A DNA stretch of 64,000 nt, from positions 38,532 through 102,531 of the forward strand of contig JABLXR010000005.1 in the NCBI GenBank assembly GCA_013178015.1. Reading direction: 5' to 3'. The number at the start of each line of letters is the position of its first letter. Within the stretch, counting starts at the first letter, position 1. Below, piece after piece: positions 1-64,000 of this stretch. The stretch is from Anaerolineae bacterium. Its GTDB lineage: Bacteria > Chloroflexota > Anaerolineae > DRVO01. Both the position numbers and the translations under genes were made by a program. Below the pieces are notes generated by a model that was given only the letters and a program-made list of their open reading frames with translations, was not told the DNA's origin and searched no databases.

Positions 1-544
1 CACCCACGGAAGGCGCTACACCGAAGAGGAGCTATGGGATAACTACACCTACTTCATCCGCAGGGTGGTGCCCGTGGCCGAGGAGGCCGGCGTCTACATC
101 GGCATTCACCCCGACGACCCGCCCGTCTACGACCTGGGAGGGGTGCCCCGGTGCATCTTCGGCACCTTCGAGGGCTACCGTCGCGCCTTGGAGATCGCCG
201 ACAGCCCCAATGTGGGGGTGTGTCTGTGCGTGGGCTGCTGGCTGGAAGGCGGGGAGGCCATGGGCGCCAGCGTGATCGAGGCCATCCACTACTTCGGCTC
301 CCTCAGGAAGCTGTTCAAAGTGCACTTCCGCAACGTCACCGCCTCCATGCCCGAAGGCTTCACCGAGACCTTCCTCGACGAGGGCTACGGCGATATGGCC
401 GCCATCATGCGGGCCTTGCACGAGGTCGGCTTCGACGGGGCCGTCATCTCCGATCACCTGCAGGAGATGGTGGGCGGCCGGCGCGCGGCCGAGGCCTACG
501 CTATCGGCTACATGCGCGGCCTGGTCCAGGCAGTAGAGAGTTAG
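1..544 (+). CDS. uxuA: Mannonate dehydratase, C-terminal part; the 5' end lies upstream of the window
   Basis: The reading frame is open from nt 2. It carries the xylose-isomerase-like TIM-barrel motifs of UxuA (IHPDDPP, C-terminal SDHLQEM and AIGYMRGL, cf. E. coli DHGHQM and AIGRLKGL). Confidence 0.75.
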   Translation, partial: THGRRYTEEELWDNYTYFIRRVVPVAEEAGVYIGIHPDDPPVYDLGGVPRCIFGTFEGYRRALEIADSPNVGVCLCVGCWLEGGEAMGASVIEAIHYFGSLRKLFKVHFRNVTASMPEGFTETFLDEGYGDMAAIMRALHEVGFDGAVISDHLQEMVGGRRAAEAYAIGYMRGLVQAVES

Positions 545-555
545 GGGGAAGGGGG

Positions 556-619
556 CTCACGCCAAGACGCAAAGGGAAACCGCTATGTGGGCTCCGCGCT
601 TTGCCGTCTTTGCGTGAGG
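556..619. repeat. Imperfect hairpin element of CGCAAAG-word type, 7 nt after the uxuA stop
   Basis: Left arm CTCACGCCAAGACGCAAAGGG and right arm CGCTTTGCCGTCTTTGCGTGAGG are near reverse complements around a 20-nt loop. Its arm words match the element at 51725-51795. Confidence 0.6.
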
Positions 620-759
620 CGGGTACCTCCAGCGGATGGGGCTGAGGCGCTACCAGGGCGCGGGCGGCTAACACGGCCGGCGGTCCGCTCGCGCTAGCGA
701 CGGGCGTCACGAGAAGCGACGCCCGTCGCTGGCTGTTTTGCCGCGACGCAGTGCCGTCT

Positions 760-1545
760 CTATGGCGCTGGAACCTGCCAAGGCGTGTAGCTGTCCGTGG
801 CCGGGTACACCCGGAACTCCGGCTCTCCCCGAGCGGTGTCGCCCACGGAGGCGACCAGGCTTCCCTCGGCCCAGAGTTCCACCTTATACGGGTGGCCGTT
901 GCCTCCGTAGCGCCACATGTCGACGGGGAAGCCATCCAGCTTGAGGAAGCCGTTGGCATCTATGCGGCCATACCCCCTCGGGTTGACGTCCAGCCACTTG
1001 CCGTCTTCCCAACGGTACACCTTGATCCAGGAACTGCCATAGGGCCGCACGGCGGTGATGATGTTGCCCCCGTGGGCCGGCACTCCTAGCCACTCCCAGG
1101 TGAGCCTGGCAAAGGCCGCCCCCATATGCTCGTAGTACTCCATGCGGACGTGGTGCGGCCCTTCGCTCAACTCCACTTCCGCCGAGTGCGCCGTCCGCGA
1201 CATGTCGTGCCAGCGGTCTATGACCAGCCGGCCGTCGACGTACAGCCGGACGCCGTCGTCGGTCTCGGTGGTGAACCGCCACAGGCCCGCTTGCAGGTGA
1301 AGCGTCCCCGTCCAGCGAGCGGACCAGTTGTCGGAGGGGATGCGCCCGTCGGGGGAGCCGTAGCCCCAGTCGAAGCTGAGGGCGCTCTCATTGCGGGTGA
1401 CGGAGGGCGGTCCAGTTAGCCAAGGGTTGCTGTAGTACTCGGCGTACCACTGTCCTTCCTGAGCCGACGCCAGGGTGGGGGATGCCAGCACGGCCAGGCC
1501 CAACACTACCGCTACCAAGACCTTCAGTCGCAGTCCTCTGAGCAT
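760..1545 (-). CDS. Secreted PA14-domain protein
   Basis: N-terminal signal peptide (LKVLVAVVLGLAVLASPTLASAQ). PA14 core motif WRFTTETDDGVRLYVDGRLVIDRWH. Confidence 0.75.
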   Translation of the reverse strand: MLRGLRLKVLVAVVLGLAVLASPTLASAQEGQWYAEYYSNPWLTGPPSVTRNESALSFDWGYGSPDGRIPSDNWSARWTGTLHLQAGLWRFTTETDDGVRLYVDGRLVIDRWHDMSRTAHSAEVELSEGPHHVRMEYYEHMGAAFARLTWEWLGVPAHGGNIITAVRPYGSSWIKVYRWEDGKWLDVNPRGYGRIDANGFLKLDGFPVDMWRYGGNGHPYKVELWAEGSLVASVGDTARGEPEFRVYPATDSYTPWQVPAP

Positions 1546-2383
1546 CTTGTCCTACCTCCTTCTCCTCTCAGCACTTCGCAGCCCGACGGCTGAATCATAG
1601 CCTGACGCACCCGCCGAGACGCCGGGCAACAGGCGAGTCCGCTCACCGGCCTGCCGGCGAGTCTTTCGCCCGCCCGATCGGGCAGGGAGCTCACGTCCGA
1701 GCCGGAACCGAACTCGGCCCGACCGCCTGCGACCGGGTGCACAGTCCTGTACCGCGCAGCTATACCATCACCTCTACTATCTACCTTATAGACGTCAGCA
1801 CATGGTCCCTGGTTCCGGGAGGAAGACACGTTAGCGGGGCCGAACTCGCTCAGCTTTCGGGATACTGATGCCGCGCCGGGAACGCCCAGGAGCTGCTTTC
1901 CGGTGCACTTCTTACAGCGCCGGGCTACCATGCTGCGGCGACTGGCTACTCTGATCTGAGCTGCTGACTTCCAGCCTCGCCGAGGCCGGTGAGGGATCAG
2001 TTCGGCAGGGGGCAGGCCGACCCGACCGATGGCGCCGGCTACCCACTGGCAACACCCTGGGGGACAGCGGTGTCTACCCGGTGCAGCATCCGCCCGACCT
2101 CGACTGATCGCTGCCCTACGTCGCAGTAGTGCTGTTCTCTGAGCGCTGGTTGGTGCTGATCATGGAGGTCCCAAGTATGGCGACTGTGCACCTCGCCTCC
2201 CAGGGGGAGGACGGGTAGCTAATGGGGCGAATCGGGGAGGCCAAGGCGGATTACGGGAGGGCCGTACCGGCGATGAGTCTCGTGGCCGGCCTGTCGCGAT
2301 CGGTGCGGCGCGGCAAGCCGATCGAGAAGCTGAGGTAGCCACCTCCGCGGCCAGACGGGGCCGAACGGCTGTGCCCGGCTCGG

Positions 2384-2716
2384 GTGTCGCGGTCTGAGAG
2401 CATGACGATGACGCTGCCGGACATAAGGCTTACGTCGGAGATGCTTTGGTGGAGCGCGCTCGTCACCGCTCTGATTGACGTCGGGCTGATCCTCCTCCTG
2501 GTCCGTCGCATTCCGCGCGCCCGGTTCAACCAACTGCACTGGCCGGTGGCGCTGGCCGCGGGCATCTTCTGGGTGAGCTACGGGCTGCTTCTCTTCGCCC
2601 TGCCGGAGTACGTCCTCTACTGGGCCAGCGTCTTGAGCCTCGCTGTTCTGCTGCAACGCGGCCAGCGCTGGTGGGGAGCACGGCGAGGCCTGCGAACTAC
2701 TGGGTCTCGTTGGTAG
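2384..2716 (+). CDS. Hypothetical small membrane protein
   Basis: 110-aa ORF with two or three hydrophobic helices. No recognisable motif. It overlaps other ORF calls, so the coding status is uncertain. Confidence 0.2.
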   Translation: MSRSESMTMTLPDIRLTSEMLWWSALVTALIDVGLILLLVRRIPRARFNQLHWPVALAAGIFWVSYGLLLFALPEYVLYWASVLSLAVLLQRGQRWWGARRGLRTTGSRW

Positions 2717-2719
2717 AGA

Positions 2720-3199
2720 TCAGGACGCCGGCCGCACGCTGCGCGATCCAAGCGGTGTTGGCCTGGAGTGCGCCGGGAGCCTTCGCATGCTCGACCGATG
2801 CAGCATCCGCGACTGGCGCCCGCTCCAGTCGGGTCCGCCATCGGCGGGGGCCATGGCTCCACCCGGCGCCGATAGGAGGACTAGGCCCGCGCTGCTGAGG
2901 CCCACCAGCACCAGACCCACGTCCTCCACGATACCCAGGGAGACGGGGATGACCCCACTCAGCGAGTAGAGCACCGGCATCACCAGGATGTACCGCGGCA
3001 GTCCTTTCTCGCTCCACAGGAGCAAGCCCTGAGTGAAGGCGGTCAGCGGGCAGGGCACCAGGCCGAACGGCAGCGGCCGGAGGTACCCTCGCCAGAAGCA
3101 GGATGCCCTGGCGCGCGTGGCCCAGATCGTGGCCGAAGCCATCCAGCAGGACCGATCGGGCACGGCGCCGGTGCCCAACCTAACCGACGCGAGCTGCAT
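2720..3199 (-). CDS. Hypothetical membrane protein; start trimmed to an internal Met
   Basis: The long minus-strand ORF ends in hydrophobic segments (PLPFGLVPCPLTAFTQGLLLW, VIPVSLGIVEDVGLVLVGL). The N-terminal part of the listed ORF overlaps the ECF gene, so I trimmed it. Weak call. Confidence 0.3.
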   Translation of the reverse strand: MQLASVRLGTGAVPDRSCWMASATIWATRARASCFWRGYLRPLPFGLVPCPLTAFTQGLLLWSEKGLPRYILVMPVLYSLSGVIPVSLGIVEDVGLVLVGLSSAGLVLLSAPGGAMAPADGGPDWSGRQSRMLHRSSMRRLPAHSRPTPLGSRSVRPAS

Positions 3200-3309
3200 G
3201 CATCCGCCCCGATAGAGCGGGGCCGGGCTCCGGCCTCGCCCTACCTTGGTCCCTTCGGACGTCGCCGCTGCGCCCCCCGGACCGGGCCCTGGCAGGCGTG
3301 TGGGGCCGC

Positions 3310-3840
3310 TCAGCGCTCCCGCCAGGTGGTGGGGGTGGCCAACCGCTGCACCGGAGGCCACGCCCTCCGGATGGCGGCTGCCAGAGGTAGCCCGATCAGC
3401 CCGCCGGCGATAGCCTGGCTCAGGTTGCCGGGCACCTCGGTCGCGGCGGGGCCCAGCCCGTATAGGATGACCTCGGCCAGGAAGTACCCGCCGATCATGA
3501 TGATCGAGCCCACCAGCCAGCCCAGGAGATGGCCGCCTCGGCCGCCCCGCAGGGCCAGGTAGCCCGCCACCAGCCCCTGGAAGCCGTGGAACAGGAAGGA
3601 CAACGGCGCCCAGTGGGCGTAACCTCCCAGGACGTCGGCCAGCCCCGTGCCCAACCCTCCGGCGACGAAGCCAATGGCCGGCCCGAAGGCGAAGGCGGCG
3701 AAGTACACCCCGGCGTCACCGAGGTGAATGTAGCCTCGCGTGGGGGCGATGGGCACTCTGACCATGAGCGTCAGCACGGCCACCACGGCGGTCAGAACGC
3801 CGGCGACCACCAATCGGGAAGCGCTCCAGTTGCGAAACAT
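3310..3840 (-). CDS. ECF transporter S component (vitamin or precursor uptake, substrate unknown)
   Basis: Start at MFRNWSAS, with a GGAGG 7 nt upstream. It has multiple TM helices and ECF-S-like motifs (PTRGYIHLGDAGVYFAAFAFGP). Confidence 0.65.
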   Translation of the reverse strand: MFRNWSASRLVVAGVLTAVVAVLTLMVRVPIAPTRGYIHLGDAGVYFAAFAFGPAIGFVAGGLGTGLADVLGGYAHWAPLSFLFHGFQGLVAGYLALRGGRGGHLLGWLVGSIIMIGGYFLAEVILYGLGPAATEVPGNLSQAIAGGLIGLPLAAAIRRAWPPVQRLATPTTWRER

Positions 3841-3867
3841 CCGGTAACCTCCTTGCCTCTGCAGAAT

Positions 3868-3958
3868 GATGCGTGATACGTGATGTGTGATGCGTGACAC
3901 GTGGGCTGTATCGGCGAGAGTGGATGTCACGTATCACGTATCACGCATCACGCATCAC
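3868..3958. repeat. Imperfect palindrome built from GTGATAC/GTGATGC direct word repeats
   Basis: Arms GATGCGTGATACGTGATGTGTGATGCGTGACACGTG and GATGTCACGTATCACGTATCACGCATCACGCATCAC lie between the MocR stop and the ECF-S start. It contains the TCACGC core shared with other elements. Confidence 0.6.
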
Positions 3959-5463
3959 ACGAACGGGCGCTCTTGGCTGGGATCGGCGCGGCGGACGCCT
4001 GGCCTCCGGGCCAGGTCTTCGATCGCCCGGGCTAGCCGGCGCACTCCCTCGGCGATCTCGCCCTCGCTCCGGAAGGCGAACCCCAGGCGCATGAAGCCCT
4101 CACCGCCCGCGTGGGTGAAGAACATGGGCCCAGGGGCGAACGAGACTCCCAGTTCCCCAGCTCGCTCCAGCAGGTCGCTCGAGGCCACCCCATCCGGCAG
4201 CGCGCACCACACGTACAGCCCGCCCGCCGGCTGGCTCCAGCCGACGCCAGCCGGCATATGTCGCTCCAGCGCCTGCAGCATGGCGTCCCGGCGGCGGCGG
4301 AACGTCTGCCTCAGCCAGTGGAGATGGGCCGGAAAGGATTCACCTCGCAGCAGATCGTGGACCACCAGTTGCACCAGGTTGTTGGGGTGGAGGTCCATAT
4401 CCTGGCGCAGCCGCAGGAGGGGTTCCACGATGGGAGGCGGCGCCAGCACCCATCCCAACCTCAACCCGGAGCCTAGCAGGGAGGAGAGACCACCCAGATA
4501 CACCACGTAGCCCCCGTCGTCCAGCGAGCGAATGGGCGGCGGCAGGGGGTCCTCGAAGTGAAGCTCCCCATGGAGGTCATCCTCCAGGATGGGGATCTGG
4601 TGGCGCCGGGCCAGGGCCAGCAGCGCCGCCCGGCGGTCGAGGCTCATCAAGCTGCCGGTAGGGTTCTGGAAGTTGGGGTTGGTGTAGATCAGGCGGACGT
4701 CGGCGTGAGCGAGGTAGTGTCCTGCCGCTTCCACCTGCATGCCCTCGTCGTCCACGGGCACGCCCACCGGCCGGGCTCCAATGGAGCGGAACACGGAAAG
4801 GGCTCCCAGGTAGGTGGGAGACTCGACCAGGACCACGTCACCCGGGTCCAGCAGCAAGCGCGCTACCAGGTAGAGCCCCTGCTGGGTGCCAGAGGTGACG
4901 ATCACCTGGCCGGCGGAAGCGTCCCGGCATCCCTTGAACCTGAGCTCCCGTGCCAGTTCCTCCCGCAGCGGAGTGAGACCGGCGATGGGCGAATCCTCCA
5001 GGAGGGCGGCCATGCGGCTATTGACCACTCTCTGGACCACCTGGGCCAGGGCCAGGTGCGGAGAGCCGGTGATGTCTGCCACCCCAGTGGCGAAGGAGAT
5101 CACGCCCGGCCGGGAGCTCAGTTGGGCCACCCTCTCGCCGATGCCCGTCTCCGGCCACCGAGGACGGGACCGCATCAGGCCAGACCAGGCCAGAGGAAGC
5201 GCGGGCGGCTCGGCGAGCTCCTCCGTCGCGCCCAGCACCACGGTACCCACGCCGACGCGCCCTTCCACCAGGCCATCGGCGGCCAGGCTGCCGTAGGCGT
5301 TGACCACAGTGGTGCGGTTGACGCCCAGGCGCTCGGCCAGCTCCCGCTCCGAGGGCAGCCTGTGACCGGCGGGTAGGATCCCCTCCAATATGAGCGCGCG
5401 TATCTGCTGCTCAATCTGGCGGTAGAGAGGGACCTTGCCCTCTCTATCAACGGTCACCTGCAC
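3955..5463 (-). CDS. MocR-family regulator: GntR winged helix-turn-helix fused to a PLP aminotransferase-like domain
   Basis: N-terminal wHTH (PLYRQIEQQIRALILEGILPAGHRLPSERELAERLGVNRTTV) plus a fold-I aminotransferase domain. GTG start at 5463 preceded by AGGAG; the ATG at 5529 is an alternative. Confidence 0.85.
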   Translation of the reverse strand: MQVTVDREGKVPLYRQIEQQIRALILEGILPAGHRLPSERELAERLGVNRTTVVNAYGSLAADGLVEGRVGVGTVVLGATEELAEPPALPLAWSGLMRSRPRWPETGIGERVAQLSSRPGVISFATGVADITGSPHLALAQVVQRVVNSRMAALLEDSPIAGLTPLREELARELRFKGCRDASAGQVIVTSGTQQGLYLVARLLLDPGDVVLVESPTYLGALSVFRSIGARPVGVPVDDEGMQVEAAGHYLAHADVRLIYTNPNFQNPTGSLMSLDRRAALLALARRHQIPILEDDLHGELHFEDPLPPPIRSLDDGGYVVYLGGLSSLLGSGLRLGWVLAPPPIVEPLLRLRQDMDLHPNNLVQLVVHDLLRGESFPAHLHWLRQTFRRRRDAMLQALERHMPAGVGWSQPAGGLYVWCALPDGVASSDLLERAGELGVSFAPGPMFFTHAGGEGFMRLGFAFRSEGEIAEGVRRLARAIEDLARRPGVRRADPSQERPFV

Positions 5464-5727
5464 GGCCGCTCTCCTAATGGATGCATCCACTATAGGGTAG
5501 CTGCGGGCATGGCGCCTGTAAACAGCCAATGCTGCCCCTGTGGGCGCAGTCCATTGAGGAAGTGGATTGGTCCGGCCGGGTCCCCCCGGCCGGGGCGCAG
5601 TACGCCCCAGAGCCCGGTCTGACGCACCTCCCGGCGGGCAGGCAACTGCCGCCTTCGCGGGGGAGGGCAGGAGGCCCCAGGGCGGGCGCCGGGCCGAGGG
5701 GCCTGATGGCCCAGGGTGAAGGTCGGT

Positions 5728-6453
5728 CTAGGTGCCTCGCCCCGCCCTTGGGAGAGGGCGCTCCTCCAGAGCGACGGCCAGCGCTGCCTCCGCGTGGAGG
5801 CGGGTAGTGTCGAATACTGGCAGAGCCAGGTCGTCCTGCCCGATGAGAAGGGGGATCTCGGTGCACCCGAGGATGACACCTTGAGCCCCCTGCGCCTCCA
5901 GTTCGGCGATGGCTTGCAGGTAGGTGGCTTTGGACTGGGGCCGGACCTCCCCGTTGGTCAGCTCCTCGTAGATGATGCGGCTCACCTGCTCTTGCTGGTC
6001 GGCAGAGGGCACCACCGCCGTCAGACCGTAGGCCGATAGCCGGTCACGGTAGAAGGGATGCTGCATGGTGGTGGTAGTCCCCAGTAGCCCCACCCGCGTG
6101 AGCCCTCTGGCCAGGATCGCCTCCGCGGTCACGTCAATGATGTGGAGCAGCGGTATGGGGGAGCGGCGCTGGGCCGACTCGAAGGCGATGTGCATGGTGT
6201 TGGTGGCGATGAGGGCGAAGTCGGCTCCGGCAGCGTGGAGCCGGCGAGCGGCGTCGCCCAGGGCGGCCGCGGCCTCCTCCCAGGCCTGATCGGCGGTCCA
6301 GCGGCGGCAGTCGGCGAAGGGCACGCTGTAGATGACGACGGGCGGGTAGTTCACATCGCCGTGATGAGCGCGGTACGTCCAGTGGATGTGCTCGTAGTAG
6401 ACCAGAGTGCTCTCGGGGCTCATGCCCCCTATGATGCCGATGGTCTTGCGCAT
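5728..6453 (-). CDS. Asp/Glu/hydantoin racemase-family protein (aspartate racemase-like)
   Basis: Motifs IGIIGGMSPESTL and VILGCTEIPLL are typical of the Asp/Glu racemase family. Confidence 0.8.
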   Translation of the reverse strand: MRKTIGIIGGMSPESTLVYYEHIHWTYRAHHGDVNYPPVVIYSVPFADCRRWTADQAWEEAAAALGDAARRLHAAGADFALIATNTMHIAFESAQRRSPIPLLHIIDVTAEAILARGLTRVGLLGTTTTMQHPFYRDRLSAYGLTAVVPSADQQEQVSRIIYEELTNGEVRPQSKATYLQAIAELEAQGAQGVILGCTEIPLLIGQDDLALPVFDTTRLHAEAALAVALEERPLPRAGRGT

Positions 6454-6461
6454 GGCTCCCC

Positions 6462-7091
6462 CTATCGCTTCAGCCGGCTGTAGTAGGAGTGGCTGGTGTA
6501 GAGCACCGCCGCCGGGTTGTGCCCCGTGACCCGATCTTTGGCCACCAGGACGGTGACGGGCGCCTCCGAGTGGCGGAAGAAGAGGCTATCGTGTCCCACG
6601 CACAATCCCACCGCCACGTTCAGGTGCGTCCCTGCCCGGTTCAGCAGCGTCGCCTGGCTGATGGGGTTGCAGAGCGCCTCAAACTGGCCCGGGCGTATCT
6701 TCTCCTCGTCCGTCAGGCCAATCTCCTCTTTGGGAATGGAGCCTACCTTGCAGCACACGGAGGCGACCTCGAAGCCGTTAGCTTCGAGGATCTCCTGCAG
6801 CATCGAGGCCTCCCGTATCAACCCCACGCAGGAGGCAATGCCCAGGCGCGTGGCCCCGATGCGGCGGGCGAAGCTCATCACCTCCTCCACCCGGGGCTCC
6901 AGAGGGTATCGGTCGGCTTCGGTGCGGGCGGCGGCCAGAGCGAACTCCTGCGTCGCCCGGTCGTCGTAGGCTCGCCTGGCGTCGGCCAAGATATCGGCAC
7001 TGTGGCTCATGGGGCAGAAGGCTGGGTATGGCTTGGTTCCCGGTGCAGCCCTGCAGGCCTGTACCCGGCAGGTGGCGCATCTAAGCTCCAT
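6462..7091 (-). CDS. DUF1847-like Cys-rich metal-binding protein
   Basis: N-terminal Cys cluster (CATCRVQACR...FCPMS) and C-terminal CCKVG/CVGHD motifs. The family assignment is from recollection. Confidence 0.5.
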   Translation of the reverse strand: MELRCATCRVQACRAAPGTKPYPAFCPMSHSADILADARRAYDDRATQEFALAAARTEADRYPLEPRVEEVMSFARRIGATRLGIASCVGLIREASMLQEILEANGFEVASVCCKVGSIPKEEIGLTDEEKIRPGQFEALCNPISQATLLNRAGTHLNVAVGLCVGHDSLFFRHSEAPVTVLVAKDRVTGHNPAAVLYTSHSYYSRLKR

Positions 7092-7166
7092 GATGACACA
7101 CTCCTCATGTGACGGTACGGTGACGGGCGGGCTCCGGGCGCCGCTCCTGTGGCCCAGTCGCTCGTT

Positions 7167-8438
7167 CTAGCGGCCGGCGCCATCATGTCGTAGGTCGCGG
7201 TGCAGGGTCTCAGGCACGGTCGCCAGAAGGGGCAGACGCACCGTCAGGTCAATGACGATGGGCAACAGGAATACCCACGCGGGATTCCAGTGCCGGTAGA
7301 TCAGGCCGCCGATGACGGGCGCCGGAATGGTAACCACGCCGCCCAGTACCCCCAGCACCCCGTGCCATCGGCCGGCCATCTCAGCCGGTACCAACTCCAG
7401 ACCCATGGCACCTGCGGCCCCCGACGAGATGCTGTAGAAGGTGTACAGCGCGGCTGCGCCTATGAGCATGTAGGCATCGTGCGCCAGGACCAGCAAGATG
7501 AAGGCGCCGTACCATAGCGGCGTGAGGGCATAGATAAGGCGCTTCCGGCCCAACCTATCGGCCAACCGTCCCAGGGGAATGCCGAAGGCCAGCCGGGTCA
7601 GGATCATGGCAGTCGTCATGGCCGCCAGGATCACGGCATTGGCCCCCTTGAACTCGTAGGCGTAGAGCTGCATGAAGGGAGTGGTGATCGCCAGCGGGAT
7701 GGACGTCAGCATGGCCACAGCGGTCCATCTCTTGAGCGGGCTACCGGTATCGAGGAGTTGCCGGAAGTCCGCCGCCACGTCCCTCAGCTTGATGCCGTGC
7801 AGCCCTCGGATGTGAGACGGCTCCTGCAGCCAGCGGAAGACCAGGTGGAAGACCATGAGGTAGCCTATCACCCGGATCCAGTACAGGGGCCGGATGCCCT
7901 CTGTCGTCAGCCCCCCGGAGTGGGCGACCAGGGCCGCCGCGATCATGGGCGCCACCAGGCTACTCAGACTGGCCAGGGTCACACAGGTGTTCTGGGCCGT
8001 GACCCTATCCCTGTTGGCGACAGAATCTCGGCAGATGACGCTGCATCCTGCGCTCAGGAATTGGGAGGCGGGGACCATGGCGATGCTTGCCAGGACGATC
8101 AGGTGCCAGGTGGGAGCCAACCCGTATAGGAGGGTGCCCACGGCCGTCAGCAGGACGCCCGACGCGTACAGCTTCCTGAGGCTGTACCGGTCCACCAACC
8201 AGCCGACAGGTAGCGAGAGCATCGCCCCGAAGGCAGAGGCTATGCTGCTGATGCTGCCAAGTTGCACCGGATTAGCCCCCAGCCCGGTGACGTAGATCGA
8301 GTCGTACTGGGCCGTCAGGTTCATGAGGAAGCTGCTCATGGCCTGACGACCCACCGCCACCCGGTAGTTGAGCTTCTGTCGGGCCATGAATCCCTTGGCG
8401 TTGGTCACCGCATCAGCTAGCGCCTTCATCTCTCCCAC
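7167..8438 (-). CDS. MFS transporter
   Basis: About 12 predicted TM helices and an MFS-like loop motif (GRLADRLGRKR). Confidence 0.85.
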   Translation of the reverse strand: MGEMKALADAVTNAKGFMARQKLNYRVAVGRQAMSSFLMNLTAQYDSIYVTGLGANPVQLGSISSIASAFGAMLSLPVGWLVDRYSLRKLYASGVLLTAVGTLLYGLAPTWHLIVLASIAMVPASQFLSAGCSVICRDSVANRDRVTAQNTCVTLASLSSLVAPMIAAALVAHSGGLTTEGIRPLYWIRVIGYLMVFHLVFRWLQEPSHIRGLHGIKLRDVAADFRQLLDTGSPLKRWTAVAMLTSIPLAITTPFMQLYAYEFKGANAVILAAMTTAMILTRLAFGIPLGRLADRLGRKRLIYALTPLWYGAFILLVLAHDAYMLIGAAALYTFYSISSGAAGAMGLELVPAEMAGRWHGVLGVLGGVVTIPAPVIGGLIYRHWNPAWVFLLPIVIDLTVRLPLLATVPETLHRDLRHDGAGR

Positions 8439-8522
8439 TCACAGCCGGATAGGCCGGCTACTGAACCCATCAGGCCAAAGGCTGCCTGAACGGCTACACT
8501 CCCTGAGCGGCGGAGTGTAGGC

Positions 8523-10166
8523 CTATGGCCAGGGCCTGAGGTAGAGCTCACGCACGTAGCGGTCCAGGAAATCAGCCTCCTCCGAGAGCTTGACATGGCC
8601 GATGCGGGGGGCGATCCGCTCAGCATCGGCTCTCCTCTCCCGAGAAAGCAGCATCTGTCTGGCCCCGGTCAGAGCGCCGTTGCCGATCTTGACCAGTTTC
8701 TCCTTCCTGGCCGGAAGAACGCCGATGGCCATGGCACTATCCAGGCTCACGTAGTTGCCGAACCCCCCCGCCAGATAGATCCTGTCAACCCCTTCCAGGT
8801 CGACCCCGTACTTGCGCATCAGGGTCTGCTGGTTGAGGGCGGAGCCCGCCTTGGCCAGCCTCAGCTCGTTTATGTCCTTCTGAGTGATGCCGATCCTGCG
8901 GCCGTTCTGGGAGATGACAAACTCATTAGCTGCCCTGTAGGCCTGGGCCAGCCTGCCGCTCCGATCGATAATTCCGTTCTTCAGCATCTCGGCCAGCAGG
9001 TCTATGAGACCTGACCCGCAGATGCCCACTGCGGGCTTGTCCCCAATGGTCTCATACCGGACCGCCCCATTCAGGATGCTGACGTTCTTGATGGCTCCTT
9101 CTATCGCGCCCGTGCCGCAGCTCACGGTAGCGCCCTCAAACGCGCCCCCGGCAGCGTTTGAGGCGGCCAGGATGCGCTCCCGGCTCCCAATGGCCACTTC
9201 GCCGTTGGTGCCGATATCTACCACCATGACGGGACGCTCCACTCGGTGTAGGCCGCTCGCCAGAATGACGGCTAGGCAGTCGGCCCCCACCTGGCCGGCC
9301 ACGAGAGGAGCGCCGTAGACGTTGGCTCTGGGGTTGATCTCCAAGCCGACTGCATCGGCATCCAGGTTGATGGGCGAAATGTCTTGAGGCTCATACGGGC
9401 TGGTACCCAGTGAGTGGACGCTCAGGCCGAAAAAGAGATTGCGCATGGTGGGGTTGCCCACTACCACGGCCTCGTAGATGTGATCCACTGTGCTCCGGCC
9501 CTCTCTTCCCTCGAAGGTGCGCAGAGCCGAGTTGACCGCCTCCACTACCACGCGCTGGAGCCGTCGGAGGCCATCCTCGTGAGTGTCGGCATAGCCGATC
9601 CGTGAGATGACATCGTCTCCGTAAGCCGCCTGGGGGTTCCTGCAGGCCAGGGTTGCCACTACCTCGCCGCTCTCCAAGTCCACGATCTGGGCTACCAGGG
9701 TAGTGGTCCCCACATCCACAGCTAGGCCGAGAAGCTCGCCTTCGTATGCTCCCAGGGAATGGATCCGCTCCTCGCGCAAGACGACCCGGTCCCCCTCCCT
9801 CGACACGTGGGGATCCAGGCGGATCATCCCCTGGTCCGTGCTCTCCGTGAGGATGGTGTACTCACCGGCCGCCCAGATGTAGACGACGACATCCCTAGCG
9901 CTTGATATGATCCTCGCCTGGCAGGCCAGCCGCTCGTCTCGCGCCAGGGGGAATCTGCGCTCGGCCTCTGTCCTCTCTGCCAGACTCTCGCCTCCGCTCT
10001 CCACCCTGACCACACACTTGCCGCACTGCCCTCGGCCGCCACAAGCGCTGGCTACCTGAATCCCCAGCCGCCAGGCGTGATCCCATAACGTCGCCCCTTC
10101 CTCAATCGAGACGCCGTTCCTGCCCCGGGCGTACTGGGGGAATATCACTCTGTGCTCGTGTGCCAT
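8523..10166 (-). CDS. 2Fe-2S ferredoxin / ASKHA (DUF4445) protein, RACo-like corrinoid reductive activase
   Basis: Plant-type ferredoxin Cys motif (CGGRGQCGKCVV...C) followed by a DUF4445 ATPase-like domain. Start at MAHEH, with GAGGAG 6 nt upstream. Confidence 0.75.
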   Translation of the reverse strand: MAHEHRVIFPQYARGRNGVSIEEGATLWDHAWRLGIQVASACGGRGQCGKCVVRVESGGESLAERTEAERRFPLARDERLACQARIISSARDVVVYIWAAGEYTILTESTDQGMIRLDPHVSREGDRVVLREERIHSLGAYEGELLGLAVDVGTTTLVAQIVDLESGEVVATLACRNPQAAYGDDVISRIGYADTHEDGLRRLQRVVVEAVNSALRTFEGREGRSTVDHIYEAVVVGNPTMRNLFFGLSVHSLGTSPYEPQDISPINLDADAVGLEINPRANVYGAPLVAGQVGADCLAVILASGLHRVERPVMVVDIGTNGEVAIGSRERILAASNAAGGAFEGATVSCGTGAIEGAIKNVSILNGAVRYETIGDKPAVGICGSGLIDLLAEMLKNGIIDRSGRLAQAYRAANEFVISQNGRRIGITQKDINELRLAKAGSALNQQTLMRKYGVDLEGVDRIYLAGGFGNYVSLDSAMAIGVLPARKEKLVKIGNGALTGARQMLLSRERRADAERIAPRIGHVKLSEEADFLDRYVRELYLRPWP

Positions 10167-10458
10167 GCGTGCTCCTCTTCTGTATGCGGTTCTGATCATG
10201 GCAGCCGCCGGTGATCCGCACGGATATCACCATGGGCCATCGGTGTGGCCTCAGTCTCCCCCGCGACTCCCGGCGACCGGCCCGACCGGGCGCCAGCCTG
10301 GCCGTTCCGACCGGAGTCCACGTGGCCGGCCCAATGCTGCCGGGAGGCTGTGAGATGCTGTCGCCGAGGCTTGCAGCCCTTCACGAGGGGCGTTCCGTCG
10401 CACCCACCCCGCACGTGCCCTCACGGGAGGTGCCCTCGTGCCGGGGGGACCACGGGCA

Positions 10459-11133
10459 TCATGGTGCACTCTCCTTGACCAGAGCCATGCCAATGAATCC
10501 TCCCCAAGGTATGCGAGCATGCTCGCATGGCGGCCACCGGGGGAAGAGCGTGGTGTACCACACGATGCTGACCTGCGCGCCGGAGGCTGACCGCAGGAGT
10601 CGCTCCAACTCGGCAACGCTGTAGAAGTGGGCCTGGTTGTAGACGGTGGGGCGGAGTAACCCCTCCAGCCGCCTCCGCAAGCCGAGCCAGCTCCAGCGGT
10701 TGAGCACCCCCAGCAGCAAGCCACGCCCCGCCACGCGCAGGGCCTCCCCGAGCGCCTCTTGGGGGTATTGCAGAAACTCGAGCGTGGTAATGAGCGCCAC
10801 TAGATCGAAGGCGTCAGTGGGAAAGGGAAGCTGGACAGCGCTGCCCTGCACCAGTGGAACACCATCGAGCAGTCGAGCTTGAGCCAGCATGGCCTCCGAC
10901 AGGTCGAGCCCCACGACCGCCAGCCCCCGCTCGCTCAACCAGCGAGTGAAGTGGCCCGTGCCACAGCCCACCTCGAGCACACTGCGTGCGTCGGGGAACG
11001 CCCTCAACAGCCGCACCAGGACGGCCTTCTCCAGGGCATCCACCCTCTGCCCCTCCGGGGTCTCGTACCAGGCCTCGTAGTGAGCTGCAGTCCACCTGTC
11101 GAAGGGATTCTCGTCGACCGCCATCCCAGTCAT
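10459..11133 (-). CDS. Class I SAM-dependent methyltransferase
   Basis: Motif I VLEVGCGTGHFTRWL and post-I VVGLDLSEAM. It overlaps the upstream gene stop by 4 nt. Confidence 0.8.
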   Translation of the reverse strand: MTGMAVDENPFDRWTAAHYEAWYETPEGQRVDALEKAVLVRLLRAFPDARSVLEVGCGTGHFTRWLSERGLAVVGLDLSEAMLAQARLLDGVPLVQGSAVQLPFPTDAFDLVALITTLEFLQYPQEALGEALRVAGRGLLLGVLNRWSWLGLRRRLEGLLRPTVYNQAHFYSVAELERLLRSASGAQVSIVWYTTLFPRWPPCEHARIPWGGFIGMALVKESAP

Positions 11134-11387
11134 GGCTCCTCGGGCACCTCACAGGCGTTGGACAAAGTCACCGTCATCACGGTGTCTCCGTGCTGCATAG
11201 CCTTGACGAAGGCGCCTTCGAGGCCACGAAAGACAAGGTGTCCTTCTCCCCACACCAAGGTGCTCATCTGGCCGACGCGCACGTTCAAACCCTGCTGACG
11301 CAAGACGTTCACCGCCTCCCGAATGGCAGGCGCGATAGTATCCTGACGCAAGGGATAGATGCTCAGCTGCGCTGTCACGATCGCCAT
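11130..11387 (-). CDS. MTH1187/YkoF-family (DUF77) small ligand-binding protein
   Basis: 85 aa. The pattern matches the MTH1187 family (SIYPLRQDT...VRVGQMSTLVWGEGHLVF). Confidence 0.65.
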   Translation of the reverse strand: MAIVTAQLSIYPLRQDTIAPAIREAVNVLRQQGLNVRVGQMSTLVWGEGHLVFRGLEGAFVKAMQHGDTVMTVTLSNACEVPEEP

Positions 11388-11414
11388 CTCGCTGCATCCT
11401 CTGCGCTCATCGCT

Positions 11415-12092
11415 TCACCGATGGCGGGGGGAATGCACGGAGACGGCATCCGCCATCAAGCCTTCCAGACGGTCGAGCGTGATGGGGTGGAACTCAACCT
11501 CCAGGCCGGTCCAGTCGAAGAGCTCTAGGACCTCCTCGGCGTGCTCGGCAATGTACTGCTTGGAGAAGCCCAGTCCGTCCAGGACCACTATCTTGTCGTA
11601 GAACCCGGGGAAGTTGGCGTTGGCATCGGCACGATCCCAGCCGAAGTACCCCTGGTAGACCTTCTTCCAGTTCCTGAGCCAGCCGGGCGTGAACCACAAG
11701 ATCTTGTCTTGCCTGCCCCCGCTGATCTGCTGCCGATCTTCGAAGCCAGCCAGTATGTCGTAACCATAGTCCCCTTGTACCCTCACCAGCTCTGGCCCGG
11801 CCGCCTGCAGAATCGTATCCACCCGCTTGAGCGGATCATCGGCGTCAACGTAGCACTTCTTGCCGTAGACGACGATGATGTCACGGTCGCGACATGACTC
11901 TCGCGCTTGCGCCAGCCTCTGGAGCAGATGCTCCTCGAGCCTGTGCGGGAGGGCGTGCAGGCCGGGTGGCGTGAAGAGGACTCGTCGGGCATTGAGGAAG
12001 CCCGTCTGCCTCAGGTAGCGGATCTCCGGATATAGCATCCCACACGATATGAGACAACGACCTTCGAATATCGGCTTGGCTGTATCAGTCAT
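11415..12092 (-). CDS. DUF1638-like protein
   Basis: 225-aa cytosolic protein. I assign it to DUF1638 from recollection only; that family is seen next to corrinoid methyltransferase genes. Confidence 0.4.
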   Translation of the reverse strand: MTDTAKPIFEGRCLISCGMLYPEIRYLRQTGFLNARRVLFTPPGLHALPHRLEEHLLQRLAQARESCRDRDIIVVYGKKCYVDADDPLKRVDTILQAAGPELVRVQGDYGYDILAGFEDRQQISGGRQDKILWFTPGWLRNWKKVYQGYFGWDRADANANFPGFYDKIVVLDGLGFSKQYIAEHAEEVLELFDWTGLEVEFHPITLDRLEGLMADAVSVHSPRHR

Positions 12093-12354
12093 GAGCCTCT
12101 CCTTGGCAGTCGGTCCGCCTCACGGGCAAGCCCTCGGCAGCCCATTTCGGCAGCAGCCAGTCCACCCTCGGCTCTCACGCTCCCGATCGCGGACTCAGCG
12201 GCAGGCTTACCTCGATGGCCTGATCTGTCGCAGGCCTCCGTCCGCGCCCCGCGTCTCAGGCTGCCCCCGTCGGTCACCCCTTGCTCTGGAGCTGCACACC
12301 GTGTCGCCGTCATCTGGGCTAACCTCACTTGCGCTGCTGGCTATGCGTCCTCTA

Positions 12355-13207
12355 TCACTGCAGCGCGATGCTCCAGCCCACGCCGGATAGAATACAGTCC
12401 TCCCCGTACTCGGCAGCGAAGAGCGCCCGCGCCGTGTCGCCCGAGCAGTGGCTGGGCGCCACCTTCTCCACTCCCAGACGGCGAAAAGCCGAGACAATGC
12501 CCTCGATCTGGCCGGCGCTCTGGCTCCCCAGGTGGAACCCCCCCAGCACCAGATGCACGGCCACGTCTTCGCCGATTCGCTTGGCCTGCTCCACCATTCT
12601 GACGATGCCCGGGTGGGCGCAGCCGGTGATAACCACCAGCCCCTCTGCAGACTCCAGGACCAGCGCCTGTTCGCGGATGTCCTCTCCCACCTCGCCCGTG
12701 CTCCAGACACCAGGGATTATCGCCCTCGGCCCGTCCACCTCCACCAGTTGGGCGTCGGCATCCCGCACCTGCTCTTTGAAGCCGACGGGGAACGAGCGAG
12801 GGACGTACACGGTCACACCCCGCGCCCGATTGAGCAGGCCGGCCAGCCCGCCGGTGTGATCGCTGTGAATGTGGGAGAGAACGACGGCCTCGATCCGCTC
12901 GGGATCGAGGCCGAGCAGAGCCATGTTGCTCAGCAGCGCGTCGGAGTCTCCGCCAGTGTCGAAGAGGAGGAGATGGCCACCGTAGTCAATCAGGCAGGAG
13001 AAGCCCCAGGCCGCCTTCAGGCTGGGGTCGTCAACATAGTTGTCGTACACGATGGTGATGGTCACCGCAGCCGGTTCCACTTGCGTGGGCTGCGGAGAAG
13101 GTGCGGGAGCGACGGCCAGCGCACCTCCATGAGCGGTTGCGGTGGCGAGCCGGCATCCGGTCAGCGCCAGGGCAGCCAGAGGCAGGAGAATCAGGAACGC
13201 TTTCACC
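12355..13207 (-). CDS. MBL-fold metallo-hydrolase lipoprotein
   Basis: HxHxDH motif (LSHIHSDHTGG). GTG start followed by a lipobox (LAALALTGC). The N-terminal 68 codons of the listed ORF are probably not translated. Confidence 0.7.
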
Positions 13208-13632
13208 CCATCCCTCCAGGACACGCCTGCGCATGTACTTGGCTCCGCACCCTGTCGCGCGGCGCTCTGGCCGGCGCACTCCTCTACCACCACCAGCCTG
13301 AGGACGGCCGGGCGGAGCCGCTGTTGCGGCATGCCTGGTGCAATCCTACCATAGTACTGGGCAGTCGTACAGTCTTTTGGTACTAGTGCGCTTACGTTTC
13401 CTGGTCCCATCTCCCGACCGGGCAGCGGCGGCCGAGGTCAGGACGGAAGGCGGCACCATCGCGAATGTGCCCAGGCTGAGGCGGGCTCTCTTGGGGAGGC
13501 TCTCTCAGTGTGGCAGGCGGCGCAACGCCGAGCCCCTGGGCGGGCCTTCCTCGCGATGGACTCAGAGCATCTCTCTCAGCCACTGGTCTGGAGCACTTGC
13601 CGCCCTCAGGGGCTGGCGCTGGCCACCGACAT

Positions 13633-13643
13633 GTGGTATAAGG
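13633..13643 (+). promoter_or_regulatory. Extended -10 promoter element TGTGGTATAAG for cspA
   Basis: TGn + TATAAG lies about 130 nt upstream of the csp ATG, matching the long 5' UTR typical of cspA. The same 11-mer recurs at 38034. Confidence 0.4.
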
Positions 13644-13770
13644 GGTCCACTACCCGGAAGATCGGACGCGGGTGGTATGCCACTGCACGATTGCGACGCC
13701 TGAGGACTGACATCCCAAGGTCGGAAAGTGTAGCACGGCAGTTGATTACCCAACAGGGGGTGCCAGTAAG

Positions 13771-14022
13771 ATGGCAGAGCGAATCGAGGGAACAGTCAAG
13801 TGGTTCAGCCGGGATAAGGGCTACGGCTTCATCATCCCGGACAGCGGTGGCAAGGATGTCTTCGTGCACTACTCCGCGATCGAGGGCTCCGGCTTCCGCA
13901 ATCTGGAGGAGAACGATCGAGTGGAGTTCGAGATCGAGGACTCCCCGAAGGGCCCGCAGGCAGCTCACGTCACCCGACTCTCCGGGGGACAGGCTTCGAC
14001 CCAGACCTGGTCGTACAGCTAG
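13771..14022 (+). CDS. cspA: Cold-shock protein (CspA family)
   Basis: Motifs [15 protein letters not shown] and VFVHYSAI (RNP1/RNP2). Confidence 0.9.
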
Positions 14023-14042
14023 ACTGATCGAGCACGAAAGGC

Positions 14043-14069
14043 AAGCCCCGACCCCACCGGTCGGGGCTT
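14043..14069 (+). terminator. Stem-loop after cspA (AAGCCCCGACC-ccacc-GGTCGGGGCTT)
   Basis: Perfect 11-bp stem about 20 nt after the csp stop. It has no strong U-tract and abuts the GTG start of the next gene. Confidence 0.45.
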
Positions 14070-14071
14070 CT

Positions 14072-15892
14072 GTGCGCCCGGCCCCAGCCCGGCAGCCAAG
14101 GCGGCGCCCACGGCGGGCCGCGGGCGTCTTCGCAGCTCTGCTAATCCTGTTGCTGGTGCTGGGAGGGTGCGCCTCCGCCCCTCGACGGTGGTCCCGGGTG
14201 GAGTTCCCCTCGCCCGCCGCCTCCACCGTCACCGACGTGACCTTCTCCGCCTCCGGGCAGGCGCTGGCCGCCCTGTACGAGCCCGGCGGGGTCTACCGTG
14301 CCTCTTCTGACCCCTCGTCTTGGGAATGGCTGGGAGAGGACCTGGCTGGCCTGACGCCGCTGTCGCTGCTGGCGGATGGCCCCGGCGGCTGTCTGTGGGT
14401 GGGCACTGTGGACGGTGTGTGGGCGGCGTGTGAGGAGGGTACCTCGCGGATCCCAGGGCTGCTCGGACCGGTCTACTCCCTGGCGAGAGCGCCCCGGGGC
14501 GTGTGGGCCGCCGCGGAGGCGGGGCTGTTCTCCTGCTCCGCCGGAGGCTGCGAGCGGGCGACGCTGCCCACCTCTTCCGTGCTGGCTGTGGCCTCGATCC
14601 CCGGGCTCGTCTGCGCCGGGACGGCCGACGAGGGGCTGTGGTGCGCTAGCCAATCCCACCGGGAGTGGTCCAGGCTGGAGGCCCCGGTGGGCATCGTCAA
14701 CGACGTAGTCCTGGGAGAGGATGGCTGGGTCCACCTGATCTCCGTCGGTCACCTCTTTGCCTGCGAGGCCGATGGCGGCGCTTGCCGCGAGGTGTCCCTG
14801 CCAGGGGAGACCGCGGCCAAGGTGGTGGCTCGCGCCGGCGGCACCCTGCTGGTAGGCACCGCCGATGGGGGCGTACACCGCTCTACGGACGGAGGGGAGA
14901 CCTGGTCGGCGGCCCACGGCCCGCCAACGTGGCCCGAGATATCGGCCCTGGCAGTTGGCCCCGAGGGGACGGCTCTGGCCGGCACAGTGGGTTCCGGGTT
15001 GCTGCGCTCGCTCGATGGCGGCGCCACGTGGGAGACCGTAATCGAGGCTCCGGGCCGGCGCCCGGTTCTCGCCCTGATCGGGGCCGAAGACGGCTTCATC
15101 TATGCCGGTACCACCACCGGGGTATACCGGGCGCCAGCGCCGGAGGGCCCGTGGCGCCGGCTCGAGGCCGGGAACGGCCCTCCTGCTACATTCGCCTTGA
15201 TTTGGACCGGCGGTTGCCTCTACGCCGGCTCCGCCTGGGGCGTGCATCGGCTGGAGGAGGCGGATGGTTCCTGGACCCTGGTGACCGAGGAGTTGGGCCG
15301 CCAGACCGTCTTCGCCCTGGCAGCCGACCCCCACCATCCCTCGCACCTCTACGCCGGATGCTGGGGTAACAACGTGCTGGCGTCGGAGGACGGCGGCTCA
15401 ACCTGGGCCCCGGTGCACCGAGGGTTGGAGACGCTGTCCGTGCACAGCCTGGCGGTCTCGCCCTTCGAGCCGGGACGGCTCTACGCCGGCACGGTAGAGG
15501 ACCTCTTCCGCACTCGGGACCGAGGTGAGACGTGGCAGAGCTGCGGCCCCGCCCCCGAGACGGTGTTCGCCTTGGCCCACTCGCCCCGGGACGTCTGCAC
15601 CCTCTACGCCGGGACCACCACCGGAGCCTGGCGGACGGAGGACTGCGGCGATAGTTGGGAGCGCTTGCAACTCCCGGGCCCGGTCACCGTCTACAGCCTG
15701 GCTATTCCTTCAGGCCAGCCGGACGCCCTACTGGCGGGCACCGAGGAGAGTGGCGTCTGGTTCAGCGGCGATGAAGGGAGGAGATGGCAGACGTGGGGGC
15801 TAGAAGGGCGGGATGTGTATTCCCTCTACGTCGGCGATGATGGCAGCGTCCTCGCAGGCACCGACGACGGGCTGTACGTGACTTCCTTCTGA
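14072..15892 (+). CDS. BNR/Asp-box repeat lipoprotein (Ycf48 or sortilin-like beta-propeller)
   Basis: GTG start, Arg-rich n-region, lipobox LVLGGC. At least six Asp-box motifs (STDGGETW, SLDGGATW, SEDGGSTW, TRDRGETW, TEDCGDSW, SGDEGRRW). Confidence 0.7.
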   Translation: MRPAPARQPRRRPRRAAGVFAALLILLLVLGGCASAPRRWSRVEFPSPAASTVTDVTFSASGQALAALYEPGGVYRASSDPSSWEWLGEDLAGLTPLSLLADGPGGCLWVGTVDGVWAACEEGTSRIPGLLGPVYSLARAPRGVWAAAEAGLFSCSAGGCERATLPTSSVLAVASIPGLVCAGTADEGLWCASQSHREWSRLEAPVGIVNDVVLGEDGWVHLISVGHLFACEADGGACREVSLPGETAAKVVARAGGTLLVGTADGGVHRSTDGGETWSAAHGPPTWPEISALAVGPEGTALAGTVGSGLLRSLDGGATWETVIEAPGRRPVLALIGAEDGFIYAGTTTGVYRAPAPEGPWRRLEAGNGPPATFALIWTGGCLYAGSAWGVHRLEEADGSWTLVTEELGRQTVFALAADPHHPSHLYAGCWGNNVLASEDGGSTWAPVHRGLETLSVHSLAVSPFEPGRLYAGTVEDLFRTRDRGETWQSCGPAPETVFALAHSPRDVCTLYAGTTTGAWRTEDCGDSWERLQLPGPVTVYSLAIPSGQPDALLAGTEESGVWFSGDEGRRWQTWGLEGRDVYSLYVGDDGSVLAGTDDGLYVTSF

Positions 15893-16081
15893 GCATCACG
15901 GGGGTCCCTCCGCGGGCTGGCGCGGTAGGGTGGACCACCGCGTCCGCCCTGGGCAGGCACGGTGGCCTGCCCCTACCGGGTCACGGGTACCGCGCCTACG
16001 CCCGGGTCTCAGCTGCGATCGGTGGGTGCGATGCGGGTGCCGTTCTCTCCGTTCGCCCCAATGGCCGGCGCGCTCGGCGCC

Positions 16082-17572
16082 CTACCGCCTGATCAACCGC
16101 ACGTTGCGGAGCTGCACACTCTCGTAGCGCACGTCCTGCTGGGTGCGCAGCCGGGGGCTCAACTCCACCCGGAGCCGGTTGGCTCCCGAGCGCAGCATTC
16201 CCGGCGGTACCTCGAGATGCACCGTCGTCCACACGGAGGCGAAAGGTGTCTTGCCTGTCACCGGGATGGCGGCCAGCCGTTCTCCGTTGAGGTAGACGAA
16301 GTTGGCTCGCTCCTCCAATTGCATGGTCTCCATGACCAGATCCCACCGGTTCGAGCCAGGAGCGTCTAGGTAGAAGGTGGCCTCCCAGCTGCGGGCGGGG
16401 GCGGTGCCCCCGTAGGGCTTGGCCCAATGGACGTAGGCGGTGGCGGTGTCGCTCAGTCGCACCGGAGCGTCCAGTGCCAGCACCTGTACCTCGTCCGAGT
16501 TGGCGAAGAGCTGCTTCGCCAGCCCGGACAGGGCGCGGGTGAGGCGCGACCACCGCAGGGGCATCTGCTGGTTCAGGGCGACCAGCGCTGGGCGGGCCTG
16601 GCCATCGGGAGCCACCAGTCCGTACCCGGACATGGGGTCATCGGCGGCCAACGCGGGGGCCAGGTTCCACACGGCCAGGAACTCCACGGAAGGTAAGGCC
16701 CGACGAACCATCGCCACTGCGCTCGCCAGGTAGCGGGCCTGTAGCTCCGGGCTCACCAGTTGCCAGGCGTCCTGAGGCGAAGCCGGGCCGACCGTCCAGC
16801 CAAACTCGGTGACCCACAGGGGCAGGTGGGGAGAGCCCTGCTCCGCCAGGATTCTCCGCCATACTGCCAGCCGGGCGAAGACGAGGCCGTCGTGGTCGGC
16901 CGCGGCGTCAGGGGGGTGGGCGAAGCCATAGGGGTGGACCGCCTGCGCATCCCAGATAGGGCGCTCCCCGAGCGGGTACAGCGCCCGGAGGAAGCTCAGG
17001 TCGGACACGGCCTCCCGATCGTTCTGGTTGGTGGGGGCCAGTCCGGCGGCCACCACCAAGGCCGCCGGATCGCCTATGCGGACAGCTTGGGTGCCGACCT
17101 GGAGGAGTTCGGCGTATCCCTGGGGGTCGGGGGTTTGGCCGTTCCATTCCAGGGCCAGGTTGGGCTCATTCCAGATGATGTAGGCCCGGACTCGGCCCCG
17201 GTACCGACGAGCCACTCGCTCTACGAAGGCGCCGTAGGCCGCCACATCGAGGGGAGGGGACTCACCGGGCCGCAGAGCCCAGTCGGGCGGGTGATCCAGG
17301 CGCAGCACTAGGCTCAGGCCGTAGTGCTCGCAGGCCTGCACCAGGAAATCGGGGTACTCCCAGTAGTGCTCTCCGGGCGCTGGCTCCACCTGGCGCCACT
17401 CCAGCAGCTGCACTACGGCTCGGAACCCGGTGCGCGCCGCCAGATGCAGCACGGCGTCATCGGCTCCGATGGTGTGAACGGCCAGCACGGGCCCTCCGGT
17501 CGCGCCCCAGAGGGCGGCGGCCAAGAGGGCGGTCGCTAGGGGCAGGCCGAGCCTCCGACCGAGAGTATGCAC
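16082..17572 (-). CDS. Secreted glycoside hydrolase, clan GH-A (GH5-like)
   Basis: Signal peptide. Catalytic motifs WNEPN (acid/base) and WVTEFG (nucleophile). Confidence 0.6.
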   Translation of the reverse strand: MHTLGRRLGLPLATALLAAALWGATGGPVLAVHTIGADDAVLHLAARTGFRAVVQLLEWRQVEPAPGEHYWEYPDFLVQACEHYGLSLVLRLDHPPDWALRPGESPPLDVAAYGAFVERVARRYRGRVRAYIIWNEPNLALEWNGQTPDPQGYAELLQVGTQAVRIGDPAALVVAAGLAPTNQNDREAVSDLSFLRALYPLGERPIWDAQAVHPYGFAHPPDAAADHDGLVFARLAVWRRILAEQGSPHLPLWVTEFGWTVGPASPQDAWQLVSPELQARYLASAVAMVRRALPSVEFLAVWNLAPALAADDPMSGYGLVAPDGQARPALVALNQQMPLRWSRLTRALSGLAKQLFANSDEVQVLALDAPVRLSDTATAYVHWAKPYGGTAPARSWEATFYLDAPGSNRWDLVMETMQLEERANFVYLNGERLAAIPVTGKTPFASVWTTVHLEVPPGMLRSGANRLRVELSPRLRTQQDVRYESVQLRNVRLIRR

Positions 17573-17645
17573 AGGGGTACACCTCCCCGGCGCATATTGG
17601 CGGCATACCGGCTCGCCCGCAAGTGCCCTGGCCCCAGAGGCGTAG

Positions 17646-17749
17646 GGCCACAGAGAAGCGGGTGACGTTCCTGAGTACGGGCATGACTCAATCCACTCAA
17701 AGGGGAGTTCCCTTGTTCCATCCTCTGTGTCTCGGTGTCTCTGTGGGCC
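17646..17749. repeat. Imperfect hairpin element of CACAGAGA-word type
   Basis: Arms GGGCCACAGAGAAG and CCTCTGTGTCTCGGTGTCTCTGTGGGCC sit in the divergent region between the GH5-like gene and the purH-like gene. The words match the arms flanking the GxxExxY gene. Confidence 0.55.
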
Positions 17750-17816
17750 TCCCTATCTTGGCGGTGCGGCGTGGTTGCGCTAGAGTTGCGTCCAGCTCAA
17801 TCACGGAGGGTCGCGA

Positions 17817-18992
17817 GTGGCGGAAAGAGAAATGAGCCTGCGTTATGGGATGAACCCCCACCAGACGCCGGCGAGGGTCTTTGTGGACGAGGGTACGCTG
17901 CCCATAGAGGTGCTGAACGGGCGCCCGGGGTACATCAATCTGCTGGATGCGCTCAATTCGTGGCAACTGGTGCGGGAGCTGCGACAGGTGCTGGACCTGC
18001 CTGCGGCCGCGTCGTTCAAGCACGTCAGCCCGGCGGGGGCAGCGGTGGGAGTGCCACTGAGCGATGATCTGCGGCGGGCGTACTTCATCGAGGAGGAGGA
18101 CCTCTCTCCCCTGGCGGCAGCATACGCCCGGGCTCGTGGGGCCGACCGGATGTCTTCCTTCGGGGATTGGGCGGCTCTGAGTGACCCGTGCGACGTGGAC
18201 ACAGCTCGTCTCCTGCGCCGCGAAGTCTCCGACGGTGTCATCGCGCCGGGGTACGAACCTGAGGCGCTGGAGATCCTCAAGGCCAAGAAAGGCGGTGCCT
18301 ACCCGGTGATTCTCGTGGACCCCGCTTACGCGCCACCGGAGATGGAGACCCGTCAGGTATTCGGGATCCGGTTCGAGCAAAGGCGGAACGAGGCCCTGCC
18401 CACGCCCGAGTCGTTCCGGGAGATCGTCACTCGCCGCAAGGATCTCTCCCAGGAAGCGCTGCGGGACATGATGGTCTCGTTCGTCACTCTGAAATACACC
18501 CAGTCCAACTCGGTGTGCCTGGCTAAGGACGGCCAGATCATCGGCAACGGGGCGGGGCAGCAGTCGCGGGTGCACTGCACCCGGCTGGCGGCGCAGAAGG
18601 CCGACCTGTGGTGGCTGCGCCAGCATCCGGCGGTCCTGGGACTCCGGTTCAGGAAGGGGTTGGGCCGGCCCGAGCGGGACAACGCCATTGACCAGTTCCT
18701 GCGGGACGACGTGATCCCGGCCGAGGAGCGGGTGTGGCGACAATCCTTCGTCGAGGTGCCGAAGCGGCTGACGGCAGAGGAGAAGCGCCGGTGGATCGCC
18801 GGCCTGAAAGGGGTGACGCTAGGCTCGGACGCTTTCATACCCTTTGCCGACACCATCAACCGGGCGGCGCAGAGCGGGGTGGAGTACATCATGCAGCCGG
18901 GCGGATCGGTGCGGGATGAGGATGTCATCGCGGCCTGCGATGAGTACGGGATGGTGATGGTCTATACGGGGGTGAGGCTGTTCCACCACTAG
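17817..18992 (+). CDS. purH: AICAR transformylase domain protein (PurH-like, formyltransferase domain only)
   Basis: Motifs YGMNPHQ and KHVSPAG. The 391 aa cover the AICARFT domain only, with no MGS-like IMP cyclohydrolase domain. Confidence 0.75.
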   Translation: MAEREMSLRYGMNPHQTPARVFVDEGTLPIEVLNGRPGYINLLDALNSWQLVRELRQVLDLPAAASFKHVSPAGAAVGVPLSDDLRRAYFIEEEDLSPLAAAYARARGADRMSSFGDWAALSDPCDVDTARLLRREVSDGVIAPGYEPEALEILKAKKGGAYPVILVDPAYAPPEMETRQVFGIRFEQRRNEALPTPESFREIVTRRKDLSQEALRDMMVSFVTLKYTQSNSVCLAKDGQIIGNGAGQQSRVHCTRLAAQKADLWWLRQHPAVLGLRFRKGLGRPERDNAIDQFLRDDVIPAEERVWRQSFVEVPKRLTAEEKRRWIAGLKGVTLGSDAFIPFADTINRAAQSGVEYIMQPGGSVRDEDVIAACDEYGMVMVYTGVRLFHH

Positions 18993-19227
18993 GGGGTGCC
19001 GCGCCCTCTGAGTCACCTGACTTCGGGCCAGTACCCTTTGTGCGCTTCAGCCAACAGGGAAGCACTCCGCTGTTTCCTGCCGCGGAGTGCGTGGGCCGCC
19101 GACCGGCCAGCCGCAACTGCCTTCCCGCTCATTCCCGCGCCCGGAGCGCTGGGGGCCAAGCCTGCCCGTGTTCGGGTCAGCGGTGCGCCGATCGGCACAG
19201 GGTGAGTAGTCTGAGGGGGAGGGGCAG

Positions 19228-21399
19228 GTGCTGAAGACTCCTTCGGGCGCCATCGAGCTCAGTTGGCGGGCGCTGCAGCGTGAGGTCGGCCTCAGGGCGG
19301 GTATCGTCCTAGCGGCGGTCGGATACCTGGTGTGGTTCCAGCAGCTCAGCAGCGGCTCGGAGGACCCGAGCCTCTTGATCCTGGTCTTCGTCGTCACCTC
19401 GGTGTGTTTGTGGCTGGGCACGAGCAGTCCCACGGCGGTCCGCCGCTACGTGGTCGGGCTTCAGGTAGTGCTTCTGTGGGCGGCGCTGGTGCTTGCCTAT
19501 CTAGCTCTCGGCTGTGCCGATGCCCTGCTGTTCCTCTCCGCGCCAGCCTTGCTGGCAGCCCTGGGGGTGAACCCGGCGGCGGGAGTCGGCGTCGCTGCCT
19601 CTGGTGCGGCCGTGATCGCTCTACGTTGGCCGGAGGTGGATCGGGTCGCAGTCCAGGCGCTGTTCCTGCTCATGATGGTGGCCGGGCTGGGTGCGCCCAT
19701 GGCGGGACGCCTGCGGGCTCATCTCCAGGAGGCCTGGGCGTTCACCCAGCATGCAGCGGACCTGTCTCGAGAGCTGCGGATGCGGCAGGAGGAGGTGAAC
19801 AAGCTAAACAAAGCACTCACCACCGCAAACGGCCTGCTGAAGCGAAGCCTGCGCGAGTTGACCCTTGCCCAGCAGGAGGCACTGGAGGCCCGAAGGCTGA
19901 AGGAGCAGTTCGCCACCACCGTGAGCCACGAGTTGCGTACACCGCTGAACACGATCCTGGGGTTTCTGGAGGTAATGCAGCGCTATCCGGAAGTGTACGG
20001 CGACGTGACCTGGACGACGGAGTTGCGCCGGGACATCAGCGAGATCCAGGTAAGCGCCCGCTACCTCTCGGGGCTGGTGGACGACATCCTGGACCTCGCC
20101 CGCGTTCAGGCTCTGCACATCCCCGTGAGGCGCGAGGATGTGGACATCGCTCAGGTGATAGCCGAGGCGGCAGACCTGGCGAGGAGGCTGCTCGCCGGCA
20201 ACAAGGACGTTGAGTTGAGGTTGGAGCTGCCACAGGGCCTGCCCCAACTCAACGTGGACCGGATGAGGATCCAGCAGGTCATTCTGAACTTGCTAGCCAA
20301 CGCCTGCCGTTTCACCGAGAGGGGTCACATTCAAGTTGAGGCTGAGTTCACCGGCGAGGAGGTAGTGGTCTCCGTGTCCGACACCGGGGCGGGCATCCCG
20401 GCTCACGAGATCCCCCGCATCTTCGAGGAGTTCCACCGCGCCAGCGCTGCATCGGCAAGTGGGCTGGGCAGCGCGGGCAGTGGCCTGGGGCTGGCCATCG
20501 CCAAGAGATTCGTCCAGATGCACGGGGGGCGGATCTGGGTCGAGAGCCAGCCCGGGGAGGGCAGCACCTTTAGCTTCAGCCTGCCGTTGACGGCCAAGCA
20601 GGTGTCACCCTTGAGCCTGCCGCGTCCTCAGGGCACTTCACGGCCCGCTGGAAGGCCCTCGCTCGTCCTAGTGGGTGACGAGCACGGGGCGTCCTTCCTC
20701 TCTCGCCGGCTGGAGGGGTACGAACTCCTGGTGGCGGCCGATGTGCGGGAGGCCCGAAGCCTGGTCTATGACCGTCACCCCGATGCCGTCTTGCTCGATA
20801 TCCCGCTGGAGAGCGGGGAGAAGGGCTTCGGCCTGGCGCCGCGCATACTGCCTGAGCCGGTGCCGGTGATTAGCTGCTCCCTGCCCGGGAGCCGCAGGCA
20901 CGTCGGCAGTGACCTCTTCGCCGAGTGGCTGATGAAGCCGATTAATAGCGACCGACTGGCCGAGGCTCTCAGGAACGGCCCGAGGGCCAGTCGGGTCATG
21001 GTTGTGGACGACGACGCGTCCTTCGTCCGTCTCATCGAGAGGTACCTGGAGGTGGGGTCCATTGGGGCTCCGGAGATCGCCTGTGCCCGGAGCGGGGAGG
21101 AGGCGCTGGCTCTGGCGCGGAAGTTCAAGCCGGACGTGGTGCTTCTCGACATGGCCCTGCCCGGGATAGACGGCTGGGAGGTGGCTCGGTCACTGCGGGA
21201 AGAGGAGCTGGACCCTCAGCCTAGATTGGTGGCGGTCACGGCTCTGGACCCCACCCAAGGGCTGGCCGGGAGCGCGCGCACCTTCTCGGTGACCAAGTCC
21301 GTGGGGCTGTCGGAGGGAGAGACGGTTGGGCTCATCCAGGCATGCCTGGCTCAGCTCAGGCCAGCCTACTCCTGCGACTCACCTGTCTCAGAGCCTTGA
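19228..21399 (+). CDS. Hybrid sensor histidine kinase (membrane sensor, HisKA, HATPase_c, two receiver-like domains)
   Basis: H-box HELRTPLNTILGF, G-boxes (GTGAGIP, GLGLAI), and a C-terminal receiver with DMALPGIDG. Confidence 0.85.
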   Translation: MLKTPSGAIELSWRALQREVGLRAGIVLAAVGYLVWFQQLSSGSEDPSLLILVFVVTSVCLWLGTSSPTAVRRYVVGLQVVLLWAALVLAYLALGCADALLFLSAPALLAALGVNPAAGVGVAASGAAVIALRWPEVDRVAVQALFLLMMVAGLGAPMAGRLRAHLQEAWAFTQHAADLSRELRMRQEEVNKLNKALTTANGLLKRSLRELTLAQQEALEARRLKEQFATTVSHELRTPLNTILGFLEVMQRYPEVYGDVTWTTELRRDISEIQVSARYLSGLVDDILDLARVQALHIPVRREDVDIAQVIAEAADLARRLLAGNKDVELRLELPQGLPQLNVDRMRIQQVILNLLANACRFTERGHIQVEAEFTGEEVVVSVSDTGAGIPAHEIPRIFEEFHRASAASASGLGSAGSGLGLAIAKRFVQMHGGRIWVESQPGEGSTFSFSLPLTAKQVSPLSLPRPQGTSRPAGRPSLVLVGDEHGASFLSRRLEGYELLVAADVREARSLVYDRHPDAVLLDIPLESGEKGFGLAPRILPEPVPVISCSLPGSRRHVGSDLFAEWLMKPINSDRLAEALRNGPRASRVMVVDDDASFVRLIERYLEVGSIGAPEIACARSGEEALALARKFKPDVVLLDMALPGIDGWEVARSLREEELDPQPRLVAVTALDPTQGLAGSARTFSVTKSVGLSEGETVGLIQACLAQLRPAYSCDSPVSEP

Positions 21400-22549
21400 G
21401 TAGGTCCAGGCGGGAGACAGGCTTGGTAAGGTAGGCGGCAGCTCCCAGCAAGCGGCCCAGTTCCGTGTCCTTGAGGACGGAGCAGATCACTACGGGCACC
21501 TCCCGCGTCCGTGGGTCTGCCTGCAGGGCTCTGAGGACAGTCCAGCCGTCGGCATCGGACATCATGATGTCGAGCACCACAGCGTCAATGTCACGGGTGG
21601 CTACCCATTCGCACGCCAGGCGCGGGTGTGGTACCCGGACCGGGTCCCACTCGCTGGTAGCGAGGTAACGCTCGTAGAGAGCCGCCGCGCCGGGGTTGTC
21701 CTCCACGATCAGGGCCCGCCGCCGCTTGTCCAGGGGCAGCTCGAGAGAGAGGTTCTGCCTGCCGGTCTCGTCGGTCCAGAGGCGATAGTCCAGCTTCTGC
21801 TGCTGCGCGATCAGCAGAGCCGCCTGGACCAGGTCGTGTCGGGCAAGGCGTCGCGAGCCCTCGAGGGGCATCGTAATCGTCACCAGACGAGGCGTTCGCG
21901 CCACCGTGATCGTCAACTCGCGTTCGGCTGTCCCCTGAACGACGGCGCTCAGGATCAAGGTGAGTACCTCGCGCAGGACCGCGGGGGTGACGGCCACCGC
22001 CAGTTCCGTCTCGGGCTTACAGACCCGTAGGTGCACCCCTTGCTTTTGGGCCAGGGGGGCGACGGTGGCCAGTGCGGCCTCGATCAGGCCCGCCACCTGG
22101 ACAGTTTCGGGCTTGTGGGCCAGGTGCCGGAGCTCCTCCTCGAAGGCCCCGGCGCGATTCTCGTCAGGTTCCGGGGCCTGGGCTTCCGAACAGTCTGACT
22201 CAATCAGCCGGGCCAGCTGTTCCTCGGCCCATCCCAGGTCGCGATAGACCTGTCGCGGGCTGACCGCCAGTTGCCGGGCGACTTCGTCCACTCGAAGGCC
22301 GGAGACGTAGCGGAGCCTCAGGCAGTCATAGGCGCGGGAGGCGGTGGCGGAGGGAGCGGAGCGGGAGGCGGGTCGCAGCATCTCGATGGCATCCAACAGC
22401 TTGCCGCGGAGCAGCTGGGCTCTTTCCACCATGTCTTCGGTCGACTGGGCCACGGGCAACAGGCTGGCCAGCCGGCAGTTGGCGAGTTCTGCTGGAACGT
22501 AGAGGGAAAGCAGGGCCTGATGCACGTCCTCGGCAGTCACTTGTGCCAT
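21356..22549 (-). CDS. Response regulator with N-terminal sigma-70 region-4-like HTH and C-terminal receiver
   Basis: HTH (VDEVARQLAVSPRQVYRDL) and a receiver domain (ALIVEDNP...VVLDIMMSDADGW...KP). It is convergent with the kinase and overlaps it by 44 nt. Confidence 0.7.
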   Translation of the reverse strand: MAQVTAEDVHQALLSLYVPAELANCRLASLLPVAQSTEDMVERAQLLRGKLLDAIEMLRPASRSAPSATASRAYDCLRLRYVSGLRVDEVARQLAVSPRQVYRDLGWAEEQLARLIESDCSEAQAPEPDENRAGAFEEELRHLAHKPETVQVAGLIEAALATVAPLAQKQGVHLRVCKPETELAVAVTPAVLREVLTLILSAVVQGTAERELTITVARTPRLVTITMPLEGSRRLARHDLVQAALLIAQQQKLDYRLWTDETGRQNLSLELPLDKRRRALIVEDNPGAAALYERYLATSEWDPVRVPHPRLACEWVATRDIDAVVLDIMMSDADGWTVLRALQADPRTREVPVVICSVLKDTELGRLLGAAAYLTKPVSRLDLLKALRQVSRRSRLA

Positions 22550-23016
22550 CGTCTGGTACCAGTGGGGAAGAAGTCGCAGGTCACAACAGGAATTGTCGCA
22601 GTTCTGTCAGTGTTGTGTCAACGGCTATGGGCACTCGGGCGCGCGTTGGCCGGGTATAATCGGCAGTAGCGCTTCGTGCGAGGCTGCCGGCACCAGCATC
22701 CTCACAGACTCTGCGGAGGCTCAGCAGTGGAGGGTGGCAAGGACAGCTGAGCCGTCGGGTGAGGCCCGATGTCCCCGCTGCGATGGACAAGGCGGCTGGC
22801 TCGCCGATGCAGTCAGCGAGACGCCTGGGAGGAGCCGGTTGGGGGTCAGGAAGTGCAGGGAGCCAGGGGAATCCTCCCCATAGCGTGGCTACGTGAAAGG
22901 AGGTGTCACGACAAGTTCGCGAGTATGCCAATAGGCAGGGACGAGAGCGTGCTGGTGACCGTATAGTCACGGCGTTTCGTCAGGTGCTGCGTGTTCATGG
23001 GAGGGAGAGGAAGCAG

Positions 23017-24348
23017 ATGAACGGCGACAAGCGATACACACGGCGCGGTTTGCTCCAGGCGGGCACGTTCGCGGCTGCAGGGGCCATCCTGGCCTCCTGT
23101 GCCCCGGCAACGCTGGCGCCCGTCGCTGAGCAAGAGGAGGCTGGTGCTACCACTGCTGCGCCAGTCGCATCTGGTGCACTCGACATCTGGACGTTCCCGA
23201 TGACGGAGGACGATCAGGGTATCATCTGGGATCCGCTGATGGAGAGATTCCATGAGGAGTACCCCGATATCAAGACCACCATCGAGATCCTGCCGTGGGG
23301 CGGCCGTCGCGAGAAGATGCTGGCGGCCTACGCTGCTGGCCAGGCACCTGACATAGCCGCCACCGACATTGACACGATCCAGCAGTTCGGGCGGAGCGAC
23401 TGCATGGAGCCGCTGGATGACATCCTGGGCCCGGAGGTATGGTCCGACATCCCGGAGACGCTGTACGCGGGGCTATCCTGGCAGGGCAAGCGGATCATGT
23501 ACCCGAAAACGTTCTACTGCGATGGCTATGTGGCGAACAAGGCTTTGGTTGCCGAGGTAGGATGGGATCCGGAGACGCCTCCTGCCACGTGGGACGACTT
23601 CCGGGAGCTAGGTGCGCTGGCGGCGGAGAAGGGCTACTTCCTCACGGCCGGGACTACGGTCTCCATCTGCTATACCTTCACTGGCTGGGTGTGGCAGGCA
23701 GGGGGACGGGAGCTGACCGACGATGGCAACACCAGCCTCATTGACGGCGAAGCGGGCGTGGCTGCCTGTGCCTTCGAGGCCGAGATGTTCGTCAATGGGT
23801 GGGTGCCCATTGAGGGAGCAGTGGGCTCGGAGGAGGAGGTGACCAGCACCAGCGACTACTTCCTGCAGGGGCGGCAGGTGCTGAGCTCGGCCATGACCGC
23901 GGGGAGCTACGTCATGGCCATGCGCCAGGCACCCGAGATCGAGATGATACTGTGCCCAGCCCTGAAGAATGTGCGACAGGTGAAACCTGGCTGGGCCGAC
24001 TGCTGGTCCATCTTCAGGAACAGCGACAAGTCCGCGGCGGTGTGGCTATCCTGGATGGCCAGGCCGGAGAATGCCGGCTTCTACTGCTCCGCCACTGGCT
24101 ACACCCCGCCGGGAGAGAAGGCAAAGGAGTATTGGCAGACAGAGCCAGAACAGATAGCGTTCATGGAGGCGAACTCACCATACACGGAGATGAACCAGGA
24201 CAACTTCGCCTGGTACCAACTACGAAAGCTGACGTATGCTCCTTACCGACAGGCGGCTGCGCTGGGCAAGATGACCCCGCAGGAAGCAATGACGGCGGCG
24301 GCCGCAGAGCTCAACGCCAAGATCCAAGAGGAACTGGCCGCGGTGTAG
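23017..24348 (+). CDS. ABC transporter substrate-binding protein (carbohydrate family 1), Tat-lipoprotein type
   Basis: Start MNGDKRYTRRGLLQAG...LASC (twin-Arg plus lipobox). SBP_bac_1-like. Confidence 0.85.
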   Translation: MNGDKRYTRRGLLQAGTFAAAGAILASCAPATLAPVAEQEEAGATTAAPVASGALDIWTFPMTEDDQGIIWDPLMERFHEEYPDIKTTIEILPWGGRREKMLAAYAAGQAPDIAATDIDTIQQFGRSDCMEPLDDILGPEVWSDIPETLYAGLSWQGKRIMYPKTFYCDGYVANKALVAEVGWDPETPPATWDDFRELGALAAEKGYFLTAGTTVSICYTFTGWVWQAGGRELTDDGNTSLIDGEAGVAACAFEAEMFVNGWVPIEGAVGSEEEVTSTSDYFLQGRQVLSSAMTAGSYVMAMRQAPEIEMILCPALKNVRQVKPGWADCWSIFRNSDKSAAVWLSWMARPENAGFYCSATGYTPPGEKAKEYWQTEPEQIAFMEANSPYTEMNQDNFAWYQLRKLTYAPYRQAAALGKMTPQEAMTAAAAELNAKIQEELAAV

Positions 24349-24370
24349 CCAGACGCGGGCGATGAGGCAC

Positions 24371-24413
24371 GGCACTCCCGAGCTGCTGCCGATGTGGCGG
24401 TGCCGGGAGTGCC
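24371..24413 (+). terminator. Hairpin after the SBP gene (GGCACTCCCG...CGGGAGTGCC)
   Basis: 10-bp stem and 23-nt loop, 22 nt after the stop, with no U-tract. It may act as an attenuator or stabiliser. Confidence 0.3.
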
Positions 24414-24501
24414 TGGTCACCTCCCAAACGCGGTACACTGCGCAGCTGGGGCGCATTGTGCACAGAGCGAACTGCGCTGACGTCCGGAGGCGTGGCTCTC
24501 C

Positions 24502-25638
24502 ATGACCAGCAAGGAGAGAGTGCTGGCGGCGCTGAGCTTCCAGAAGACAGATCGGGTTCCCATCTTCGATGAGTTCTCTCCGGAGTGGACCAGACGCTGG
24601 CGCCGCCAGAAGAATCTGGGTCCTGATTCCGATCCGCGGGAGTACTACGAGATCGACATGGAGGTCTTGACTCCCGACGAGACCCCGTTCCCATCGGCAA
24701 AGGGGGTGGTGGGCCAGGCTGGTGAAGCTTTGCTGGAGAGGACTGGGTGGGGGGATGTCCGGCGACGCCGTGGGACGGCCCAGTTCGAGGACAAGTGGAC
24801 GTACCCGACCCAGGCCCTCGAGGTCATCGAGGTGGCCATTCCGAGGAAGAGGGATCTGGACCGACTTGAGTTCGAGAGCGCGTCACTAGATTCGCGGTTT
24901 CCGCCTCGGGATGAGGTGGCAAGGAGGAAGGCCAGGCGGTGCGTGTTCGGCAAGACTGGCGGTCCCTACCTTCGTAGCTCGTACCTGCGGGGCGCAGTGC
25001 AGTGGTTGATGGACTTGGCAGAAGATCCAGTGTTCGCCTGCCAGCTCGCCATGAGAGTCGCGGACCACCTGATCGCCATAGGGCTGGAGACGATGCGCCG
25101 GTACGATCTCTATGACACTGGCATGTGGTTGGATGATGACATCGGCAGCAACCATGGTCCGGTGTTCTCGCCAGCGACCTTCGAGCAGGTGTTCCTGCCC
25201 TGTTACCGAAAGATGATAGGCGCCTACCGCCAAGCCGGGGCCCGCATCGTGATCTTCCACTCCGATGGGAACATCGAGAGCGTGCTCGATATGCTGGTGG
25301 ATGCCGGCGTGGATGCCATCAACCCTCTGGAGTACAAGGCGGGTATGGACGCGGTACGGTTGCGGGAGAAGTACGGGCGAAGGCTCGCTTTCATCGGTGG
25401 CCTAGACAACGCTCATACCTTACCGGCCGGCTCACGGTCGGAGATCGAAGCCCACGTTCTGCGGCTGTTGAGCATAGCGGAGGATGGGGGACTGGTGGCA
25501 GGGTCTCACTCGATTGGAGCCGATGTCCCGGTGGAGAACTACGAGCTGGTCTGGCAGCTAATCAGAGCCACCCAAGACAGCCGAACCAGCAGACCCGGAT
25601 CCTCGCAGCTGCTGGGCTGGCCCCCTGGGAGGCAGTGA
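24502..25638 (+). CDS. URO-D family protein (uroporphyrinogen decarboxylase / MtaA-like methyltransferase fold)
   Basis: URO-D family N-terminal motif (ERVLAALSFQKTDRVPIF) and C-terminal GGLDNAHTLPAG...GSHSIGADVPVENY. It is embedded in the sugar ABC operon. Confidence 0.75.
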   Translation: MTSKERVLAALSFQKTDRVPIFDEFSPEWTRRWRRQKNLGPDSDPREYYEIDMEVLTPDETPFPSAKGVVGQAGEALLERTGWGDVRRRRGTAQFEDKWTYPTQALEVIEVAIPRKRDLDRLEFESASLDSRFPPRDEVARRKARRCVFGKTGGPYLRSSYLRGAVQWLMDLAEDPVFACQLAMRVADHLIAIGLETMRRYDLYDTGMWLDDDIGSNHGPVFSPATFEQVFLPCYRKMIGAYRQAGARIVIFHSDGNIESVLDMLVDAGVDAINPLEYKAGMDAVRLREKYGRRLAFIGGLDNAHTLPAGSRSEIEAHVLRLLSIAEDGGLVAGSHSIGADVPVENYELVWQLIRATQDSRTSRPGSSQLLGWPPGRQ

Positions 25639-26573
25639 CAGTGATGCGACAAGTACAGCTGATGGATCAAGCACCAGGGGCAACGCGGACGAGATTCTGG
25701 CGCAAGGCGAAGGATCAAGCAGGCTGGTTCCTGTTCATCGCGCCTAACGTTCTGGCCTTCCTCCTCTTCAGTCTCTCCTGCTACGTGTTCGTCGTCTACT
25801 TGAGCTTCCAGCGTTGGGACCTGATTGGCGTAAGGAAGTTCATTGGACTGGACAACTTTGCCCGGCTGGCCACCGACCCAATCCTCGCCAAGTCCTTCGC
25901 TAACATCGCTAAGTACGTGTTGATGTTCGTGCTGCCGGTGTCTGCTGTTTCGCTGGGGCTCGCCTTGCTGGCAAACCGGCGAATCCGGGGCATGTACTTC
26001 TTCAGGAGCGCCTACTTTCTGCCCTGGGTCACCTCCACCGCCGTGATCGCCGTGATCTGGAACTTCGCTCTTATCCCGAGGGGGGAAGGGCCTCTGAACT
26101 ACCTCTTGGGACTGATAGGGATCCCGCCGCAGCTCTGGCTGGTGGACACCAACTTGGCCCTACCGTCGCTGGCAGGGATCAACATATGGACGAGCGCCGG
26201 ATACTACATGGTTCTGTGGTTGGCCGGCCTCCAGAGCATTCCCGAGACTCTGTACGACGCGGCGAAGATGGACGGGGCCGATAGCTGGGCGCTGTTCCGC
26301 CACGTGACGCTCCCGATGCTGAGCACCACCACCGTGTTCATCTTGACCATCACCATCATCGGTGCCTTCCAGATGTTCGGCCTGGTCTACACGATGACGG
26401 GCGGCGGCCCTATGTATGCCACCATCAGCCCCGTGTACTACATATGGCAGACAGCGTTCGTCCGCTACCACATGGGCTATGCTTCAGCCGTCTCTCTGGC
26501 GCTGTTCGCGGTCATCATGGTTGCCACTGTGTTGCAGCGCAAGATCACCGGTTGGGGCGAGGAGATGTACTGA
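25635..26573 (+). CDS. ABC transporter permease (MalF/UgpA-like)
   Basis: 6 TM helices and an EAA-like loop (DAAKMDGADSWALFRHVTLPML). Confidence 0.85.
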   Translation: MTVMRQVQLMDQAPGATRTRFWRKAKDQAGWFLFIAPNVLAFLLFSLSCYVFVVYLSFQRWDLIGVRKFIGLDNFARLATDPILAKSFANIAKYVLMFVLPVSAVSLGLALLANRRIRGMYFFRSAYFLPWVTSTAVIAVIWNFALIPRGEGPLNYLLGLIGIPPQLWLVDTNLALPSLAGINIWTSAGYYMVLWLAGLQSIPETLYDAAKMDGADSWALFRHVTLPMLSTTTVFILTITIIGAFQMFGLVYTMTGGGPMYATISPVYYIWQTAFVRYHMGYASAVSLALFAVIMVATVLQRKITGWGEEMY

Positions 26574-26584
26574 GGAGGCAAGCG

Positions 26585-27484
26585 GTGGTCGAGTGGGCTG
26601 AGCGCGTCTCGGGGCCAGAGGTTTCCCGCGTCGGGTCGTCGCCAGCAGCTGCAGCGAGATGGATAAGGCCGCTTCTGAGCAACTTGCTGACCTACCTGGT
26701 GCTCCTAAGCCTTGCCGCGATCACGGCTGGGCCGTTCGCGTACATGGTTTCGATGTCACTCCGGCCTGACTTCAGCTTCATGTACTTCCCCATCGGGCTC
26801 ATTCCGGAGAGGATCAGCCTGGAGAACTACGCTGTGCTGTTCCAGCGCAGCGGTATTCTCCGCTGGCTGCTGAATAGCTTCTTCGTTTCGACGAGCGTAG
26901 TGCTGACGAACCTGGCAACTTCCTCTCTGGGTGGTTACGCGTTCGCTCGAGGGCGCTTCTGGCGCCGCGACGCCATCTTCCTCATGCTAGTCGCGAGCCT
27001 CATGGTCCCATCCACTGTCACTACAGTTCCACTGTTCATCATCGTGTCCAGGCTCGGCTGGGCGAACACGTACATGGCTCTGATCCTGCCGTCGTCCGCG
27101 AACGTATTCGGCACCTTCCTCATCCGCCAGCAGATGATGACCATCCCCAGGGACTATGACGACGCCGCACACATAGACGGTGCCGGCCGTTTCGACATCT
27201 ATCTGCAGGTCCTCCTGCCACTAACCAAGCCGGCGCTGGCGACGATCGCCACGCTCAGCTTCCTGGGCGCTTGGAACGATTTCCTCTGGCCCCTCGTTGC
27301 CACCAGTTCCGGCAGCATGCGGACTCTGACGGTGGGGTTGGCCACCATGGTCATGCGGATCGGTGGCGCCGGTTTCCAGCTTGCCGGAGCTACAGTGGCT
27401 TTCTTGCCAACGTTCATCTTCTTTCTGTTAATGCAGCGCTACGTGGTGCAGGGCATCGCCATCTCCGGCGTAACAGGGACGTGA
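26585..27484 (+). CDS. ABC transporter permease (MalG/UgpE-like)
   Basis: GTG start with GGAGG 8 nt upstream. EAA-like loop DDAAHIDGAGRFDIYLQVLLPL. Confidence 0.85.
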   Translation: MVEWAERVSGPEVSRVGSSPAAAARWIRPLLSNLLTYLVLLSLAAITAGPFAYMVSMSLRPDFSFMYFPIGLIPERISLENYAVLFQRSGILRWLLNSFFVSTSVVLTNLATSSLGGYAFARGRFWRRDAIFLMLVASLMVPSTVTTVPLFIIVSRLGWANTYMALILPSSANVFGTFLIRQQMMTIPRDYDDAAHIDGAGRFDIYLQVLLPLTKPALATIATLSFLGAWNDFLWPLVATSSGSMRTLTVGLATMVMRIGGAGFQLAGATVAFLPTFIFFLLMQRYVVQGIAISGVTGT

Positions 27485-27681
27485 GCAGCGGTGCCAGGTT
27501 CCACTTCCGGGATCGCAGCGCCTCCGGCAGGGCTGACCGAGCTGCTTTCTGTCCACCCTCACAGTAGCCGTGGTGGGGGAACGCAAGGCGGGATACTGTG
27601 GCAGATGCGTCGCAACTGATCGAGCGCCTTCAGCAACCGGAATCGGTACGTCAGCAGGCCCGGTGTCGAGGTACCGGTGGC

Positions 27682-29118
27682 ATGAGCGAGCTCTGGGCCG
27701 GGGCGGCGAAGGTGGATGTGACCGGCACCGCCAGCGGAGCGGCCAACGATCGCCTGTATGTCAGGGCGTTGGCGCTGAAGAACAGCGCCACTGCCGTGGT
27801 CATTGTCTCGCTCGATGCGGTCGCGATAGGAGAGATCGGACCGGTAGCCGACCACTACTTACCCGGGGTGCGTTCGCGTCTTCAGAAAGAACTGGGTATT
27901 GCCCCGACTCACGTGCTGGTCAGCGCCAGCCACTGCCATGGGATCGTGTGCGATGATGTTGAGGAGCGGACCATTCAGGCGATCAGGGAAGCGTGGCGGA
28001 ACCTGGAGCCCGTGCATGTTGGAGTTGGCGCTGGCCACGAGGACCGCATCCAGGAGAACCGGCGCTTTCGGTTGAGGAACGGCCGGGAAGCCGATGCCCG
28101 CCGAGCCTATGCCCTCCCTCCAGACGATGAAGTGATCGGCGTCGGCCCAATTGACCCCCAGATTGGCATTTTGCGGCTGGACCGAGCCACTGGACAGACA
28201 CTGGCGGTGGTCTACAACTTCGCCTGCCATCCGATACAGGGCGTCCCCAGCGAGGGTAACACCGCGGACCTGACGGGCTTCGCCTCTGCAGCAATCGAAA
28301 GGAGCCTAGGCGAGGGCGCCATTGCGCTCTTTCTGCAGGGCTGCGCTGGGGACGTGAACCCGGCTCTGTACAAGGGGGTGGACGCTCCTAAGAACGCCGA
28401 GGTGCTTGGCAGCCTGCTCGGGTTGAGTACACTGGCGGCCATCAGGCAGATACGGACCAGGCCCGGTGGCAGCATCGAGCTCATTAGCGAGATGGTCGAG
28501 CTTCCTACGGCCGACCTATCACCGCACATCGAGGCGCTTCGGGCGGAGCAGCTGCGGCTCCTGGGCTCCCTCGAAGGCACCAACCTCAACTTGAGAACGT
28601 TCGTCTATCTAATGACCAAGCATCGGCTGTTTCCTGATTTCCCCTCCTACTACTCGTATGGTTACCTTCATGAGGAGCAGATAGGGAGAGAGCACCTCAG
28701 GAGCCTTGATGCTGAGAACAGACGAGAAATGGAGAAGTACCTCCGCAACGTGCACGTCATGGAACAGCTGACCAGAGTGCAGACCAATCTGGCCCTGCTA
28801 GAGAAGCACCGGGGCCGGATTGCCGCGCTGAAGAAGGGCAGCATATCGGTGGAAGTGGCTGGCCTAAGGGTGGGGGAGTGGGTCCTGATTACCTTCCCGG
28901 GGGAGCTGTCGGTGCAGATTGGCCTCAATATCAAACGAGCGTCGCCTCATCGGTACACCTTCGTATCCGGTTGCACCAATGGCTACATCTACTATGCCCC
29001 AACCGCTGACCAACTCGCCAACAGGGGCGGCGCCCAGGAGGACAGCGACTGCGTGCTGGCGCCGGAGTGGCAGTCCCTCTTCGAGGGCAAGGCAGCGGAG
29101 ATTCTGAGCCGTCTCTAG
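27682..29118 (+). CDS. Neutral/alkaline ceramidase-like hydrolase
   Basis: Ceramidase_alk N-terminal pattern (GAAKVDVTG...VVIVSLDAVAIG...SASHCHG). Start at MSELW preferred; the ATG at 27598 is an alternative. Confidence 0.6.
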   Translation: MSELWAGAAKVDVTGTASGAANDRLYVRALALKNSATAVVIVSLDAVAIGEIGPVADHYLPGVRSRLQKELGIAPTHVLVSASHCHGIVCDDVEERTIQAIREAWRNLEPVHVGVGAGHEDRIQENRRFRLRNGREADARRAYALPPDDEVIGVGPIDPQIGILRLDRATGQTLAVVYNFACHPIQGVPSEGNTADLTGFASAAIERSLGEGAIALFLQGCAGDVNPALYKGVDAPKNAEVLGSLLGLSTLAAIRQIRTRPGGSIELISEMVELPTADLSPHIEALRAEQLRLLGSLEGTNLNLRTFVYLMTKHRLFPDFPSYYSYGYLHEEQIGREHLRSLDAENRREMEKYLRNVHVMEQLTRVQTNLALLEKHRGRIAALKKGSISVEVAGLRVGEWVLITFPGELSVQIGLNIKRASPHRYTFVSGCTNGYIYYAPTADQLANRGGAQEDSDCVLAPEWQSLFEGKAAEILSRL

Positions 29119-29182
29119 TGGCGGGCGGCGCAATGCCGCAATCGGCCAATCCTCATCGGCCCAAGCCGCCTGAGCCAACCCC

Positions 29183-30643
29183 CTACCTCCTGACAAAGAA
29201 CCGCCCGAAGTTCGACACGTACGTGGGCAGGCGGCGCCAGGTGTCGGGGGAGGTGGCGCGCTGCCAGATCCGGCGGGGACGAAAGTAGAAGCGCCGGTAG
29301 GCCTCGTGGAACTTGCGCTCCACCAACCCCGCCGTCATGTCGCCCATCTCGAAGCGGGCGCGCTCACCGTGAATGGCCAGGTCGTGGTATCCGCTCGCCA
29401 GCAGCCGACCCTCCCGCTGCACCATCTCGTACAGCTCCGTCCCGGGCAACGGGTCGGCCATCATGAAGTTGGCCAGGTCCGGGTCCAGCTCTAGCGCCAG
29501 CCGAATGGTGTCCTCCATGGTCTCTTCGGTCTCTCCCGGTAGGCCGAAGATGAAGAAGCCCATGGTCTGAAGTCCGGCAGCCTTGGCGTTGGCGAAGGCA
29601 GCGCGCACGTCCTCGATCTTCTGTCGCTTCTTGATGGAGTCCAGGATGGCCTGGTTGCCGCTCTCCACCCCGAAGCCCACACGCTTGCAGCCAGCCCGCT
29701 TCATGAGGCGAAAGAGCTCGGCGTCAGTGTGGTCCGCTCGCATACCGTGGATGGTCACCCAGGGGACCGACGCCAGGCCCTCGTCAATGAGCAGATGGCA
29801 AATGCGCTTGGCCCGATCCAGGTCCAGATTCCAGACGTCGTCGGTGACCCCGATCTCGGTGGCCCGCATCTCCCGCACCAGATAGGCCCACTCTTCTACC
29901 ACCCTCTCCGGGGACCGAGCGCGCCAGGTGTTGCCGGTGATGGGCTTGGAGCAGTAGATGCACTGGTAGGGGCAGCCGCGCGAGGTGAGCAGGGTGTAGG
30001 CGCGGGCGTGCTTCTGCAGGCCGTCGGTGAGGGGCTGCAGGTTGGTGTAGCGTTCGATGGGGAAGAGGTGATAGGCGGGCCAGGGCAGGGCATCCACGTC
30101 CTGGCGCAGGGACCGTCCGGGGTTGTGCACCACCTTGCCCTGCTCGTCGCGGAACGAGACTCCGGCGATGCCACCCCAGACCTCCGCCCGAAAACGGCGT
30201 CCGCCCTCTCCCTCCAGGCCGCGGTCGCGTTGCAGGGCACGCATCACCTCGATGATGGTATCCTCGGCCTCGCCGCGCACCACCAGGTCCACCTGGGGCT
30301 TCTCCAGGGACTCGCCGGGATGCAGGGTGAGGTGTGGTCCGCCGAGTATGGTGATGGCGCCGGCGCGGTGGGCCACCTCGGCCGACTGCCAGGCTTCCTC
30401 GATCAGGGGGGTGGGGCTCGAGATGCCTACGACGTCGTAGGAGGCAGATGCCAGCCGGTCCGAGAGGGACCGGTCCTCCACCGACTCCTCGAAGATGTCC
30501 ACCCGGTAGCCGTGCTCAAGGAGGGACCCGGCCAGGTACCCCAGGCCCATGTGTATGTGCGCCCGCGAGTCCCACACGCGGGAGGTGGGGCTGACGAGGA
30601 GGATGTCACTGCCACAGAGGCACGGAGACACAGAGGAGCTCAT
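29183..30643 (-). CDS. B12-binding radical SAM protein (class B radical SAM)
   Basis: N-terminal cobalamin-binding domain and a CPYQCIYC radical SAM cluster motif. The first 11 codons are encoded by a repeat arm. The ATG overlaps the GxxExxY stop (ATGA). Confidence 0.85.
   Translation of the reverse strand: MSSSVSPCLCGSDILLVSPTSRVWDSRAHIHMGLGYLAGSLLEHGYRVDIFEESVEDRSLSDRLASASYDVVGISSPTPLIEEAWQSAEVAHRAGAITILGGPHLTLHPGESLEKPQVDLVVRGEAEDTIIEVMRALQRDRGLEGEGGRRFRAEVWGGIAGVSFRDEQGKVVHNPGRSLRQDVDALPWPAYHLFPIERYTNLQPLTDGLQKHARAYTLLTSRGCPYQCIYCSKPITGNTWRARSPERVVEEWAYLVREMRATEIGVTDDVWNLDLDRAKRICHLLIDEGLASVPWVTIHGMRADHTDAELFRLMKRAGCKRVGFGVESGNQAILDSIKKRQKIEDVRAAFANAKAAGLQTMGFFIFGLPGETEETMEDTIRLALELDPDLANFMMADPLPGTELYEMVQREGRLLASGYHDLAIHGERARFEMGDMTAGLVERKFHEAYRRFYFRPRRIWQRATSPDTWRRLPTYVSNFGRFFVRR
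30612..30638. repeat. Inverted-repeat arm CCACAGAGGCACGGAGACACAGAGGAG (left arm flanking the GxxExxY gene)
   Basis: Near-perfect reverse complement of 31016-31046. It lies inside the 5' coding end of the radical SAM gene. Confidence 0.7.
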
Positions 30644-31011
30644 AGGATGAGACGTTTCACTCCTTGCCTGAGGAGGCGGGTGTTGAGGTTGATGGGCAGG
30701 CCGGCTCTCTTGCCGGTCAGGCGCAGGTAGGTTAGCAGTTGCGCCTCGAAGACCGGATCGTGTCTCTCCACGCTCTCGATCTCCACGATCACGCTGTCGC
30801 CAACCAGCAGGTCGAGGCGGTAGTCACCGATGGGGTGACCATTGTAGACGAAGGGTACGGCCACCTGACGAGCGAACGGGACACGTCGCAGCTGCAGCTC
30901 CGGCGCCAAAGCCTCTTCGTGGGCCACTGCCAGAAGCCCCGGCCCCAAGTGGCGGTGGACCTCGATGGCTGCCTCTATGATCTGTTCGGTCAGCCCGTTG
31001 ATCTCGTCCAA
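30640..31011 (-). CDS. GxxExxY-family protein (PD-(D/E)XK-like), signature residues substituted
   Basis: Family pattern EQIIEAAIEVHRHLGPGLLAVAHEEAL...DYRLDLLVGDSVIVEIESV...AQLLTYLRLTGKRAGLPINLN. The GxxExxY positions read GLLAVAH. TTG start directly after the upstream stop. Confidence 0.7.
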   Translation of the reverse strand: MDEINGLTEQIIEAAIEVHRHLGPGLLAVAHEEALAPELQLRRVPFARQVAVPFVYNGHPIGDYRLDLLVGDSVIVEIESVERHDPVFEAQLLTYLRLTGKRAGLPINLNTRLLRQGVKRLIL

Positions 31012-32013
31012 TCAGCCTCTCTGTGCCTCTGTGCCTCTGTGGCTGGTCTCGACGGCCAGCGTTCGGCGTCGCTTGCGCAGCCACAGGAGCCCGCCGGGGA
31101 GGCTGCTGGTGTAGATGATGAGTTGCATGAGCAGCGAGACGGCGAGCGCTCCCGCGGGCGAGACTACCCCGCCCAGGCTGGAGTAGAGCAGATCGTAGGC
31201 CCCCTGATTGACCCCCAGCCCCCCCAGAGAGGGCACGATCAGAGGAGCGAAGGCGAGCATGGGGTTGAAGAGAAAGACGTATCGCAACGGTATCCCAGCC
31301 CCCACCGCCGTGGCCACCACCCAGTTGACCAGGTTGGAGGTGACGATGACCGCCAGGCCGATGCCGTAGGCCCGGGCCAGGGCGCCGGGATGATCGCGAT
31401 AGGTCTGCAGCGCCTCGGACAGGCGACCGTAGACCGGCTCCAGCCGGGATAGCAGAGGAAGCCGAAAGAGCTGCCCGATGAGCAGCCTGAGCCGGCGGCT
31501 GAAGAGCATCGCCAGGAAGCCGAGCGCTCCAGCGCAGGCAAGCCAGACCACTCCGGCCAGGGGCATCAGGTCGCTGCGACCCCAGCCAAACACGGCCACC
31601 GCCGACATGGCGGCGGCGCTGGTGATGAAGGCGGTGAGGCCCACCAGCCGGTCCACCAGGACGGATATGGCAGCGTCCTCGACGCGACTCAGGTGTCGGG
31701 CCAGGTCATACCCTCGCACCAGGTCGCCCCCTACGTTGGTGGGGAGGAAGTTGCCGAAGAAGAGCCCGGTGAAGGTGAAGGCCAGCAGGTCCGGGTAGGG
31801 CAAGGTCGCGCCCTGGGCCCGCAGGAGCAGGCTCCACTTGGCGGTGTTGAGGGCGATGGCGCCAAAGTACACCGCCAGGGCGGCGACCAGCAGAGGCACC
31901 GAGGCCCCGCCGAGGGTCGCGGCGACGGCATCCAGGTCCACCCGCCAGAGCAAGTAGGCGATCAGCGCCAGGCTAACCGCGATCTTCACCAGGTCTACGG
32001 CCCTCAGCCGCAT
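31012..32013 (-). CDS. Lysylphosphatidylglycerol-synthase-TM-region / flippase-like membrane protein (UPF0104)
   Basis: Start MRLRAVDLVKIAVSLALIAYLLWRVD, then about 8 TM helices. LPG_synthase_TM-like motif GNFLPTNVGGDLVRG. Confidence 0.7.
   Translation of the reverse strand: MRLRAVDLVKIAVSLALIAYLLWRVDLDAVAATLGGASVPLLVAALAVYFGAIALNTAKWSLLLRAQGATLPYPDLLAFTFTGLFFGNFLPTNVGGDLVRGYDLARHLSRVEDAAISVLVDRLVGLTAFITSAAAMSAVAVFGWGRSDLMPLAGVVWLACAGALGFLAMLFSRRLRLLIGQLFRLPLLSRLEPVYGRLSEALQTYRDHPGALARAYGIGLAVIVTSNLVNWVVATAVGAGIPLRYVFLFNPMLAFAPLIVPSLGGLGVNQGAYDLLYSSLGGVVSPAGALAVSLLMQLIIYTSSLPGGLLWLRKRRRTLAVETSHRGTEAQRG
31016..31046. repeat. Inverted-repeat arm CCTCTCTGTGCCTCTGTGCCTCTGTGGCTGG (right arm)
   Basis: Reverse complement of 30612-30638. 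It encodes the last codons (SHRGTEAQRG) of the flippase-like gene. Confidence 0.7.
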
Positions 32014-32065
32014 CGGCGCTCCCTGGAGACTATCCGGCAGGCGGTCGGGCAGCGAAGATTGAGGT

Positions 32066-33043
32066 TCATCGCCGGCTCTGAGGCGCCGCCTGCCCCTCCG
32101 GCGACGGTTCGGGTAGGGCGGCTCTCCGCTTGGAAGGCACCGACCGGGCCCCCACGTCCCCCTTCTGGCTCCAGGCCATGTCCCAGACGACATGGGTGCG
32201 CCGGCGCACGTAGTAGTCGTAGCCGCCTAACACGCGCGACAGCGCCTCCACCATGGCGAGGACCGCCAGGGCATATAGCAGCCACAACGCCGACTTGACC
32301 TCGCGCCAGGCCACCTTCAGCACCAACCGATTGTCCAGGCTGGCCACCTTGTGGCCGTACTTGTCCCTGAGGTAAAGGTGGCCAGCGTAGTTGCGCCGCC
32401 TCTGGCGCACAAAGTCGGTGAACGATTCTGGCCCCAGGTTGTACACCACCGCATCGGGGGCGTAGACCACCTTCAGTCCGCGCTTGATGACCAGGCTCTC
32501 CACAAAGGCCTCGTCCATGGCCACGTCGGGCGGTATGGCGTCGAAGACCTTGCGGAAGGCGATGAGCTCACCCAACCGGGGGATCTCCAGGCACAGGTTG
32601 TGCTCCATGGCCAGGCGCAGGTGGGTGAGGAAGCCCACGATGTGCTCCGGGGTGTTGACGGGCACCTTGTGCGCCCCGGTCATGCCTACCGTGGGGTCTC
32701 GAAACATTCCGATCAGGCTCTCGAAGGTGTCGGGGCCGGGCAGGGTATCCCCGCTCTCCACCGCGCAGATGTCCTCGGTGGCATGCTTGAGGAACACGTT
32801 GACGGCCGAGGTCTTGCCCTCGCGCCTTTCTTGGGTGTAGAGCTCTATGCGAGGGTCCCGGGCCATGAACTCCCGCACGATCTCCTCGGTGCGGTCGGTG
32901 CAGGCACTGGCGACCACTACGATCTGGCTAATCGCGACGGTGCTGAGCTGCTGATCCAACAGGGCCTGGAGGAGCCGGCCGATGTTGGCTTCTTCGTTGT
33001 AGGCGGTGATGCCGACGCTGCAACGGATGATCTGGTCAGTCAT
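32066..33043 (-). CDS. Glycosyltransferase family 2
   Basis: GT-A motifs (SVGITAYNEE; DxD-like ESGDT), with a TM region near the C-terminus. Confidence 0.8.
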   Translation of the reverse strand: MTDQIIRCSVGITAYNEEANIGRLLQALLDQQLSTVAISQIVVVASACTDRTEEIVREFMARDPRIELYTQERREGKTSAVNVFLKHATEDICAVESGDTLPGPDTFESLIGMFRDPTVGMTGAHKVPVNTPEHIVGFLTHLRLAMEHNLCLEIPRLGELIAFRKVFDAIPPDVAMDEAFVESLVIKRGLKVVYAPDAVVYNLGPESFTDFVRQRRRNYAGHLYLRDKYGHKVASLDNRLVLKVAWREVKSALWLLYALAVLAMVEALSRVLGGYDYYVRRRTHVVWDMAWSQKGDVGARSVPSKRRAALPEPSPEGQAAPQSRR

Positions 33044-33057
33044 GCCCCTCACCCAGA

Positions 33058-33082
33058 GCCACAGAGACACGAAGACACGGAG
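33058..33082. repeat. Solo arm-like copy CCACAGAGACACGAAGACACGGAGG
   Basis: Same word family as 30612-30638. It sits just upstream of the GT2 start. I found no partner arm. Confidence 0.35.
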
Positions 33083-33086
33083 GTAC

Positions 33087-33322
33087 TCACCGGCGTTCCC
33101 TCTGGCTGGCGTTCAGCACGGTCACGCCCACCACTTCCCCTTCCTGGTAGCGTATGATGATTCATCATCGGTGAGCTCGGAATCGTCGGCGTGGCTCGGC
33201 TTGCGGAAGTTGATGTAGAGAACGTCTGCCTCCTCATCGTACGTCACCCAGATTCGCTTGTGCGAAACCCCAAGCAGTCCAGGAACGAGAGCCAACACCC
33301 TATCCAACTCTACTGTGGCCAC
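33087..33322 (-). pseudogene. DUF2283-family (antitoxin-like) gene with an apparent 1-nt deletion frameshift
   Basis: Frame 0 gives ...IWVTYDEEADVLYINF...SELTDDE, then stops early. The -1 frame continues IIIRYQEGEVVGVTVLNASQRERR, matching the DUF2283 C-terminal consensus (IILDYDKEG.IIGIEILDAS). The shift lies in an AA run inside the palindrome GATGATGAATCATCATC. Confidence 0.5.
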
Positions 33323-33618
33323 AGCTTCACCCTCCTCTCCAACCGTGCTCTTCGTCGGGTAAGGAAGGCAGTGATGACGAAGCCGTCACTGGCACTCAGC
33401 TCTCGATACACCACCAGATACTTGCCCGGGTCTACTTCTCTTACCGCCAGGCACTCACCTGCGCTACCCTGATAGACCGCCTCGGCTCCTACCACCGCCT
33501 CCAGGACCTCGAAGTAGTAGCCGGCCAATTCGGAGTGTTGCTCAGTGATATGAAACCACCTGTCCTGAGAGAGCCGAATGGGTACACCCTTTCTGGAACT
33601 GACCGTTTCCGAGCTCAT
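33310..33618 (-). CDS. DUF4258-like (toxin-like) small protein
   Basis: 103 aa (IRLSQDRWFHITEQHSE...YLVVYRELSASDGFVITAFLTRR). It overlaps the DUF2283 start and abuts the stop of the second radical SAM gene. Confidence 0.5.
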   Translation of the reverse strand: MSSETVSSRKGVPIRLSQDRWFHITEQHSELAGYYFEVLEAVVGAEAVYQGSAGECLAVREVDPGKYLVVYRELSASDGFVITAFLTRRRARLERRVKLWPQ

Positions 33619-35018
33619 CACCCGAACGCCGTCCGCCAGGCCACCCGCACGGTGCGGGGCAGGTCGCGGTAGGTGCTCCAGCGGGTGAGCTGCCGGAGGA
33701 TGCGGGCGGGGCGCCAGTAGAAGCGGCGATAGGCTTCCTTCCACTTGCGCTCCACCAACTCCGCCGGCAGCCCCGGCATCTCGAAGGCCGCCTTGCCCTC
33801 GAAGAAGGCGTAGTCGTCATAGTCCTTCACCAGGATGCGGCCACCTTGCCTCACCTGCTGGTACATTCGGGTGCCCGGGAAGGGGGTGGCCATGGAGAAG
33901 TTGGCCACTAACGGATCCAGCTCGCAGGCGAAGCGTATGGTGTCGTCTATGGTCTCTTCCGTCTCACCCGGGAGCCCCACTATGAAGAAGCCGATGGTCT
34001 CCATCTTGGCCGCCCGAGCAGCGGCGAAGGCGTGACGGACCTGCTCCAGGGTGAGCTTCTTGCCGATGACATCATCGAGGATGCGCTGATTGCCGCTCTC
34101 CACCCCGAAGGCGGTGCGAACGCAGCCGGCCTGGCGCATCCGCGTCAGCAACTCTTCGTCCACCAGATTGGCCCGGATGCCGTTGATCATGATCCAGGGC
34201 ACGTGGTTGAGCCCCTCCTGGATCAGCCGGTCGCATATGGCCAGCACACGCCTGCGGTCTATGTTGAAGGAATCGTCCAGGACGCCGATCTCCTTCGCCC
34301 CCAGGTCCCGCACCAGCCAGCGCCACTCGGCCACCACGCTTTCGGGGGAGCGAGCCCGCCACAAGCGAGGCCCCGTCTGGCAGCAATAAGAGCAGCTGTA
34401 AGGGCAGCCACGAGAGGTGAGGATAGGGTAGCTGGGGACCCGAGGCGCGTCTATGGTGGGTTGCAGGTTGGTGTAGCGGTCCATCCGGAAATGGTGGTAG
34501 GCCGGGAAGGGCAACCCATCCAGGTCCTTGATGGGCGGGCGCTCACGGTGGTGCCGGACTTGCCCTTCGAGGCGGTGGCTTATCCCGGCTATGCCCTCGA
34601 CGGCAGCCGGCCATTCCTCTCGAACGCGCCCCTCGAGCGCGGCGCACAGCTCCGTCCAGGTGTCCTCACCCTCGCCGCGCACCACGAAGTCCACTCCCGG
34701 TTGGGCCAGGCTCTCCTCCGGAAGCACGCTCGGATGCGGCCCTCCCAGGACGACAGGAGCAGAGGTCAACTCCCGCACCAGAGCTGCGTCCCGCCAGGCC
34801 GACTTGACCTGGATGCTGTTGGCGCTGATGCCTACGATGTCCGGGCCAAACTGGCGCAGGATCTCGGCCAGGCTCTGCCGCTCCACGTTCCCATCGTACA
34901 CGCGCACCTGGTCACCTCGCCTCTCGGACACCGCGGCCAGGTAGGCCAGGCCCAACGGGGGCGAGGTGCGAGTCTCTATGGGCAGATGGACGCGAGGGGC
35001 AACGAGAAGGACTCTCAC
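33618..35018 (-). CDS. B12-binding radical SAM protein, paralog of 29183-30643
   Basis: Cluster motif CPYSCSYC. Same domain order as the first copy, with about 50 % identity by eye. GTG start (VRVLLVAPRV). Confidence 0.85.
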   Translation of the reverse strand: MRVLLVAPRVHLPIETRTSPPLGLAYLAAVSERRGDQVRVYDGNVERQSLAEILRQFGPDIVGISANSIQVKSAWRDAALVRELTSAPVVLGGPHPSVLPEESLAQPGVDFVVRGEGEDTWTELCAALEGRVREEWPAAVEGIAGISHRLEGQVRHHRERPPIKDLDGLPFPAYHHFRMDRYTNLQPTIDAPRVPSYPILTSRGCPYSCSYCCQTGPRLWRARSPESVVAEWRWLVRDLGAKEIGVLDDSFNIDRRRVLAICDRLIQEGLNHVPWIMINGIRANLVDEELLTRMRQAGCVRTAFGVESGNQRILDDVIGKKLTLEQVRHAFAAARAAKMETIGFFIVGLPGETEETIDDTIRFACELDPLVANFSMATPFPGTRMYQQVRQGGRILVKDYDDYAFFEGKAAFEMPGLPAELVERKWKEAYRRFYWRPARILRQLTRWSTYRDLPRTVRVAWRTAFG

Positions 35019-35548
35019 CAGAGACACTCCGGCAGGGCCGCACACGGCCCCGTTCCACGTGTGGAATCGGCGCCAGTATAGCACAGGCCACCGGCGGCCA
35101 AAACCCACGTACACATAACTGAGCCACCAGCGCGCCTGGTCAAGGCACTCTACTGCAGAAGCCGTGCCCGGGCGGCGCCCCTAGCACCGACTGCCGGCAT
35201 CTCGGGATCACCGGTGGCTATGATGTGCCCCTAGGGAGGGCATTGGCGAGCCCCTCATCCAGTGGGGACGGCATGCCGAGCGCCGCCATCCCGCCAAGCC
35301 ACCACCTGGCCGGCATCTCTTCGCCCCTCGGCCGGACAGGCGGTATGATGACTCTGTGGCCCTTGATCGGTATCCGGCACCGATGGGCAGAGGCGGTCCC
35401 GGCCGTGCACGATGTCGGCGTGGCCGAACCCATACGCAACTGGGGCTACCGTGCCGGAGCGCCGGGTGCCATGCTCTCTTGGGACAGGCAGTAGTGGGGA
35501 GGCTAACCTGAGCCTGCTTCCTGCCTTGCGCTGCGACGGAGTGGCTCG

Positions 35549-35974
35549 ATGCTGCAGGTAACACCGGACATAACCATAGATGAGAGCGAGCTAGAGGAGG
35601 AGTTCGTCCGTTCGTCGGGGCCAGGTGGCCAGAAGGTGAACAAGGTGGCCACAGCGGTGCAACTGCGCTTCAACGTTTTCCAGTCTTCCTCGTTGCCCGA
35701 GCCGGTGCGGGAGCGGCTATTGCGGCTGGCGGCCGGGCACATCTCCGACCAGGGTGTGCTCACCATCAACGCCCGCCGCTTTCGCTCCCAGCAGCGCAAT
35801 CGCCAGGACGCGCGCGAGAGGCTGGCGGAACTGGTACGTCAGGCGGCCCGACCGCCACGGCGCCGTCGCCCCACCCGGCCCTCCGCTGCCTCCCGCTCCC
35901 GGCGCCTGGAGAGCAAGCGGCGGCGGGGCGAACTCAAGCGGTTGCGGCGTCCTCCGGCGTCCGATTCCTCGTAG
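35549..35974 (+). CDS. arfB: Alternative ribosome-rescue factor ArfB (peptidyl-tRNA hydrolase, GGQ family)
   Basis: GGQ motif in SGPGGQKVNKVATAV plus a basic C-terminal tail. Confidence 0.8.
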   Translation: MLQVTPDITIDESELEEEFVRSSGPGGQKVNKVATAVQLRFNVFQSSSLPEPVRERLLRLAAGHISDQGVLTINARRFRSQQRNRQDARERLAELVRQAARPPRRRRPTRPSAASRSRRLESKRRRGELKRLRRPPASDSS

Positions 35975-35986
35975 AGGCAGCAGTTC

Positions 35987-36009
35987 GCCCTGTCCCCCGG
36001 ATCAGGGCT
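35987..36009 (+). terminator. Short hairpin after arfB (GCCCTG...CAGGGC)
   Basis: 6-bp stem 13 nt after the stop. Weak. Confidence 0.25.
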
Positions 36010-36119
36010 CGATCTCGTGCTGGTGGCGGCCCTTGACAGGCCACTCGCACCACTATTACACTCGCCCCCAGGGGCAGGTGAAGTGGAAGTACCCCCAATC
36101 AAGTTAGCGCCTGCCCAGG

Positions 36120-36308
36120 ATGGAGGTTAGTATGGCCATGACCATTACCTGTCCGTTCTGTGACCATCGCATCACCGCCGACTCTGAGGACCAAGTCATG
36201 CGAGAGGCAGCCGAGCACATGAGGTCCGTGCACAACCGCGAGCCGACCGAGTCCGAGAAGCGCATGATCCGGGAGCAGTTGAGCACTTCCGCCGGGTCGC
36301 CTCGCTAG
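36120..36308 (+). CDS. DUF1059-like small metal-binding protein
   Basis: 62 aa (ITCPFCDHRITADSEDQVMREAAEHMRSVH). The family call is from recollection. Confidence 0.45.
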   Translation: MEVSMAMTITCPFCDHRITADSEDQVMREAAEHMRSVHNREPTESEKRMIREQLSTSAGSPR

Positions 36309-36393
36309 AGCGCGCACGCCCGGCCAAAGAACGACAGAGAGCCGGCGGCTTTGGCGGTCGCCGGCTCTCCTGCTACCTCCTGACTCCTCTTCC

Positions 36394-37446
36394 CTACAGC
36401 GGCAGACTGACCGGTCGGCCCTCGCGAGCGGACCTGTAGATGGCTAGGTTGACCTCCACGGCCTTACGGGCTTCCCGTCCGTCTATCATGGGGGTGCCGC
36501 CCTCCTCGATAGCTCGGATGAAGGCGGCGATCTGATCCACGTGGGCGTCCACCGCCGGACGGCGCAGCGCCGCCCTGGGATCGGCAGCCCCGGTGACGCT
36601 GGCGCCTTTCCCCGTGTCCTCGGGCTTGGGCATGCCCTCTACGTCCCAGTAGGTGACCTCATCGGAGACGAGGAAGATGTTGCCCTTCTCCCCATGCAGG
36701 TCCATGCGGGCCGGTAGCCCCTTGTAGATCGAAGTGCTGGCCTGGATGGTGCCGATGGAACCATCCAGAAAGCGGACAGCCGCCACGGCCACGTCCTCCA
36801 CTTCAATCCGCTCGTGGTGGGCGGCGATGTCGGCGTAGGCGAAGACCTCCTTCACCCCGCCCATGATCCACTGGATCAGGTCCACATAGTGCACCCCCTG
36901 ATTCATGAGGGCGCCGCCGCCGTCCCACCGCCAGGTGCCGCGCCATTCGTCGCCATCGTAGTAGGACTGGGCCCGATACCAGGGGACGAAGGTGTTGCCG
37001 ATCACCATCTTCCCCATAGCCCCACTGGATACCGCCTGCTTGGCGGCACGGTACGATGGGTAGCTGCGGAACTGATGCACCGCTCCTAGCTTGACCTGGT
37101 TGTCCTCGCAGGCCTCGATAAGCCGATCTATGGCCTCCAGAGTCACGTCTATCGGCTTGGTGACGAATACGTGCTTGCCCGCCCGGGCCGCTTCCACCCC
37201 CACCTGAGCGTGCCGGCCGCTCCACACCACCACATCCACGATGTCTACGTCGCCGCGGGCAAGCACGTCCTTGAGGTCATAGCAGGGCTGGGCGCCGTAC
37301 TTGGCGGCCAGCTCATCCGCCTTCTCCTTGACCACGTCACACACGGCCACCAAGCGCGCGTTCGGCAGGGCGCTGATAGCTTCGGTGTGCACCGGCGCGA
37401 TGACGCCCGCGCCCACTAGGGCTATGCCATACTGCTTCCCTGACAT
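36394..37446 (-). CDS. Gfo/Idh/MocA-family NAD(P)-dependent oxidoreductase
   Basis: Rossmann motif IALVGAGVIAPVH and a GFO_IDH_MocA C-terminal domain. Start MSGKQYG, with GGAGGTG upstream. Confidence 0.85.
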   Translation of the reverse strand: MSGKQYGIALVGAGVIAPVHTEAISALPNARLVAVCDVVKEKADELAAKYGAQPCYDLKDVLARGDVDIVDVVVWSGRHAQVGVEAARAGKHVFVTKPIDVTLEAIDRLIEACEDNQVKLGAVHQFRSYPSYRAAKQAVSSGAMGKMVIGNTFVPWYRAQSYYDGDEWRGTWRWDGGGALMNQGVHYVDLIQWIMGGVKEVFAYADIAAHHERIEVEDVAVAAVRFLDGSIGTIQASTSIYKGLPARMDLHGEKGNIFLVSDEVTYWDVEGMPKPEDTGKGASVTGAADPRAALRRPAVDAHVDQIAAFIRAIEEGGTPMIDGREARKAVEVNLAIYRSAREGRPVSLPL

Positions 37447-37566
37447 CGCTGCACCTCCACTGATCTTGAGGAGGTGGAACAAGCAGCGGGCGGCACGCGT
37501 CCGCGCTCGTGGCACCCCGGAGGACGAGGCTAGCTCAGCCGCTGAGCTGTGTCAACGCGCTGGATA

Positions 37567-37659
37567 GAACGCTGATGCCGCTGATATCACGCTGATCTAC
37601 GCTTATCGGAAAGAAGACCAAGGGAAGGGATAGTGTGCCATCAGCCGAATCAGTGTTCT
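37567..37659. repeat. Imperfect hairpin element of CGCTGAT-word type
   Basis: GAACGCTGATGCCGCTGATATCACGCTGATC...CCATCAGCCGAATCAGTGTTC with a GA-rich centre. It is related to the element at 54835-54956 (shared ...ATCAGYGTTCTGTCG end). Confidence 0.6.
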
Positions 37660-38033
37660 GTCGGCACCGGCGCGGCCCGCCGGTTGGTAAGAGCTCAGGA
37701 TCGGGGGGACGAGTGTGTTCAGCCGGCAGTCGCGCGCAGGTGGTTTCCCCACCGGCTTTCGCGGCAGGCTCTTCGGCCGGCTAGGAGGGCAAGGCGCCCG
37801 CATCCCGGCAGGTCCCAGCCTGTTTCTGAGGAGTGCGCGCCCCAGGCGCGGTAACCACCTGGGGGGACGGCGCGCATGGGGGCGGGCAGTCCTCGAAGCA
37901 AGGTGTTCCTGCGGTGCAGTCGGGGCTGGCTCGCCTAGCCCGAGCGCAGCGCAGGCCCTGAGCGACGGCGGTGGGCGGCATGTGTCTCCCCGATCCTGAG
38001 CTGCAACCGCCGGTTCGGGCGCGTAGCGTACAA

Positions 38034-38044
38034 TTGTGGTATAA
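38034..38044 (+). promoter_or_regulatory. Extended -10 promoter element TGTGGTATAAG upstream of the GT4 gene
   Basis: Identical 11-mer to the csp promoter. It lies about 175 nt upstream of the GT4 ATG, in a 770-nt non-coding stretch. Confidence 0.4.
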
Positions 38045-38217
38045 GATACATGAAAGGTACTCTAACCCTACTGCGGGACCGGAGGGCCTCGGCGGTGATC
38101 CTGCCGGACCCTAGGCCCTGAACTTGCAGACAGACCTTCGCCCATCTCCTCCACGGGCGGGGAAGGCCCACCGGTCTGGCGGCGCACCGGGAGTCTACCA
38201 GGGAGTATCTGACAGAG

Positions 38218-39447
38218 ATGGCGGAACTGAGGGTCTGTCTCGCGACTGACTGCTATCAGCCCGGAATTGGAGGGATCGAGAACCACGTCCGCAGCCTGGC
38301 CCAGGGTCTGGCCGAAGCTGGGCACCAGGTGGACGTGGTCACTCACCGGGCGCCCTCGGTCGGACACACGGCCTGCGTCGCTCCAGCAGACGGTGGCGAT
38401 GGCTTCCGGGTTCTGCGCCTGGAAGGGGCAGTCGTGTCGTATGGGGGCGCCGACCCCATGGTGGACCCCCGGGTGTTCGGGCGCGTTTACCGCCTTCTGC
38501 AGGGCAGCGGTTACGACATTGTCCACGGCCACTCCTTCGAATCGCTACTGGTGCTGGGGGCCCTGCGGGCGGCCACCCGGCTGGGCATTCCCACGCTGCT
38601 CACTAAGCACTCTATGACCGCGCGGGCTAACCGCCCCGCCCTCTTCAACCGGCTGGCGGTAGCGGCCGAGAAACGGGTGGCGGCACGATGGACGCTGGGG
38701 CTCATCGTGCTCAGCGCTGCTGGTGTCAGAGAGATGGCCGGAGCGGGAGTCCCCATTCACCTGGTTCACGGAGGGGTGGACGCCCAGCGCTGGCGGCCCA
38801 ACCGCGAACTTCGGGTCCGGACCCGGGAGCGGCTGGGATACCGGCCGGAGGAACTGGTGATCGGCTACCTAGGTCGCCTGGTCTCTTCTAAAGGCGTGCT
38901 CAGCCTGATAGAGGCGGTCGCCCCGCTGATGCAGACGGCGAATCACCTGCGGCTTCTCTTGGCAGGAGACGGCCCCCTTCTTCCTGAGCTCAGGCGGCGG
39001 TTGCGCAGCCTGGGTCTGGAGGGGAGGACACTGATGATCGGCGCCGTGCCCTGGGCCGAGACGCCCGCCTACTTGAATGCCATGGACGTGTTTGCCTTCC
39101 CCAGCTACACTGAGGCGTTCGGACTGGCACTGCTCGAGGCTATGGCCTGCGGCCTCCCGACAGTGGCCCGAGAAAGCGCCGGCACCGAGGAGCTCGTGCA
39201 AGACGAGCGCACCGGATTCCTAGTGCGGACGGATCTGGAGCTACGCCAACGGCTAGAGAGACTGATCCAGGACGCAGAGCTGCGTCGCCGAATAGGGCGA
39301 GAGGGGCGTGCCCTGGCCGAGTCCCGGTTCAGCTGGGCGGGCATGGCCTCGACGACGGCCGCCATCTACCAGGAGACCATGCAGCAGGCTCTAGCCCGGC
39401 GGTCCCCTTCCGCTATGGGAAGCGAGCGGGTGAGCCTGCCCAAGTGA
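38218..39447 (+). CDS. Glycosyltransferase family 4 (PIG-A/MshA/BshA-like retaining GT-B)
   Basis: N-terminal GT4 motif (CLATDCYQPGIGGIENHV) and a C-terminal EAFGLALLEAMACGLP EX7E motif. Confidence 0.85.
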   Translation: MAELRVCLATDCYQPGIGGIENHVRSLAQGLAEAGHQVDVVTHRAPSVGHTACVAPADGGDGFRVLRLEGAVVSYGGADPMVDPRVFGRVYRLLQGSGYDIVHGHSFESLLVLGALRAATRLGIPTLLTKHSMTARANRPALFNRLAVAAEKRVAARWTLGLIVLSAAGVREMAGAGVPIHLVHGGVDAQRWRPNRELRVRTRERLGYRPEELVIGYLGRLVSSKGVLSLIEAVAPLMQTANHLRLLLAGDGPLLPELRRRLRSLGLEGRTLMIGAVPWAETPAYLNAMDVFAFPSYTEAFGLALLEAMACGLPTVARESAGTEELVQDERTGFLVRTDLELRQRLERLIQDAELRRRIGREGRALAESRFSWAGMASTTAAIYQETMQQALARRSPSAMGSERVSLPK

Positions 39448-39457
39448 AGGACCCCCT

Positions 39458-40987
39458 GTGTTCCGGCGACATTCAGGAGCAAGCCTATCGGTGAGCCTAC
39501 GGCGGCTGCGCGCCCTTGATTCGGGAGCCGGCAACTCCATCGGCAGCGAGAGGGAGAGCGGCCGGCGACGATGGGGGACCATTGGGCGCGTCCTGCTCCT
39601 TCTGGCCATCCTTTCAATCGTCCTGGTCAGCGCCAACCTGTACGTGGGACGCCTCGCGGCCCTGCCCGCTCCCTTCATTGACGACCTGGCGAACGCCGAG
39701 AACATCATGAGGTTGCTGGTGATCTCGCCTCACCCGGACGACGAGGTGATCGCGGCCGGCGGGCTGATGCAGCAGGTACTCCAGCGAGGGGGCGAGGTGC
39801 GCGTGGTCATCGTCACCAGCGGCGATGGCTCCCTGACCGGAACCATGGTCGAGTTCCGCCGCCCTCCCCGGTCAACCGACTACATTCAGTCCGGGCTCAA
39901 CCGGCAGCAGGAATCGCTCCGCGCCTTGGCTACCCTGGGTGTGGCGCCCGGTATGGTGGAGTTCCTCGGCTACCCGGACCGGGGCATTCAGGCTCTCTGG
40001 TGGAACTACTGGGAGGACACTGACCCTTACCGCTCGCCCTTCACCCGACTGGCTCACAGCCCCTATCCCCTCACCTACAATCCGTCCTCGGTCTACTCGG
40101 GGCAGTCTCTGCTGGCCGACCTGCGGACCATCCTGAGTCAGTTCCAACCGGACACGGTTGTAGCGCCCCATTTTGAGGATAGCCACCCGGACCATTGGGC
40201 TACGGGCGCGTTTGCCGCCCTCGCCCTGGCCATGGAGCGCCCGGATCCGATGCCCCGGCTGCTTCTGTACCTGGTTCATCGGGGAGACTTCCCCACGCCC
40301 AGGGGCTACCTCCCCTTCGCTCCGCTCTTGCCTCCCCTCAGGCTGGTTAACGACGGAGTCTACTGGCAGAAGCTGACCTTGACCGACGAGCTGGTCAGGG
40401 TCAAGGGCGAGGCCATGGAACAGCACCGCAGCCAGCTGCCCCTGCTGGGCGCGTTCCTTCGCTCCTTCGTGCGCCAGAACGAGCTATTCTGCGAACTGAA
40501 CTACGCCGGCGCTCTGATGCTGGTGGAAGACCAGCCGGTGACACCAGTGGTCACCGACTGGGTCTTGGCGGACGAGGCCGAACTGCGGCCGGTTCTGTGG
40601 GACTCGGTGGGGGACACTCTCACCCAGGAGTTAGGCCCGGGCACCGATTTCGTCGCCCTCTACGTGGCCACCACGGCCGAGGAGGTATGGATAGCAGCCG
40701 AGCTCAGAGGGGGCTCCAGCCCCCTGGTCGAGTACCGGGCTTTCGTGCGCGCTGCCGATGGCGAGAACGCGTCCCGCGCTCGCGTGCTCTACCCCGTCCG
40801 GCTCATGCCTCGGCCCCGAGATCAGGCCCGCGGTCGTTTCCTGCTGGCCCGGTTCCGGCTGGACGAGCTGAGTAACCCGCACACGGTAGTGGTCAGCTTC
40901 GAGGCTGCCTATCCGCGCGGGCGCGTCGTTGACCGCATCGGCTGGATAGCGGTGAGCCTGGAGGACCAGGCTGTCCCTGCCTTCTGA
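39458..40987 (+). CDS. PIG-L/LmbE-family N-acetylglucosaminyl deacetylase, membrane-anchored, with an extended C-terminal region
   Basis: N-terminal TM (VLLLLAILSIVLVSANL) and a PIG-L motif (LLVISPHPDDEVIAAGG). A second His motif (HFEDSHPDHWA). About 250 extra C-terminal residues of unknown function. Confidence 0.75.
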   Translation: MFRRHSGASLSVSLRRLRALDSGAGNSIGSERESGRRRWGTIGRVLLLLAILSIVLVSANLYVGRLAALPAPFIDDLANAENIMRLLVISPHPDDEVIAAGGLMQQVLQRGGEVRVVIVTSGDGSLTGTMVEFRRPPRSTDYIQSGLNRQQESLRALATLGVAPGMVEFLGYPDRGIQALWWNYWEDTDPYRSPFTRLAHSPYPLTYNPSSVYSGQSLLADLRTILSQFQPDTVVAPHFEDSHPDHWATGAFAALALAMERPDPMPRLLLYLVHRGDFPTPRGYLPFAPLLPPLRLVNDGVYWQKLTLTDELVRVKGEAMEQHRSQLPLLGAFLRSFVRQNELFCELNYAGALMLVEDQPVTPVVTDWVLADEAELRPVLWDSVGDTLTQELGPGTDFVALYVATTAEEVWIAAELRGGSSPLVEYRAFVRAADGENASRARVLYPVRLMPRPRDQARGRFLLARFRLDELSNPHTVVVSFEAAYPRGRVVDRIGWIAVSLEDQAVPAF

Positions 40988-41018
40988 TCCGGCTCGGAGA
41001 CGGGCCGCCGTCGTCCGC

Positions 41019-41804
41019 GTGCGTCCCTATCGCCCCAGCGACCGGGAGGCTGTGCGCTGCCTTTACGCCGACACCGCTTTCTTCGGGGAACCGGTAGAGG
41101 CTTACTTCGACGACCGCAAGCTCTTCGCCGACCTGGGTGTGAGCCTCTACCTGGATCACTACCCCGACTACGCCTTCGTGGCCAGGCAGGTTACAGGGGA
41201 TAGGTTACAGGTGACAGGGGACAGGTTACAGGGAGTGGCCCACGGGACCGAGAGAGGCCCGTCCTCACCCTGTCCCCTATCCCCTGTCCCCTGTAACCTA
41301 TCCCCTGTCACCTGTAACCTATCCGGGTACATTGTGGGGAGCCCGCACGGGGATGCCGACGTGCATCGGCACCTGATGGCGCACCTTCCTGCTATCGTGG
41401 GAAGGCTGGTGCGGGGACGCTACCGCCTGGGCCGCAAGACCATGCTCTACTACCTGGACAACGCCCTGGCCTGGCTGCGAGGGCAGCTGCTGGAGATCCG
41501 CGACCCCGCCTATCCCGCCAACCTGCACATCAACGTCGCCTCGTCTCACCGAGGGCAGGGCCTGGGATGGGAACTGTTGTCCGCTTACCTGGAGCACCTG
41601 CAACGCTGCGGGGTGCCGGGGGTGCACGCGGTCACCACGGATCACAGTCGAGGTGCCGTCAGGCTCTTCCAGAAGGCTGGCTTTCGGCTCTTGGAAGAGA
41701 AGAGCACCTCGGTGTGGCGCCGGCACCTGGGCCGGCAGGTGAGGCTGCTTGGGTTCGGCCTGCGGCTGGATCAGGACGGGCCACCGCCGAGGCGGCCATC
41801 CTAG
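41019..41804 (+). CDS. GNAT-family N-acetyltransferase carrying an in-frame 45-codon repeat insertion
   Basis: GNAT motifs (HINVASSHRGQGLGWELL; FQKAGF). The insertion QVTGDRLQVTGDRLQ...PVTCNLSG sits between beta strands. Confidence 0.7.
   Translation: MRPYRPSDREAVRCLYADTAFFGEPVEAYFDDRKLFADLGVSLYLDHYPDYAFVARQVTGDRLQVTGDRLQGVAHGTERGPSSPCPLSPVPCNLSPVTCNLSGYIVGSPHGDADVHRHLMAHLPAIVGRLVRGRYRLGRKTMLYYLDNALAWLRGQLLEIRDPAYPANLHINVASSHRGQGLGWELLSAYLEHLQRCGVPGVHAVTTDHSRGAVRLFQKAGFRLLEEKSTSVWRRHLGRQVRLLGFGLRLDQDGPPPRRPS
41189..41325. repeat. Intragenic imperfect palindromic element of GTTACAGG/GACAGGG-word type
   Basis: Left arm GGTTACAGGGGATAGGTTACAGGTGACAGGGGACAGGTTACAGGGAG. Right arm CCCTGTCCCCTATCCCCTGTCCCCTGTAACCTATCCCCTGTCACCTGTAACC. 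The GNAT reading frame is preserved through it. Confidence 0.6.
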
Positions 41805-42044
41805 GGTTCGACGGCCACCGATGACAGTTGCCGTCTGCGTCAGGGCCACCGTCAGCTCCAGACCCGAGCTCTGATCGGCACCCTCACTGGGCATCGAGTT
41901 TACGTAATCTTTACGAGAGATTTACGGTAGAGGGACTACCCATCTCCCCCACGGTTGCTCCACACTTATGTCGAGGCGCCCCAGGGTCCGGTCAGCCCAC
42001 CAACTTCAGTGACCGGATCCGACCCCAGGGGCGCGGGGGGAACA

Positions 42045-44417
42045 GTGTTCGCCAACCGAAGACCGTGCCGGGGTATTGTCCCGACGGCATTGGCTGTCGT
42101 TCTGCTGCTAAGCCTGGTGCTGCAGAGCATGGCATCGGCCCAGTCTCCGTCCGGGCCCATGGCCTTTGGGTCTCGTCTCGACGCCGACGTCGTCGCCATG
42201 TTGCCTTACCAGATCGAGGGCGACATGTGGGGGGTCATGTACCACGGGGACCTAAGTAAGGTGGAGAGGCCACTCTCGATCGTGCCCGCCTACACTCGCA
42301 TGTTCATGACTCCCACCCTGGATGGGGTAGAGGAGGCCCTGTCCCGGCTCAGCATCGAGGTGGCCTACCTGGGGTACGACCTGGAGCGCTGGGATCAGAC
42401 TCCCATCTGGGAGCAGGAGAACCCGGTGGAAGCGGTGAGGCGTATGCGGGACATCGCTCGCGCTCACGGGCTGCAGTTCGTGCTGGGGCCGTCGCGCTAC
42501 TTCAACGTGAACTTCGCCGCGGAAATGGCGCCCTACGTGGACATCTACATCCCCCAGGCCAAGGCCTACCAGGCCAACCTGAGCCTGGACGAGTATCGCG
42601 ACACCCTACGCAGCCTATTCACCACCATCAAGCAGGCCAATCCCAACGTGAGCATCTGGCTGGACGTGGCCCCCAACCCCAAGGGCGTGCCCAAGACGGC
42701 GCAGGAGATGATGGACTGCGTCAATGCCGTGCGCGACCTCATTGATGGCGTCTGGGTCACCCCCACGCAGGACGATGGTACCGTCATGCGGGAGTTTCTG
42801 AGGCTGCTGGGGCGCACCGATGCCCCAGAGTCCACGCCTACGAACACGCCCACGCGTCAGCTCACGGCGACCTCGACTCCGACGCACCAACCAACAGCTA
42901 CTCCCACCAGTACTCCTACGCGTCAGCCCACGGCCACTCCCACCGCCACCACGCGGCCCGCCTACACTCCTACCGCCACCTATGCGCCCACATCCATGCC
43001 CACTGCGACGCCGTACGTCCCCCCGACCAGCGCGGTGACTCCTATCCCGACGTCCACGCCCACCGCCTCCGCGACGCCGGCCACTCCTGAACCCACCTCC
43101 ACGGCTACTGCCACCCCGCTGCCCCCGCCGGCCTCGGCGCCGGAGGTCCTGCCCGACCTCAGAGGGGGGAGAGTTAGGGTCAAGCCCCTATCGCTGGAGC
43201 CGGAGGGCTGGAACTGCGACGTGAGCGTATCCATCAGGAACCAGATCCCGGCCGCGGCTCAGGACTTCGTGGCCGCCGCGAGCATAGCGGCCGAGGACCG
43301 GCCGGACACCGTCCTGTTCCAAGCCCTCTGGAGCGTGGACTACCTCGGGTCTCGAGAGACGATCGTCCTCTCCCAGTCGGTGGTGATCCCGGCGGGCCAG
43401 TACGTCATCTGGCTGGACCCCAACATCGGCGGCCCCAACGGTGAACCCATCGCCGAGGCCGACACGAGCAACAACCGGAGCGGCCCCTACTCTTTCACTC
43501 TGACAGGGACCTATCGCGGCAATGGGAACGGTTCCTCGGCTCAGCAGAAGGCCGAGTCCGGCGCTACCGAACCCGCTGGCCCGCCACCGCTCAGCCCCAG
43601 TCCGGCGCCGTCCACACCTCTTCCCGCGGCCGGGACAGAGGCGGCGCCTTCTGCTCCATCGTCGGAGGCGGGAGCGGCACCTGACGCCACCCCGACCACG
43701 CCACCGGCTACCGTGGCGCCCGAGGTGCCGGTGGAGGCCACGGCCACCGCGCCGACGCCGCCCCCAGCAGTGCCGACCCCAACCCTGGAGGCTACCAAGC
43801 CGGTGGCTCCCCCTGCCGAGCCGACGAGACCCCCGGCCACGAAGGAAAGACCCACCGCTCCGGCCACGGTCGCGCCCATTGTGGCCCCCACGGCCACACC
43901 CGTCCCCACTGCTACCGCGGTGCCCCTGCCCGAGCCGACTGACACACCCATACCTGAGCCCACCGCCGAGCCGACGGCCACGCCGGTGCCGGAGGCCACC
44001 ACAGCCTCATACTACGTGGACGCCAGAAGCGGGAACGACGGGAATTCGGGCGCCAGCCCCGACCAGCCGTGGCGTAGTTTGGCCCGGTTGGCAGCTGTCC
44101 AGTTGCAGCCGGGCGACGTGGTCCACTTCGCTCGCGGCTCGCGCTGGGACGAGGGGCTGGTGATAGACGAGGCTGGCTCGCCCGAGCGGCCCATCGTCTT
44201 CAGGGCCTACGGCGAGGGCAGGCCACCGGTGTTCCGCAGCCCGGGCCCACCCTCGTTCGCCCCCTCTATCGAGGTCCGTGCTCCCTGGGTTACTTTAGAG
44301 GGCCTCCTGGCCCGGGAAGGTCCCCACAACGCGGGCATCAGCATCGCCAGTGGGTTGGAGGGCGTCTCGCTGGTGGACTGCCAGGTGGTAGGAGGGCCAG
44401 AGGACGGAGCCGACTGA
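42045..44417 (+). CDS. Large secreted protein with Pro/Thr-rich linkers, a CARDB-like domain and a C-terminal right-handed beta-helix-like domain
   Basis: GTG start and signal peptide ([30 protein letters not shown]). Two long PT/PTAT linker tracts. C-terminal [16 protein letters not shown]...GISIAS. Confidence 0.65.
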
Positions 44418-44486
44418 CACCCGCCAGGCACAACTCGGGGGGCACGCCAACGCGTGCCCCCGCCGTCTGCAGTGGGTGCTCCGGCC

Positions 44487-45920
44487 CTATCTGCTACCAG
44501 CCTCGGTCAGCATCTGCTGTAGAGCCGTCCGGAAGTCATCGAGGGGCAGGGATCCGCGTAGGATCCGTCCCTGCCCGCCGTAGAGGACGATGAAAGCGGG
44601 AGTGCTGCTCACCACGCCCTGGCCGTCCTGCATGTCGCTGAGGACGGGCTCGAGAGATCCGCGGCTGTCCAGACACTCGCGGAATTGGTCCTGGCTCAGG
44701 CCTAACTCTTGGGCCAGGGCCACCAGTGTCGCGTCGGGGCTTTGCTGTGTCCAGCGGTCTACGGTGCGGAAGAGGAGTTCGTACATCTCCCAGAACCGTC
44801 CCTGAGCGGCGGCGCACTCGGCAGCGGCGGCCGCCACCGGAGCCTGGGGATTCGTCTGCGCCGGCATGTGCTTGAACACCCACATCACTCGACCTGTGTC
44901 CACGAACTCCTCATCCAGGGCCGGCTGTACCTCCAGGGAGTGTTGGCGGCAGGGCAGGCACTGGAAGTCGGTGAACTCCACCACCACCAAGGCCGCCTCA
45001 GGGTCACCCTTGTACTGGTCTCCTGCCAGGGTATAGCCGGGGCGCTCCGGGTCAGGAGCCAGGCCTTCGCTGCTGGCCCAGTAGGGCAACTGGGGCGCCT
45101 CTGCCTCCTCCGCCTCTGGCTGAGGTGGGGCCTCTCCCGCCAACAGGGCCTCTATCCAGGCAGTGAAGGTATCCAGGGACTCGGCGCCCACCAGGATGTA
45201 GTCCTCGCCGGTCTCGTTCTGGACGAACTGGAAGCTGGGCGTGCTCCCGATCCCCAGGGCCTGACCGGCGGCCAGGCTGGCCTGGATGGAGGCATTGCTG
45301 CGGCCCGAGGTTATGCATCGGGTGTAGACCTCGCCGTCGGCGCCTACCTCCGTGGCTAGGTCCGCGAAGTAGCCGGTGGGGTCGGGCAGGGAAGCCCACT
45401 GGTTCTGGCGGAGGAAGAGCTCCTCGTGCATCTGCCAGAACAAGGCCGGGCCCTGCTCCGCCACGCAGAGGGCCGCCGAGGAGGCGTTGGTGGCGTTCGG
45501 GTGCAGGGAGGGCAGGGGGAAGTCGCGGAAGATGAAGTTCACCTGCCCGCCGGGGCCGTACGTCTCCACCAGGGCGGGGAAGGTCTGGACGGAGTGGCGG
45601 GCGCAGAAGGGGCACTGATAGTCGCTGAACTCGATCAGGGTGACGGGTGCGTCGGGGTCCCCCAGGAGGGGGAAGCCTTCCTGGGTGAGGCTAGTCTCGA
45701 CTCCGTGGAACAGGCCCGACTGGGCCGAGATGGGCGAAGCCTGGGTGGAAGTCGAAAGAGCGGTCGGGCTCGCCAGGGCGGCGGTGGGGCTGGCGGCTGG
45801 CTCCTGGGTGGGCGGGGTTGCTTCCTCACCGGAGCAGCCCGACGCCAGGACGGCGATGGTCAGCAACACCGCGACGGCAATCCGGCTCCCGATTGAGACA
45901 CGCAATGACTGCACGGACAT
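44487..45920 (-). CDS. Lipoprotein with two DsbA/thioredoxin-like domains
   Basis: Lipobox LASGC and two CxxC motifs (CPFC, CLPC), each in a DsbA-like context. Confidence 0.75.
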   Translation of the reverse strand: MSVQSLRVSIGSRIAVAVLLTIAVLASGCSGEEATPPTQEPAASPTAALASPTALSTSTQASPISAQSGLFHGVETSLTQEGFPLLGDPDAPVTLIEFSDYQCPFCARHSVQTFPALVETYGPGGQVNFIFRDFPLPSLHPNATNASSAALCVAEQGPALFWQMHEELFLRQNQWASLPDPTGYFADLATEVGADGEVYTRCITSGRSNASIQASLAAGQALGIGSTPSFQFVQNETGEDYILVGAESLDTFTAWIEALLAGEAPPQPEAEEAEAPQLPYWASSEGLAPDPERPGYTLAGDQYKGDPEAALVVVEFTDFQCLPCRQHSLEVQPALDEEFVDTGRVMWVFKHMPAQTNPQAPVAAAAAECAAAQGRFWEMYELLFRTVDRWTQQSPDATLVALAQELGLSQDQFRECLDSRGSLEPVLSDMQDGQGVVSSTPAFIVLYGGQGRILRGSLPLDDFRTALQQMLTEAGSR

Positions 45921-46038
45921 TCTCCTTACAACTCACTCTCAGTTGACTGCACGGTCGGCGCACAGGCCCAGGGACTGGGAGTCCCGCGTGCGCCGAGGCG
46001 AACGCGGCTGGCCTGAAGGCGGCATCTCGCTCTGGCAC

Positions 46039-47163
46039 CTAGTCCCTACCCACGGTGGCGTACACGTGGTAAGCGCGGCTGTAGCTCACGATGGCGTCCA
46101 GGCAGGAGGCGGCCGTGATGAAGGCCGCTGCCACCTGGGCCATGTAGCCGATGATCTTGGCGAAGTCCCCCGGGGTCATGCCCAGGCGCTGCCGCATGGC
46201 CAGGGCCAGGAACACCACCAGGAACTGGCTGCCCACCAGGATCGCCTCGCGAGCGTACAGATAGAACTGGCTCTTGGTGATTAGGCTGACGTAGATGCCC
46301 CGGCGGGTGCTCATGGCCTCCTGGAACTTGTCCCGAGCGGTGAGGTTGTCCTTGTCGCTGATGGTCTTGATGCCCGCGCCCGAGACTCGGCTGATGACGG
46401 AGTATTGCGAATCCAGGAGCACCCGCAGTCTGCGGTTGAAGAGCACCGTCATGACCGTAGGGATGGTCAAGCTGATCATGTAGACCAGCCCCAACAGCCG
46501 ATTGTACGCTAGCAAGCTGCCAGAGACGATCACGATCTTTATGATAACCGGTGTGAAGCTCCCCAGCACGTGGTAGGTGGCGTTGGTGATGCCGCTGACG
46601 GCGTTGGCCGCCCGGGTGTAGGCCGCCGCGGCCGACTCGGTGTCCCCGTATTCGCCCCGGTCTGACACTTTGAGCACCAGCTCGACCATCTTGCGGAAAT
46701 CGGTCTCGTAGAACAGCTTGTGCCGCAGCACCACGTTGGCCCGCGCCAGGGCGGGGTAGAAGAGGCTGGAGCCCAGCAGCAGCCAGATGACGTCTCCCGG
46801 GTCGCCCTCGGTGAGTCGGTCAATGAACTGGCCCAGCAAGCTGACGGGCCACAGGGCGGCGAACTCCTGGAACACCGTCACTACGAGGATGGCGAGGCTG
46901 AAGTAGCGGTACTCCCAGATCAGGCGGGCCACGTCGGCGACGAACTGCCAGCCGGGGTTGACGGCCAGTTCGTCCTCCAGGAGCCGTCTGAGCCGAGCCG
47001 GCTGCAGGTTCAGGCGGGCATAGCCTCGGGCCAAAGCGCCTCCCCCACCGCCAGGAGATAGGGCCGCGTCGCCGGGCCCGGCGACGGCAGGGCGTGCCAG
47101 GATGCTAGCTTGCGGCGCCGGCGTGTCAAGTCTCTCGCCGGCCCTGTCTGGGTCGCCTGGCAA
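46039..47163 (-). CDS. ABC exporter-type transmembrane domain protein with no ATPase domain (stand-alone or truncated)
   Basis: Six TM helices with an ABC_membrane-like pattern. The ORF ends after TM6, and no NBD follows on either strand. Confidence 0.55.
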   Translation of the reverse strand: MPGDPDRAGERLDTPAPQASILARPAVAGPGDAALSPGGGGGALARGYARLNLQPARLRRLLEDELAVNPGWQFVADVARLIWEYRYFSLAILVVTVFQEFAALWPVSLLGQFIDRLTEGDPGDVIWLLLGSSLFYPALARANVVLRHKLFYETDFRKMVELVLKVSDRGEYGDTESAAAAYTRAANAVSGITNATYHVLGSFTPVIIKIVIVSGSLLAYNRLLGLVYMISLTIPTVMTVLFNRRLRVLLDSQYSVISRVSGAGIKTISDKDNLTARDKFQEAMSTRRGIYVSLITKSQFYLYAREAILVGSQFLVVFLALAMRQRLGMTPGDFAKIIGYMAQVAAAFITAASCLDAIVSYSRAYHVYATVGRD

Positions 47164-47430
47164 GGGCTATACTATCCTAGTAGGCATAGGCGTCCGCGGG
47201 GAGCTGGAGTGGGCCGGGAGCGGAGCCGGACGCGGGGAGAGGGATAGCGATCGGGCGGCACATACGCCGTCTGCTCACCGATGGGCTGGTGGCGCCCGCA
47301 GGCCAGATGGTGGCCGAGTTGTGGCCCGAGGGCGGGGACACCGGCTGCCTTACCATCTCCCCCCTGGGATAAGGGGGAGCTCTGGCGGCGGTGCTGCACC
47401 TGGCGTTCGAGATACGAGCGTAACCGCAGC

Positions 47431-47635
47431 GGGGATTCACCGCCGAGATCGCCGAGACCGCAGAGAGAAGCGGAGGAAATGAGATCCGATGTCGTCGCCG
47501 CGGTCGCAATGAGCTACGGGGAAGAGGTGGGTCGGACGGCTGCTCCCGGCCCTGACGCGCCTCAGCAGTGCTTCAGTCGCCTGCCATGTCGTTCTTAGCT
47601 CTCTGACTTCTCGACGACCTCTGCGGTCAACCCCC
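47431..47635. repeat. MITE-like element with terminal inverted repeats GGGGATTCACCGCCGAGA...CCTCTGCGGTCAACCCC
   Basis: The left end GGGATTCACYGC-GAGA-CGC-GAGACCGCAGAGAGAAG is shared with 48439-48629 and 60082-60244. Purine-rich left half, pyrimidine-rich right half. Confidence 0.65.
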
Positions 47636-47662
47636 TCTTCTCGCGTCTATACGGAGGCAGCT

Positions 47663-48433
47663 ATGACTCAGTTTGGCTTTCGCACTGCCGGTTTCCGCCG
47701 GCCTACCCTGGAGGAGGCGCTGGACGCCATCGCCGGCGCCGGCTACGACGCCGTGGAGCTCTGCCTGGAGTACCACGGGCTGGTGGAGCTGGCCCCTGGG
47801 GAGTTGCGGGGCGTTCTGGACGACGTGGCGGGGCGCGGACTGGCGCTCTCTTCGCTCAGCTATCATGGGGACGGCGAGCCGCCGAACGAGCGCTGGGCTA
47901 ACATGGCACACAGCCTGGAATTGGCGGCCGCGTGCGAGGTGCCCATACTGGTGATCAACGGCGACCGCCCCGGTGACGAGGCCACCGCGAACCGGAGTGA
48001 GGACTTCATCCGGCGGGCAGGCCCTCTCGCGTCTCGGGCGCAGGAAGCGGGTGTCCTGCTGGCTGTGGAGCCTGAGCCGCTCCTGTCGGTGGCCAACACG
48101 GTAGACATGGAACTGGTGCTGTCCGAGTTGCCGTCGCCGCCCATGGCGGTCAACCTTGACGTGGGCCACGCCTTCCTCACCGACGATCTGACGGACACCT
48201 TCGAACGGCTCGGCCCGCACATTGCTCACCTGCACGTGGAGGACATGCGCGCCGGCGTCCACCGTCACCTGCTGCCGGGGGACGGCGACATAGACTTCGG
48301 GCTGGTGCGGTCGCTCGTGGAGAGAGTGGGATTCGCCGGTCCTTGGGTGGTGGACTTGTTCAGCTCCGACGCCGACCCCATCCACTACTGCCGCGAAGCC
48401 CTGCGGCGAGTGCGGCAGGTAGTAGGAGACTAG
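47663..48433 (+). CDS. Sugar phosphate isomerase/epimerase (xylose-isomerase-like TIM barrel)
   Basis: AP_endonuc_2-like pattern (GYDAVEL...HLHVEDMRAGVHRHLLPGDGDIDF). Confidence 0.8.
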   Translation: MTQFGFRTAGFRRPTLEEALDAIAGAGYDAVELCLEYHGLVELAPGELRGVLDDVAGRGLALSSLSYHGDGEPPNERWANMAHSLELAAACEVPILVINGDRPGDEATANRSEDFIRRAGPLASRAQEAGVLLAVEPEPLLSVANTVDMELVLSELPSPPMAVNLDVGHAFLTDDLTDTFERLGPHIAHLHVEDMRAGVHRHLLPGDGDIDFGLVRSLVERVGFAGPWVVDLFSSDADPIHYCREALRRVRQVVGD

Positions 48434-48438
48434 TGGCA

Positions 48439-48629
48439 GGGACTCACCGCAAAGATCGCAGAGACCGCAGAGGATTGGCAAAGGCGAAGGGAAGAGGGAT
48501 GCAAGTCGCCGGGGGGATGGGAGGGCAGTGGCTCAGGTGCCCTTGCGCTGGCGGGCTGCGCTCTCTGATGCTCCCTGTACTCTCTCTGCGTCTTCTCTGC
48601 GTTCTCGGCCATCTCTGCGGTGATATCCC
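48439..48629. repeat. MITE-like element, same family (GGGACTCACCGCAAAGATCGCAGAGACCGCAGAGG...CTCTGCGGTGATATCCC)
   Basis: It exactly fills the spacer between the isomerase stop (48433) and the hemW ATG (48636). Confidence 0.65.
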
Positions 48630-48635
48630 TCCAGG

Positions 48636-49961
48636 GTGATGCTGATGGACTGCTGTGTCGGCCTGTACGTCCATATCCCCTTCTGCCGGCGGAAGTGCTC
48701 CTACTGCGACTTCGTCTCCGTGCCCGGGCACGAGGAGCTCTGGCGACCATACCTCGAGGTCCTGCTGGAAGAGATCGCCGCCCTGCCTCCCCGATGGCCG
48801 CGCACCCTCTACCTGGGCGGGGGCACCCCCACCCTCTGGCCCGCCGCACACCTGGCCTCTCTGATCGCCGCTGCCCACGCCGTCGGGTTGCCGGGGGACG
48901 CCGAGGTCACGGTGGAGGCCAACCCGGGGACGGTAGACGCGGCCAAGCTGGCCGCCCTCCGCGCCGCCGGCTGCAACCGGCTCAGCCTGGGGGTGCAGAG
49001 CACGTTCGAGGAGGAGCTACGGCTCTTGGGCCGGGTGCACACCTTCGCCCAGGCGCAGGAGGCGGTGCGACTGGCTCGGGCTGCCGGATTCGACAACCTC
49101 AGCCTGGACCTGATCTACGGGCTGCCGGGCCAGCGGCTGGCCCGGTGGGAAGCCGACCTGGACCGAGCTCTGGAGCTGGGAAGCGAGCACCTCTCCCTCT
49201 ACTGCCTGTCCCTGGAGCCCGGCACTCTCCTGGAGGCAGCGGTTCGCTGCGGAGACCTGCCCTGCCCCGATGCCGACTTGGCGGCGGACATGTACCTGGC
49301 CTCGGAGGATCGCCTAGCGCGGGCCGGCTACGGACACTACGAGATCTCCAATTGGGCCCGGCCGGCGAGAGAACCTAACCCCCCGGCCTCCTTCGCTGGA
49401 GGGGAAGGGAGAGCCAGACCGCCTCTTGCTTCCCACAATGGGGGCCAGGGAAGAGATCGCCTCAGAGGAGACCAGACCACCCTTCGGCTGAGCGGAAAGG
49501 AGCCGGTCCCCTCGTCTTCCGAGTGTGGAGGGGAGGCCGGGGAGGAGGGTTCTCCACTTCTCTTGACCTGCAAGCACAACTTGATATACTGGCGGAACGA
49601 GCCCTATGTGGGTCTGGGCGCGGGCGCTCATTCCTTCCTCGATGGTCGCCGCTTCGCGCGTGTGGATAGCCCCGAGGCCTACGTGGCTGCTACTCCTGAG
49701 GGCCGTGTGGTCTTTTCCGAAGGCGTGGATCGGTCGCTGGAGATGGCTGAGACGGCCATTCTCGGGCTCAGGTTGGTGGCCGGGCTGGAGAGAGCGCGGT
49801 TCCGGTCTCGCTTCGGTGAGGATCCGGTGGAGAGCTACCGGGAGCCCATCCGTTGGGCGACGGACCGGGGCCTGCTGGTGTACGATCAGTGCAGCGTCCG
49901 CCTGACCAGGCGTGGACGTCTCTTGAGCAACGAGGTCTTCGAGCGCTTTCTACCCGACTGA
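48636..49961 (+). CDS. hemW: Radical SAM heme chaperone HemW (HemN-like) with an in-frame insertion of about 65 aa
   Basis: Cluster motif CRRKCSYCDF and HemW C-terminal motifs (CKHNLIYWRNEPYVGLGAGAHSF). A low-complexity insertion at 49368-49565 is absent from canonical HemW. Confidence 0.8.
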   Translation: MMLMDCCVGLYVHIPFCRRKCSYCDFVSVPGHEELWRPYLEVLLEEIAALPPRWPRTLYLGGGTPTLWPAAHLASLIAAAHAVGLPGDAEVTVEANPGTVDAAKLAALRAAGCNRLSLGVQSTFEEELRLLGRVHTFAQAQEAVRLARAAGFDNLSLDLIYGLPGQRLARWEADLDRALELGSEHLSLYCLSLEPGTLLEAAVRCGDLPCPDADLAADMYLASEDRLARAGYGHYEISNWARPAREPNPPASFAGGEGRARPPLASHNGGQGRDRLRGDQTTLRLSGKEPVPSSSECGGEAGEEGSPLLLTCKHNLIYWRNEPYVGLGAGAHSFLDGRRFARVDSPEAYVAATPEGRVVFSEGVDRSLEMAETAILGLRLVAGLERARFRSRFGEDPVESYREPIRWATDRGLLVYDQCSVRLTRRGRLLSNEVFERFLPD

Positions 49962-50237
49962 TCGCCCTGTGGCTCCGCTTCTAGGCGGGCAGGAGCCGCA
50001 GCAAGGCGGGTGATGGGTTTGCCTCAGCTGCATCTTCGCCACGCCCTCCGCTCTTACGGGGCTGAGGCATATCGGCGTCCGTGTCTGTCGTGCCCTGGCG
50101 CCCGGCCGATATCGGTGGCGTCCGGAGCTCAAACGGTGCCGTCTTCGTGGCTTCAGTGCGGACATGCTCTTGATCTGGGCAGATGTTAGTTGTAGGGCCT
50201 GGGCTTCGCAGCCGGCCCCTCTACCGGGGGAACCACA

Positions 50238-51596
50238 ATGGACGCTGAGCGACTCTGGCAGACGGCTCAAGGTGAACTGCAGGTGCAGATGACCCGGGCC
50301 ATGTACGACACCTGGCTGCGGAACACCGAGGCGGTCTCGATGGAGGAGGGCGTCCTCACGGTGGCCGTGCGCAACTCCTTCGTCAAGGACTGGCTGGAGA
50401 ACCGCCTCATAGGCACAGTGCAGCGAACGGTGAGCAGCATCGCCGGCGAGCCCATAGACCTGCACTTCGTAGTGGCGGCGGCCGCTTCCTCCAGCGACGA
50501 ACCCGAGCCGGCCGTCCTCAATTCCTCCAGCGAGGAACTACGGGCCAATGGGGGCAGAGAGCGTCCGGTGCGGACGTCAAACATGCTCAATCCCCGCTAT
50601 CGGTTCGAGACCTTCATCGTGGGACCCGGCAATCGTATGGCCCACGCTGCCACCCAGGCGGTGGCCGACAACCCTGCCACCGCCTACAACCCTCTATTCA
50701 TCTACGGGGGGGTGGGGCTGGGCAAGACCCACCTCCTGCACGCGGCCGGGCACGTGCCTCTGGAGAAGGGGTACAACGTCCTCTACGTCTCCTCCGAGGA
50801 GTTCACCAACGATCTCATCAACTCCATCCGCAGCCACACCACGGAACAGTTCCGGGGCAAGTACCGCAACATAGACGTGCTGCTGATTGACGACATCCAG
50901 TTCATAGCCGGCAAGGAGCAGACGCAGGAGGAGTTCTTCCACACCTTCAACACCCTCCATGCTGCCAACAAGCAGATCATCATCTCCAGCGACCGACCCT
51001 CGAAAGCCATTCCCACGCTGGAGGAGCGGCTGCGCTCCCGGTTCGAGTGGGGCCTAACGGTGGACATCCAGCCGCCCGACCTGGAGACGCGCACGGCCAT
51101 TCTCCGGTCCAAGGCCGAGTATCAGCCCATCGCCGTCCCCGACGAGGTGCTGGACCTGATCGCCAACAAGGTGCAGAGCAACATCCGCGAGCTGGAGGGG
51201 GCGCTGAACAAGGTGGTGGCCCACGCCACCCTCACCCGCACCGCGCTCACCCTGGCTATGGCGGAGCAGGTGCTGGCGGAGATGTTCGGCCAGCCGGTGG
51301 CGGTGGACATCCCCGAGATCGTGGAGGCAGTGTGCCGGCACTTCCGGGTGACCAGCCAGGCCATCTACGGTCGCAGCCGGCGGGCGGACATCGCCCTGCC
51401 CCGCCAGATCGTCATGTACCTGGCCCGTACGGAGACTAACGCGTCTCTACCCCAGATCGGGGAGGCCCTGGGGGGGCGGGACCACACCACGGTGCTTTAC
51501 GCCTGCGACAAGATCTCCGACTTGGCGGAGCGGGACCCGGACTTGCGGCGGGACCTGATGGCGATTCGGGAGTTTCTATATCGGAAGGGAGGGTAG
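50238..51596 (+). CDS. dnaA: Chromosomal replication initiator DnaA
   Basis: N-terminal domain, AAA+ Walker A (GGVGLGKTHLL), Walker B (LLIDDIQF) and a C-terminal DNA-binding domain (TNASLPQIGEALGGRDHTTVLYA). Confidence 0.95.
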   Translation: MDAERLWQTAQGELQVQMTRAMYDTWLRNTEAVSMEEGVLTVAVRNSFVKDWLENRLIGTVQRTVSSIAGEPIDLHFVVAAAASSSDEPEPAVLNSSSEELRANGGRERPVRTSNMLNPRYRFETFIVGPGNRMAHAATQAVADNPATAYNPLFIYGGVGLGKTHLLHAAGHVPLEKGYNVLYVSSEEFTNDLINSIRSHTTEQFRGKYRNIDVLLIDDIQFIAGKEQTQEEFFHTFNTLHAANKQIIISSDRPSKAIPTLEERLRSRFEWGLTVDIQPPDLETRTAILRSKAEYQPIAVPDEVLDLIANKVQSNIRELEGALNKVVAHATLTRTALTLAMAEQVLAEMFGQPVAVDIPEIVEAVCRHFRVTSQAIYGRSRRADIALPRQIVMYLARTETNASLPQIGEALGGRDHTTVLYACDKISDLAERDPDLRRDLMAIREFLYRKGG

Positions 51597-51724
51597 GGCT
51601 CTCCACCGAAGCGGGAGGGCGGGGCGCCTCCAGCCGCCCAACGCCCTGTCAGTCCGGCCGAAGTGCCGGAGAGGCGAATCCGGCACCCAGTCTCGCCCAG
51701 GCGGCCCCCACCATCTCGCCCAGA

Positions 51725-51795
51725 CCTCACGCAAAGACGCCAAGGCGCAAAGGAGTACGGCAAGGGATCTTGGCCTCCTTGCGCCTTTGCGTGAG
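51725..51795. repeat. Imperfect hairpin element of CGCAAAG-word type
   Basis: CCTCACGCAAAGACGCCAAGGCGCAAAGGAG...CTCCTTGCGCCTTTGCGTGAG sits between the dnaA stop and the stop of the convergent ATC-hydrolase-like gene. Its words match 556-619. Confidence 0.6.
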
Positions 51796-51809
51796 TATCC
51801 CTGCTCCAG

Positions 51810-52481
51810 TCACCCGGAGTCTCTCAGGAACGGCGGAGGCCACCCACACGCAGTGCCCTCTCCCCGGCGGTAGCGGAAGTCGCAGCGGTCGTGGCCCTGG
51901 GCCAGAGTCTTCGTCCGGGAGAAGCCCCAGCCCTCGGCCCGGTGGGTGACGAAGTCCAGGTAGCAGTAGAAGGGCAGGAACTCCTCCGCCCCGTGGGCGC
52001 GATACAGCTTCTGGGTGCCGCACTGGAGGAAGTCGTAACCGTACTCGGTGCGCCCGCCGTCCCCCTCGACGAACTCCCACACCCAGTCCCCCGGATACCG
52101 GCGCTGACGCGAGCGCGCTGCCTCCTCCCGCTTGGCCGCCACTTGTTCCTGCGTCAGGCCATCGAACGCCTGCCGAGGTAGGGTGGCGACGCGGGCGGCG
52201 ACGGCGTGGTAGATCACCCAGCCGGCTTCCTCGGCTGAGTGCCCGGACCGGCGCATGGCCAGGTACAGGGCCAGGCTGGTGACGGAGCGCCGGAGGTGAC
52301 GGGTCATGGGGTTGGCGTCGCCTCCGATGTCGGGGATGGTGGGAATGATGCGCTCCAACTCCTTCCGAGCCTCCCTCGCGATGCAGTCGGCGGCAGCCTG
52401 GCCGTGCCTCTGGACCAGGAGCGGTCGCCAGGCCTGGGCGTGGTCGTGGAACAGGGCCAGGACCTGGTCCCGGTCCGACAA
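51810..52481 (-). CDS. L-2-amino-thiazoline-4-carboxylic acid hydrolase-like protein
   Basis: C-terminal Cys/aromatic pattern (FLPFYCYLDF...CDFRY). The assignment is from recollection. Confidence 0.45.
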   Translation of the reverse strand: MSDRDQVLALFHDHAQAWRPLLVQRHGQAAADCIAREARKELERIIPTIPDIGGDANPMTRHLRRSVTSLALYLAMRRSGHSAEEAGWVIYHAVAARVATLPRQAFDGLTQEQVAAKREEAARSRQRRYPGDWVWEFVEGDGGRTEYGYDFLQCGTQKLYRAHGAEEFLPFYCYLDFVTHRAEGWGFSRTKTLAQGHDRCDFRYRRGEGTACGWPPPFLRDSG

Positions 52482-52525
52482 GGTCCCCGGGGAAGCCGAG
52501 ATCTCTTCGATGCGGTCCCTCCTCC

Positions 52526-53131
52526 CTAGTCCTCCCGACGCGCTGCCAGCAGCTCTCGTAGGCTCTCGGCGGTGAGGCTGGCGCCGGTCAGGTCCAGCCC
52601 ACTGAGGTCGAGCCCCTGCAGGTCTGCTCCCTCTTCGAGTACGGCCCCGGTGAGGTCGGCGTTCTCCAGGTTGCTCCCTTGCAGGTTGACTCTGGGCAAC
52701 ACCGCTCCCGTCAGGTCGGCCTGGCGCAGGGTGGCTCCCTGCAGGTTGGCCTCCCGCAGGACGGCCCCGGTGAGGTCGGCCCGGCGGAGGTCGGCGTTCT
52801 GCAGGTTGGCCCGTCGCAGGACGGCTCCGGTGAGGTCGCTGCCGCGCAGGTCGGCACCCTGCAGGTTGGCGTCCTGCAGGTCGGCTCCCGTGAGGTCGGC
52901 GGCCTCCAGCCTGGCGCCCCGGAGTCGGGTGCCCCTCAGGTTGGCTCCGGCAGCGTTGTCCAGGACAGGCCGGGCGCGGGGCGGCCTGGGCGGGGGCTCC
53001 AGCCTACCCCGTCGCGAAGAGGGAGCAGCCGGTTGCCGGTGGGCGAGGGCCGCGAGGAGGCCGTCGGCCTCCTCGGCAGTGATGCGGCCTTCCTGCACCA
53101 TTCTCAGTATCCGCATTCGCTCTTCGCTCAT
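52526..53131 (-). CDS. SHOCT-like N-terminal domain + pentapeptide-repeat protein
   Basis: N-terminal MSEERMRILRMVQEGRITAEEADGLLAAL, then about 20 A(D/N)LxG pentapeptide repeats. Confidence 0.75.
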   Translation of the reverse strand: MSEERMRILRMVQEGRITAEEADGLLAALAHRQPAAPSSRRGRLEPPPRPPRARPVLDNAAGANLRGTRLRGARLEAADLTGADLQDANLQGADLRGSDLTGAVLRRANLQNADLRRADLTGAVLREANLQGATLRQADLTGAVLPRVNLQGSNLENADLTGAVLEEGADLQGLDLSGLDLTGASLTAESLRELLAARRED

Positions 53132-53140
53132 GCCTGCCTC

Positions 53141-54196
53141 TCAGTTAGCTTCGCGCCGCTGGCGCAGCGCGCGCACCTCCGCGGCGCTCAGGCGGGCGCC
53201 GGTCAGGTCGAGGTCCCGGAGATCCAGGCCGCTCAGATCGGCACCTTCTTCGAACACCGTGCCCATCAGAGACGAGTCCCTCAGGTCTGTCCCCTGGAGG
53301 TTGGCCTTGGGCAATACCGCCCCCATCAGGTCGGCATCGCGGAGGACCGCGCCCTGCAGATTGGCGCCGTCTAGGACTGCGCCCATCAGGTTGGCGTCCC
53401 GTAGGTCGGCGCCCTCCAGGTTGGCGTCCCGCAGAATGGCTCCCTTGAGATCGGCATCGCGCAGATCGGCGTCGTGCAGGTTGGCGCCGGTGAGGTTGGC
53501 TCCCTTGAGGTCGGCACCCTCGAGCCTCGCCCCCTCTAGGTTGGTGCCCTCCAACACTGCCCCGGCGAGGTTGCCGAATGAGGCCCCGTGCCTGTCCGCC
53601 CTCTCTGCCCTGGCGGCGTCCCTCTCCAGGCGCGCGGTCATCCGCTGCAGCTCGGCGTTCAGCCGGCGCACGGCCGCCTCGATCTGGGGCTGCACCTCTT
53701 TCATCGTCTGCTCGGTGGCGGCCCGCACCGAATCCACCAGCCGCTCCGCCTGAGCCGCTATCTGCTGCCTCTGGGTGGAGTCAACCATCTCATTGATCAT
53801 CCGGCTCACTTCCTGGGCCAGCCTGTTCGCGTGCCCCTCGAACTCCTTCCAGTACTCGGAGTGGAAGCCGGCTCGCACAGCCTCGCCTACGCTCTCGCCC
53901 AGGTCCGCCAACTGCTCCTCCACCTCGCGCCAGGCCTCCTGGGTGCGCTTCCAGTCCTGACGCTGGCGCTCGGGCTCGGGCGCGCCGGGCATCTTCTCGG
54001 CGACGGGCTTTCCCTCGGCGGTCGGCGGCTCCGACGTCTCAGCTACTGGTTCCGGCGAAGGCTCGGGCGGCCGGGGCGGTTCCTCTACCACCGGCGGCTC
54101 GCCCAGGGCCTCCAGGAGGTCGTTGGCCTCCTCGGGGGTAAGCCTACCCTCCTGGAGCATTCTCAGTATCCGCAGCCGTTCCTCGCTCATGGCCAT
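53141..54196 (-). CDS. SHOCT-like N-terminal domain + coiled-coil + pentapeptide-repeat protein, paralog of 52526-53131
   Basis: Start MAMSEERLRILRMLQEGRLTPEEANDLLEAL, with GGGAGGG upstream. A Pro/Glu linker, a charged helical middle, then pentapeptide repeats. Confidence 0.75.
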   Translation of the reverse strand: MAMSEERLRILRMLQEGRLTPEEANDLLEALGEPPVVEEPPRPPEPSPEPVAETSEPPTAEGKPVAEKMPGAPEPERQRQDWKRTQEAWREVEEQLADLGESVGEAVRAGFHSEYWKEFEGHANRLAQEVSRMINEMVDSTQRQQIAAQAERLVDSVRAATEQTMKEVQPQIEAAVRRLNAELQRMTARLERDAARAERADRHGASFGNLAGAVLEGTNLEGARLEGADLKGANLTGANLHDADLRDADLKGAILRDANLEGADLRDANLMGAVLDGANLQGAVLRDADLMGAVLPKANLQGTDLRDSSLMGTVFEEGADLSGLDLRDLDLTGARLSAAEVRALRQRREAN

Positions 54197-54353
54197 CCCT
54201 CCCGGATTGGCTACCTCTGACTCGGCCACCAATCTTGTCTCTTTCCTCCCCGGGCTCGACGCTCTCCGGTCTCCCACAAGGCGGTGCCACACTCCTCTTA
54301 GGGTCGAACTCCGCGCTCCGGGCATGCCACTGTTCATGATCGTGCCTCCTTGC

Positions 54354-54767
54354 TCAGCTGCGGTCGCGCTCTGAGGCCAGGGACGAGAGCAGGGTGGCCG
54401 CCTCCTTGGCCCCTATCTCCCCGGCCTCCAATTGGTCCAGCACTTCCCTTCGCCGAGCTGCCACTTCCTCGGGAGTGGGTGCTCCCTCCGCCTCGTCGAA
54501 CCCCATCTCCTGGATTACCTCGCTGAGACGGGTACGCAGAGTCCAGTAGGACTCTCCCAGCTCCCGCTCCATCTCCTTGAGGTTGCCCCGGCGCCGGACG
54601 AAAAGCTCCACGAACCGGAGGCTCTCAGGCGAGAGGTTGCCCAGGGCGCAGGGCTCGTAGCGGGCCAGAATGACGGTCTCGCAGTCTCGACACTCCAACC
54701 TGGTCGCTTCCAGCCTGCCGCCACAATTGGGGCATCTGGTCAACATCGTGCGTGCCATCCCCTTCAC
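54354..54767 (-). CDS. DUF2089-like zinc-ribbon protein with a SHOCT-like C-terminus
   Basis: Zinc ribbon CPNCGG...CRDC. C-terminal PEEVAARRREVLDQLEAGEIGAKEAATLLSSL resembles the N-termini of the two downstream genes. Confidence 0.5.
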   Translation of the reverse strand: MKGMARTMLTRCPNCGGRLEATRLECRDCETVILARYEPCALGNLSPESLRFVELFVRRRGNLKEMERELGESYWTLRTRLSEVIQEMGFDEAEGAPTPEEVAARRREVLDQLEAGEIGAKEAATLLSSLASERDRS

Positions 54768-54834
54768 CTCCGCACGTTTTGCGGCAGTCTACAACAGCTT
54801 TGGCAGGCTGTCAAGAGGGGGTGACGCAGGAACG

Positions 54835-54956
54835 GCTAGAACGAGGATCGAACGCAGATCGCGCGGATGCTACGCAGATCAACGCTGATCGGGAAAGGCG
54901 AATGTCCAACCCTCAGCGGAGGTTAGCGTAGTATCAGCAGCATCAGCGTTCTGTCG
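54835..54956. repeat. Imperfect hairpin element of CGCAGATC/CGCTGATC-word type
   Basis: It is related to 37567-37659 (shared TGTCAA...GGATAGAACG...ATCAGCGTTCTGTCG). It sits between the DUF2089 start and the esterase stop. Confidence 0.6.
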
Positions 54957-54976
54957 CTCTACGGCTCCGCCGCAGG

Positions 54977-57082
54977 TTAAGAGGGTAGGACCGGCTGGCC
55001 TGCCAGGGCTGGAGACTTCTGCCAGAGCTCGTGGGAGACCGTCTTGAGAGCGTCGGCCGCCCTTGCCTCGGCGTAGGCGCGGCGGGCTGCCTGCAGCTCC
55101 TCGGCGAGAGCCTCCCGGCTCAGACGGACGCCGTTTTGGTCCATCGCGTTCACCAGCGTCAGCGGGCGGGGTGCCAGGGAAGCCATCAGATCGGGCAGAT
55201 CGTAGGCAGTCAGGGCACCGGGCACGAAGGTGGATGGGTCGGCGGCGTAGAAGCGGCTGGCTACCACCGAGCAGTAGGAGGCCAACGGCTCCACCAGGGT
55301 GACTGCAGCTATGCCGTCGTCAAAGGCGGCGGCATGCAGCAGGGCCGGGCAGAGGGTGCCCCGGGCCAGGCCGCTCACCCCTGGGCCGCTGACCTGGGGT
55401 TTGGCGGACAAGAATCGGCAGCAGCGGACGAGGTCGCCCGCCTGGATGCCCACCACGCTCCGGCCTATGAGTGCGGCGGCGAAGGCCTCCTGGTAGGTGA
55501 GGCGCCCCTCGGGGCCGGCCAGCTCGCCGTAGCCGAGGAGATCTGGCGCCAGGACCGCGTAGCCCTCGGCCACCAGCCGCTCCATCTCCTCTCCCGGGGC
55601 GGCATCAGCCTCCTTGCCCGCCGGGTTGAGGTACAACAGGCCGGGGAAGGGACCATCCCCATCGGGCACGAGCAGCAGCACCGGTAGGCGGTAGTCGCCT
55701 TCGCCCCGGATCAGGTAGCGCTCGATGCTGTACCCCTGGCGCCGGTAGCGCCCAGTGAAGACGGCGTCGGGCTGAGGTTCCGGCTCGACGTAGCCGGACA
55801 GCCGCCGGGCGGCCGTCACCGCGTCTCCCGTCCGAACGGCCGCCGCTGTCTCGGCTTCCTTGGCGTTCAGGCTGCAGACCGTCTCTCCGCCCAGGGAGGT
55901 GAGTGCCTGACCCGTGGCGGTGATCTGCAGCTCCTCGGCGGTAAGGTACTCCACCTCCTCCTCCGCTGGGTCGCCGGGCAGGTCTAGGTAGCGCTGGAAG
56001 AAGTCGTAGGTGGCCTCGCGGATGGTGGGAGTGTAGCCGTGGATGTCGTCGTCCTCGGCCAGCAGGAGATCGTCCTCGCGGCCCAGGGCGGCGAAGGCGC
56101 GGCGCACCTCGGCCACCGTCTCCCGCACCCCCTGGATGCTGAAGAAGTCGCGGGTGGTGGCCACGACCAGGGTGGGCTTGGGAGCGCGCGCGATGAGCAG
56201 GTCGGCGTGGTCCAGGCCCTGGGCGATGCCGCGGGGGAAGTTCTGCTCCGCGTCCTGGGGACCGATGGACTCCAGCAGGCGGCGGAAGCCGGTGATGTAG
56301 CAGGCGGGGGACGACGCCGCCACCCGGTCGTCGAAGGCACTCAGGTACGCCGTGGCCGTGCCCCCACCGGACAGGCCGGTGACGCCGAGGCGCTGCGGGT
56401 CCACCTCGTCGCGAGAGGCGAGGTAGTCGAGGGCCCGCATGCCGTCCCAGATCCAGTAGCGGGCCAGGCAGGAACCGGCCAGGAAGCACTGGTGGCCGAC
56501 GTAGGAGTGCTCGGTGGTGGAGCCACCTATGCGCGAACGGCCGATGGCGGGATCGTAGTACTGCAGGCGCTCGCCCTGCCCGGGCGGGTCGAAGGTGAAG
56601 ACGACGAAGCCCTTCTGCACCAGGTTGAGGATGAGCTGCTGGTAGTACCAGGCGCGGAAGGCGATGTCGGTGTGGCCGATAGGGTTGAGGATGGCCGGTG
56701 CCCGCCCCTTCAGGCTTTCGGGGACAAACAGGCAGCCGGTGAGGTAGAACTCCGGCCGCACTTCCAGGACCACCTTCTCCATGCGGTACCCTAGCTTGAC
56801 CAGGGTGCCCACCGTGCGGGCGTTGAGGGGCGTTCGCTCGGGGAAGGGGCCGACCACTTCCTGCAGCCGGTCCCTCACGCTCTGTCGGTACTTGGCCCAC
56901 TTCTCCGCCGTGTCCAGACAGGCGACTGTCTCCTTGCGCCGGCGGAGAAAGTCGAACGCCTGGCCGGCCAGGTGCCGATAGAGAGGGCTGGCCTGGCCCG
57001 AGTACATGAGCCATGAGGACAGCACCGACAGGTCTTCCGCGGGGGCGGGGTTGACGCTACGAGGGGATCTCACTGACGGCAT
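54977..57082 (-). CDS. Tandem alpha/beta-hydrolase protein (acetyl-xylan-esterase or dienelactone-hydrolase-like, two domains)
   Basis: Two GxSxG nucleophile elbows (GLSGGG; GHQCFLAGS/GHTDIAF context). GGAGGG 8 nt upstream of the ATG. Confidence 0.7.
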   Translation of the reverse strand: MPSVRSPRSVNPAPAEDLSVLSSWLMYSGQASPLYRHLAGQAFDFLRRRKETVACLDTAEKWAKYRQSVRDRLQEVVGPFPERTPLNARTVGTLVKLGYRMEKVVLEVRPEFYLTGCLFVPESLKGRAPAILNPIGHTDIAFRAWYYQQLILNLVQKGFVVFTFDPPGQGERLQYYDPAIGRSRIGGSTTEHSYVGHQCFLAGSCLARYWIWDGMRALDYLASRDEVDPQRLGVTGLSGGGTATAYLSAFDDRVAASSPACYITGFRRLLESIGPQDAEQNFPRGIAQGLDHADLLIARAPKPTLVVATTRDFFSIQGVRETVAEVRRAFAALGREDDLLLAEDDDIHGYTPTIREATYDFFQRYLDLPGDPAEEEVEYLTAEELQITATGQALTSLGGETVCSLNAKEAETAAAVRTGDAVTAARRLSGYVEPEPQPDAVFTGRYRRQGYSIERYLIRGEGDYRLPVLLLVPDGDGPFPGLLYLNPAGKEADAAPGEEMERLVAEGYAVLAPDLLGYGELAGPEGRLTYQEAFAAALIGRSVVGIQAGDLVRCCRFLSAKPQVSGPGVSGLARGTLCPALLHAAAFDDGIAAVTLVEPLASYCSVVASRFYAADPSTFVPGALTAYDLPDLMASLAPRPLTLVNAMDQNGVRLSREALAEELQAARRAYAEARAADALKTVSHELWQKSPALAGQPVLPS

Positions 57083-57294
57083 CGTTTGGTCCCTCCGGCC
57101 TGTGCGGCTGTGTCTGCATCATACCACCGGCGCCGCTCGTATGGGAGAGGACATGGCCGGGAGCGCTCGTCAGCCCTTGTGGGCCTGCCGAGCCAGATCC
57201 GAGATGCGAATGGCGCGCTTCGCCAAGGGACTCAAGTAGGTCCCACCTTGAACTTGGTCTAGAATGGGGCCAATCGGGACCAGGGAGCGCAGGC

Positions 57295-57966
57295 GTGGAC
57301 GTACGAACCATCACCGTTTCATTCATCCTCAACTTCTCGGTGAACTGCTACCTCGTCAGCGCTGGCGAGGGCTTCGTCCTGGTAGACACAGGGGTCTCCA
57401 ACCGGCGCGCCTTTCTGGAGAGGGAGTTGGAGCGAGCCGGCTGCCATCCGAGGGACCTCAACCTCATCATCCTCACCCACGGCGACTTCGACCACTCGGG
57501 CAACGCCGCCTACCTCCGGGACCGGTTCCAGACGAAGGTGGCCATGCACCAGGGCGACCTCGGCTTCGTCGAACGCGGGGATATGTTCCACAACCGCAAG
57601 CAGCCCAACGCCATGGTAAAGGCCTTGATGGGCCTCTTCTCCCGCCTTGCGCCGGAGGACCGGTTCACCCCGGACGTCTACCTAGAAGACGGGGCAGACC
57701 TGTCCGAGTACGGACTGGACGCCCGCGTTATCAACGTCACCGGTCACTCGCGGGGCTCGCTGGTGATCCTGACGGGAGAGGGCGACCTGTTCTGCGGGGA
57801 CCTGATCGGCAACACGCGCAGGCCGGAGCTCTGGAGCATCATGGACGATCGGGAGGCCGCTCGAGCCAGCGTGGAAAGGCTCAAGAGGCTGCCGGTGCGG
57901 GTCGTCTATCCAGGGCACGGGAAGCCGTTCTCGGGGGAGGAGTTGCGCCAGATCGGCGTGAGGTAG
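57295..57966 (+). CDS. MBL-fold metallo-hydrolase
   Basis: Motif ILTHGDFDHSGN (HxHxDH variant) and a later GHSRG. Confidence 0.8.
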   Translation: MDVRTITVSFILNFSVNCYLVSAGEGFVLVDTGVSNRRAFLERELERAGCHPRDLNLIILTHGDFDHSGNAAYLRDRFQTKVAMHQGDLGFVERGDMFHNRKQPNAMVKALMGLFSRLAPEDRFTPDVYLEDGADLSEYGLDARVINVTGHSRGSLVILTGEGDLFCGDLIGNTRRPELWSIMDDREAARASVERLKRLPVRVVYPGHGKPFSGEELRQIGVR

Positions 57967-58096
57967 GCAGACGGACTGGTGCCGTAGGAGCTACGCAAGA
58001 ACCACTGGCAGATCAGTGTCGGGCTTGCCTCGGCCCCTCGCGAGAACGGCTGAGGTCGCCTGCTCCTCTGTGAGGGTGTGCCGGGGCAAGCAGCCC

Positions 58097-60019
58097 TCAT
58101 TCCCGCATCCACACCAGCATGTCCCCCGGCTCGCGGTTGGCCCAGGCGTAGTAGGGCACAGCCACCACCTCCACCGGCACCTCGGCCGGTGGCGCCGACC
58201 GGTACAGCCGGCCGTCCCATCCGGAACGGCCCCGGCGCGTGCCCTCGCCCCGGACGATCATGACCCCGCCCAGGAGGTCTGGCTCCCAATGCGCGCGGAG
58301 CTCCGAACTCCGCGGCAGGCGGATGTCCTCCAGGTTGGGGCCGTTGTCGACCTGCTCCAGGCAGTAGACCAGGGGGCCCCGCTGCAGGGCTACCCGTCCG
58401 GCATCGTCCCGCACCTCGGGATGGGCGTACACCCGCTCCACCGGCATGGGCAGCATCAACTCGACTACGTCGCCGGCCTTCCACTTCCGGCGCAGGTAGG
58501 CGTAGCCGTCTTGCGTCACCTCGTGCACCGGGATGGCCTCGCCGTTCACCGTCAGTTCGGGCTCCCGGCACCAGCCGGGCAGGCGCAGGGCCAGGGTGAA
58601 TTCGGTCTCGCGTTCAGGCTCCACCGTCAGGCGGACTTGCTCCCGCCAGGGATAGCCCGTCTCCTGAGTGAGCGCCACCTGGTTCCCGGCCAGACTGACC
58701 GCGGCCCGGCCCCCGACGTAGAGGTGGACGTAGAGAGCGTCCTCGCCCAGGGAGTAGAGGTACTGGCCCAGGGAGGTGAGCATCCGGGCGATGTTGGGCG
58801 GACAACAGGCACAGGGGAACCACTCCTGTCGCTCCGGCGCTACGACCGACCGCCCGAACAGTTCTACCTCGTGCCGGTAGGCCTGGTAGTCCAGCGCCAG
58901 GGGGTTCACGTAGAAGAAACGATCCCCGGACAGGGAGATGCCGCTGAGGACGCCGTTGTACAGGGCCCGCTCCATGGCGTCGGCATACTCGCCCTTGGGC
59001 TCCACCTGCAGCAGGCGGTGGGCCCAGAACACCAGGCCGATGGCGGCGCAGGTCTCGGTGTAGGCGGAGTAGTTGGGCAGATGATAGTCCCAAGTGAAGC
59101 GCTCGCCTTCGCGGGCCGACCCGACGCCGCCGGTGAGGTACATGCGTCGCTGGGTGACATTGGCCCACAGCCGCTGCACCGCCTCCAGCAGGGACCGGTC
59201 GCCCGTCTCGGCGGCTACGTCGGTCATGCCGCTGTAGAGGTACATGGCCCGCACGGCATGGCCCTCGGCCGTCTCCTGTTCCCGCACCGGCAGGTGGGCC
59301 TGATTGTAGCGGTAGTCGCGCCCCTGCCAGGTGGCGGGGTCATCGCCGCGGGCCTGGGCCTCCAGCTCGTAATAGTGGGGCTGACGCCCGCGCTCGTCCA
59401 CGAAGAAACGGGCCAGGTTCAGGTAGCGAAGCTCGCCTGTTTGCCGGTAGAGCTTCACCAGGGCCAGCTCGATCTCCTCGTGGCCCGGGTACCCTCGGCG
59501 CTGCCCCTCCTCGGGGCCGAACCGGGAGGCGATGTGGTCGGCATAGCGACAGAGGGCCTCGAGGAGGGTGTCCTTGCCGGTGGCCTGCTTGTGGGCCACG
59601 GCCGCTTCCATGAGGTGGCCAGCGCAGTAGAGCTCGTGCCAGTCGCGCAGGTTGGTCCAGCGCTTGTCCGGCTCCACGACGGTGAAGTGGACGTTAAGGT
59701 AGCCGTCGGGCTGCTGGGCGGAGACGATGAGCTCCACCACCTCATCCAGGGCCCGCTCCAGCTCCGGGTCGGGGTGGGTGGCCAGGCTGTAGGCGGCGGC
59801 TTCCACCCACTTGGCCACATCCGAGTCCCAGAACATGTGGGGCGGATTGGGCTGGCCGGGGCGCCACTCCAGGCGGAAGGCATCTATGCGGCCGGTAGCG
59901 CGGCAGTGCCGCAGTTCTACGGGCAGGGTGACGCGGCGGGTGATCTCCTGCCGCGGGGCCCAGAAGGTATCGGACAGGGCGACGCTGTGAAGGGGTACCG
60001 GTCGAAGGGGCGCGTTCAT
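58097..60019 (-). CDS. Glycoside hydrolase family 127 (DUF1680, beta-L-arabinofuranosidase-like)
   Basis: GH127 features: a YCAGH-like motif, Cys-rich zinc site (EWFPCACCPPN) and a length of about 640 aa. AGGAGG upstream of the ATG. Confidence 0.85.
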   Translation of the reverse strand: MNAPLRPVPLHSVALSDTFWAPRQEITRRVTLPVELRHCRATGRIDAFRLEWRPGQPNPPHMFWDSDVAKWVEAAAYSLATHPDPELERALDEVVELIVSAQQPDGYLNVHFTVVEPDKRWTNLRDWHELYCAGHLMEAAVAHKQATGKDTLLEALCRYADHIASRFGPEEGQRRGYPGHEEIELALVKLYRQTGELRYLNLARFFVDERGRQPHYYELEAQARGDDPATWQGRDYRYNQAHLPVREQETAEGHAVRAMYLYSGMTDVAAETGDRSLLEAVQRLWANVTQRRMYLTGGVGSAREGERFTWDYHLPNYSAYTETCAAIGLVFWAHRLLQVEPKGEYADAMERALYNGVLSGISLSGDRFFYVNPLALDYQAYRHEVELFGRSVVAPERQEWFPCACCPPNIARMLTSLGQYLYSLGEDALYVHLYVGGRAAVSLAGNQVALTQETGYPWREQVRLTVEPERETEFTLALRLPGWCREPELTVNGEAIPVHEVTQDGYAYLRRKWKAGDVVELMLPMPVERVYAHPEVRDDAGRVALQRGPLVYCLEQVDNGPNLEDIRLPRSSELRAHWEPDLLGGVMIVRGEGTRRGRSGWDGRLYRSAPPAEVPVEVVAVPYYAWANREPGDMLVWMRE

Positions 60020-60081
60020 ATGGCCTCCTGAGCGGTAGTGACCCCCATTGTGGCGGTTGGCGGCGGGGAGTCAACCGGAGA

Positions 60082-60244
60082 GGGATTCACTGCAGAGACC
60101 GCTGAGACCGCAGAGAGAAGATGAAGAGGCTGGGCGAAGGCCATCAGGTTCTCAGGCTAGCCACATTCCCGCCGACCGTCTTTCCCTGTCCCCTCCCTTC
60201 TGAGCGCTTTCTCCGCGGTCTCTGCGTTCTTTGCGGTGAGACCC
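60082..60244. repeat. MITE-like element, same family (GGGATTCACTGCAGAGACCGCTGAGACCGCAGAGAGAAG...CTTTGCGGTGAGACCC)
   Basis: It exactly fills the spacer between the GH127 start (60019) and the stop of the second URO-D-like gene (60246). Confidence 0.65.
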
Positions 60245-60245
60245 T

Positions 60246-61277
60246 TCACGCCCGAATCGGATACCCGCCGTACTTCTCCACCGCCTCGGTGAATGCCACC
60301 ACGTTCGTCGGGTCGAGATACCCTGCCAGGCTGTTGCCGCTGGTGATGATGTAGCCGCCTCCCGGGCCGACGTTGCGCATCAGCCAGCGGACCTCGTCCT
60401 CCACCTCCTGAGGAGTGCCCAGGCCGAGGATGTTCAGGTCCAGGTTGCCCAGCACGCAGATGCGATCCCCGTACCGCCGCTTCCCCTCCACGATGTCCAT
60501 GGCTCCCTTCTCGTTGGGGTGCAGCCCGGCGATGCCCAGGCTGAGTAGGCCCTCCATGAAAGGCATCAGGTTCCCGTCGCTATGGATCACCCAGGGCAGA
60601 CTGACCCTTCGTCCTACACGGCGAAACCGGGGCAGGACTAGGTCGTGGAACACCTGAGGGGAGAAGAAGGGGCCGCTCTTGAAGGCCATGTCATCCGTGG
60701 ACACGAAGACGTCGAACCCCAGGCTGCACACTCTCTCGGCTACGGCTTCGGCCCAGTCCACGTACCGATCCAGCACCGCCTCCACGAACCCCAGGTCCTC
60801 GTAAAGGGAGACGCTGAAGGTCTCGGTGCCCATACCCAGCATGGTAGGGAAGATGCCCACTCGGGTGACGAACCAGCAGGAGTAGTCCTCCTTGCCGTCC
60901 ACGAACCGCTTGGCTCCCTCGTAGAGCCGCTCGTCGGTGGGGTCGGGCAGTTGGATCATGTCCATGTCGGCCCGAGCGCGGATCATGCCCTCCCCATAGA
61001 ACAGGCGCCCGTCCTGTCCGGGAAGCTTGCGGGCGTACACCGGAGCCCGGAGCACATAGTGGATGTTATCCAGCTTGAGGAAGGAGGCGATGGCCTTCTC
61101 CTCCTCCAGCGTGTAGGGGTTCTGCTCCAGGTCATCGCGCTGGCTGAGGGGTCCACCCCACTGCAGGAGTTGCTGCGCTAGGGCGCGGTCCACACCCAAC
61201 TCACAATGCGGCACTCTGTCGGGCTGTTCCCGCCGCAGCGCGGCCGCCACTCTCTCTCGAGACGTCATGTCCGCCAT
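60246..61277 (-). CDS. URO-D family protein (MtaA/uroporphyrinogen-decarboxylase-like), second copy
   Basis: N-terminal SRERVAAALRREQPDRVP and C-terminal motifs. About 30 % similar by eye to 24502-25638. Confidence 0.75.
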   Translation of the reverse strand: MADMTSRERVAAALRREQPDRVPHCELGVDRALAQQLLQWGGPLSQRDDLEQNPYTLEEEKAIASFLKLDNIHYVLRAPVYARKLPGQDGRLFYGEGMIRARADMDMIQLPDPTDERLYEGAKRFVDGKEDYSCWFVTRVGIFPTMLGMGTETFSVSLYEDLGFVEAVLDRYVDWAEAVAERVCSLGFDVFVSTDDMAFKSGPFFSPQVFHDLVLPRFRRVGRRVSLPWVIHSDGNLMPFMEGLLSLGIAGLHPNEKGAMDIVEGKRRYGDRICVLGNLDLNILGLGTPQEVEDEVRWLMRNVGPGGGYIITSGNSLAGYLDPTNVVAFTEAVEKYGGYPIRA

Positions 61278-61310
61278 GTGCTTCTCCTATCTTCAGGGAG
61301 TCCGACCGCT

Positions 61311-61456
61311 GGGACGCAGACGCGGAGAGGGGGAGACACGGAGACACGGAGAGGGGGAGAGGGGGAGATGGTGAGACGCGGAGAGAGGGAGACTGCCCCC
61401 TGGTCGTAGCGTCTCGGTATCTCCCCCTCTCCGCGTCTCCCCCTCTCCCCCTCCCC
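61311..61456. repeat. Imperfect hairpin element of GGAGA-word type
   Basis: Left arm GACGCGGAGAGGGGGAGACACGGAGACACGGAGAGGGGGAGAGGG..., right arm its pyrimidine-rich complement. It shares the word CACGGAGACAC with the arms flanking the GxxExxY gene. Confidence 0.65.
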
Positions 61457-61478
61457 AATGGCCACGGGTGCCGCCCCG

Positions 61479-62129
61479 CTAAGTCTGGCCCAGGCCCGTC
61501 AGGTACTCTAGCATGTAGCGGAGAATCAGGCACAGCGACAGCGCCCCCGGATCGGGGTGGCCGAGGGAGCGCTCGCCCAACGTCTTGGCCTTGCCGATTC
61601 TAGCCACCATGCTCTTGGTCGCCTCCACCCCCGACCAGGCGGCTTCGCCAGCCGCGCGCAAAGCCTCCGGCAGGGGCGCCTCCCGGTTCGACCGGGCCGC
61701 TTCGGCCGCGGGTGCCAGGGCGTCCACGACCGTCTTGTCGCCCGGCGCCGCCTTCCCCCGCCTCTGTACCGCCGTCAAGGCCTCTTCCAGGAAGTCGGCC
61801 AGCCCGGCAGCGTCCAGTGTCTCTCTCCCCCTCAGGGCCGCCGCTCCTGCGCGGAATAGAGTGCCGAAGATGGCCCCGGCGGCCCCGCCCACCGAGGTGA
61901 GCAGGGCCGTTCCCGCGGCCTGAAGGGCATCGCCGGGGAGGTCGATCTCGGCACTCCGCAGTCTGGCCGCCACCGCAGCGAAGCCCCGGGCCATGCCCAC
62001 GCCGTGATCGCCGTCGCCCACGGCCCGGTCCGCCTGGGTGAGAAGGTCGGCGGTCTCCTGCATCCGGGCGGCTACGTGCAGGAGCATGTCTCTTGTCTGG
62101 GCTGCGGTCAGCCCTGTCACCGGGCTCAT
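61479..62129 (-). CDS. dhaL: Dihydroxyacetone kinase subunit DhaL
   Basis: DhaL pattern (DAVGDGDHGVGMARGF). Confidence 0.85.
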   Translation of the reverse strand: MSPVTGLTAAQTRDMLLHVAARMQETADLLTQADRAVGDGDHGVGMARGFAAVAARLRSAEIDLPGDALQAAGTALLTSVGGAAGAIFGTLFRAGAAALRGRETLDAAGLADFLEEALTAVQRRGKAAPGDKTVVDALAPAAEAARSNREAPLPEALRAAGEAAWSGVEATKSMVARIGKAKTLGERSLGHPDPGALSLCLILRYMLEYLTGLGQT

Positions 62130-63154
62130 CTCCTGCTAAGGCCCAACGAAGAGCAAGGCGCATCGTAGTAGGCTTTGAGTTCCTCATCCAGCCGCAGCAG
62201 GGTGAGGGAGAACCCGGCCATTTCCTGGCAGGTGCAGAAGCTGCCCACCACGGTGTCGTGCGCCTGCAGGCCCTCGCGCGCCAGGACCTGGTGGGCCCTC
62301 CTGCAGGCCACCAGGAGCTCCATCCAGGTAGTGGAGCCCAGGTCGTTCACCAACAGGCACACTTCGTCGCCGGGGCGAAACAGCCGGCTCTCGAGCCGCC
62401 CGGCGGGCGGGTCCGCCAGGATCCTCTCCAGCATCTGGTCCACCAGCGCATCGGCGAGCATCATCGGGCCGCGGGCCACCCCGGGCTCGCCGTGGAGGCC
62501 CATGCCGATCTCGATCTCGTCCTCGCCCAGCTCGAAAGTGGGCTCGCCGGTCTCGGGGATGGACCCGGCGGCCACGGCCACCCCCATGGAGCGAGTGTGG
62601 TCGCGGGCCTTGGCCGTCACCCGTGCTACCTCGCCCAGCTCGCCGAGGGCGGCAGCGGCGGCTCCGGCCACCTTGATGACGAACAGATCGCCCGCGATCC
62701 CGCGGCGATCCTCCAGGCGTTCCGGTGGAGCGGCGGCGACGTCGTCCCATACGCGCACCGTCTCCACCCGGATGCCCTCCTCCATCGCCAGCTCGGCGGC
62801 GATGTCGAAGTTCATGTTGTCGCCAGCGTAGTTGCCGTAGAGGTAGAGGACGCCGGCGCCCCGGTGGACGGCGCGGGTGGCGGCCAGGATGACGTCCGGG
62901 GTGGGAGCGGCGAAGACGTGCCCGCAGGCGGCTCCGTCGGCCAGGTTGTCGCCGATGAAGGCGGGGAAGAGGGGCTCATGGCCGCTGCCGCCGCCGATGA
63001 GGAGGGCCACCTTGCCCTCGGGAATGTGGGCTTTGGCCAGGGCGCCGGTGGGCTCGAGCAGGCGCATTGAGCCGCCATAGGCGGCGACCAGCCCCTCCAG
63101 AAGCTCCGGCACCGCGCGGGAGGGATCGTTGAGGATCTTCTTGGCTCTAGGCAT
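62126..63154 (-). CDS. dhaK: Dihydroxyacetone kinase subunit DhaK
   Basis: Dak1 motifs (LLIGGGSGHEP; GMGLHGEPG). It overlaps dhaL by 4 nt. Confidence 0.9.
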   Translation of the reverse strand: MPRAKKILNDPSRAVPELLEGLVAAYGGSMRLLEPTGALAKAHIPEGKVALLIGGGSGHEPLFPAFIGDNLADGAACGHVFAAPTPDVILAATRAVHRGAGVLYLYGNYAGDNMNFDIAAELAMEEGIRVETVRVWDDVAAAPPERLEDRRGIAGDLFVIKVAGAAAAALGELGEVARVTAKARDHTRSMGVAVAAGSIPETGEPTFELGEDEIEIGMGLHGEPGVARGPMMLADALVDQMLERILADPPAGRLESRLFRPGDEVCLLVNDLGSTTWMELLVACRRAHQVLAREGLQAHDTVVGSFCTCQEMAGFSLTLLRLDEELKAYYDAPCSSLGLSRR

Positions 63155-63167
63155 ATGGGGCCTCCTG

Positions 63168-63241
63168 AAACGTGAGACGTGAGGAGTGACAGGCGCCCAG
63201 CGGCGCCTGGAGGTTCACGGGTCACTTGTCACGCGTCACGC
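63168..63241. repeat. Imperfect hairpin element of ACGTGAG/GTCACGC-word type
   Basis: ACGTGAGACGTGAGGAGTGACAGGCGCC...GGCGCCTGGAGGTTCACGGGTCACTTGTCACGCGTCACGC sits between the dhaK start and the aldolase stop. Confidence 0.55.
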
Positions 63242-64000
63242 ATCATCCTCTCCGCCTGCTCCGGCGTCGCTCCCCGATGCACCACCTCTGCCAGCGCCTG
63301 CACCATCCGCCGTGGGTTCTGGGACTGCCACACGTTGCGGCCGAAGGTCACGCCGGCCCCGCCGGCCGCGACCACGTTGTAGGCCATGGTGAGGGCCTCC
63401 AGAGGAGTGTCGCACCGGGCGCCGCCGGCGGCCACCACCAGCGCCGGGGCGGCTGCCTCTACCACCTGGGCGAAGCTCTCCGCCGACCCGGTGTAGAAAG
63501 TCTTGATCACGTCCACTCCCAGCTCCATGGCCAGCCGAGAGGCGTACGCCACCCGGGCGGCGGTGTAGCGCTCCTCGGGCGGGACCAGGCTGCCGTTGGG
63601 GTAGGCGTGCACTACCACCGGCATCCCCACCGCCTCGGCCTCGCGCACCAGCGCCGCCAGGCCTTCCAGCAGCTGGGGCTGCTCCGGGCTGCCCACCGTC
63701 AGGGCCATGGCGATGGCGTCGGCTCCCAGCCGGAGGGCGTCCTCCATGTGGCTCACCCACACGTCCCGTTCGGGATGGTAGGGGGACAGGGTGGAGGACT
63801 TAAGGATGAGAGCGATGCGCCCGGCATAGGGCTCGAAGCAGCGCTCGGCCGTGCCCTTCATCAGCAGTAGAGCGTCCGGCCCTCCCCCCGCCACCTGCGC
63901 TATGGCCGCCCGGATGTCCTCCAGCCCGGGCAGGACCCCATAGCTAGGCGCGTGGTCCAGCGCTACGGTGAACACGCGCCCGGAGTCTTGGTTGAGCAGC
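63229..64000 (-). CDS. Class I (DhnA/LacD-type) aldolase; the N-terminus lies beyond the window end
   Basis: DhnA-family pattern (VALDHAP...LLLMKG...IKTFYTGS...GVTFGRNVWQ). The ORF stays open to nt 64000. Confidence 0.7.
   Translation of the reverse strand, partial: LLNQDSGRVFTVALDHAPSYGVLPGLEDIRAAIAQVAGGGPDALLLMKGTAERCFEPYAGRIALILKSSTLSPYHPERDVWVSHMEDALRLGADAIAMALTVGSPEQPQLLEGLAALVREAEAVGMPVVVHAYPNGSLVPPEERYTAARVAYASRLAMELGVDVIKTFYTGSAESFAQVVEAAAPALVVAAGGARCDTPLEALTMAYNVVAAGGAGVTFGRNVWQSQNPRRMVQALAEVVHRGATPEQAERMMRDA

Follow-up and report, generated by a model that had tools for sequence, protein, structure and literature searches.

The seven open reading frames at positions 29183–35018 of the window (the whole 64-kb stretch of DNA analyzed, from a metagenome-assembled Anaerolineae genome) run on the minus strand from the start of one class B radical SAM gene, rSAM_A, at 35018 to the stop of a second, rSAM_B, at 29183, and raise the question of which of them belong together and what they make (Table 1). 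An earlier note placed all seven on one strand, as the ORF calls bear out, and described their stops and starts as overlapping or abutting, which holds at four junctions but not at DUF2283–GT2 and GT2–UPF0104, where gaps of 78 and 52 nt intervene. The present analysis, in which ~170 related loci (designated by L numbers) served to distinguish core genes from add-ons, leads us to a reading that we hold with about as much confidence as doubt: a conserved Anaerolineae operon that serves a membrane-anchored glycoconjugate has here gained one paralogous gene and been invaded by a pair of selfish cassettes.

Table 1. Features of the locus, listed from the highest to the lowest window coordinate
Feature	Coordinates	Strand	Description
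rSAM_A	33618..35018	-	class B radical SAM enzyme (B12-binding domain), 466 aa; heads conserved triad
PBECR2-type (BECR-fold nuclease) toxin-like gene	33310..33618	-	102 aa; insertion
DUF2283 gene	33087..33322	-	frameshifted near 33160; ORF as called 33122..33322
Solo octamer-repeat arm	33058..33089	.	immediately upstream of GT2
GT2 glycosyltransferase	32066..33043	-	325 aa; GT-A fold and one predicted C-terminal membrane helix
UPF0104 / LPG_synthase_TM (MprF flippase-domain family)	31012..32013	-	membrane protein, 333 aa
Left inverted arm, GxxExxY cassette	31002..31043	.	coding strand reads (CACAGAGG)x3
GxxExxY / PDDEXK_3 nuclease-superfamily gene	30640..31011	-	123 aa; insertion
Right inverted arm, GxxExxY cassette	30611..30652	.	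overlaps start of rSAM_B
rSAM_B	29183..30643	-	486 aa; class B radical SAM enzyme, old paralog of rSAM_A

Gene order among relatives identifies the core. GT2 and UPF0104 are adjacent in every genome locus with a GT2 gene and are neighbors in 57 of 60 metagenome loci, where UPF0104 follows GT2 within 300 nt (gaps of −43 to +265 nt); their stop and start often overlap among relatives, and the two genes thus lie co-directionally in one operon, the arrangement of the gpgSDF/hexSDF type. Orthologs of rSAM_A (63–84% identity) occur within 2 kb upstream of GT2 in ~45% of metagenome loci (20 of 44), whereas in ~55% of loci none lies in the 2–7 kb upstream of GT2. All 20 upstream radical SAM genes are of the A type and co-directional with GT2, 6 of them separated from it by 3–6 nt; in L082 (rSAM, 6518–7999; GT2, 8001–8936; UPF0104, 8933–9913) the end of the radical SAM gene and the start of GT2 are one base apart. 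A search for rSAM–GT2–UPF0104 triads, which the earlier note had proposed, thus recovered a tight operon that is widely conserved in the Anaerolineae, and the full order A–GT2–UPF0104–B is kept down to 64–66% protein identity (L039). rSAM_B is more loosely attached. Its orthologs (56–88% identity) are present in 80 Chloroflexota genomes, yet they follow the triad only in L002–L005, L039, L045, and ~6 metagenome loci, and in most Anaerolineae they are unlinked and neighbor the housekeeping genes trmH, cysS, radA, and clpC. Two paralogs bracketing a cassette, as first described, are indeed present here, but the bracketing is a lineage-specific arrangement and not a functional unit: GT2–UPF0104 is the tightest, core pair, and rSAM_B is a clade-specific extension.

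The paralogy itself is clear, as the earlier note had it: A and B share 49% identity across 467 residues (E = 7e-126). Both show the class B radical SAM architecture, in which a B12-binding (Rossmann-like) domain at the N terminus precedes a CxxxCxxC core, with matches to PF02310 (81.5 bits for A, 60.8 for B; cut-off 32.1) and PF04055 (83.5 and 89.8 bits; cut-off 29.5); the motif reads CPYSCSYC in rSAM_A (within SRGCPYSCSYC) and CPYQCIYC in rSAM_B. At 466 aa, rSAM_A is as long as the NCBI protein NPV06874.1. Some enzymes with a B12-binding domain, such as AprD4, are reported not to use B12. In a neighbor-joining (NJ) tree A and B form sister clades, both of which have bootstrap values of 100%, and they stand side by side in ~17 Caldilineae, Ardenticatenia, and Amarolinea-type loci, where further radical SAM genes, and no GT2 or UPF0104, lie within 10 kb. 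Because of this sister relationship and this adjacency, A and B probably serve one shared pathway. For both, the top NCBIfam match, nearly full-length, is HpnJ (TIGR03471), but the scores of 203.0 (A) and 200.5 bits (B) stand against an equivalog cut-off of 577.6, both enzymes fall outside the HpnJ clade of the tree, and identity to Mycetohabitans HpnJ is 32% and 29%, respectively. BchE (TIGR02026) was rejected likewise (197.9 and 182.7 bits versus a cut-off of 481.35; separate tree branch). The earlier note had asked whether the paralogs group with well-characterized enzymes of an unrelated context; they lie apart from HpnJ, BchE, and any other characterized enzyme, and neither belongs to a characterized family. 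Because their class B branch also occurs, at ~30% identity, in a Clostridium RiPP cluster, sequence alone is silent on the substrate of A and B.

Of the two core partners, GT2 matches PF00535, PF13641, and PF13632, has one hydrophobic segment (residues 249–273) and the invariant motifs ESGDT, MDEAFVE, and QRRRNxAGH, and is ~65–70% identical to its orthologs across the Anaerolineae. Its closest solved relative by both sequence (E = 2.3e-15) and fold (TM 0.58, 26% identity) is PcManGT (PDB 6yv7), a mannosyltransferase from Pyrobaculum calidifontis that is likewise a membrane GT2. Most of the alignment falls in the GT-A domain; the C terminus of GT2 is a single long helix (residues 238–278), from which the C-terminal region of the 345-residue PcManGT differs. 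UPF0104 is a full-length family member above the curated cut-offs (PF03706, 127.8 bits versus 33.4, E = 7.7e-37, profile positions 2–301 of 302; TIGR00374 "flippase-like domain," 62 bits versus 43.2), with ~7 hydrophobic segments; it matched no solved structure by sequence or by profile.

The remaining genes are passengers. Because both sites are found empty in relatives and the genes within them are here lower in GC3 (0.67–0.78, with 0.67 for the PBECR2-like gene and 0.78 for GxxExxY, versus 0.84–0.88 for the core genes), both the PBECR2-like/DUF2283 pair and the GxxExxY cassette are insertions into the operon, which substantiates the earlier suspicion of accreted mobile add-ons. The "repeat arms" suspected at the outset are likewise real: two 42-nt inverted arms (I1), 83% complementary, flank the GxxExxY gene, a full-length member of its family (TIGR04256, 115.7 bits, cut-off 35; PF13366, 111.4 bits), for which (TIGR04256 / PF13366 PDDEXK_3) no function is described in the literature. 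A long RNA stem closed by the arms is predicted to enclose this ORF (z = −4.0), and the arms have been built into the adjoining genes: the left arm supplies the last ~9 codons of UPF0104 (HRGTEAQRG), and rSAM_B takes its start codon and its first ~12 codons from the right arm, so that its N terminus reads MSSSVSPCLCGSD here and MIRILLVSP at an empty site. In L005 and L094, which are without the cassette, the UPF0104 and rSAM_B matches overlap and leave no space for it, and in L039, also without it, there is only a short gap between the two genes. The left arm is kept in L002 and L003 and is missing from L005 and L039. The arm motif has nine matches at six places in the window, against 0.69 expected by chance, including one with three mismatches inside the UPF0104 gene; the solo arm corresponds to direct repeat D10 plus inverted repeat I3 and occupies the same position in L003. 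In four unrelated plasmid or chromid records GxxExxY genes are flanked by short inverted arms, as here, and in three of the four the gene is tightly packed between two neighbors that run in its own direction, again as here. Similar inverted arms accompany GxxExxY genes in four other phyla, and the arms in Bacteroides and Bernardetia share the CACAGAG core.

The identity of the second insertion has had to be revised. The 102-aa protein, taken at first for DUF4258, has no Pfam match of its own even at E ≤ 10, and 21 of its 23 homologs match PF18810 (PBECR2), DUF4258 appearing in one of the 23, weakly (E = 0.022); its sequence relatives mark it as a PBECR2-type nuclease homolog, toxin-like in character. 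The gene is missing from L003, L039, and L082. Its partner matches PF10049 (27.3 bits, cut-off 23) over only the N-terminal half of the profile, and the conserved DUF2283 C terminus lies in another frame, ending at 33087; a tblastn search with the intact copies of L093 and L002 gave a match split between frames −1 and −3. The frameshift could be an assembly error. The pair, a PBECR2-like gene overlapping a downstream DUF2283 gene by 13 nt, recurs with an identical overlap in one bacterial contig (L179) and one from a Methanophagaceae archaeon (L180). Small overlapping genes recurring in unrelated genomes resemble a type II toxin–antitoxin module, although here DUF2283 is not intact; the pair had no PADLOC match.

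In the reading that we favor, the single-pass GT2 would transfer a sugar from a nucleotide sugar to a lipid acceptor at the cytoplasmic membrane face, rSAM_A would perform radical chemistry on the lipid-linked head group, and UPF0104, as an MprF flippase-domain homolog, would move the product to the outer leaflet. In this clade rSAM_B probably also acts on the head group by radical chemistry. Candidate reactions are C-methylation and contraction of the ring to a carbocycle, as in HpnJ and Cds. The envelope-glycolipid role raised in the earlier note, like the acceptor lipid, the sugar, the radical step, and the flipping, we infer from the domain families present and by comparison with known operons. 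An unlikely alternative is that GT2 and UPF0104 make and flip a glycolipid by themselves, with A and B acting in another pathway (for example, lipid-tail, cofactor, or peptide modification) and drawn into the same transcription unit in some lineages only. About half of loci have GT2–UPF0104 without a nearby radical SAM gene, rSAM_B is usually elsewhere in the genome, and Amarolinea/Caldilineae-type loci group A and B with an IscA/ErpA gene and as many as five additional radical SAM genes but no glycosyltransferase, all of which is consistent with separate pathways. However, the order of A and then GT2 is strictly orientation- and type-specific, is often translationally coupled, and in many lineages has withstood recurrent insertion between the two genes, behavior that would not be expected of chance neighbors.

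The end product could also differ from a membrane glycolipid. GT2 might make a polyprenyl-phosphate sugar, possibly modified by a radical SAM enzyme, that UPF0104 flips and external GT-C enzymes use to glycosylate a protein or wall polymer, a pathway we consider rather improbable. Its precedent is AglD, a GT2–UPF0104 fusion that acts in S-layer glycosylation (PMC5898192). Among relatives, a GT87 gene lies divergently beside rSAM_A in L085, and PMT_2 and a small GT2 are found 5 kb upstream of the triad in L082–L084, but no GT-C gene is conserved beside the triad, and none was seen near it in the window. Dolichyl-phosphate mannose synthase (DPMS) is a weak relative of GT2 by sequence and fold, yet this similarity is marginal (E = 1e-3) next to that of PcManGT (E = 2e-15), and the motifs of GT2 (PF13632; MDEAF, QRRRN) are those of the cellulose-synthase-like branch and would not be expected in the DPMS/GtrB branch. 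A processive exopolysaccharide synthase of the PgaC/IcaA type is very improbable. PgaC_IcaA (TIGR03937) is the best NCBIfam match of GT2, and JGI labels many orthologs "biofilm PGA synthesis N-glycosyltransferase PgaC," but these names are automatic, the match of 60.6 bits covers only the N-terminal GT-A half and stands against a cut-off of 422.3, and the single predicted membrane helix is too few for a channel. The nearest structure is that of PcManGT, and no PgaA, PgaB, or PgaD-like partner was found among Pfam and NCBIfam profile matches.

The favored reading, a membrane-anchored glycoconjugate, can be set beside several known systems. The hpnI–hpnJ–hpnK–hpnL genes, which convert the hopanoid side chain to the bacteriohopanetetrol cyclitol ether, combine a GT2, a class B radical SAM enzyme, and a UPF0104 protein in a co-directional operon, as here, and direct reading of Mycetohabitans pBRH01 found hpnI–hpnJ–hpnK plus a UPF0104 gene. 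Gene order differs, however, with the radical SAM gene first in the window operon, and HpnJ groups in the NJ tree with radical SAM enzymes of Lawsonia and Azospirillum glycan loci, apart from A and B. Neither partner proved to be an ortholog: GT2 gave E = 0.98 against HpnI by BLASTP and had no HpnI model among its NCBIfam matches, and UPF0104 gave E = 0.002 over 47 residues against the protein in the HpnL position, with no HpnL NCBIfam match. No HpnK (YdjC-type) deacetylase is present in 29183–35018, no hopanoid genes were seen within the 64-kb window, and a PIG-L family deacetylase 4.4 kb upstream, on the opposite strand, lies in a neighborhood that is not conserved in L002. For HpnJ and for Cds, the calditol synthase of Sulfolobus acidocaldarius, ring contraction of a lipid-linked sugar was assigned from knockout phenotypes, the proposed Cds reaction being contraction of a lipid-linked hexose to a five-membered carbocycle (PMC13459092). 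Cds is a precedent for tailoring the head group of a glycolipid by radical chemistry, its likeness to A and B being one of mechanism only; it comes from an archaeon and its substrates are GDGT lipids, unlike the bacterial window operon.

The pairing of glycosyltransferase and flippase-like protein also has counterparts. MprF and PplT occur fused to glycosyltransferases in known systems (bioRxiv 10.1101/2022.03.11.483950), and in AglD of Haloferax volcanii and other GT–PplT fusions a GT2 and a UPF0104 domain form one unit, whereas here they are adjacent genes; AglD is a single polypeptide that acts on dolichyl phosphate in S-layer N-glycosylation, with no radical SAM partner described (PMC5898192). 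In gpgSDF, for the GlcN-phosphatidylglycerol of P. aeruginosa, and hexSDF, for an aminohexosyl glycolipid of C. difficile, UPF0104 proteins accompany lipid head-group enzymes (PMC12713373). GpgS is a GT4, whereas the window enzyme is a GT2, but the logic is the same: a lipid glycosyltransferase is joined by an enzyme that tailors the head group and by a predicted flippase of the UPF0104 (COG0392) family, with the tailoring position, held by a deacetylase in those systems, held here by a class B radical SAM enzyme.

The locus consists of seven minus-strand ORFs within positions 29183-35018 of the window, whose GC content is ~66%. Proteins of the window have exact matches in a MAG labelled Anaerolineae bacterium (NCBI locus tags HPY83_) and in a Logan assembly of SRR6186653. 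The first and last genes of the locus, rSAM_A and rSAM_B, each encode a B12-binding domain plus a radical SAM core (Pfam, NCBIfam) and share 49% identity along their whole length (E = 7e-126); the arrangement of seven genes with two paralogous radical SAM members proposed in the earlier note thus stands. The tight packing that it described holds at four junctions, which overlap or abut; the two others contain spacers of 78 and 52 nt. The domain identities and gene order are direct observations. They include a GT2 glycosyltransferase and a membrane protein of the UPF0104 family, which is the MprF flippase-domain family. An Rfam scan of the whole window returned no match, and hence no B12 riboswitch, nor were any tRNAs found. 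A promoter search revealed no sigma-70-like promoter, and terminator-like sites occurred in chance-level numbers at positions inside genes.

Coordinates of the genes of the locus and of related features in the window and in compared loci (L-numbers)
Feature	Locus	Position	Strand	Length	Family basis or further loci
rSAM_A	window	35018..33618	-	466 aa	
102-aa gene	window	33618..33310	-	102 aa	
DUF2283	window	33322..33122	-	66 aa	PF10049 (Pfam)
GT2	window	33043..32066	-	325 aa	PF00535, PF13641, PF13632
UPF0104	window	32013..31012	-	333 aa	PF03706, TIGR00374
GxxExxY	window	31011..30640	-	123 aa	TIGR04256, PF13366
rSAM_B	window	30643..29183	-	486 aa	
rSAM_A; GT2; UPF0104	L082-L084	6518-7999; 8001-8936; 8933-9913			
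Arm-flanked GxxExxY	window	30611-31043			
Arm-flanked GxxExxY	L175; L176; L177; L178	374-810; 343-814; 360-810; 331-791			
Solo octamer-repeat arms	window	17720-17745; 33058-33089			
Junction passengers	L099; L112; L110; L141	3642-5229; 552-1492; 3414-4286; 363-939			
Junction passengers	L005; L094; L085; L004	1532-1860; 735-1065; 6577-8017; 3199-3827			
~490-aa membrane protein	L007	2500-3990			same place in L014, L018, L019, L022, L024, L026, L030
HD phosphohydrolase	L037	8762-9412			~15 other loci (e.g. L036, L039, L040, L042-L046, L056)
Multi-radical-SAM operon	L080 (Ca. Amarolinea aalborgensis)	4152-14607			also L074, L079, L081, L065, L071
RtcB RNA ligase-like gene	L080	388-3560			
GT4, PIG-L, GNAT row	window	38218-41804	+		
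506-aa protein	window	27598-29118	+	506 aa	

Comparative analysis separates a stable core from more loosely attached genes. Among 80 metagenome loci retrieved with a GT2 profile and counted over subsets of 60, 44 and 37, UPF0104 begins no more than 300 nt after GT2 in 57 of 60, an A-type radical SAM gene lies within 2 kb upstream of GT2 in 20 of 44, and a B-type gene lies downstream in 4 of 37, with the A-type and B-type positions never exchanged. These counts and fixed positions identify GT2-UPF0104 as the stable unit; rSAM_A often precedes it as a closely coupled first gene, and rSAM_B has joined it in this clade only. The triad of rSAM_A, GT2 and UPF0104, for which the earlier note had suggested a synteny search, recurs in L082-L085, an insertion separating rSAM_A from GT2 in L085, while L086 has GT2-UPF0104 only; the B genes of the MAGs with L082 and L085 lie on other contigs (L022 and L021, respectively). 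GT2 identity across the Anaerolineae is 65-70%. A profile search with the two radical SAM proteins led to 80 species-representative Chloroflexota genomes and three arrangements. The full order rSAM_A-GT2-UPF0104-(GxxExxY)-rSAM_B occurs among them only in L002, L003, L005 and L039, with L004 and L045 as partial cases. Most Anaerolineae have a lone rSAM_B ortholog (64-71% identity) next to trmH, cysS, radA and clpC, or next to an HD phosphohydrolase gene, and such housekeeping surroundings give no clue to function. In ~17 loci of Caldilineae, Ardenticatenia or Amarolinea type, A-like and B-like genes stand in tandem with additional radical SAM genes.

Several further genes accompany these relatives. 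In many Anaerolineae the gene immediately preceding the unlinked rSAM_B, on the same strand, encodes a conserved membrane protein of ~490 aa to which neither Pfam nor NCBIfam has a match. The HD-domain phosphohydrolase, which matches the PRK10119 phosphohydrolase model weakly (126.6 bits, cut-off 286), recurs downstream of rSAM_B, also in L039 with its four-gene order, and is absent from the window. In several Chloroflexota the A-like and B-like pair is the centre of a co-directional operon with as many as seven radical SAM genes, the seven being A-like, B-like, three more of B12 type and two of SPASM/twitch type; in related loci an IscA/ErpA gene and a gene for an FHA-PD40 protein are added. 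These operons contain no glycosyltransferase and match no known family, and no obvious precursor peptide was seen. The gene upstream of the Amarolinea operon resembles, by eye, an RtcB RNA ligase broken by an intein-like insert (CLAGDS ... HNFVANGFVVSNC).

Both radical SAM proteins fall below the cut-off of every NCBIfam equivalog, scoring 203 (A) and 200.5 (B) bits against the HpnJ model (cut-off 577.6) and 198 and 183 bits against that of BchE (cut-off 481). Among solved structures, the closest to them are AprD4 and 9ccb, an MCR glutamine C-methyltransferase (identified through PMC12931638 and PMC11796369). In a neighbour-joining tree that included real HpnJ and BchE genes taken from megaplasmids, the A-type and B-type proteins form two sister clades, each with 100% bootstrap support; HpnJ clusters with glycan-locus radical SAM enzymes of Lawsonia and Azospirillum, and BchE forms a separate branch. 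The cut-offs and the tree thus place the paralogs apart from well-characterised enzymes, a grouping with which would have spoken against the earlier proposal. Since both clades contain Anaerolineae and Caldilineae/Amarolinea-type members, the duplication is older than those classes. The BchE identity given by an automatic JGI name is ruled out by score and tree, and orthology to hpnIJKL by the NCBIfam cut-offs, the tree and BLASTP against the real hpnI-J-K-L locus. Plasmid-borne class B enzymes at ~30% identity lie in glycan loci of Lawsonia, Azospirillum and Solidesulfovibrio and in a RiPP locus of Clostridium, contexts so mixed that guilt by association is uninformative.

What, then, might the triad do? 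In GT2, a GT-A domain bearing the invariant motifs ESGDT, MDEAFVE and QRRRNxAGH precedes a single long C-terminal helix; among proteins of solved structure, the membrane mannosyltransferase PcManGT is the closest to GT2. Because the score of GT2 is far under the cut-off for PgaC and it has no membrane domain of the channel-forming kind, we read it as a single-sugar transferase acting at the membrane; a PgaC-type polymer synthase is ruled out by the NCBIfam score and membrane-helix prediction. UPF0104 matched no solved structure by sequence or profile. Members of its family are associated with lipid head-group enzymes in gpgSDF and hexSDF (PMC12713373), in PplT fusions to GT-A and GT-B domains and in AglD, and a UPF0104 gene directly follows hpnI-hpnJ-hpnK. 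For the radical SAM step, HpnJ and Cds provide precedents, as enzymes assigned the ring contraction of a lipid-linked hexose (PMC13459092). These pairings and precedents suggest a model, to which we give about an even chance, in which GT2 would add a single sugar to yield a lipid-linked sugar at the membrane, the radical SAM enzyme would modify it and UPF0104 would flip the product; in this scheme acceptor and sugar, as well as radical reaction and flipping, are inferred.

The model has two main rivals. AglD, itself one of the UPF0104 pairings, raises the alternative of an AglD-like polyprenyl-phosphate donor pathway, which we consider unlikely. The radical SAM pair could also be functionally independent of GT2-UPF0104: rSAM_A is missing at ~55% of loci, and A-B tandem clusters occur without any glycosyltransferase. 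Given the close coupling of rSAM_A to GT2 where it is present, we likewise regard independence as improbable. Within the model of a lipid-linked sugar that is made, tailored and flipped, a more specific version, in which rSAM_A and rSAM_B either C-methylate the GT2 sugar or turn it into a carbocycle (cyclitol- or calditol-like), giving the head group of an ordinary, non-hopanoid bacterial membrane lipid, is more speculative still, and we hold it to be rather a long shot. If true, such a head group would define an undescribed lipid class, and the lipid could serve as an acid-stable biomarker of Anaerolineae in sediments and digesters.

The genes between the core members have a different history. 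Two operon junctions, above all that from rSAM_A to GT2, are a recurrent landing place, and the passengers vary by lineage. The 102-aa gene and DUF2283 occupy the A/GT2 junction in the window and L093, and a DUF2283 remnant alone does so in L002 and L092; L003 has a solo repeat arm only, and in L039 and L082 the spacer is almost nil. In L085 the passenger is a DUF4062-FGE gene with DUF2283 (Pfam), and elsewhere, by eye, we find a Phd-like remnant, a DUF433/PIN-like pair, an MNT/HEPN pair and a GNAT gene. GC3 is 0.67-0.68 for the 102-aa/DUF2283 pair and 0.78 for GxxExxY, versus 0.84-0.88 for the four core genes. GC3 and the relatives that lack the pair, or have no room for the GxxExxY cassette, bear out the earlier view of both as accreted mobile add-ons. 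The DUF4258 label attached to the 102-aa gene, in contrast, is ruled out: the protein has no Pfam match, and among its homologs 21 of 23 match PF18810 (PBECR2), which we prefer, and one matches DUF4258 weakly. The pair recurs with an identical 13-nt overlap in an archaeon of the Methanophagaceae and in a bacterium that encodes an Omp85 protein of the outer membrane. The window DUF2283 carries a frameshift near 33160 (33140-33170), the conserved C-terminus (IIIRYQEGEVVGVTVLNASQRERR) lying in the other frame and ending at 33087; the gene may be a genuine pseudogene, or the shift may be an error of the assembly.

The GxxExxY cassette, ordered (CACAGAGG)x3, GxxExxY gene, (CCTCTGTG)x3, sits at exactly the same UPF0104/rSAM_B point in the window, L002 and L003, and its arms now encode the last UPF0104 residues and the N-terminal 12-13 residues of rSAM_B. 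In L005 and L094 there is no room for the cassette, the matches to UPF0104 and rSAM_B overlapping; the gap is short in L039, and in L004 a RelE/ParE-type toxin-antitoxin-like pair (by eye) is found instead. The window arms are predicted to form a 40-bp RNA stem closed around the ORF (z = -4.0). GxxExxY genes from four other phyla likewise have inverted arms of 16-30 nt on both sides, in four of four cases. Those of Sphingomonas (fabD/fabG), Bacteroides (radA/FAD-protein gene) and Bernardetia (ade/manC-like gene) are co-directional and closely fitted between two genes; for Treponema the downstream neighbour alone is annotated within the fetched 400-base flank. The Bacteroides arm TTCACCACAGAGGACGCAGAGGACACGGAG has the CACAGAGG unit in common with the Anaerolineae arms, and that of Bernardetia their CACAGAG core. 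Solo intergenic copies of the octamer-repeat arm without an adjoining GxxExxY gene occur twice in the window, and the copy upstream of GT2 has a counterpart in L003. Neither GxxExxY nor the toxin-like pair matched a known defence system in PADLOC, and the literature on the GxxExxY family is almost empty. The cassette looks like an undescribed selfish element, or an RNA-stem-enclosed ORF like the intervening-sequence elements of 23S rRNA. The locus offers a natural experiment on selfish-cassette build-up at operon junctions, and it exposes a cassette spanning several phyla that appears to have gone undescribed.

Two further gene sets lie nearby. Genes for a GT4 glycosyltransferase, a 509-aa PIG-L family de-N-acetylase and a GNAT acetyltransferase follow one another on the opposite strand, 3-6 kb upstream of rSAM_A, and are possibly a second set for aminosugar lipid or thiol synthesis; they were dropped as members because the neighbourhood is not conserved beside the triad in L002, the closest long-flank relative. 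A 506-aa protein gene, convergent with rSAM_B, ends a sugar ABC-transporter operon that also has a URO-D family gene; its product scores 29.7 bits against neutral ceramidase, under the Pfam cut-off of 32.1.

In sediments, the subsurface and anaerobic digesters, the Anaerolineae rank with the most abundant of the uncultured bacteria. Our literature search returned no paper on a radical SAM-GT2-flippase triad in Chloroflexi and nothing on Anaerolineae glycolipids or polar lipids. The operon, in which a lipid-type glycosyltransferase and a predicted flippase are joined to B12 radical SAM enzymes of a branch specific to Chloroflexota, is a concrete target that may yield a new head-group chemistry, and perhaps a biomarker, in a class that is abundant but little studied. 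As a candidate for such chemistry it is well defined and can be tested, though conceptually it is no surprise. The triad matches the design of hpnIJKL and of synthase-tailoring-flippase operons, but differs from each in defining features. Neither radical SAM protein reaches the HpnJ cut-off, and the operon has no HpnI or HpnL orthologs; synthase-tailoring-flippase operons possess a deacetylase, which the window operon does not. If the glycolipid model holds, the operon would represent the third case, bacterial and non-hopanoid, of a radical SAM enzyme tailoring lipid-linked sugars, after HpnJ and Cds.

Follow-up and report, generated by a model that had tools for sequence, protein, structure and literature searches.

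A conserved operon for a GT4 glycosyltransferase, a membrane-anchored PIG-L-type de-N-acetylase and a GNAT in an Anaerolineae bacterium, with a possible role in an amino-sugar envelope glycoconjugate

Introduction

Glycosyltransferases are followed by de-N-acetylases in several described pathways. In eukaryotes, the GT4-class GlcNAc transferase PIG-A is followed by PIG-L, a zinc de-N-acetylase with a single N-terminal transmembrane (TM) anchor whose catalytic domain lies on the cytoplasmic side. Mycothiol synthesis (MshA, MshB, MshD) and bacillithiol synthesis (BshA, BshB) draw on the same superfamilies, and MshD has two GNAT domains.

Two bacterial systems make amino-sugar lipids. GpgSDF of Pseudomonas aeruginosa synthesizes GlcN-phosphatidylglycerol with a GT4 synthase, a de-N-acetylase (GpgD, a COG3233 protein predicted to be cytoplasmic) that turns the GlcNAc-lipid into a cationic GlcN-lipid, and an MprF/UPF0104-type flippase (PMC12713373). 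[quoted passage not shown] Here we compare with these systems a three-gene locus that encodes a GT4, a PIG-L family deacetylase and a GNAT.

Results and discussion

Locus and operon structure

The three open reading frames lie on the plus strand of DNA from an uncultured Anaerolineae bacterium, at the coordinates of the initial annotation, within a stretch of 64,000 nucleotides (the window). Pfam matches and one hydrophobic segment agree with the initial calls of a GT4, a TM-anchored PIG-L and a GNAT. Gaps of 10 nt between GT4 and deacetylase and of 31 nt between deacetylase and GNAT are consistent with one operon. The operon lies close to dnaA, among housekeeping genes whose synteny is conserved, and PADLOC returned no defence matches. 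Features are as follows.

38036 to 38045, plus strand: GTGGTATAAG, an extended -10-like motif and candidate operon promoter, from motif recurrence at orthologous loci
38218 to 39447, plus strand: GT4 retaining-type glycosyltransferase, 409 aa (Pfam)
39458 to 40987, plus strand: TM-anchored PIG-L/LmbE (CE14-type) zinc de-N-acetylase, 509 aa (Pfam, AF2)
39578 to 39646, plus strand: signal anchor or TM helix of the deacetylase, residues ~41-63, after an Arg-rich stretch
39710 to 40492, plus strand: LmbE-fold catalytic domain, residues 85-345 (AF2, Foldseek, motifs)
40493 to 40984, plus strand: C-terminal Ig/FN3-like beta-sandwich, residues 346-509, ~160 aa (separate AF2 model)
41019 to 41804, plus strand: cytoplasmic GNAT N-acetyltransferase like SsAT and the OGA pseudo-HAT domain, 261 aa (Pfam, phmmer)
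41187 to 41314, no strand assigned: in-frame palindromic (hairpin) insert in the GNAT reading frame, with GGKKAYA heptamers (inverted repeat)

The promoter named in the initial annotation, GTGGTATAAG, is present 173 nt 5' of the GT4 ATG, and GTGSTATAAR occurs once at each of two orthologous loci, 154 nt (L001) and 167 nt (L005) before the GT4 start. This motif is scarce in the window (2 matches versus 0.07 expected). A consensus sigma-70 scan, however, did not call it, and the leader had neither excess structure (z = 0.12) nor an Rfam match.

Within the Anaerolineae clade, the proposal of a co-inherited trio is borne out. The full set of GT4, deacetylase and GNAT was found in the window, L001 (65% identity), L005 (74%) and L085 (63%), and L087 (57%) has the trio with a half-length GT4. 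L003 has GT4 and deacetylase, and L086 has deacetylase and GNAT.

GT4 glycosyltransferase

The GT4 matches Glycos_transf_1 (7e-36) and Glyco_transf_4 (5e-25) in Pfam. It is a cytoplasmic enzyme without a TM segment, and no hydrophobic segment was found in it. Its closest PDB sequences, MshA, SPS, BshA and PimB', each score ~70-90 bits, and it falls below the cut-off of every curated NCBIfam model. About 32 orthologues (39-66% identity, 251-890 bits) precede a steep fall to 125 bits, so that by sequence they form a small, distinct and sharply bounded group; many of their contigs match those of deacetylase homologues in length. The N-terminal half is basic, with a median pI of 9.35 versus 7.35 in the C-terminal half.

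Fold and predicted topology of the deacetylase

The deacetylase matches Pfam PIG-L (PF02585, 1e-25) over residues 87-255. The best Foldseek matches of its AF2 model (pLDDT 90.7) are Dbv21, Orf2*, MshB and Dac (E 1e-10 to 1e-7), and the PH(P/C)DDE and HPDH motifs, with residues H92, D94, D95, H243, D245 and H246, are invariant across 92 homologues. Part of the C-terminal extension of ~250 aa first described as unexplained belongs to the LmbE fold, which reaches residue ~345 in AF2 and Foldseek comparisons; only residues 346-509 are extra. Modelled alone (pLDDT 90.4), this beta-sandwich had no significant match in the PDB, the best being LacZ beta-sandwich domains, NPC2 and FN3 (best E 5e-3).

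A single hydrophobic segment (KD 2.6) precedes the catalytic domain by ~20 residues. Among the 92 homologues, Lys plus Arg average 4.1 in the 15 aa before this segment and 0.86 after it, and are more numerous before it in 84. In the alignment columns for residues 413 and 463, 54 homologues have Cys in both, none in one only and 38 in neither; the window protein, with Ala and Leu, is among the last. Because of the positive-inside bias and this covarying beta-sandwich Cys pair, the deacetylase is predicted to be N-in/C-out, with the catalytic and Ig-like domains outside the cytoplasm. This predicted topology is opposite to that of eukaryotic PIG-L.

Thiol and GPI-like pathways as alternatives

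The initial annotation had likened the trio to MshA/MshB/MshD or BshA/BshB, with which it shares three superfamilies, their order, the LmbE fold and the metal and catalytic motifs. MshA and BshA are also among the closest solved GT4 sequences, and their models are among the better, sub-threshold NCBIfam matches of the operon. All the equivalog scores nevertheless lie far under their curated cut-offs (MshA 113 vs 462; BshA 103 vs 274; BshB1 43 vs 182; MshB 22 vs 224; MshD 17 vs 163), and the GNAT is single-domain and SsAT-like. Pfam scans of most window ORFs of at least 200 aa found no MshC/BshC-like cysteine ligase, in agreement with the first reading that none was visible. Nor does the predicted outward orientation of the membrane-anchored deacetylase suit thiol synthesis in the cytoplasm. 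We therefore regard synthesis of a low-molecular-weight thiol like mycothiol or bacillithiol as highly improbable.

The PIG-A/PIG-L analogy survives as chemistry only, that is, as GlcNAc transfer followed by de-N-acetylation on a membrane-associated glycoconjugate. In a true GPI-like pathway, as in eukaryotes and some archaea, the GT4 would be a PIG-A analogue making GlcNAc-phosphatidylinositol and the deacetylase would yield GlcN-PI. The placement of a GT4 before a PIG-L family protein anchored by an N-terminal TM segment, the basic N-terminal half of the GT4, and weak PIGA-domain similarity in the GT4s of the window and L085 fit such a pathway. We consider it improbable, since the PIGA domain of the window GT4 is under the Pfam cut-off (18.2 bits vs 27), the predicted deacetylase topology is the reverse of that in eukaryotes, with an extra Ig-like domain, and no inositol-phosphate synthase or PI synthase gene was seen in the window or the conserved neighbourhood. 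No evidence concerning inositol lipids of Anaerolineae emerged from a search of the literature.

GNAT and its hairpin insert

The GNAT matches Pfam Acetyltransf_1 (2e-8) and carries the acetyl-CoA loop HRGQGLG, conserved with SsAT and OgAT. In phmmer searches without the insert, residues 1-179 align to residues 60-241 of S. sviceus SsAT (PDB 4BMH, E 3e-14), and OgAT (3ZJ0) is matched at E 2e-4. Judged from these alignments, the GNAT is a homologue of SsAT, a bacterial relative of the pseudo-HAT tail domain of human O-GlcNAcase (OGA). SsAT binds acetyl-CoA and has an acceptor pocket sized for a small molecule; a term search of the text describing it found no mention of its genomic context (PMC3919268). 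N-acetylation of glucosamine by GNAT modules coupled to hexosaminidases has been described (PMC4680927). Points of difference are the genomic linkage of the family here to a deacetylase of the GlcNAc type and, in the window member, a 45-aa hairpin-encoded insert.

The arms of the insert (41187-41238 and 41263-41314) are 87% complementary, with a predicted RNA fold of -99.5 kcal/mol (z = -9.6). The full GNAT aligns to SsAT in two blocks with the insert exactly between them. The insert is missing from 15 aligned GNAT homologues, and neither the window nor a set of 170 loci contained a further copy. It might impair the window GNAT.

Dbv21 and Orf2*, the best structural matches of the deacetylase, raise the alternative of N-acyl swapping on a glycoside, where GlcNAc is added, deacetylated and re-acylated by the GNAT with another acyl group, as in teicoplanin/A40926 tailoring (GT, Orf2*/Dbv21 deacetylase, acyltransferase) or lipid A logic. 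The order of GT, deacetylase and acyltransferase fits. This alternative is very doubtful: MshB, Dac and BshB are structural matches almost as good, NRPS, PKS and other biosynthetic-cluster genes are absent from the housekeeping surroundings near dnaA, and the SsAT pocket and P-loop are of the acetyl-CoA type (PMC3919268). With the deacetylase predicted outside and the GNAT inside, the GNAT could not directly follow the deacetylase.

Neighbours of the deacetylase

We surveyed the neighbours of the deacetylase at 166 loci from many phyla, with flanks of up to 10 kb. Its commonest partner across phyla is the SsAT-type GNAT subfamily (28 loci), ahead of an HGSNAT-like membrane acetyltransferase (12) and GT4 (10). 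Every one of the 28 GNAT and 12 HGSNAT-like neighbours lies within 1.5 kb of the deacetylase on the same strand. Most of the distant deacetylase homologues are orphans or adjoin unrelated genes, and none of three distant GNAT homologues examined has a PIG-L neighbour.

That acetyltransferases, not GT4, are the most widespread partners would suit cell-wall polymer modification. Here the outward-facing CE14 enzyme would act on GlcNAc of peptidoglycan or a secondary wall polysaccharide, in the role of PgdA, PgaB or IcaB; during turnover the GNAT or HGSNAT-like partner would restore the N-acetyl group on GlcN termini and so open them to N-acetylglucosaminidases, and the GT4 would build the polymer or be only loosely coupled. 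It is well established that glucosaminides can be re-acetylated before a hexosaminidase cleaves them (PMC4680927). Such a role also agrees with the predicted location of the deacetylase, its Ig-like domain, and neighbours such as GT-C/PMT_2 proteins at L085, a GH39-like protein at L087 and, in Syntrophobacteraceae, ABC exporters with a large GH-like protein. We still find it unlikely, if a serious alternative: GT4 is tightly linked in the window's clade by a 10-nt gap and a specific orthologue group, peptidoglycan synthesis does not use GT4 enzymes, a polymerase, an exporter (Wzx/Wzy/ABC) and an initiating transferase are all missing from the window operon, and the L003 operon includes a lipid-flippase-type gene.

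The L003 order is NTP_transferase, LPG_synthase_TM (an MprF-type flippase), GT4 and PIG-L; an MGDG-synthase-like gene follows 3.5 kb further downstream. This layout resembles the synthase, deacetylase and flippase of gpgSDF (PMC12713373) and hexSDF (PMC10128005). Unlike GpgSDF, the window operon has no flippase and has an extra GNAT; its GT4 scores 65.8 bits against a GpgS model cut-off of 480, and its deacetylase is a TM-anchored LmbE/PIG-L protein predicted outside. The nearest LPG_synthase_TM gene in the window lies 6 kb off on the minus strand (31012-32193), where it pairs with a GT2, and its nearness to the operon is not kept in L001 or L005.

Proposed function

We tentatively propose, with somewhat less than even confidence, that the operon, with its paired re-acetylase, makes and modifies an envelope glycoconjugate that carries an amino sugar and is most likely a glycolipid of the membrane. 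Domain identities with intact motifs, operon packing, trio conservation, the predicted outside topology, the flippase layout of L003, the bounded GT4 group, GNAT/HGSNAT-like linkage and SsAT homology point to this function. Against it stand the missing flippase, with LPG_synthase_TM at an unconserved distance, the mostly orphan distant deacetylase homologues, and the three distant GNATs without PIG-L. The Ig-like domain suits a lipid substrate no better than a polymer, and the logic of a deacetylase and an N-acetyltransferase in the same operon is not self-evident.

We hypothesize that the soluble GT4 would move HexNAc, probably GlcNAc from UDP-GlcNAc, onto an acceptor associated with the cytoplasmic face of the membrane, and that the product would then be flipped to the outer face. 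There the type-II anchored LmbE/PIG-L zinc hydrolase, whose catalytic motifs and fold are in place and whose outward placement two independent signals in the sequence predict, would strip the N-acetyl group to give cationic GlcN. The cytoplasmic GNAT would be a glucosamine/glucosaminide N-acetyltransferase that may serve turnover or tuning by re-acetylating GlcN material returned to the cytoplasm; its place beside the deacetylase is taken in other lineages by an HGSNAT-like transmembrane acetyltransferase. The proposed logic would parallel HexSDF, GpgSDF and the first two GPI steps, although with a different deacetylase family and at the membrane face opposite to that of eukaryotic PIG-L.

Operon layout and genomic setting

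The three co-directional genes that the initial annotation described as one operon are present in the window as reported, separated by intergenic gaps of 10 and 31 nt:

38218-39447, + strand: GT4 glycosyltransferase, 409 aa (Pfam Glycos_transf_1, 7e-36; Glyco_transf_4, 5e-25)
39458-40987, + strand: PIG-L/LmbE-family deacetylase, 509 aa (Pfam PIG-L, 1e-25, residues 87-255)
41019-41804, + strand: GNAT acetyltransferase, 261 aa (Pfam Acetyltransf_1, 2e-8)

A hydrophobic segment was found in the deacetylase only (approximately residues 41-63), with none in the GT4 or the GNAT. NCBI records of identical proteins from an Anaerolineae metagenome-assembled genome (MAG) carry generic names (“glycosyltransferase family 4 protein”, “GNAT family N-acetyltransferase”), and among species-level genomes the deacetylase finds its top match in another Anaerolineae MAG (74% identity). 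The surrounding genes were compared with those of homologous loci retrieved around deacetylase relatives (L001, L003, L005, and others):

35549-35974, + strand: ArfB-like RF-1-domain protein, 141 aa, upstream of the operon
36394-37515, - strand: GFO/IDH/MocA oxidoreductase, divergent, upstream of the operon
48636-49961, + strand: HemN-like radical SAM protein
50238-51596, + strand: dnaA

The ArfB-like and GFO/IDH/MocA genes are syntenic in L001 and L005, are missing from L085, L086, L087, and L003, and are probably just conserved neighbors. The HemN-like gene and dnaA lie ~8 kb downstream of the operon and their arrangement is repeated in L001, which places the operon near a probable replication origin, among housekeeping genes.

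The promoter proposed for the operon is supported by comparison. The motif GTGGTATAAG (38036-38045) is matched in both L001 and L005 by a counterpart 154–167 nt upstream of the orthologous GT4 genes and within spacers that are otherwise poorly conserved. It is rare in the window (2 matches vs 0.07 expected) and was not flagged by a sigma-70 consensus scan. A structured leader or riboswitch in the ~170 nt upstream of the GT4 gene was rejected, since an Rfam search of this leader gave no match at E ≤ 1 and its folding energy is no better than that of shuffled sequences (z = 0.12). In the window GTGGTATAAG occurs just once more, at 13633-13642 (+ strand), where it falls just inside the annotated start of a 794-aa BNR/Sortilin-like ORF (13508-15892) and may mark that gene’s real promoter and a later start codon.

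Glycosyltransferase and subfamily assignment

The glycosyltransferase is a member of the GT-B-fold GT4 family, exceeding both Pfam gathering scores (123.8 bits vs 26.4 and 89 bits vs 28.5), and solved MshA, sucrose-phosphate synthase, BshA, and PimB' are roughly equidistant from it by sequence. Its orthologue group is small and sharply bounded, comprising ~32 clusters at 39–66% identity, after which the score falls from 251 to 125 bits. A Pfam GT4-conflict match (2e-11) is weaker than those to the generic GT4 models, and the PADLOC defence models it prompted us to search gave 0 matches among five proteins tested. The basic N-terminal half of the protein was considered as a sign of membrane association and given little weight, as it would fit an anionic soluble acceptor equally.

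The trio had been likened to MshA/MshB/MshD of mycothiol synthesis, to BshA/BshB of bacillithiol synthesis, and to PIG-A/PIG-L. Curated-subfamily profile searches assign none of these identities: no protein of the trio reaches any NCBIfam cut-off, and the Pfam PIG-A score of the GT4 is also below threshold.

Table. Scores against subfamily profiles, in bits, with the cut-off in brackets
GT4: MshA (TIGR03449) 112.8 (462.5); BshA (TIGR03999) 103.3 (273.7); GpgS (NF053787) 65.8 (480); PIG-A (PF08288, Pfam) 18.2 (27)
Deacetylase: MshB (TIGR03445) 21.9 (224); BshB1 (TIGR04001) 42.8 (182.5); BshB2 (TIGR04000) 31.5 (195); Mca (TIGR03446) 21.4 (277)
GNAT: MshD (TIGR03448) 17 (163.1)

Deacetylase fold, catalytic motifs, and predicted topology

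The deacetylase belongs to the PIG-L/LmbE family (CE14), with a PF02585 score of 91 bits vs 28.2, an LmbE fold, and the (A/S)PH(P/C)DDE and HxDH metal/catalytic motifs that define membership. Residues H92, D94, D95, H243, D245, and H246 are invariant across 92 homologues. An AlphaFold2 model with these homologues as input is confident (pLDDT 90.7) and divides the protein as follows:

Residues 30-67: long N-terminal helix containing the transmembrane (TM) segment
Residues 85 to ~345: LmbE-fold domain
C-terminal part: separate all-beta domain

Foldseek matched the catalytic domain to Dbv21, Orf2*, MshB, diacetylchitobiose deacetylase, and BshB at E-values of 1e-10 to 1e-7. Because the PH(P/C)DDE and HPDH motifs match the solved enzymes in alignment and do not vary within the family, the modeled protein is taken to be catalytically competent. 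The unexplained C-terminal extension of about 250 aa noted initially is in part the rest of the LmbE fold, which continues beyond the short Pfam model; what stands as a distinct feature is a ~160-aa Ig/FN3-like beta-sandwich. Modeled alone, this domain reaches a pLDDT of 90.4, and a PDB fold search with it returned only non-significant beta-sandwich matches (best E 5e-3), with no carbohydrate-binding module or lipid-binding family assignable.

Two independent sequence signals predict that the catalytic domain lies outside the cytoplasm. The 15 residues before the TM helix hold on average 4.1 Lys+Arg vs 0.86 in the 15 after it, and the N-terminal side is the more positive in 84 of the 92 homologues, which by the positive-inside rule indicates an N-in/C-out orientation. 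In the sandwich, the alignment columns at residues 413 and 463 of the window protein both hold Cys in 54 homologues and neither does in 38, with 0 carrying a single Cys; a structural disulfide would produce such a pattern, which points to a domain outside the cytoplasm. A 477-aa protein encoded at 44487-45920 (- strand) and kept in L005 has two Thioredoxin_4/DsbA-like stretches (Pfam 1e-47) and is a possible extracytoplasmic disulfide oxidoreductase, perhaps relevant to the covarying Cys pair of the homologues.

In eukaryotes the catalytic domain of PIG-L faces the cytoplasm, opposite to the orientation predicted for the window deacetylase, which on this prediction would not be of the eukaryotic type. 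Pfam scans of the ORFs in the window that are 200 aa or longer, covering most of them, found neither an inositol or PI-synthesis gene nor an MshC/BshC-like cysteine ligase. The GPI comparison is thereby left as an analogy only. Less likely than a GPI-like pathway is an acyl swap of the teicoplanin kind, and after it comes a thiol pathway: a role in cytoplasmic thiol synthesis is disfavored, and would fall away altogether if the deacetylase does act outside.

Acetyltransferase and its insert

With its insert removed, the GNAT matches SsAT, an acetyltransferase of S. sviceus (PDB 4BMH), across residues 1-179 of that shortened sequence (E 3e-14), and matches O. granulosus OgAT (3ZJ0) weakly. The full-length protein aligns to SsAT as two blocks flanking the insert, and the acetyl-CoA P-loop R-G-Q-G-L-G is intact; full-length similarity and P-loop together place it in the SsAT/OGA-pseudo-HAT-like subfamily. 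SsAT and OgAT, whose structures were solved as bacterial stand-ins for the pseudo-HAT domain at the C-terminus of human O-GlcNAcase (OGA), bind acetyl-CoA, with no acceptor described for them (PMC3919268, PMC4263850). With 359 representatives at E < 1e-30 this is a large subfamily, nearly all of its members stand-alone proteins of ~215–230 aa. Only three long proteins occur in the best 150 representatives, one a Formyl_trans_N fusion and two without a recognizable partner domain; none of the three is fused to PIG-L or a glycoside hydrolase, and apart from the formyltransferase domain they point to no sugar-active partner. The window protein is a single domain of ~215 aa plus the insert, and MshD has a tandem two-GNAT architecture.

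The insert (41187-41314) is an in-frame, near-perfect hairpin of ~135 nt built of GGKKAYA heptamers. Its arms are 87% complementary and its predicted RNA fold is strongly stable (-99.5 kcal/mol, z = -9.6). It adds ~45 aa (QVTGDRLQVTGDRLQ...CPLSPVPCNLSPVTCNLS) where SsAT and 15 homologues have nothing, and neither the window nor any of 170 related loci contains a second copy. It resembles a palindromic element of the MITE or RPE kind that has entered a coding gene.

Co-inheritance and gene neighborhoods

The trio is real and conserved, being kept in related loci of the window’s clade, defined here by deacetylase identity of at least 56%.

Table. Gene content of the window’s clade, with identity to the window deacetylase
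L005, 74%: GT4, deacetylase, GNAT
L001, 65%: GT4, deacetylase, GNAT
L085, 63%: GT4, deacetylase, GNAT
L087, 57%: half-length GT4, deacetylase, GNAT
L086, 57%: deacetylase, GNAT
L003, 56%: NTP_transferase, LPG_synthase_TM, GT4, deacetylase; no GNAT

The gene immediately downstream of the GNAT (41955-44417, + strand) codes for a secreted protein of 820 aa that has a signal peptide, long Pro/Thr-rich linkers, and no Pfam domain; its C-terminal region weakly resembles the first part of lacto-N-biosidase LnbX, at 8e-12 in NCBIfam and far short of the cut-off. It occupies the same position in L005 (63% identity) and is not found there in L001. Directly downstream of the L085 trio (L085 9148-15464, - strand) are three large PMT_2 (ArnT/PMT-like GT-C) proteins, of which one bears a PA14 domain and another NHL repeats, a hint of periplasmic-face glycosylation from lipid-linked sugars in that genome.

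The wider deacetylase family was surveyed in 166 loci from two collections and many phyla, with flanks of 7–10 kb searched. A single-protein metagenome scan, which served the neighbor statistics, was dominated by the generic PHPDDE pattern and sampled relatives of ≤41% identity, outside the close clade. An SsAT-like GNAT is present in 28 of the 166 loci, always on the same strand and within 1.5 kb of the deacetylase, and an HGSNAT-like (PF07786) membrane acetyltransferase in 12, always on the same strand and adjacent; given the length of flank searched, such exclusive proximity is not chance. GT4 adjoins the deacetylase in 10 of the 166. Many GT4 orthologues and many GNAT matches also have a longest contig of exactly the length recorded for a deacetylase match, taken here only as a proxy for a shared contig. 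Linkage of the deacetylase to these partners is not obligatory. Most of its distant homologues are orphans, including the uninformative orphan genes of Deinococcus pimensis, a Thermaceae MAG, and Dehalobacter, and a PIG-L neighbor is absent at all three distant GNAT homologues examined.

The HGSNAT_cat pairing, in which a TM-anchored PIG-L protein is encoded directly beside a multi-pass acetyltransferase, is found in more distant relatives (L002, L006, L008, L034, L051, L059, L071, L111-L114, and L117), and in L006 and L034 an SsAT-like GNAT accompanies the pair. We know of no described function for this recurrent combination.

Known systems and proposed function

The closest working precedents for the window operon are gpgSDF of P. 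aeruginosa and hexSDF of C. difficile. In gpgSDF a GT4, a deacetylase, and a flippase make GlcN-PG (PMC12713373), and in both systems the deacetylase turns a HexNAc-lipid into a cationic aminolipid (PMC10128005, PMC12713373), with an extracellular site of action proposed for HexD (PMC10128005). Each of the two operons encodes a flippase of the MprF type besides its synthase and deacetylase, whereas the window operon has a synthase and a deacetylase with no flippase, and its deacetylase family differs from those of both.

In L003, an MprF-type flippase gene lies directly upstream of the GT4 and deacetylase genes, in a row, with an MGDG-synthase-like gene nearby. This context is the strongest hint of a lipid substrate. 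Set against it, a polymer substrate (peptidoglycan or a wall polysaccharide) is a serious rival and a likelier one than the GPI-like reading. The window has its own flippase-like gene, in a separate cluster:

29183-30643, - strand: B12-binding radical SAM protein
31012-32193, - strand: LPG_synthase_TM/MprF-flippase-like membrane protein (Pfam 8e-37)
32066-33070, - strand: GT2 glycosyltransferase
33618-35114, - strand: second B12-binding radical SAM protein

The LPG_synthase_TM gene was not counted in the system because it is 6 kb upstream of the operon, on the other strand, and the cluster is not beside the operon in L001 or L005. It is divergent enough that tblastn with the L003 flippase missed it and Pfam detected it. 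The cluster may be a system of its own for lipid or polyprenol-sugar modification. Corrinoid-related genes also lie scattered through the window (regions 8523-12092, 24502-25638, and 60246-61277) and suggest corrinoid-dependent methyl-transfer metabolism. Among them are several B12-binding radical SAM proteins, two methyltransferase homologues of the URO-D/MtaA type, DUF1638 (11415-12092), and a reductive activator of the RACo type (8523-10199).

We infer that the module is a glycosyltransferase plus de-N-acetylase of known kind, making an amino-sugar glycoconjugate. The cytoplasmic GT4 would put HexNAc on a membrane-associated acceptor, the product would get to the outer face, and the anchored LmbE enzyme would there remove the N-acetyl group; transfer followed by outer-face de-N-acetylation is the chemistry best supported. 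The initial interpretation holds in part, for the conserved trio, with the thiol pathway disfavored and the GPI parallel an analogy. A literature search on Anaerolineae amino or inositol lipids found nothing usable. The GNAT, and the HGSNAT-like partners elsewhere, may N-acetylate GlcN or glucosaminides, the reverse reaction, for turnover or tuning. This proposed step is the model’s weakest part and is drawn by analogy with documented glucosaminide N-acetyltransferases, which act alongside hexosaminidases (PMC4680927). The module is unusual in that its CE14 enzyme is predicted to face outward, ends in an Ig-like domain, and recurrently has as partner an acetyltransferase with kinship to the OGA pseudo-HAT domain.

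We know of no substrate for bacterial HGSNAT-type acetyltransferases or for SsAT-type GNATs, the family that among bacteria stands nearest to the human OGA pseudo-HAT domain, and their pairing with the deacetylase provides a testable acceptor hypothesis, GlcN-glycosides. Carried furthest, it would make SsAT/OGA-pseudo-HAT-like GNATs glucosaminide N-acetyltransferases paired with surface-GlcNAc de-N-acetylases. The operon, with its PIG-L-type enzyme facing outward, would then switch the charge of an Anaerolineae membrane glycolipid reversibly between GlcNAc and GlcN. We consider this full proposal unlikely. If true, it would be a third independent enzymatic route to aminoglycolipids, besides HexSDF and GpgSDF, and would offer a first functional lead on where the enigmatic C-terminal domain of human O-GlcNAcase comes from. 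Should the function prove to be ordinary wall deacetylation, the gain would stop at improved annotation of a family that is widespread and now labelled only ‘PIG-L family deacetylase’.

Cationic amino-sugar lipids and de-N-acetylated wall glycans govern surface charge, resistance to antimicrobial peptides and lysozyme, and envelope architecture. Genes for aminoglycolipid synthesis are known only recently, from two model pathogens. The window operon suggests that Chloroflexota, and possibly many phyla with a TM-anchored LmbE enzyme, reach the same chemistry through a different deacetylase family that would work outside the membrane.

Follow-up and report, generated by a model that had tools for sequence, protein, structure and literature searches.

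A gene for a GNAT-family N-acetyltransferase of an uncultured Anaerolineae bacterium carries, within its reading frame, an imperfect palindrome made of AGGTTAC/AGGTGAC/AGGGGAY heptamers, located at positions 41187 to 41324 of the window (the whole 64-kb stretch of DNA analyzed here). We consider it probable that this is a copy of a heptamer palindromic repeat, which now occupies the codons of the turn between strands β2 and β3 of the enzyme and adds a loop to it. The features of the locus are as follows.

39458 to 40987, forward strand: PIG-L family deacetylase, the upstream neighbor (Pfam PIG-L, E = 1.1e-25)
41019 to 41804, forward strand: the host gene, a GNAT-family N-acetyltransferase of 261 aa from a GTG at 41019 (ORF list, Pfam, NCBI match)
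41175 to 41186, forward strand: native codons F53 V54 A55 R56, the end of strand β2 (model strand E52-56), directly 5' of the element (alignments, codon view)
41187 to 41324, forward strand: the whole inserted palindromic short-tandem-repeat element, 138 nt, codons Q57 to S102 (inverted repeat, fold, TRF, orthologues)
41187 to 41236, forward strand: G-rich left arm, C followed by AGGTTAC AGGGGAT AGGTTAC AGGTGAC AGGGGAC AGGTTAC AGGGAGT (unit parsing, TRF periods 7 and 21)
41237 to 41267, forward strand: central part, the tip of the hairpin, partly self-complementary (CGGGACC GAGAGA GGCCCG) and encoding roughly AHGTERGPSS (fold, codon view)
41268 to 41324, forward strand: C-rich right arm, CCCTGTC CCCTATC CCCTGTC CCCTGTA ACCTATC CCCTGTC ACCTGTA ACCTATC C
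41325 to 41339, forward strand: native codons G103 Y104 I105 V106 G107, the start of strand β3 (model strand E101-108), directly 3' of the element

The element, its host gene, and the insertion site

The host protein matched the NCBI entry "GNAT family N-acetyltransferase [Anaerolineae bacterium]" at 100%; in the NCBI model (NPV06880.1), translation begins with the GTG at 41052, giving 250 aa. In Pfam searches, Acetyltransf_1 was found at residues 170-222 (E = 1.8e-08), with PF00583 scoring 35.1 bits against a cut-off of 20.7 and PF13508 and PF13673 above their cut-offs too, while the insert segment had no Pfam match. GNAT enzymes bind the pyrophosphate of acetyl-CoA through an R/Q-x-x-G-x-G/A motif following strand β4. 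This motif was present as R178-G179-Q180-G181-L182-G183, far in sequence from the element, and among 56 sequences (the window protein and 55 orthologues) R178, G179, and G181 were near-invariant and G183 invariant. An AlphaFold2 model, a check that the initial annotation had proposed, reached a mean pLDDT of 84.5, with a confident core (>90) and residues 61-97 below 50; these predicted disordered residues lie in the turn between the adjacent strands E52-56 and E101-108. With the core as query, Foldseek matched the GNAT structures 4bmh (E = 6.7e-10), 3zj0, 5wph, and 1yvo, and the modeled host protein can be assigned to the GNAT fold.

The initial annotation had read this segment as a palindromic repeat element inside the GNAT ORF, and its inverted repeat, heptamer words, and predicted fold all bore this out. 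The inverted repeat has 52-nt arms (41187-41238 and 41263-41314) that are 87% complementary, and in a second register 36 nt are 97% complementary (41198-41233 and 41289-41324). Both arms, of about 50 nt each, are head-to-tail arrays of imperfect 7-nt units, for which TRF gave period 7 with 6.6 and 6.9 copies and a 21-nt super-period, with 91-92% matches. The word GTTACAGG occurs five times in the 64 kb, each time within the element (0.68 expected; none of 100 shuffles reached five), and three consecutive AGGNNAY units gave 10 matches in the window, again all within the element, against 0.02 expected. GACAGGGGA by itself was not significant (3 versus 1.3 expected). As RNA, the element folds at -99.5 kcal/mol (z = -8.3), a stability equaled by 0 of 200 shuffles. 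The same annotation had placed the element at 41189-41325, with 137 nt and 45 codons; the position stood, whereas the figures had to be corrected to 41187-41324, 138 nt, and 46 codons, the best boundaries. An Rfam search of the element returned generic miRNA-hairpin models only, far below the gathering score (best 46 bits versus 80). A reading of the hairpin as an intrinsic terminator was rejected, as the stem has no T-run on its 3' side.

As had been claimed, the reading frame is kept across the element, and the ORF contains neither a stop nor a frameshift. In the gene frame, the left arm reads QVTGDRLQVTGDRLQGV and the right arm, which is the complement of AGGTTAC/AGGTGAC/AGGGGAY units, reads PCPLSPVPCNLSPVTCNLS, with one Cys per 7 residues. 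One of the three forward frames of the element is free of stops, and this is the one used by the gene. When the order of the units was shuffled, the gene frame was still open in 35% of cases, so that tolerance by chance is plausible.

We aligned the host protein with 55 orthologues (33-68% identity), and the segment was absent from every one of them. The insertion lies exactly within the strand-turn-strand segment running from FVA to GY, in agreement with the earlier placement between FVAR and GYIVG; however, the native turn is longer than the 2-3 residues proposed at that time. The FVA-to-GY spacing is 7 residues in 54 of the 55 orthologues, compared to 47 in the window protein (46 element-coded codons, a net gain of 40). 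When the 15 invariant and 34 near-invariant positions of the family were tabulated against the window residues, all invariant residues were found to be kept; G103 and G107, next to the insertion, are invariant in all 56 sequences. The order of the PIG-L and GNAT genes is common to the window, locus L121, and an orthologue locus (L124), and the conserved PIG-L neighbor in this one orthologue locus supports orthology. The initial annotation had considered that orthologues might show the segment as a conserved domain lacking nucleotide palindromy. Since the segment is absent from the orthologues, palindromic in its DNA, and composed of repeat words that recur elsewhere, we take it to be an inserted repeat element and not a conserved domain, and we regard its import, as opposed to a native origin, as highly probable.

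No empty site in a close relative was found in the databases searched, where the closest orthologue has 59% BLASTP identity (68% over aligned columns), and we therefore infer both that an insertion took place and where exactly it begins and ends; comparing codons with two orthologues does not fix these limits. Of the seven native turn residues, R56 is the sole one assignable in the window protein, and a deletion of about 6 native codons must thus be assumed. The GNAT copy has no target-site duplication.

Related repeats in this and other genomes

The window contains five further repeat hairpins, all of which are intergenic. By our own count, the left arm of the one at 51726-51795 has more C than G. 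Two further arrays that contain the 21-nt triple of the GNAT element were found in the MAG, in NPV06719 and NPV06775, whose accessions are consecutive with NPV06880 (protein evidence only). As judged from the proteins, NPV06719.1 (418 aa) has an internal in-frame copy where its homologues lack about 26-35 residues, and NPV06775.1 extends at its C-terminus into an array. The element thus appears to be multi-copy in this MAG, with some copies seemingly inside unrelated ORFs. The ordered triple AGGTTAC-AGGTGAC-AGGGGAT is shared by these two other loci and by unrelated genomes.

Words of the AGGTTAC family were found at no fewer than 120 genome loci, 40 metagenome loci, and 28 viral contigs, spread over many phyla and phage contigs; the plasmid collection gave short array matches alone. 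Of the metagenome copies, most are found in the gap that separates a stop codon from the start that follows it. In-frame copies were also found between or inside Pfam domains, in a Mu-type portal gene, RlmKL, ResB/CcsA, Wzy_C, and a glucosaminidase-LysM linker, and one reading frame (QVTG.../...PVTCNL) is common to the hairpin copies in the GNAT gene, the NPV06719.1 gene, and the portal gene. Paired arrays of the family are ordered with the G-rich array first and the C-rich array second, by 50:1. The hairpin copies vary in overall length (46-207 nt), and among 48 of them 31 had no target-site duplication, 13 had 1 nt, 3 had 2 nt, and 1 had 3 nt, which is about what chance gives. No conserved termini were detected across the same 48 copies and no conserved core or loop among the copies of the family, their centers being unrelated. 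Gain and loss of units was seen in this family at loci other than the GNAT copy: an intergenic copy differs by one 7-nt unit between two natural samples at 99.6% identity (L140 versus L141), and the pairs L110/L111 and L041/L069 show unit differences at orthologous sites. For hairpins of other unit families, the G-rich arm coming first was a trend alone (about 10-12 versus 2-4), and the window hairpin at 51726-51795 is of the opposite order; a general rule across all unit families was consequently dropped.

Comparison with known repeat systems

Repeat elements fused in frame inside genes are also known from the Rickettsia palindromic elements (RPEs), Coxiella QMITE1, Anabaena MITEs, pneumococcal BOX/RUP/SPRITE, and intragenic ERIC. 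The GNAT element resembles RPEs in being a hairpin repeat of about 100-150 bp that is present at several loci, in frame in unrelated protein genes, and encodes a fold-compatible peptide (PMC10969869, PMC3184786). What we propose is a likeness of behavior, not family membership, and no relation in sequence is expected. Unlike RPEs, the arms of the GNAT element are arrays of 7-nt units instead of a unique consensus, and the copies of the AGGTTAC family share no core, have words common to several phyla, and are mostly intergenic, while nearly half of the R. conorii RPEs are within ORFs.

Heptameric repeats described in bacteria include the cyanobacterial STRR-type, GGGAATC/GGGGAYT of Xanthomonas and Nostoc, and TAACTGA of Beggiatoaceae, Cyanobacteria, and Bacteroidetes (PMC4692102, PMC4679880). 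Like the repeats studied here, these have 7-nt units in short, imperfect arrays, mostly intergenic and near start or stop codons, with unit numbers that vary between relatives, some inverted pairs, and a patchy spread across phyla without a known vehicle (PMC4692102, PMC4679880). The differences are in the unit words (AGGTTAC/AGGTGAC/AGGGGAY here), in the hairpin-forming pairs, which are common and strictly oriented in the AGGTTAC family, and in the GNAT copy itself, which forms part of the coding sequence of an enzyme and is read in frame. The AGGTTAC family thus fits STRR-like arrays in its 7-nt units, its variation in unit number, and its mainly intergenic location, to the last of which the GNAT copy is an exception. 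A literature search by the raw heptamer strings gave nothing relevant.

REPINs, inverted pairs of REPs mobilized by RAYT transposases, are likewise made of two inverted arms and a short spacer, forming a hairpin of about 100 nt that is usually extragenic, multi-copy, and without target-site duplication (PMC3116915, PMC3733652). In the AGGTTAC family, however, each arm is a tandem array, variable in length, and the GTAG/CGTC tetranucleotide tag by which REPs are defined (PMC3733652) is absent from the arm ends of the GNAT element. With classical MITEs, the element shares its small size, non-coding nature, inverted ends (arms 87-97% complementary), and several copies, whereas the copies of the family have neither a consistent target-site duplication nor a conserved internal sequence. 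Elements of the IS200/IS605 type move as hairpin-containing single-strand DNA, and their insertion beside a short target, TTAC in the case of IS608, does not give rise to a duplication (PMC5934647, PMC5027513). The presence of TTAC within every AGGTTAC unit is a lead in this direction, resting on one tetranucleotide and the absent duplications.

Origin and consequences of the insertion

The most probable course of events, as we see it, is as follows. The element, built as arrays of AGGTTAC/AGGTGAC/AGGGGAY, a short center, and then complementary arrays, is a member of the short-tandem-repeat hairpins, a class that is widespread in bacteria and otherwise intergenic in this genome. Its source would have been another copy, from which it was imported without a target-site duplication being formed; candidate routes are the transposition of a single-strand hairpin and a template switch at a short stretch of homology, for example CAGG. 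About 6 native turn codons would have been lost in the event, and later slippage of units would have made the two arms diverge. The element probably persists because its length is a multiple of three, because it is read in its only stop-free frame, and because it sits at a surface hairpin turn; under these conditions, translation would extend an otherwise normal GNAT fold by a disordered loop of about 40 residues. Counting against this explanation, there is neither a target-site duplication nor a core or loop common to the copies, which leaves mobility as a unit hypothetical.

Whether the enzyme survived the insertion is a separate matter. We infer that it still folds and works, and we incline slightly toward a functional enzyme, based on the predicted structure and the intact residues; residues would, however, also be intact soon after a recent inactivating insertion. 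The insertion may instead have silenced the gene without breaking the frame, if the mRNA hairpin is cleaved or blocks translation, or if the 46-residue loop prevents folding or substrate binding, and the gene would then be a young pseudogene. This is an appreciable but minority possibility. It is supported by the presence, inside a coding region, of a hairpin whose arms span about 50 bp and whose fold reaches -99.5 kcal/mol, and by the fact that the class is otherwise intergenic (5/5 in the window and mostly so elsewhere), suggesting that intragenic copies are usually selected against. However, the gene has no stop or frameshift and every conserved residue is kept, the predicted core is undisturbed with the insert at the tip of a strand-turn-strand segment, and in-frame copies are kept elsewhere in genes that are likely needed (portal, RlmKL, ResB/CcsA). 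The divergence of the arms to 87% complementarity may also mean that the insertion is not very recent. Taken with the model, the intact conserved residues lean toward a tolerated loop over inactivation. A point against a working enzyme is that a stem of this length and stability in the mRNA could invite RNase III cleavage or slow the ribosome, so that expression may be poor.

An unlikely variant of the insertion is that two arrays, of 57 and 60 nt and inverted to each other, were inserted around a retained native turn (FVA-HGTERGPS-GY), each array being flanked by short direct repeats (GTGGCC at 41178 and 41235, TCC at 41262 and 41322). Both putative insertions are multiples of three, making a deletion unnecessary, and the center, GTG GCC ... 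GGC CCG, resembles the turn GTG GCC ... GGC CCG GTA GGC TAC of the closest relative (P0002); similarly, the center of the copy in NPV06719.1 (P0057; QGIGD...FP) aligns with QGVGD...LP of its closest homologue. This similarity was, however, noticed post hoc, and HGTERGPS ranked 74 of 98 alternative reconstructions against the profile of the 55 orthologues. The center itself belongs to the palindrome, and the 15-residue center of the Mu-type portal has no counterpart in its homologues, which have 2 residues there. With the profile test unsupportive and the portal case contrary, a hairpin center retained as native turn was set aside and kept as a minor rival.

Still less likely is an origin on the spot, in which replication slippage and palindrome formation would have built the arrays out of native sequence, e.g., the CAGG at the left edge. 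Expansion by slippage is known for heptameric repeats (PMC4692102, PMC4679880), gain and loss of units occurs in the AGGTTAC family, and the native flank, GCC AGG CAG G, does end in the unit core CAGG. Against such a local birth, the ordered triple is shared with unrelated genomes and recurs at two further MAG loci, orthologue DNA at the insertion site lacks such units, and independent births would hardly give the 50:1 orientation rule. We give very little weight to a selected function, i.e., a lineage-specific functional loop or a phase-variation switch operated by a one-unit (7 nt) slip. Gaining or losing a single unit would put the gene out of frame, and the intergenic copy at L140/L141 does vary in this way between natural samples; the C-rich arm also supplies a Cys every 7 residues. 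The units are heterogeneous, however, so that slippage is expected to be infrequent, the insert is predicted to be disordered, has no Pfam match, and is not conserved in any orthologue, and the same peptide appears wherever the DNA repeat is read in the QVTG.../...PVTCNL frame. An assembly or library artefact, e.g., a chimeric palindrome from sequencing, is hardly credible: assemblers are known to have difficulty with palindromes and repeats, and the two assemblies may share source reads, but the element sequence is identical on contigs of 111 kb and 13 kb from two different assemblies (the second, Logan run SRR6186653, being identical over 321 bases), the frame is preserved, and analogous in-frame copies exist in unrelated data sets.

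To return to the imported repeat, we also considered how such copies might arise. It is conceivable, although doubtful, that the AGGTTAC-family hairpins are products of an undescribed dedicated process of insertion or repeat addition and not passive microsatellites. Candidate processes would be single-strand (HUH/Y1-type) transposition that makes use of the TTAC in every unit, or the repair of a break whose two 3' ends receive G-rich heptamers by templated addition before they are joined. Either would produce the 50:1 arm order, the absence of target duplications, the unrelated centers, and the same words across phyla and phages. If a dedicated process exists, it would occasionally provide proteins such as this GNAT with loops of about 40 residues. 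The orientation rule, the lack of target duplication, and the spread across phyla and phages point to an uncharacterized mechanism making or moving repeats, and this side observation, if it holds, would matter more than the GNAT case.

As a new case of a protein remodeled by repeat DNA, the GNAT copy is genuine, if modest. It shows that heptamer-built hairpins, normally dismissed as clutter between genes, can also come to lie well inside an enzyme gene, here in Chloroflexota, and be carried in frame, and in-frame repeat insertion, as with RPEs, is one more route to disordered protein loops. It also carries a warning for annotation: the product bears a plain GNAT label at NCBI, and gene calling yields spurious small ORFs across arrays of this type. 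When the insert peptide by itself served as query, we obtained 6 weak matches, mostly to small ORFs of this kind.

The heptamer palindrome and its host gene

The element lies in the GNAT gene of an Anaerolineae MAG, whose product is NCBI NPV06880.1.

41019-41804 (+), GNAT acetyltransferase gene, ORF of 261 aa, with GNAT profile matches over residues 165-231
41187-41324, palindromic heptamer element within this gene

The initial annotation had described a palindromic repeat element of 137 nt, or 45 codons, at 41189-41325. The element was indeed found at this place, but its best boundaries gave 138 nt, or 46 codons (Q57-S102), with the sequence CAGGTTACAGGGGATAGGTTACAGGTGACAGGGGACAGGTTACAGGGAGTGG CCCACGGGACCGAGAGAGGCCCGTCCTCA CCCTGTCCCCTATCCCCTGTCCCCTGTAACCTATCCCCTGTCACCTGTAACCTATCC. 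The left part consists of seven heptamers (AGGTTAC, AGGGGAT, AGGTTAC, AGGTGAC, AGGGGAC, AGGTTAC, and AGGGAGT), and the right part, taken from its outer end towards the centre on the opposite strand, of AGGTTAC, AGGTGAC, AGGGGAT, AGGTTAC, AGGGGAC, AGGGGAT, AGGGGAC, and AGGGTGA. An inverted-repeat search returned 52-nt arms that are 87% complementary, together with an alternative register (36 nt, 97%), and both arms displayed a period of 7 with a 21-nt super-period (TRF; 91 to 92% matches). All five occurrences of GTTACAGG in the 64 kb were within the element (0.68 expected), as were all 10 occurrences in the window of three consecutive AGGNNAY units (0.02 expected); the count of GACAGGGGA by itself in the 64-kb window was not significant. 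As RNA, the element forms a single long hairpin (−99.5 kcal/mol, z = −8.3). It has no T-run and is not an intrinsic terminator, and no Rfam family matched it at threshold. An assembler artefact is an unlikely source, since the gene recurs in the Logan assembly of run SRR6186653, where the DNA is identical throughout the element. The palindromic repeat inside the gene is confirmed.

Alignment with the 55 GNAT orthologues found (33 to 68% identity) placed the insertion point between FVA and GY, a spacing of exactly 7 residues in 54 of the 55 (consensus DDAGKVV-like) and 11 in the other, versus 47 in the window protein. The initial annotation had assumed a normal turn of 2 to 3 residues between FVAR and GYIVG, which these spacings contradict; its insertion reading is supported with corrected numbers, i.e., 46 codons and a net gain of 40 residues. 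Only R56 among the 47 FVA-GY residues is not repeat-encoded. At each of the 15 invariant and 34 near-invariant positions, among them those of the acetyl-CoA motif RGQGLG, the window protein matches the family. In an AlphaFold2 model run on the orthologue alignment (mean pLDDT 84.5, core >90), residues 61-97 were below 50 and situated between strands 52-56 and 101-108. In the GNAT fold, the β2-β3 turn is generally solvent exposed and outside the acetyl-CoA site, and the same is inferred for the turn that holds the insert. The predicted core matched GNAT folds of known structure, most closely the O-GlcNAcase HAT-like domains from bacteria and human (4bmh, 3zj0). A PIG-L deacetylase precedes the GNAT gene in the window (39458-41804 for the pair) and in one orthologue locus (L124), and in the Logan copy (L121) a GT4 glycosyltransferase lies upstream of the deacetylase. 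Together, the structures and neighbours hint at a sugar-modification role.

That the frame is maintained, as initially proposed, was borne out: of the element's three forward frames, only the gene's own is free of stops; the other two hit TGA in GGTGACA, TAG in GATAGG, or TAA in CTGTAAC. Upon shuffling of the unit order, the gene frame stayed open in 35%, and, as a third of all lengths are multiples of three, about one in every eight or nine random insertions would leave the frame intact. Special selection is not needed; it is enough for the rare harmless insertion, at a turn that permits it, to survive. The insert-bearing enzyme is predicted, with slightly better than even confidence, to still fold and work. 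Alternatively, it may be disabled by the added loop or by the high stability of the hairpin in its mRNA.

Spread and shared properties of the AGGTTAC family

The GNAT protein search also matched NPV06719.1 (P0057), a 418-aa protein from another contig of the same MAG, which contains ...DRLQVTGDRLQGIGDRVQGIGDG...PVTCNLSPVTCNL.... Its homologues (340 to 373 aa) are without about 26 to 35 residues at the repeat site, and the DNA of the closest one has no heptamers at the corresponding site. The C-terminus of a third protein of this MAG, NPV06775.1, runs into GDRLQVTGNRLQVTGDRLQVTGDRL. A pattern scan with each species represented by one genome identified at least 120 loci with the AGGTTAC-family pattern, and phyla among the listed matches were Cyanobacteria, Chloroflexota, Gemmatimonadota, Acidobacteriota, Planctomycetota, Bacteroidota, candidate-phyla bacteria, and others. 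A stricter 20-mer returned 40 metagenome contigs, and a degenerate pattern 28 viral contigs (L172-L199, IMG/VR), where several arrays are hairpins; phages may spread these arrays, or merely mirror those of their hosts. Among the 120 loci listed, AGGTTAC keeps preferred companions, most frequently AGGGGAC (36), AGGTGAC (24), and AGGGAAC (21), and the word set is therefore not random.

Further in-frame intragenic copies were accepted on Pfam domains flanking or spanning the site:

L068 2056-2160 (MAG 'bacterium isolate SJ870'), Mu-type portal gene, full hairpin, −76 kcal/mol
RlmKL methyltransferase, linker
ResB/CcsA fusion
Wzy_C protein
Glucosaminidase-LysM linker

The portal has 41 residues (about 39 added) where homologous portals have 2. 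One common frame is used in the GNAT, P0057, and portal hairpin copies, in which the G-rich arm encodes QVTG... and the C-rich arm ...PVTCNL. It was also observed that gene callers make spurious small ORFs, wrong starts, and C-terminal extensions over arrays (proteins P0058-P0063 and locus L122 6001-6279), for example a 92-aa 'protein' whose start falls within a hairpin that precedes a pilin-like gene.

Across 185 loci from the collected set (L001-L199) plus the window, arrays within 150 nt of each other were ordered G-rich then C-rich, versus the reverse, at 50:1, the sole reverse pair being the junction of two tandem hairpins. Because a palindrome reads alike on both strands, this order is a real invariant of the family; other unit families showed a trend only (about 10-12 versus 2-4). 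Hairpin copies are 46 to 207 nt long (median 94), without consistent target-site duplication and with mutually unrelated centres. Orthologous loci of different species (L110 and L111, L041 and L069; flanks 79 to 93% identical) retain an array in the same position, composed of different units. Often, an array sets in at the stop codon (TAG or TAA) of the upstream gene or overlaps it, with the complementary arm ending just before the next start (L130, L133, L135, L140, L155, L156, L165, L166, and others), the element thus filling the spacer exactly. At L133 488-558, the hairpin is flanked by a perfect 12-bp inverted repeat (gaggtcttcagt / actgaagacctc), and the palindrome therefore reaches beyond the arrays.

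Origin of the insert and relation to known systems

The element would be a copy of another array, brought in by a process leaving no duplication, with about six native turn codons probably lost in the insertion, and slippage afterwards may have put the two arms out of register. Single units change in family arrays: two samples 99.6% identical (L140 and L141) are distinguished by a single 7-nt unit, confined to one arm. This accounts for the same words occurring in shifted order between the arms of the GNAT copy. A minor rival is that two arrays were added around a retained native turn, which became the hairpin centre. This centre, GTG GCC CAC GGG ACC GAG AGA GGC CCG TCC, resembles the turn of the closest relative, GTG GCC ... 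GGC CCG GTA GGC TAC, and GTGGCC and TCC recur 57 nt and 60 nt apart, respectively, flanking the two arrays. However, the orthologue profile did not prefer this arrangement (rank 74 of 98), the centre is itself palindromic, and that of the portal copy is without a native counterpart.

Rickettsia palindromic elements and several MITE-like repeats are established examples of palindromic repeats fused in frame into genes (PMC10969869, PMC3184786). Heptameric tandem repeats, over-represented in bacteria, mostly intergenic and sometimes inverted, are common to distantly related phyla, with no vehicle known (PMC4692102, PMC4679880). The GNAT element behaves like the Rickettsia elements, in frame inside a gene, and is built like the heptamer arrays, but it failed the target duplication and conserved core tests for a MITE and lacks the end tags of REPs. 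It is a known sort of event, a repeat element carried in frame within a gene; more unusual are the strict arm order of the family, the absent duplications, and the spread across phyla and phage contigs. Transposition of single strands, as in the IS200/IS605 type, is not known to leave a duplication. For IS608, which is of this type, the target is TTAC (PMC5934647, PMC5027513), contained in every AGGTTAC unit, and by analogy such transposition is a lead as a possible route.

Other repeat arrays in the window

All of the largest inverted repeats and hairpins of the window are made of short tandem units, and the GNAT copy is the sole intragenic one; the other five are between genes:

3867-3958, hairpin of GTGATGC 7-mers, intergenic
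51726-51795, hairpin of CGCAAAGG 8-mers, intergenic
60092-60237, hairpin of GCAGAGACC 9-mers, intergenic
61318-61456, hairpin of GGAGACRC/GGAGAGGG 8-mers, intergenic
63168-63250, hairpin of ACGTGAG 7-mers, intergenic

Single unpaired intergenic arrays, of CCGCAGAGA-type 9-mers (the 60092-60237 hairpin unit in rotated form) and CTCTGTGY 8-mers, are present at 47439-47470, 48446-48475, 17723-17745, and 31019-31041. An 820-aa Pro/Thr/Ala-rich protein (41955-44417), whose gene contains tandem repeats of 36 nt (42876-42944 and 43930-44000), had no Pfam match in the scan and only a weak Pel9A-like β-helix match on the Logan gene model. Finally, 52704-53524 contains long runs of 15-nt periodicity (TRF periods 15, 30, and 60 nt) and looks like a pentapeptide-repeat coding sequence.
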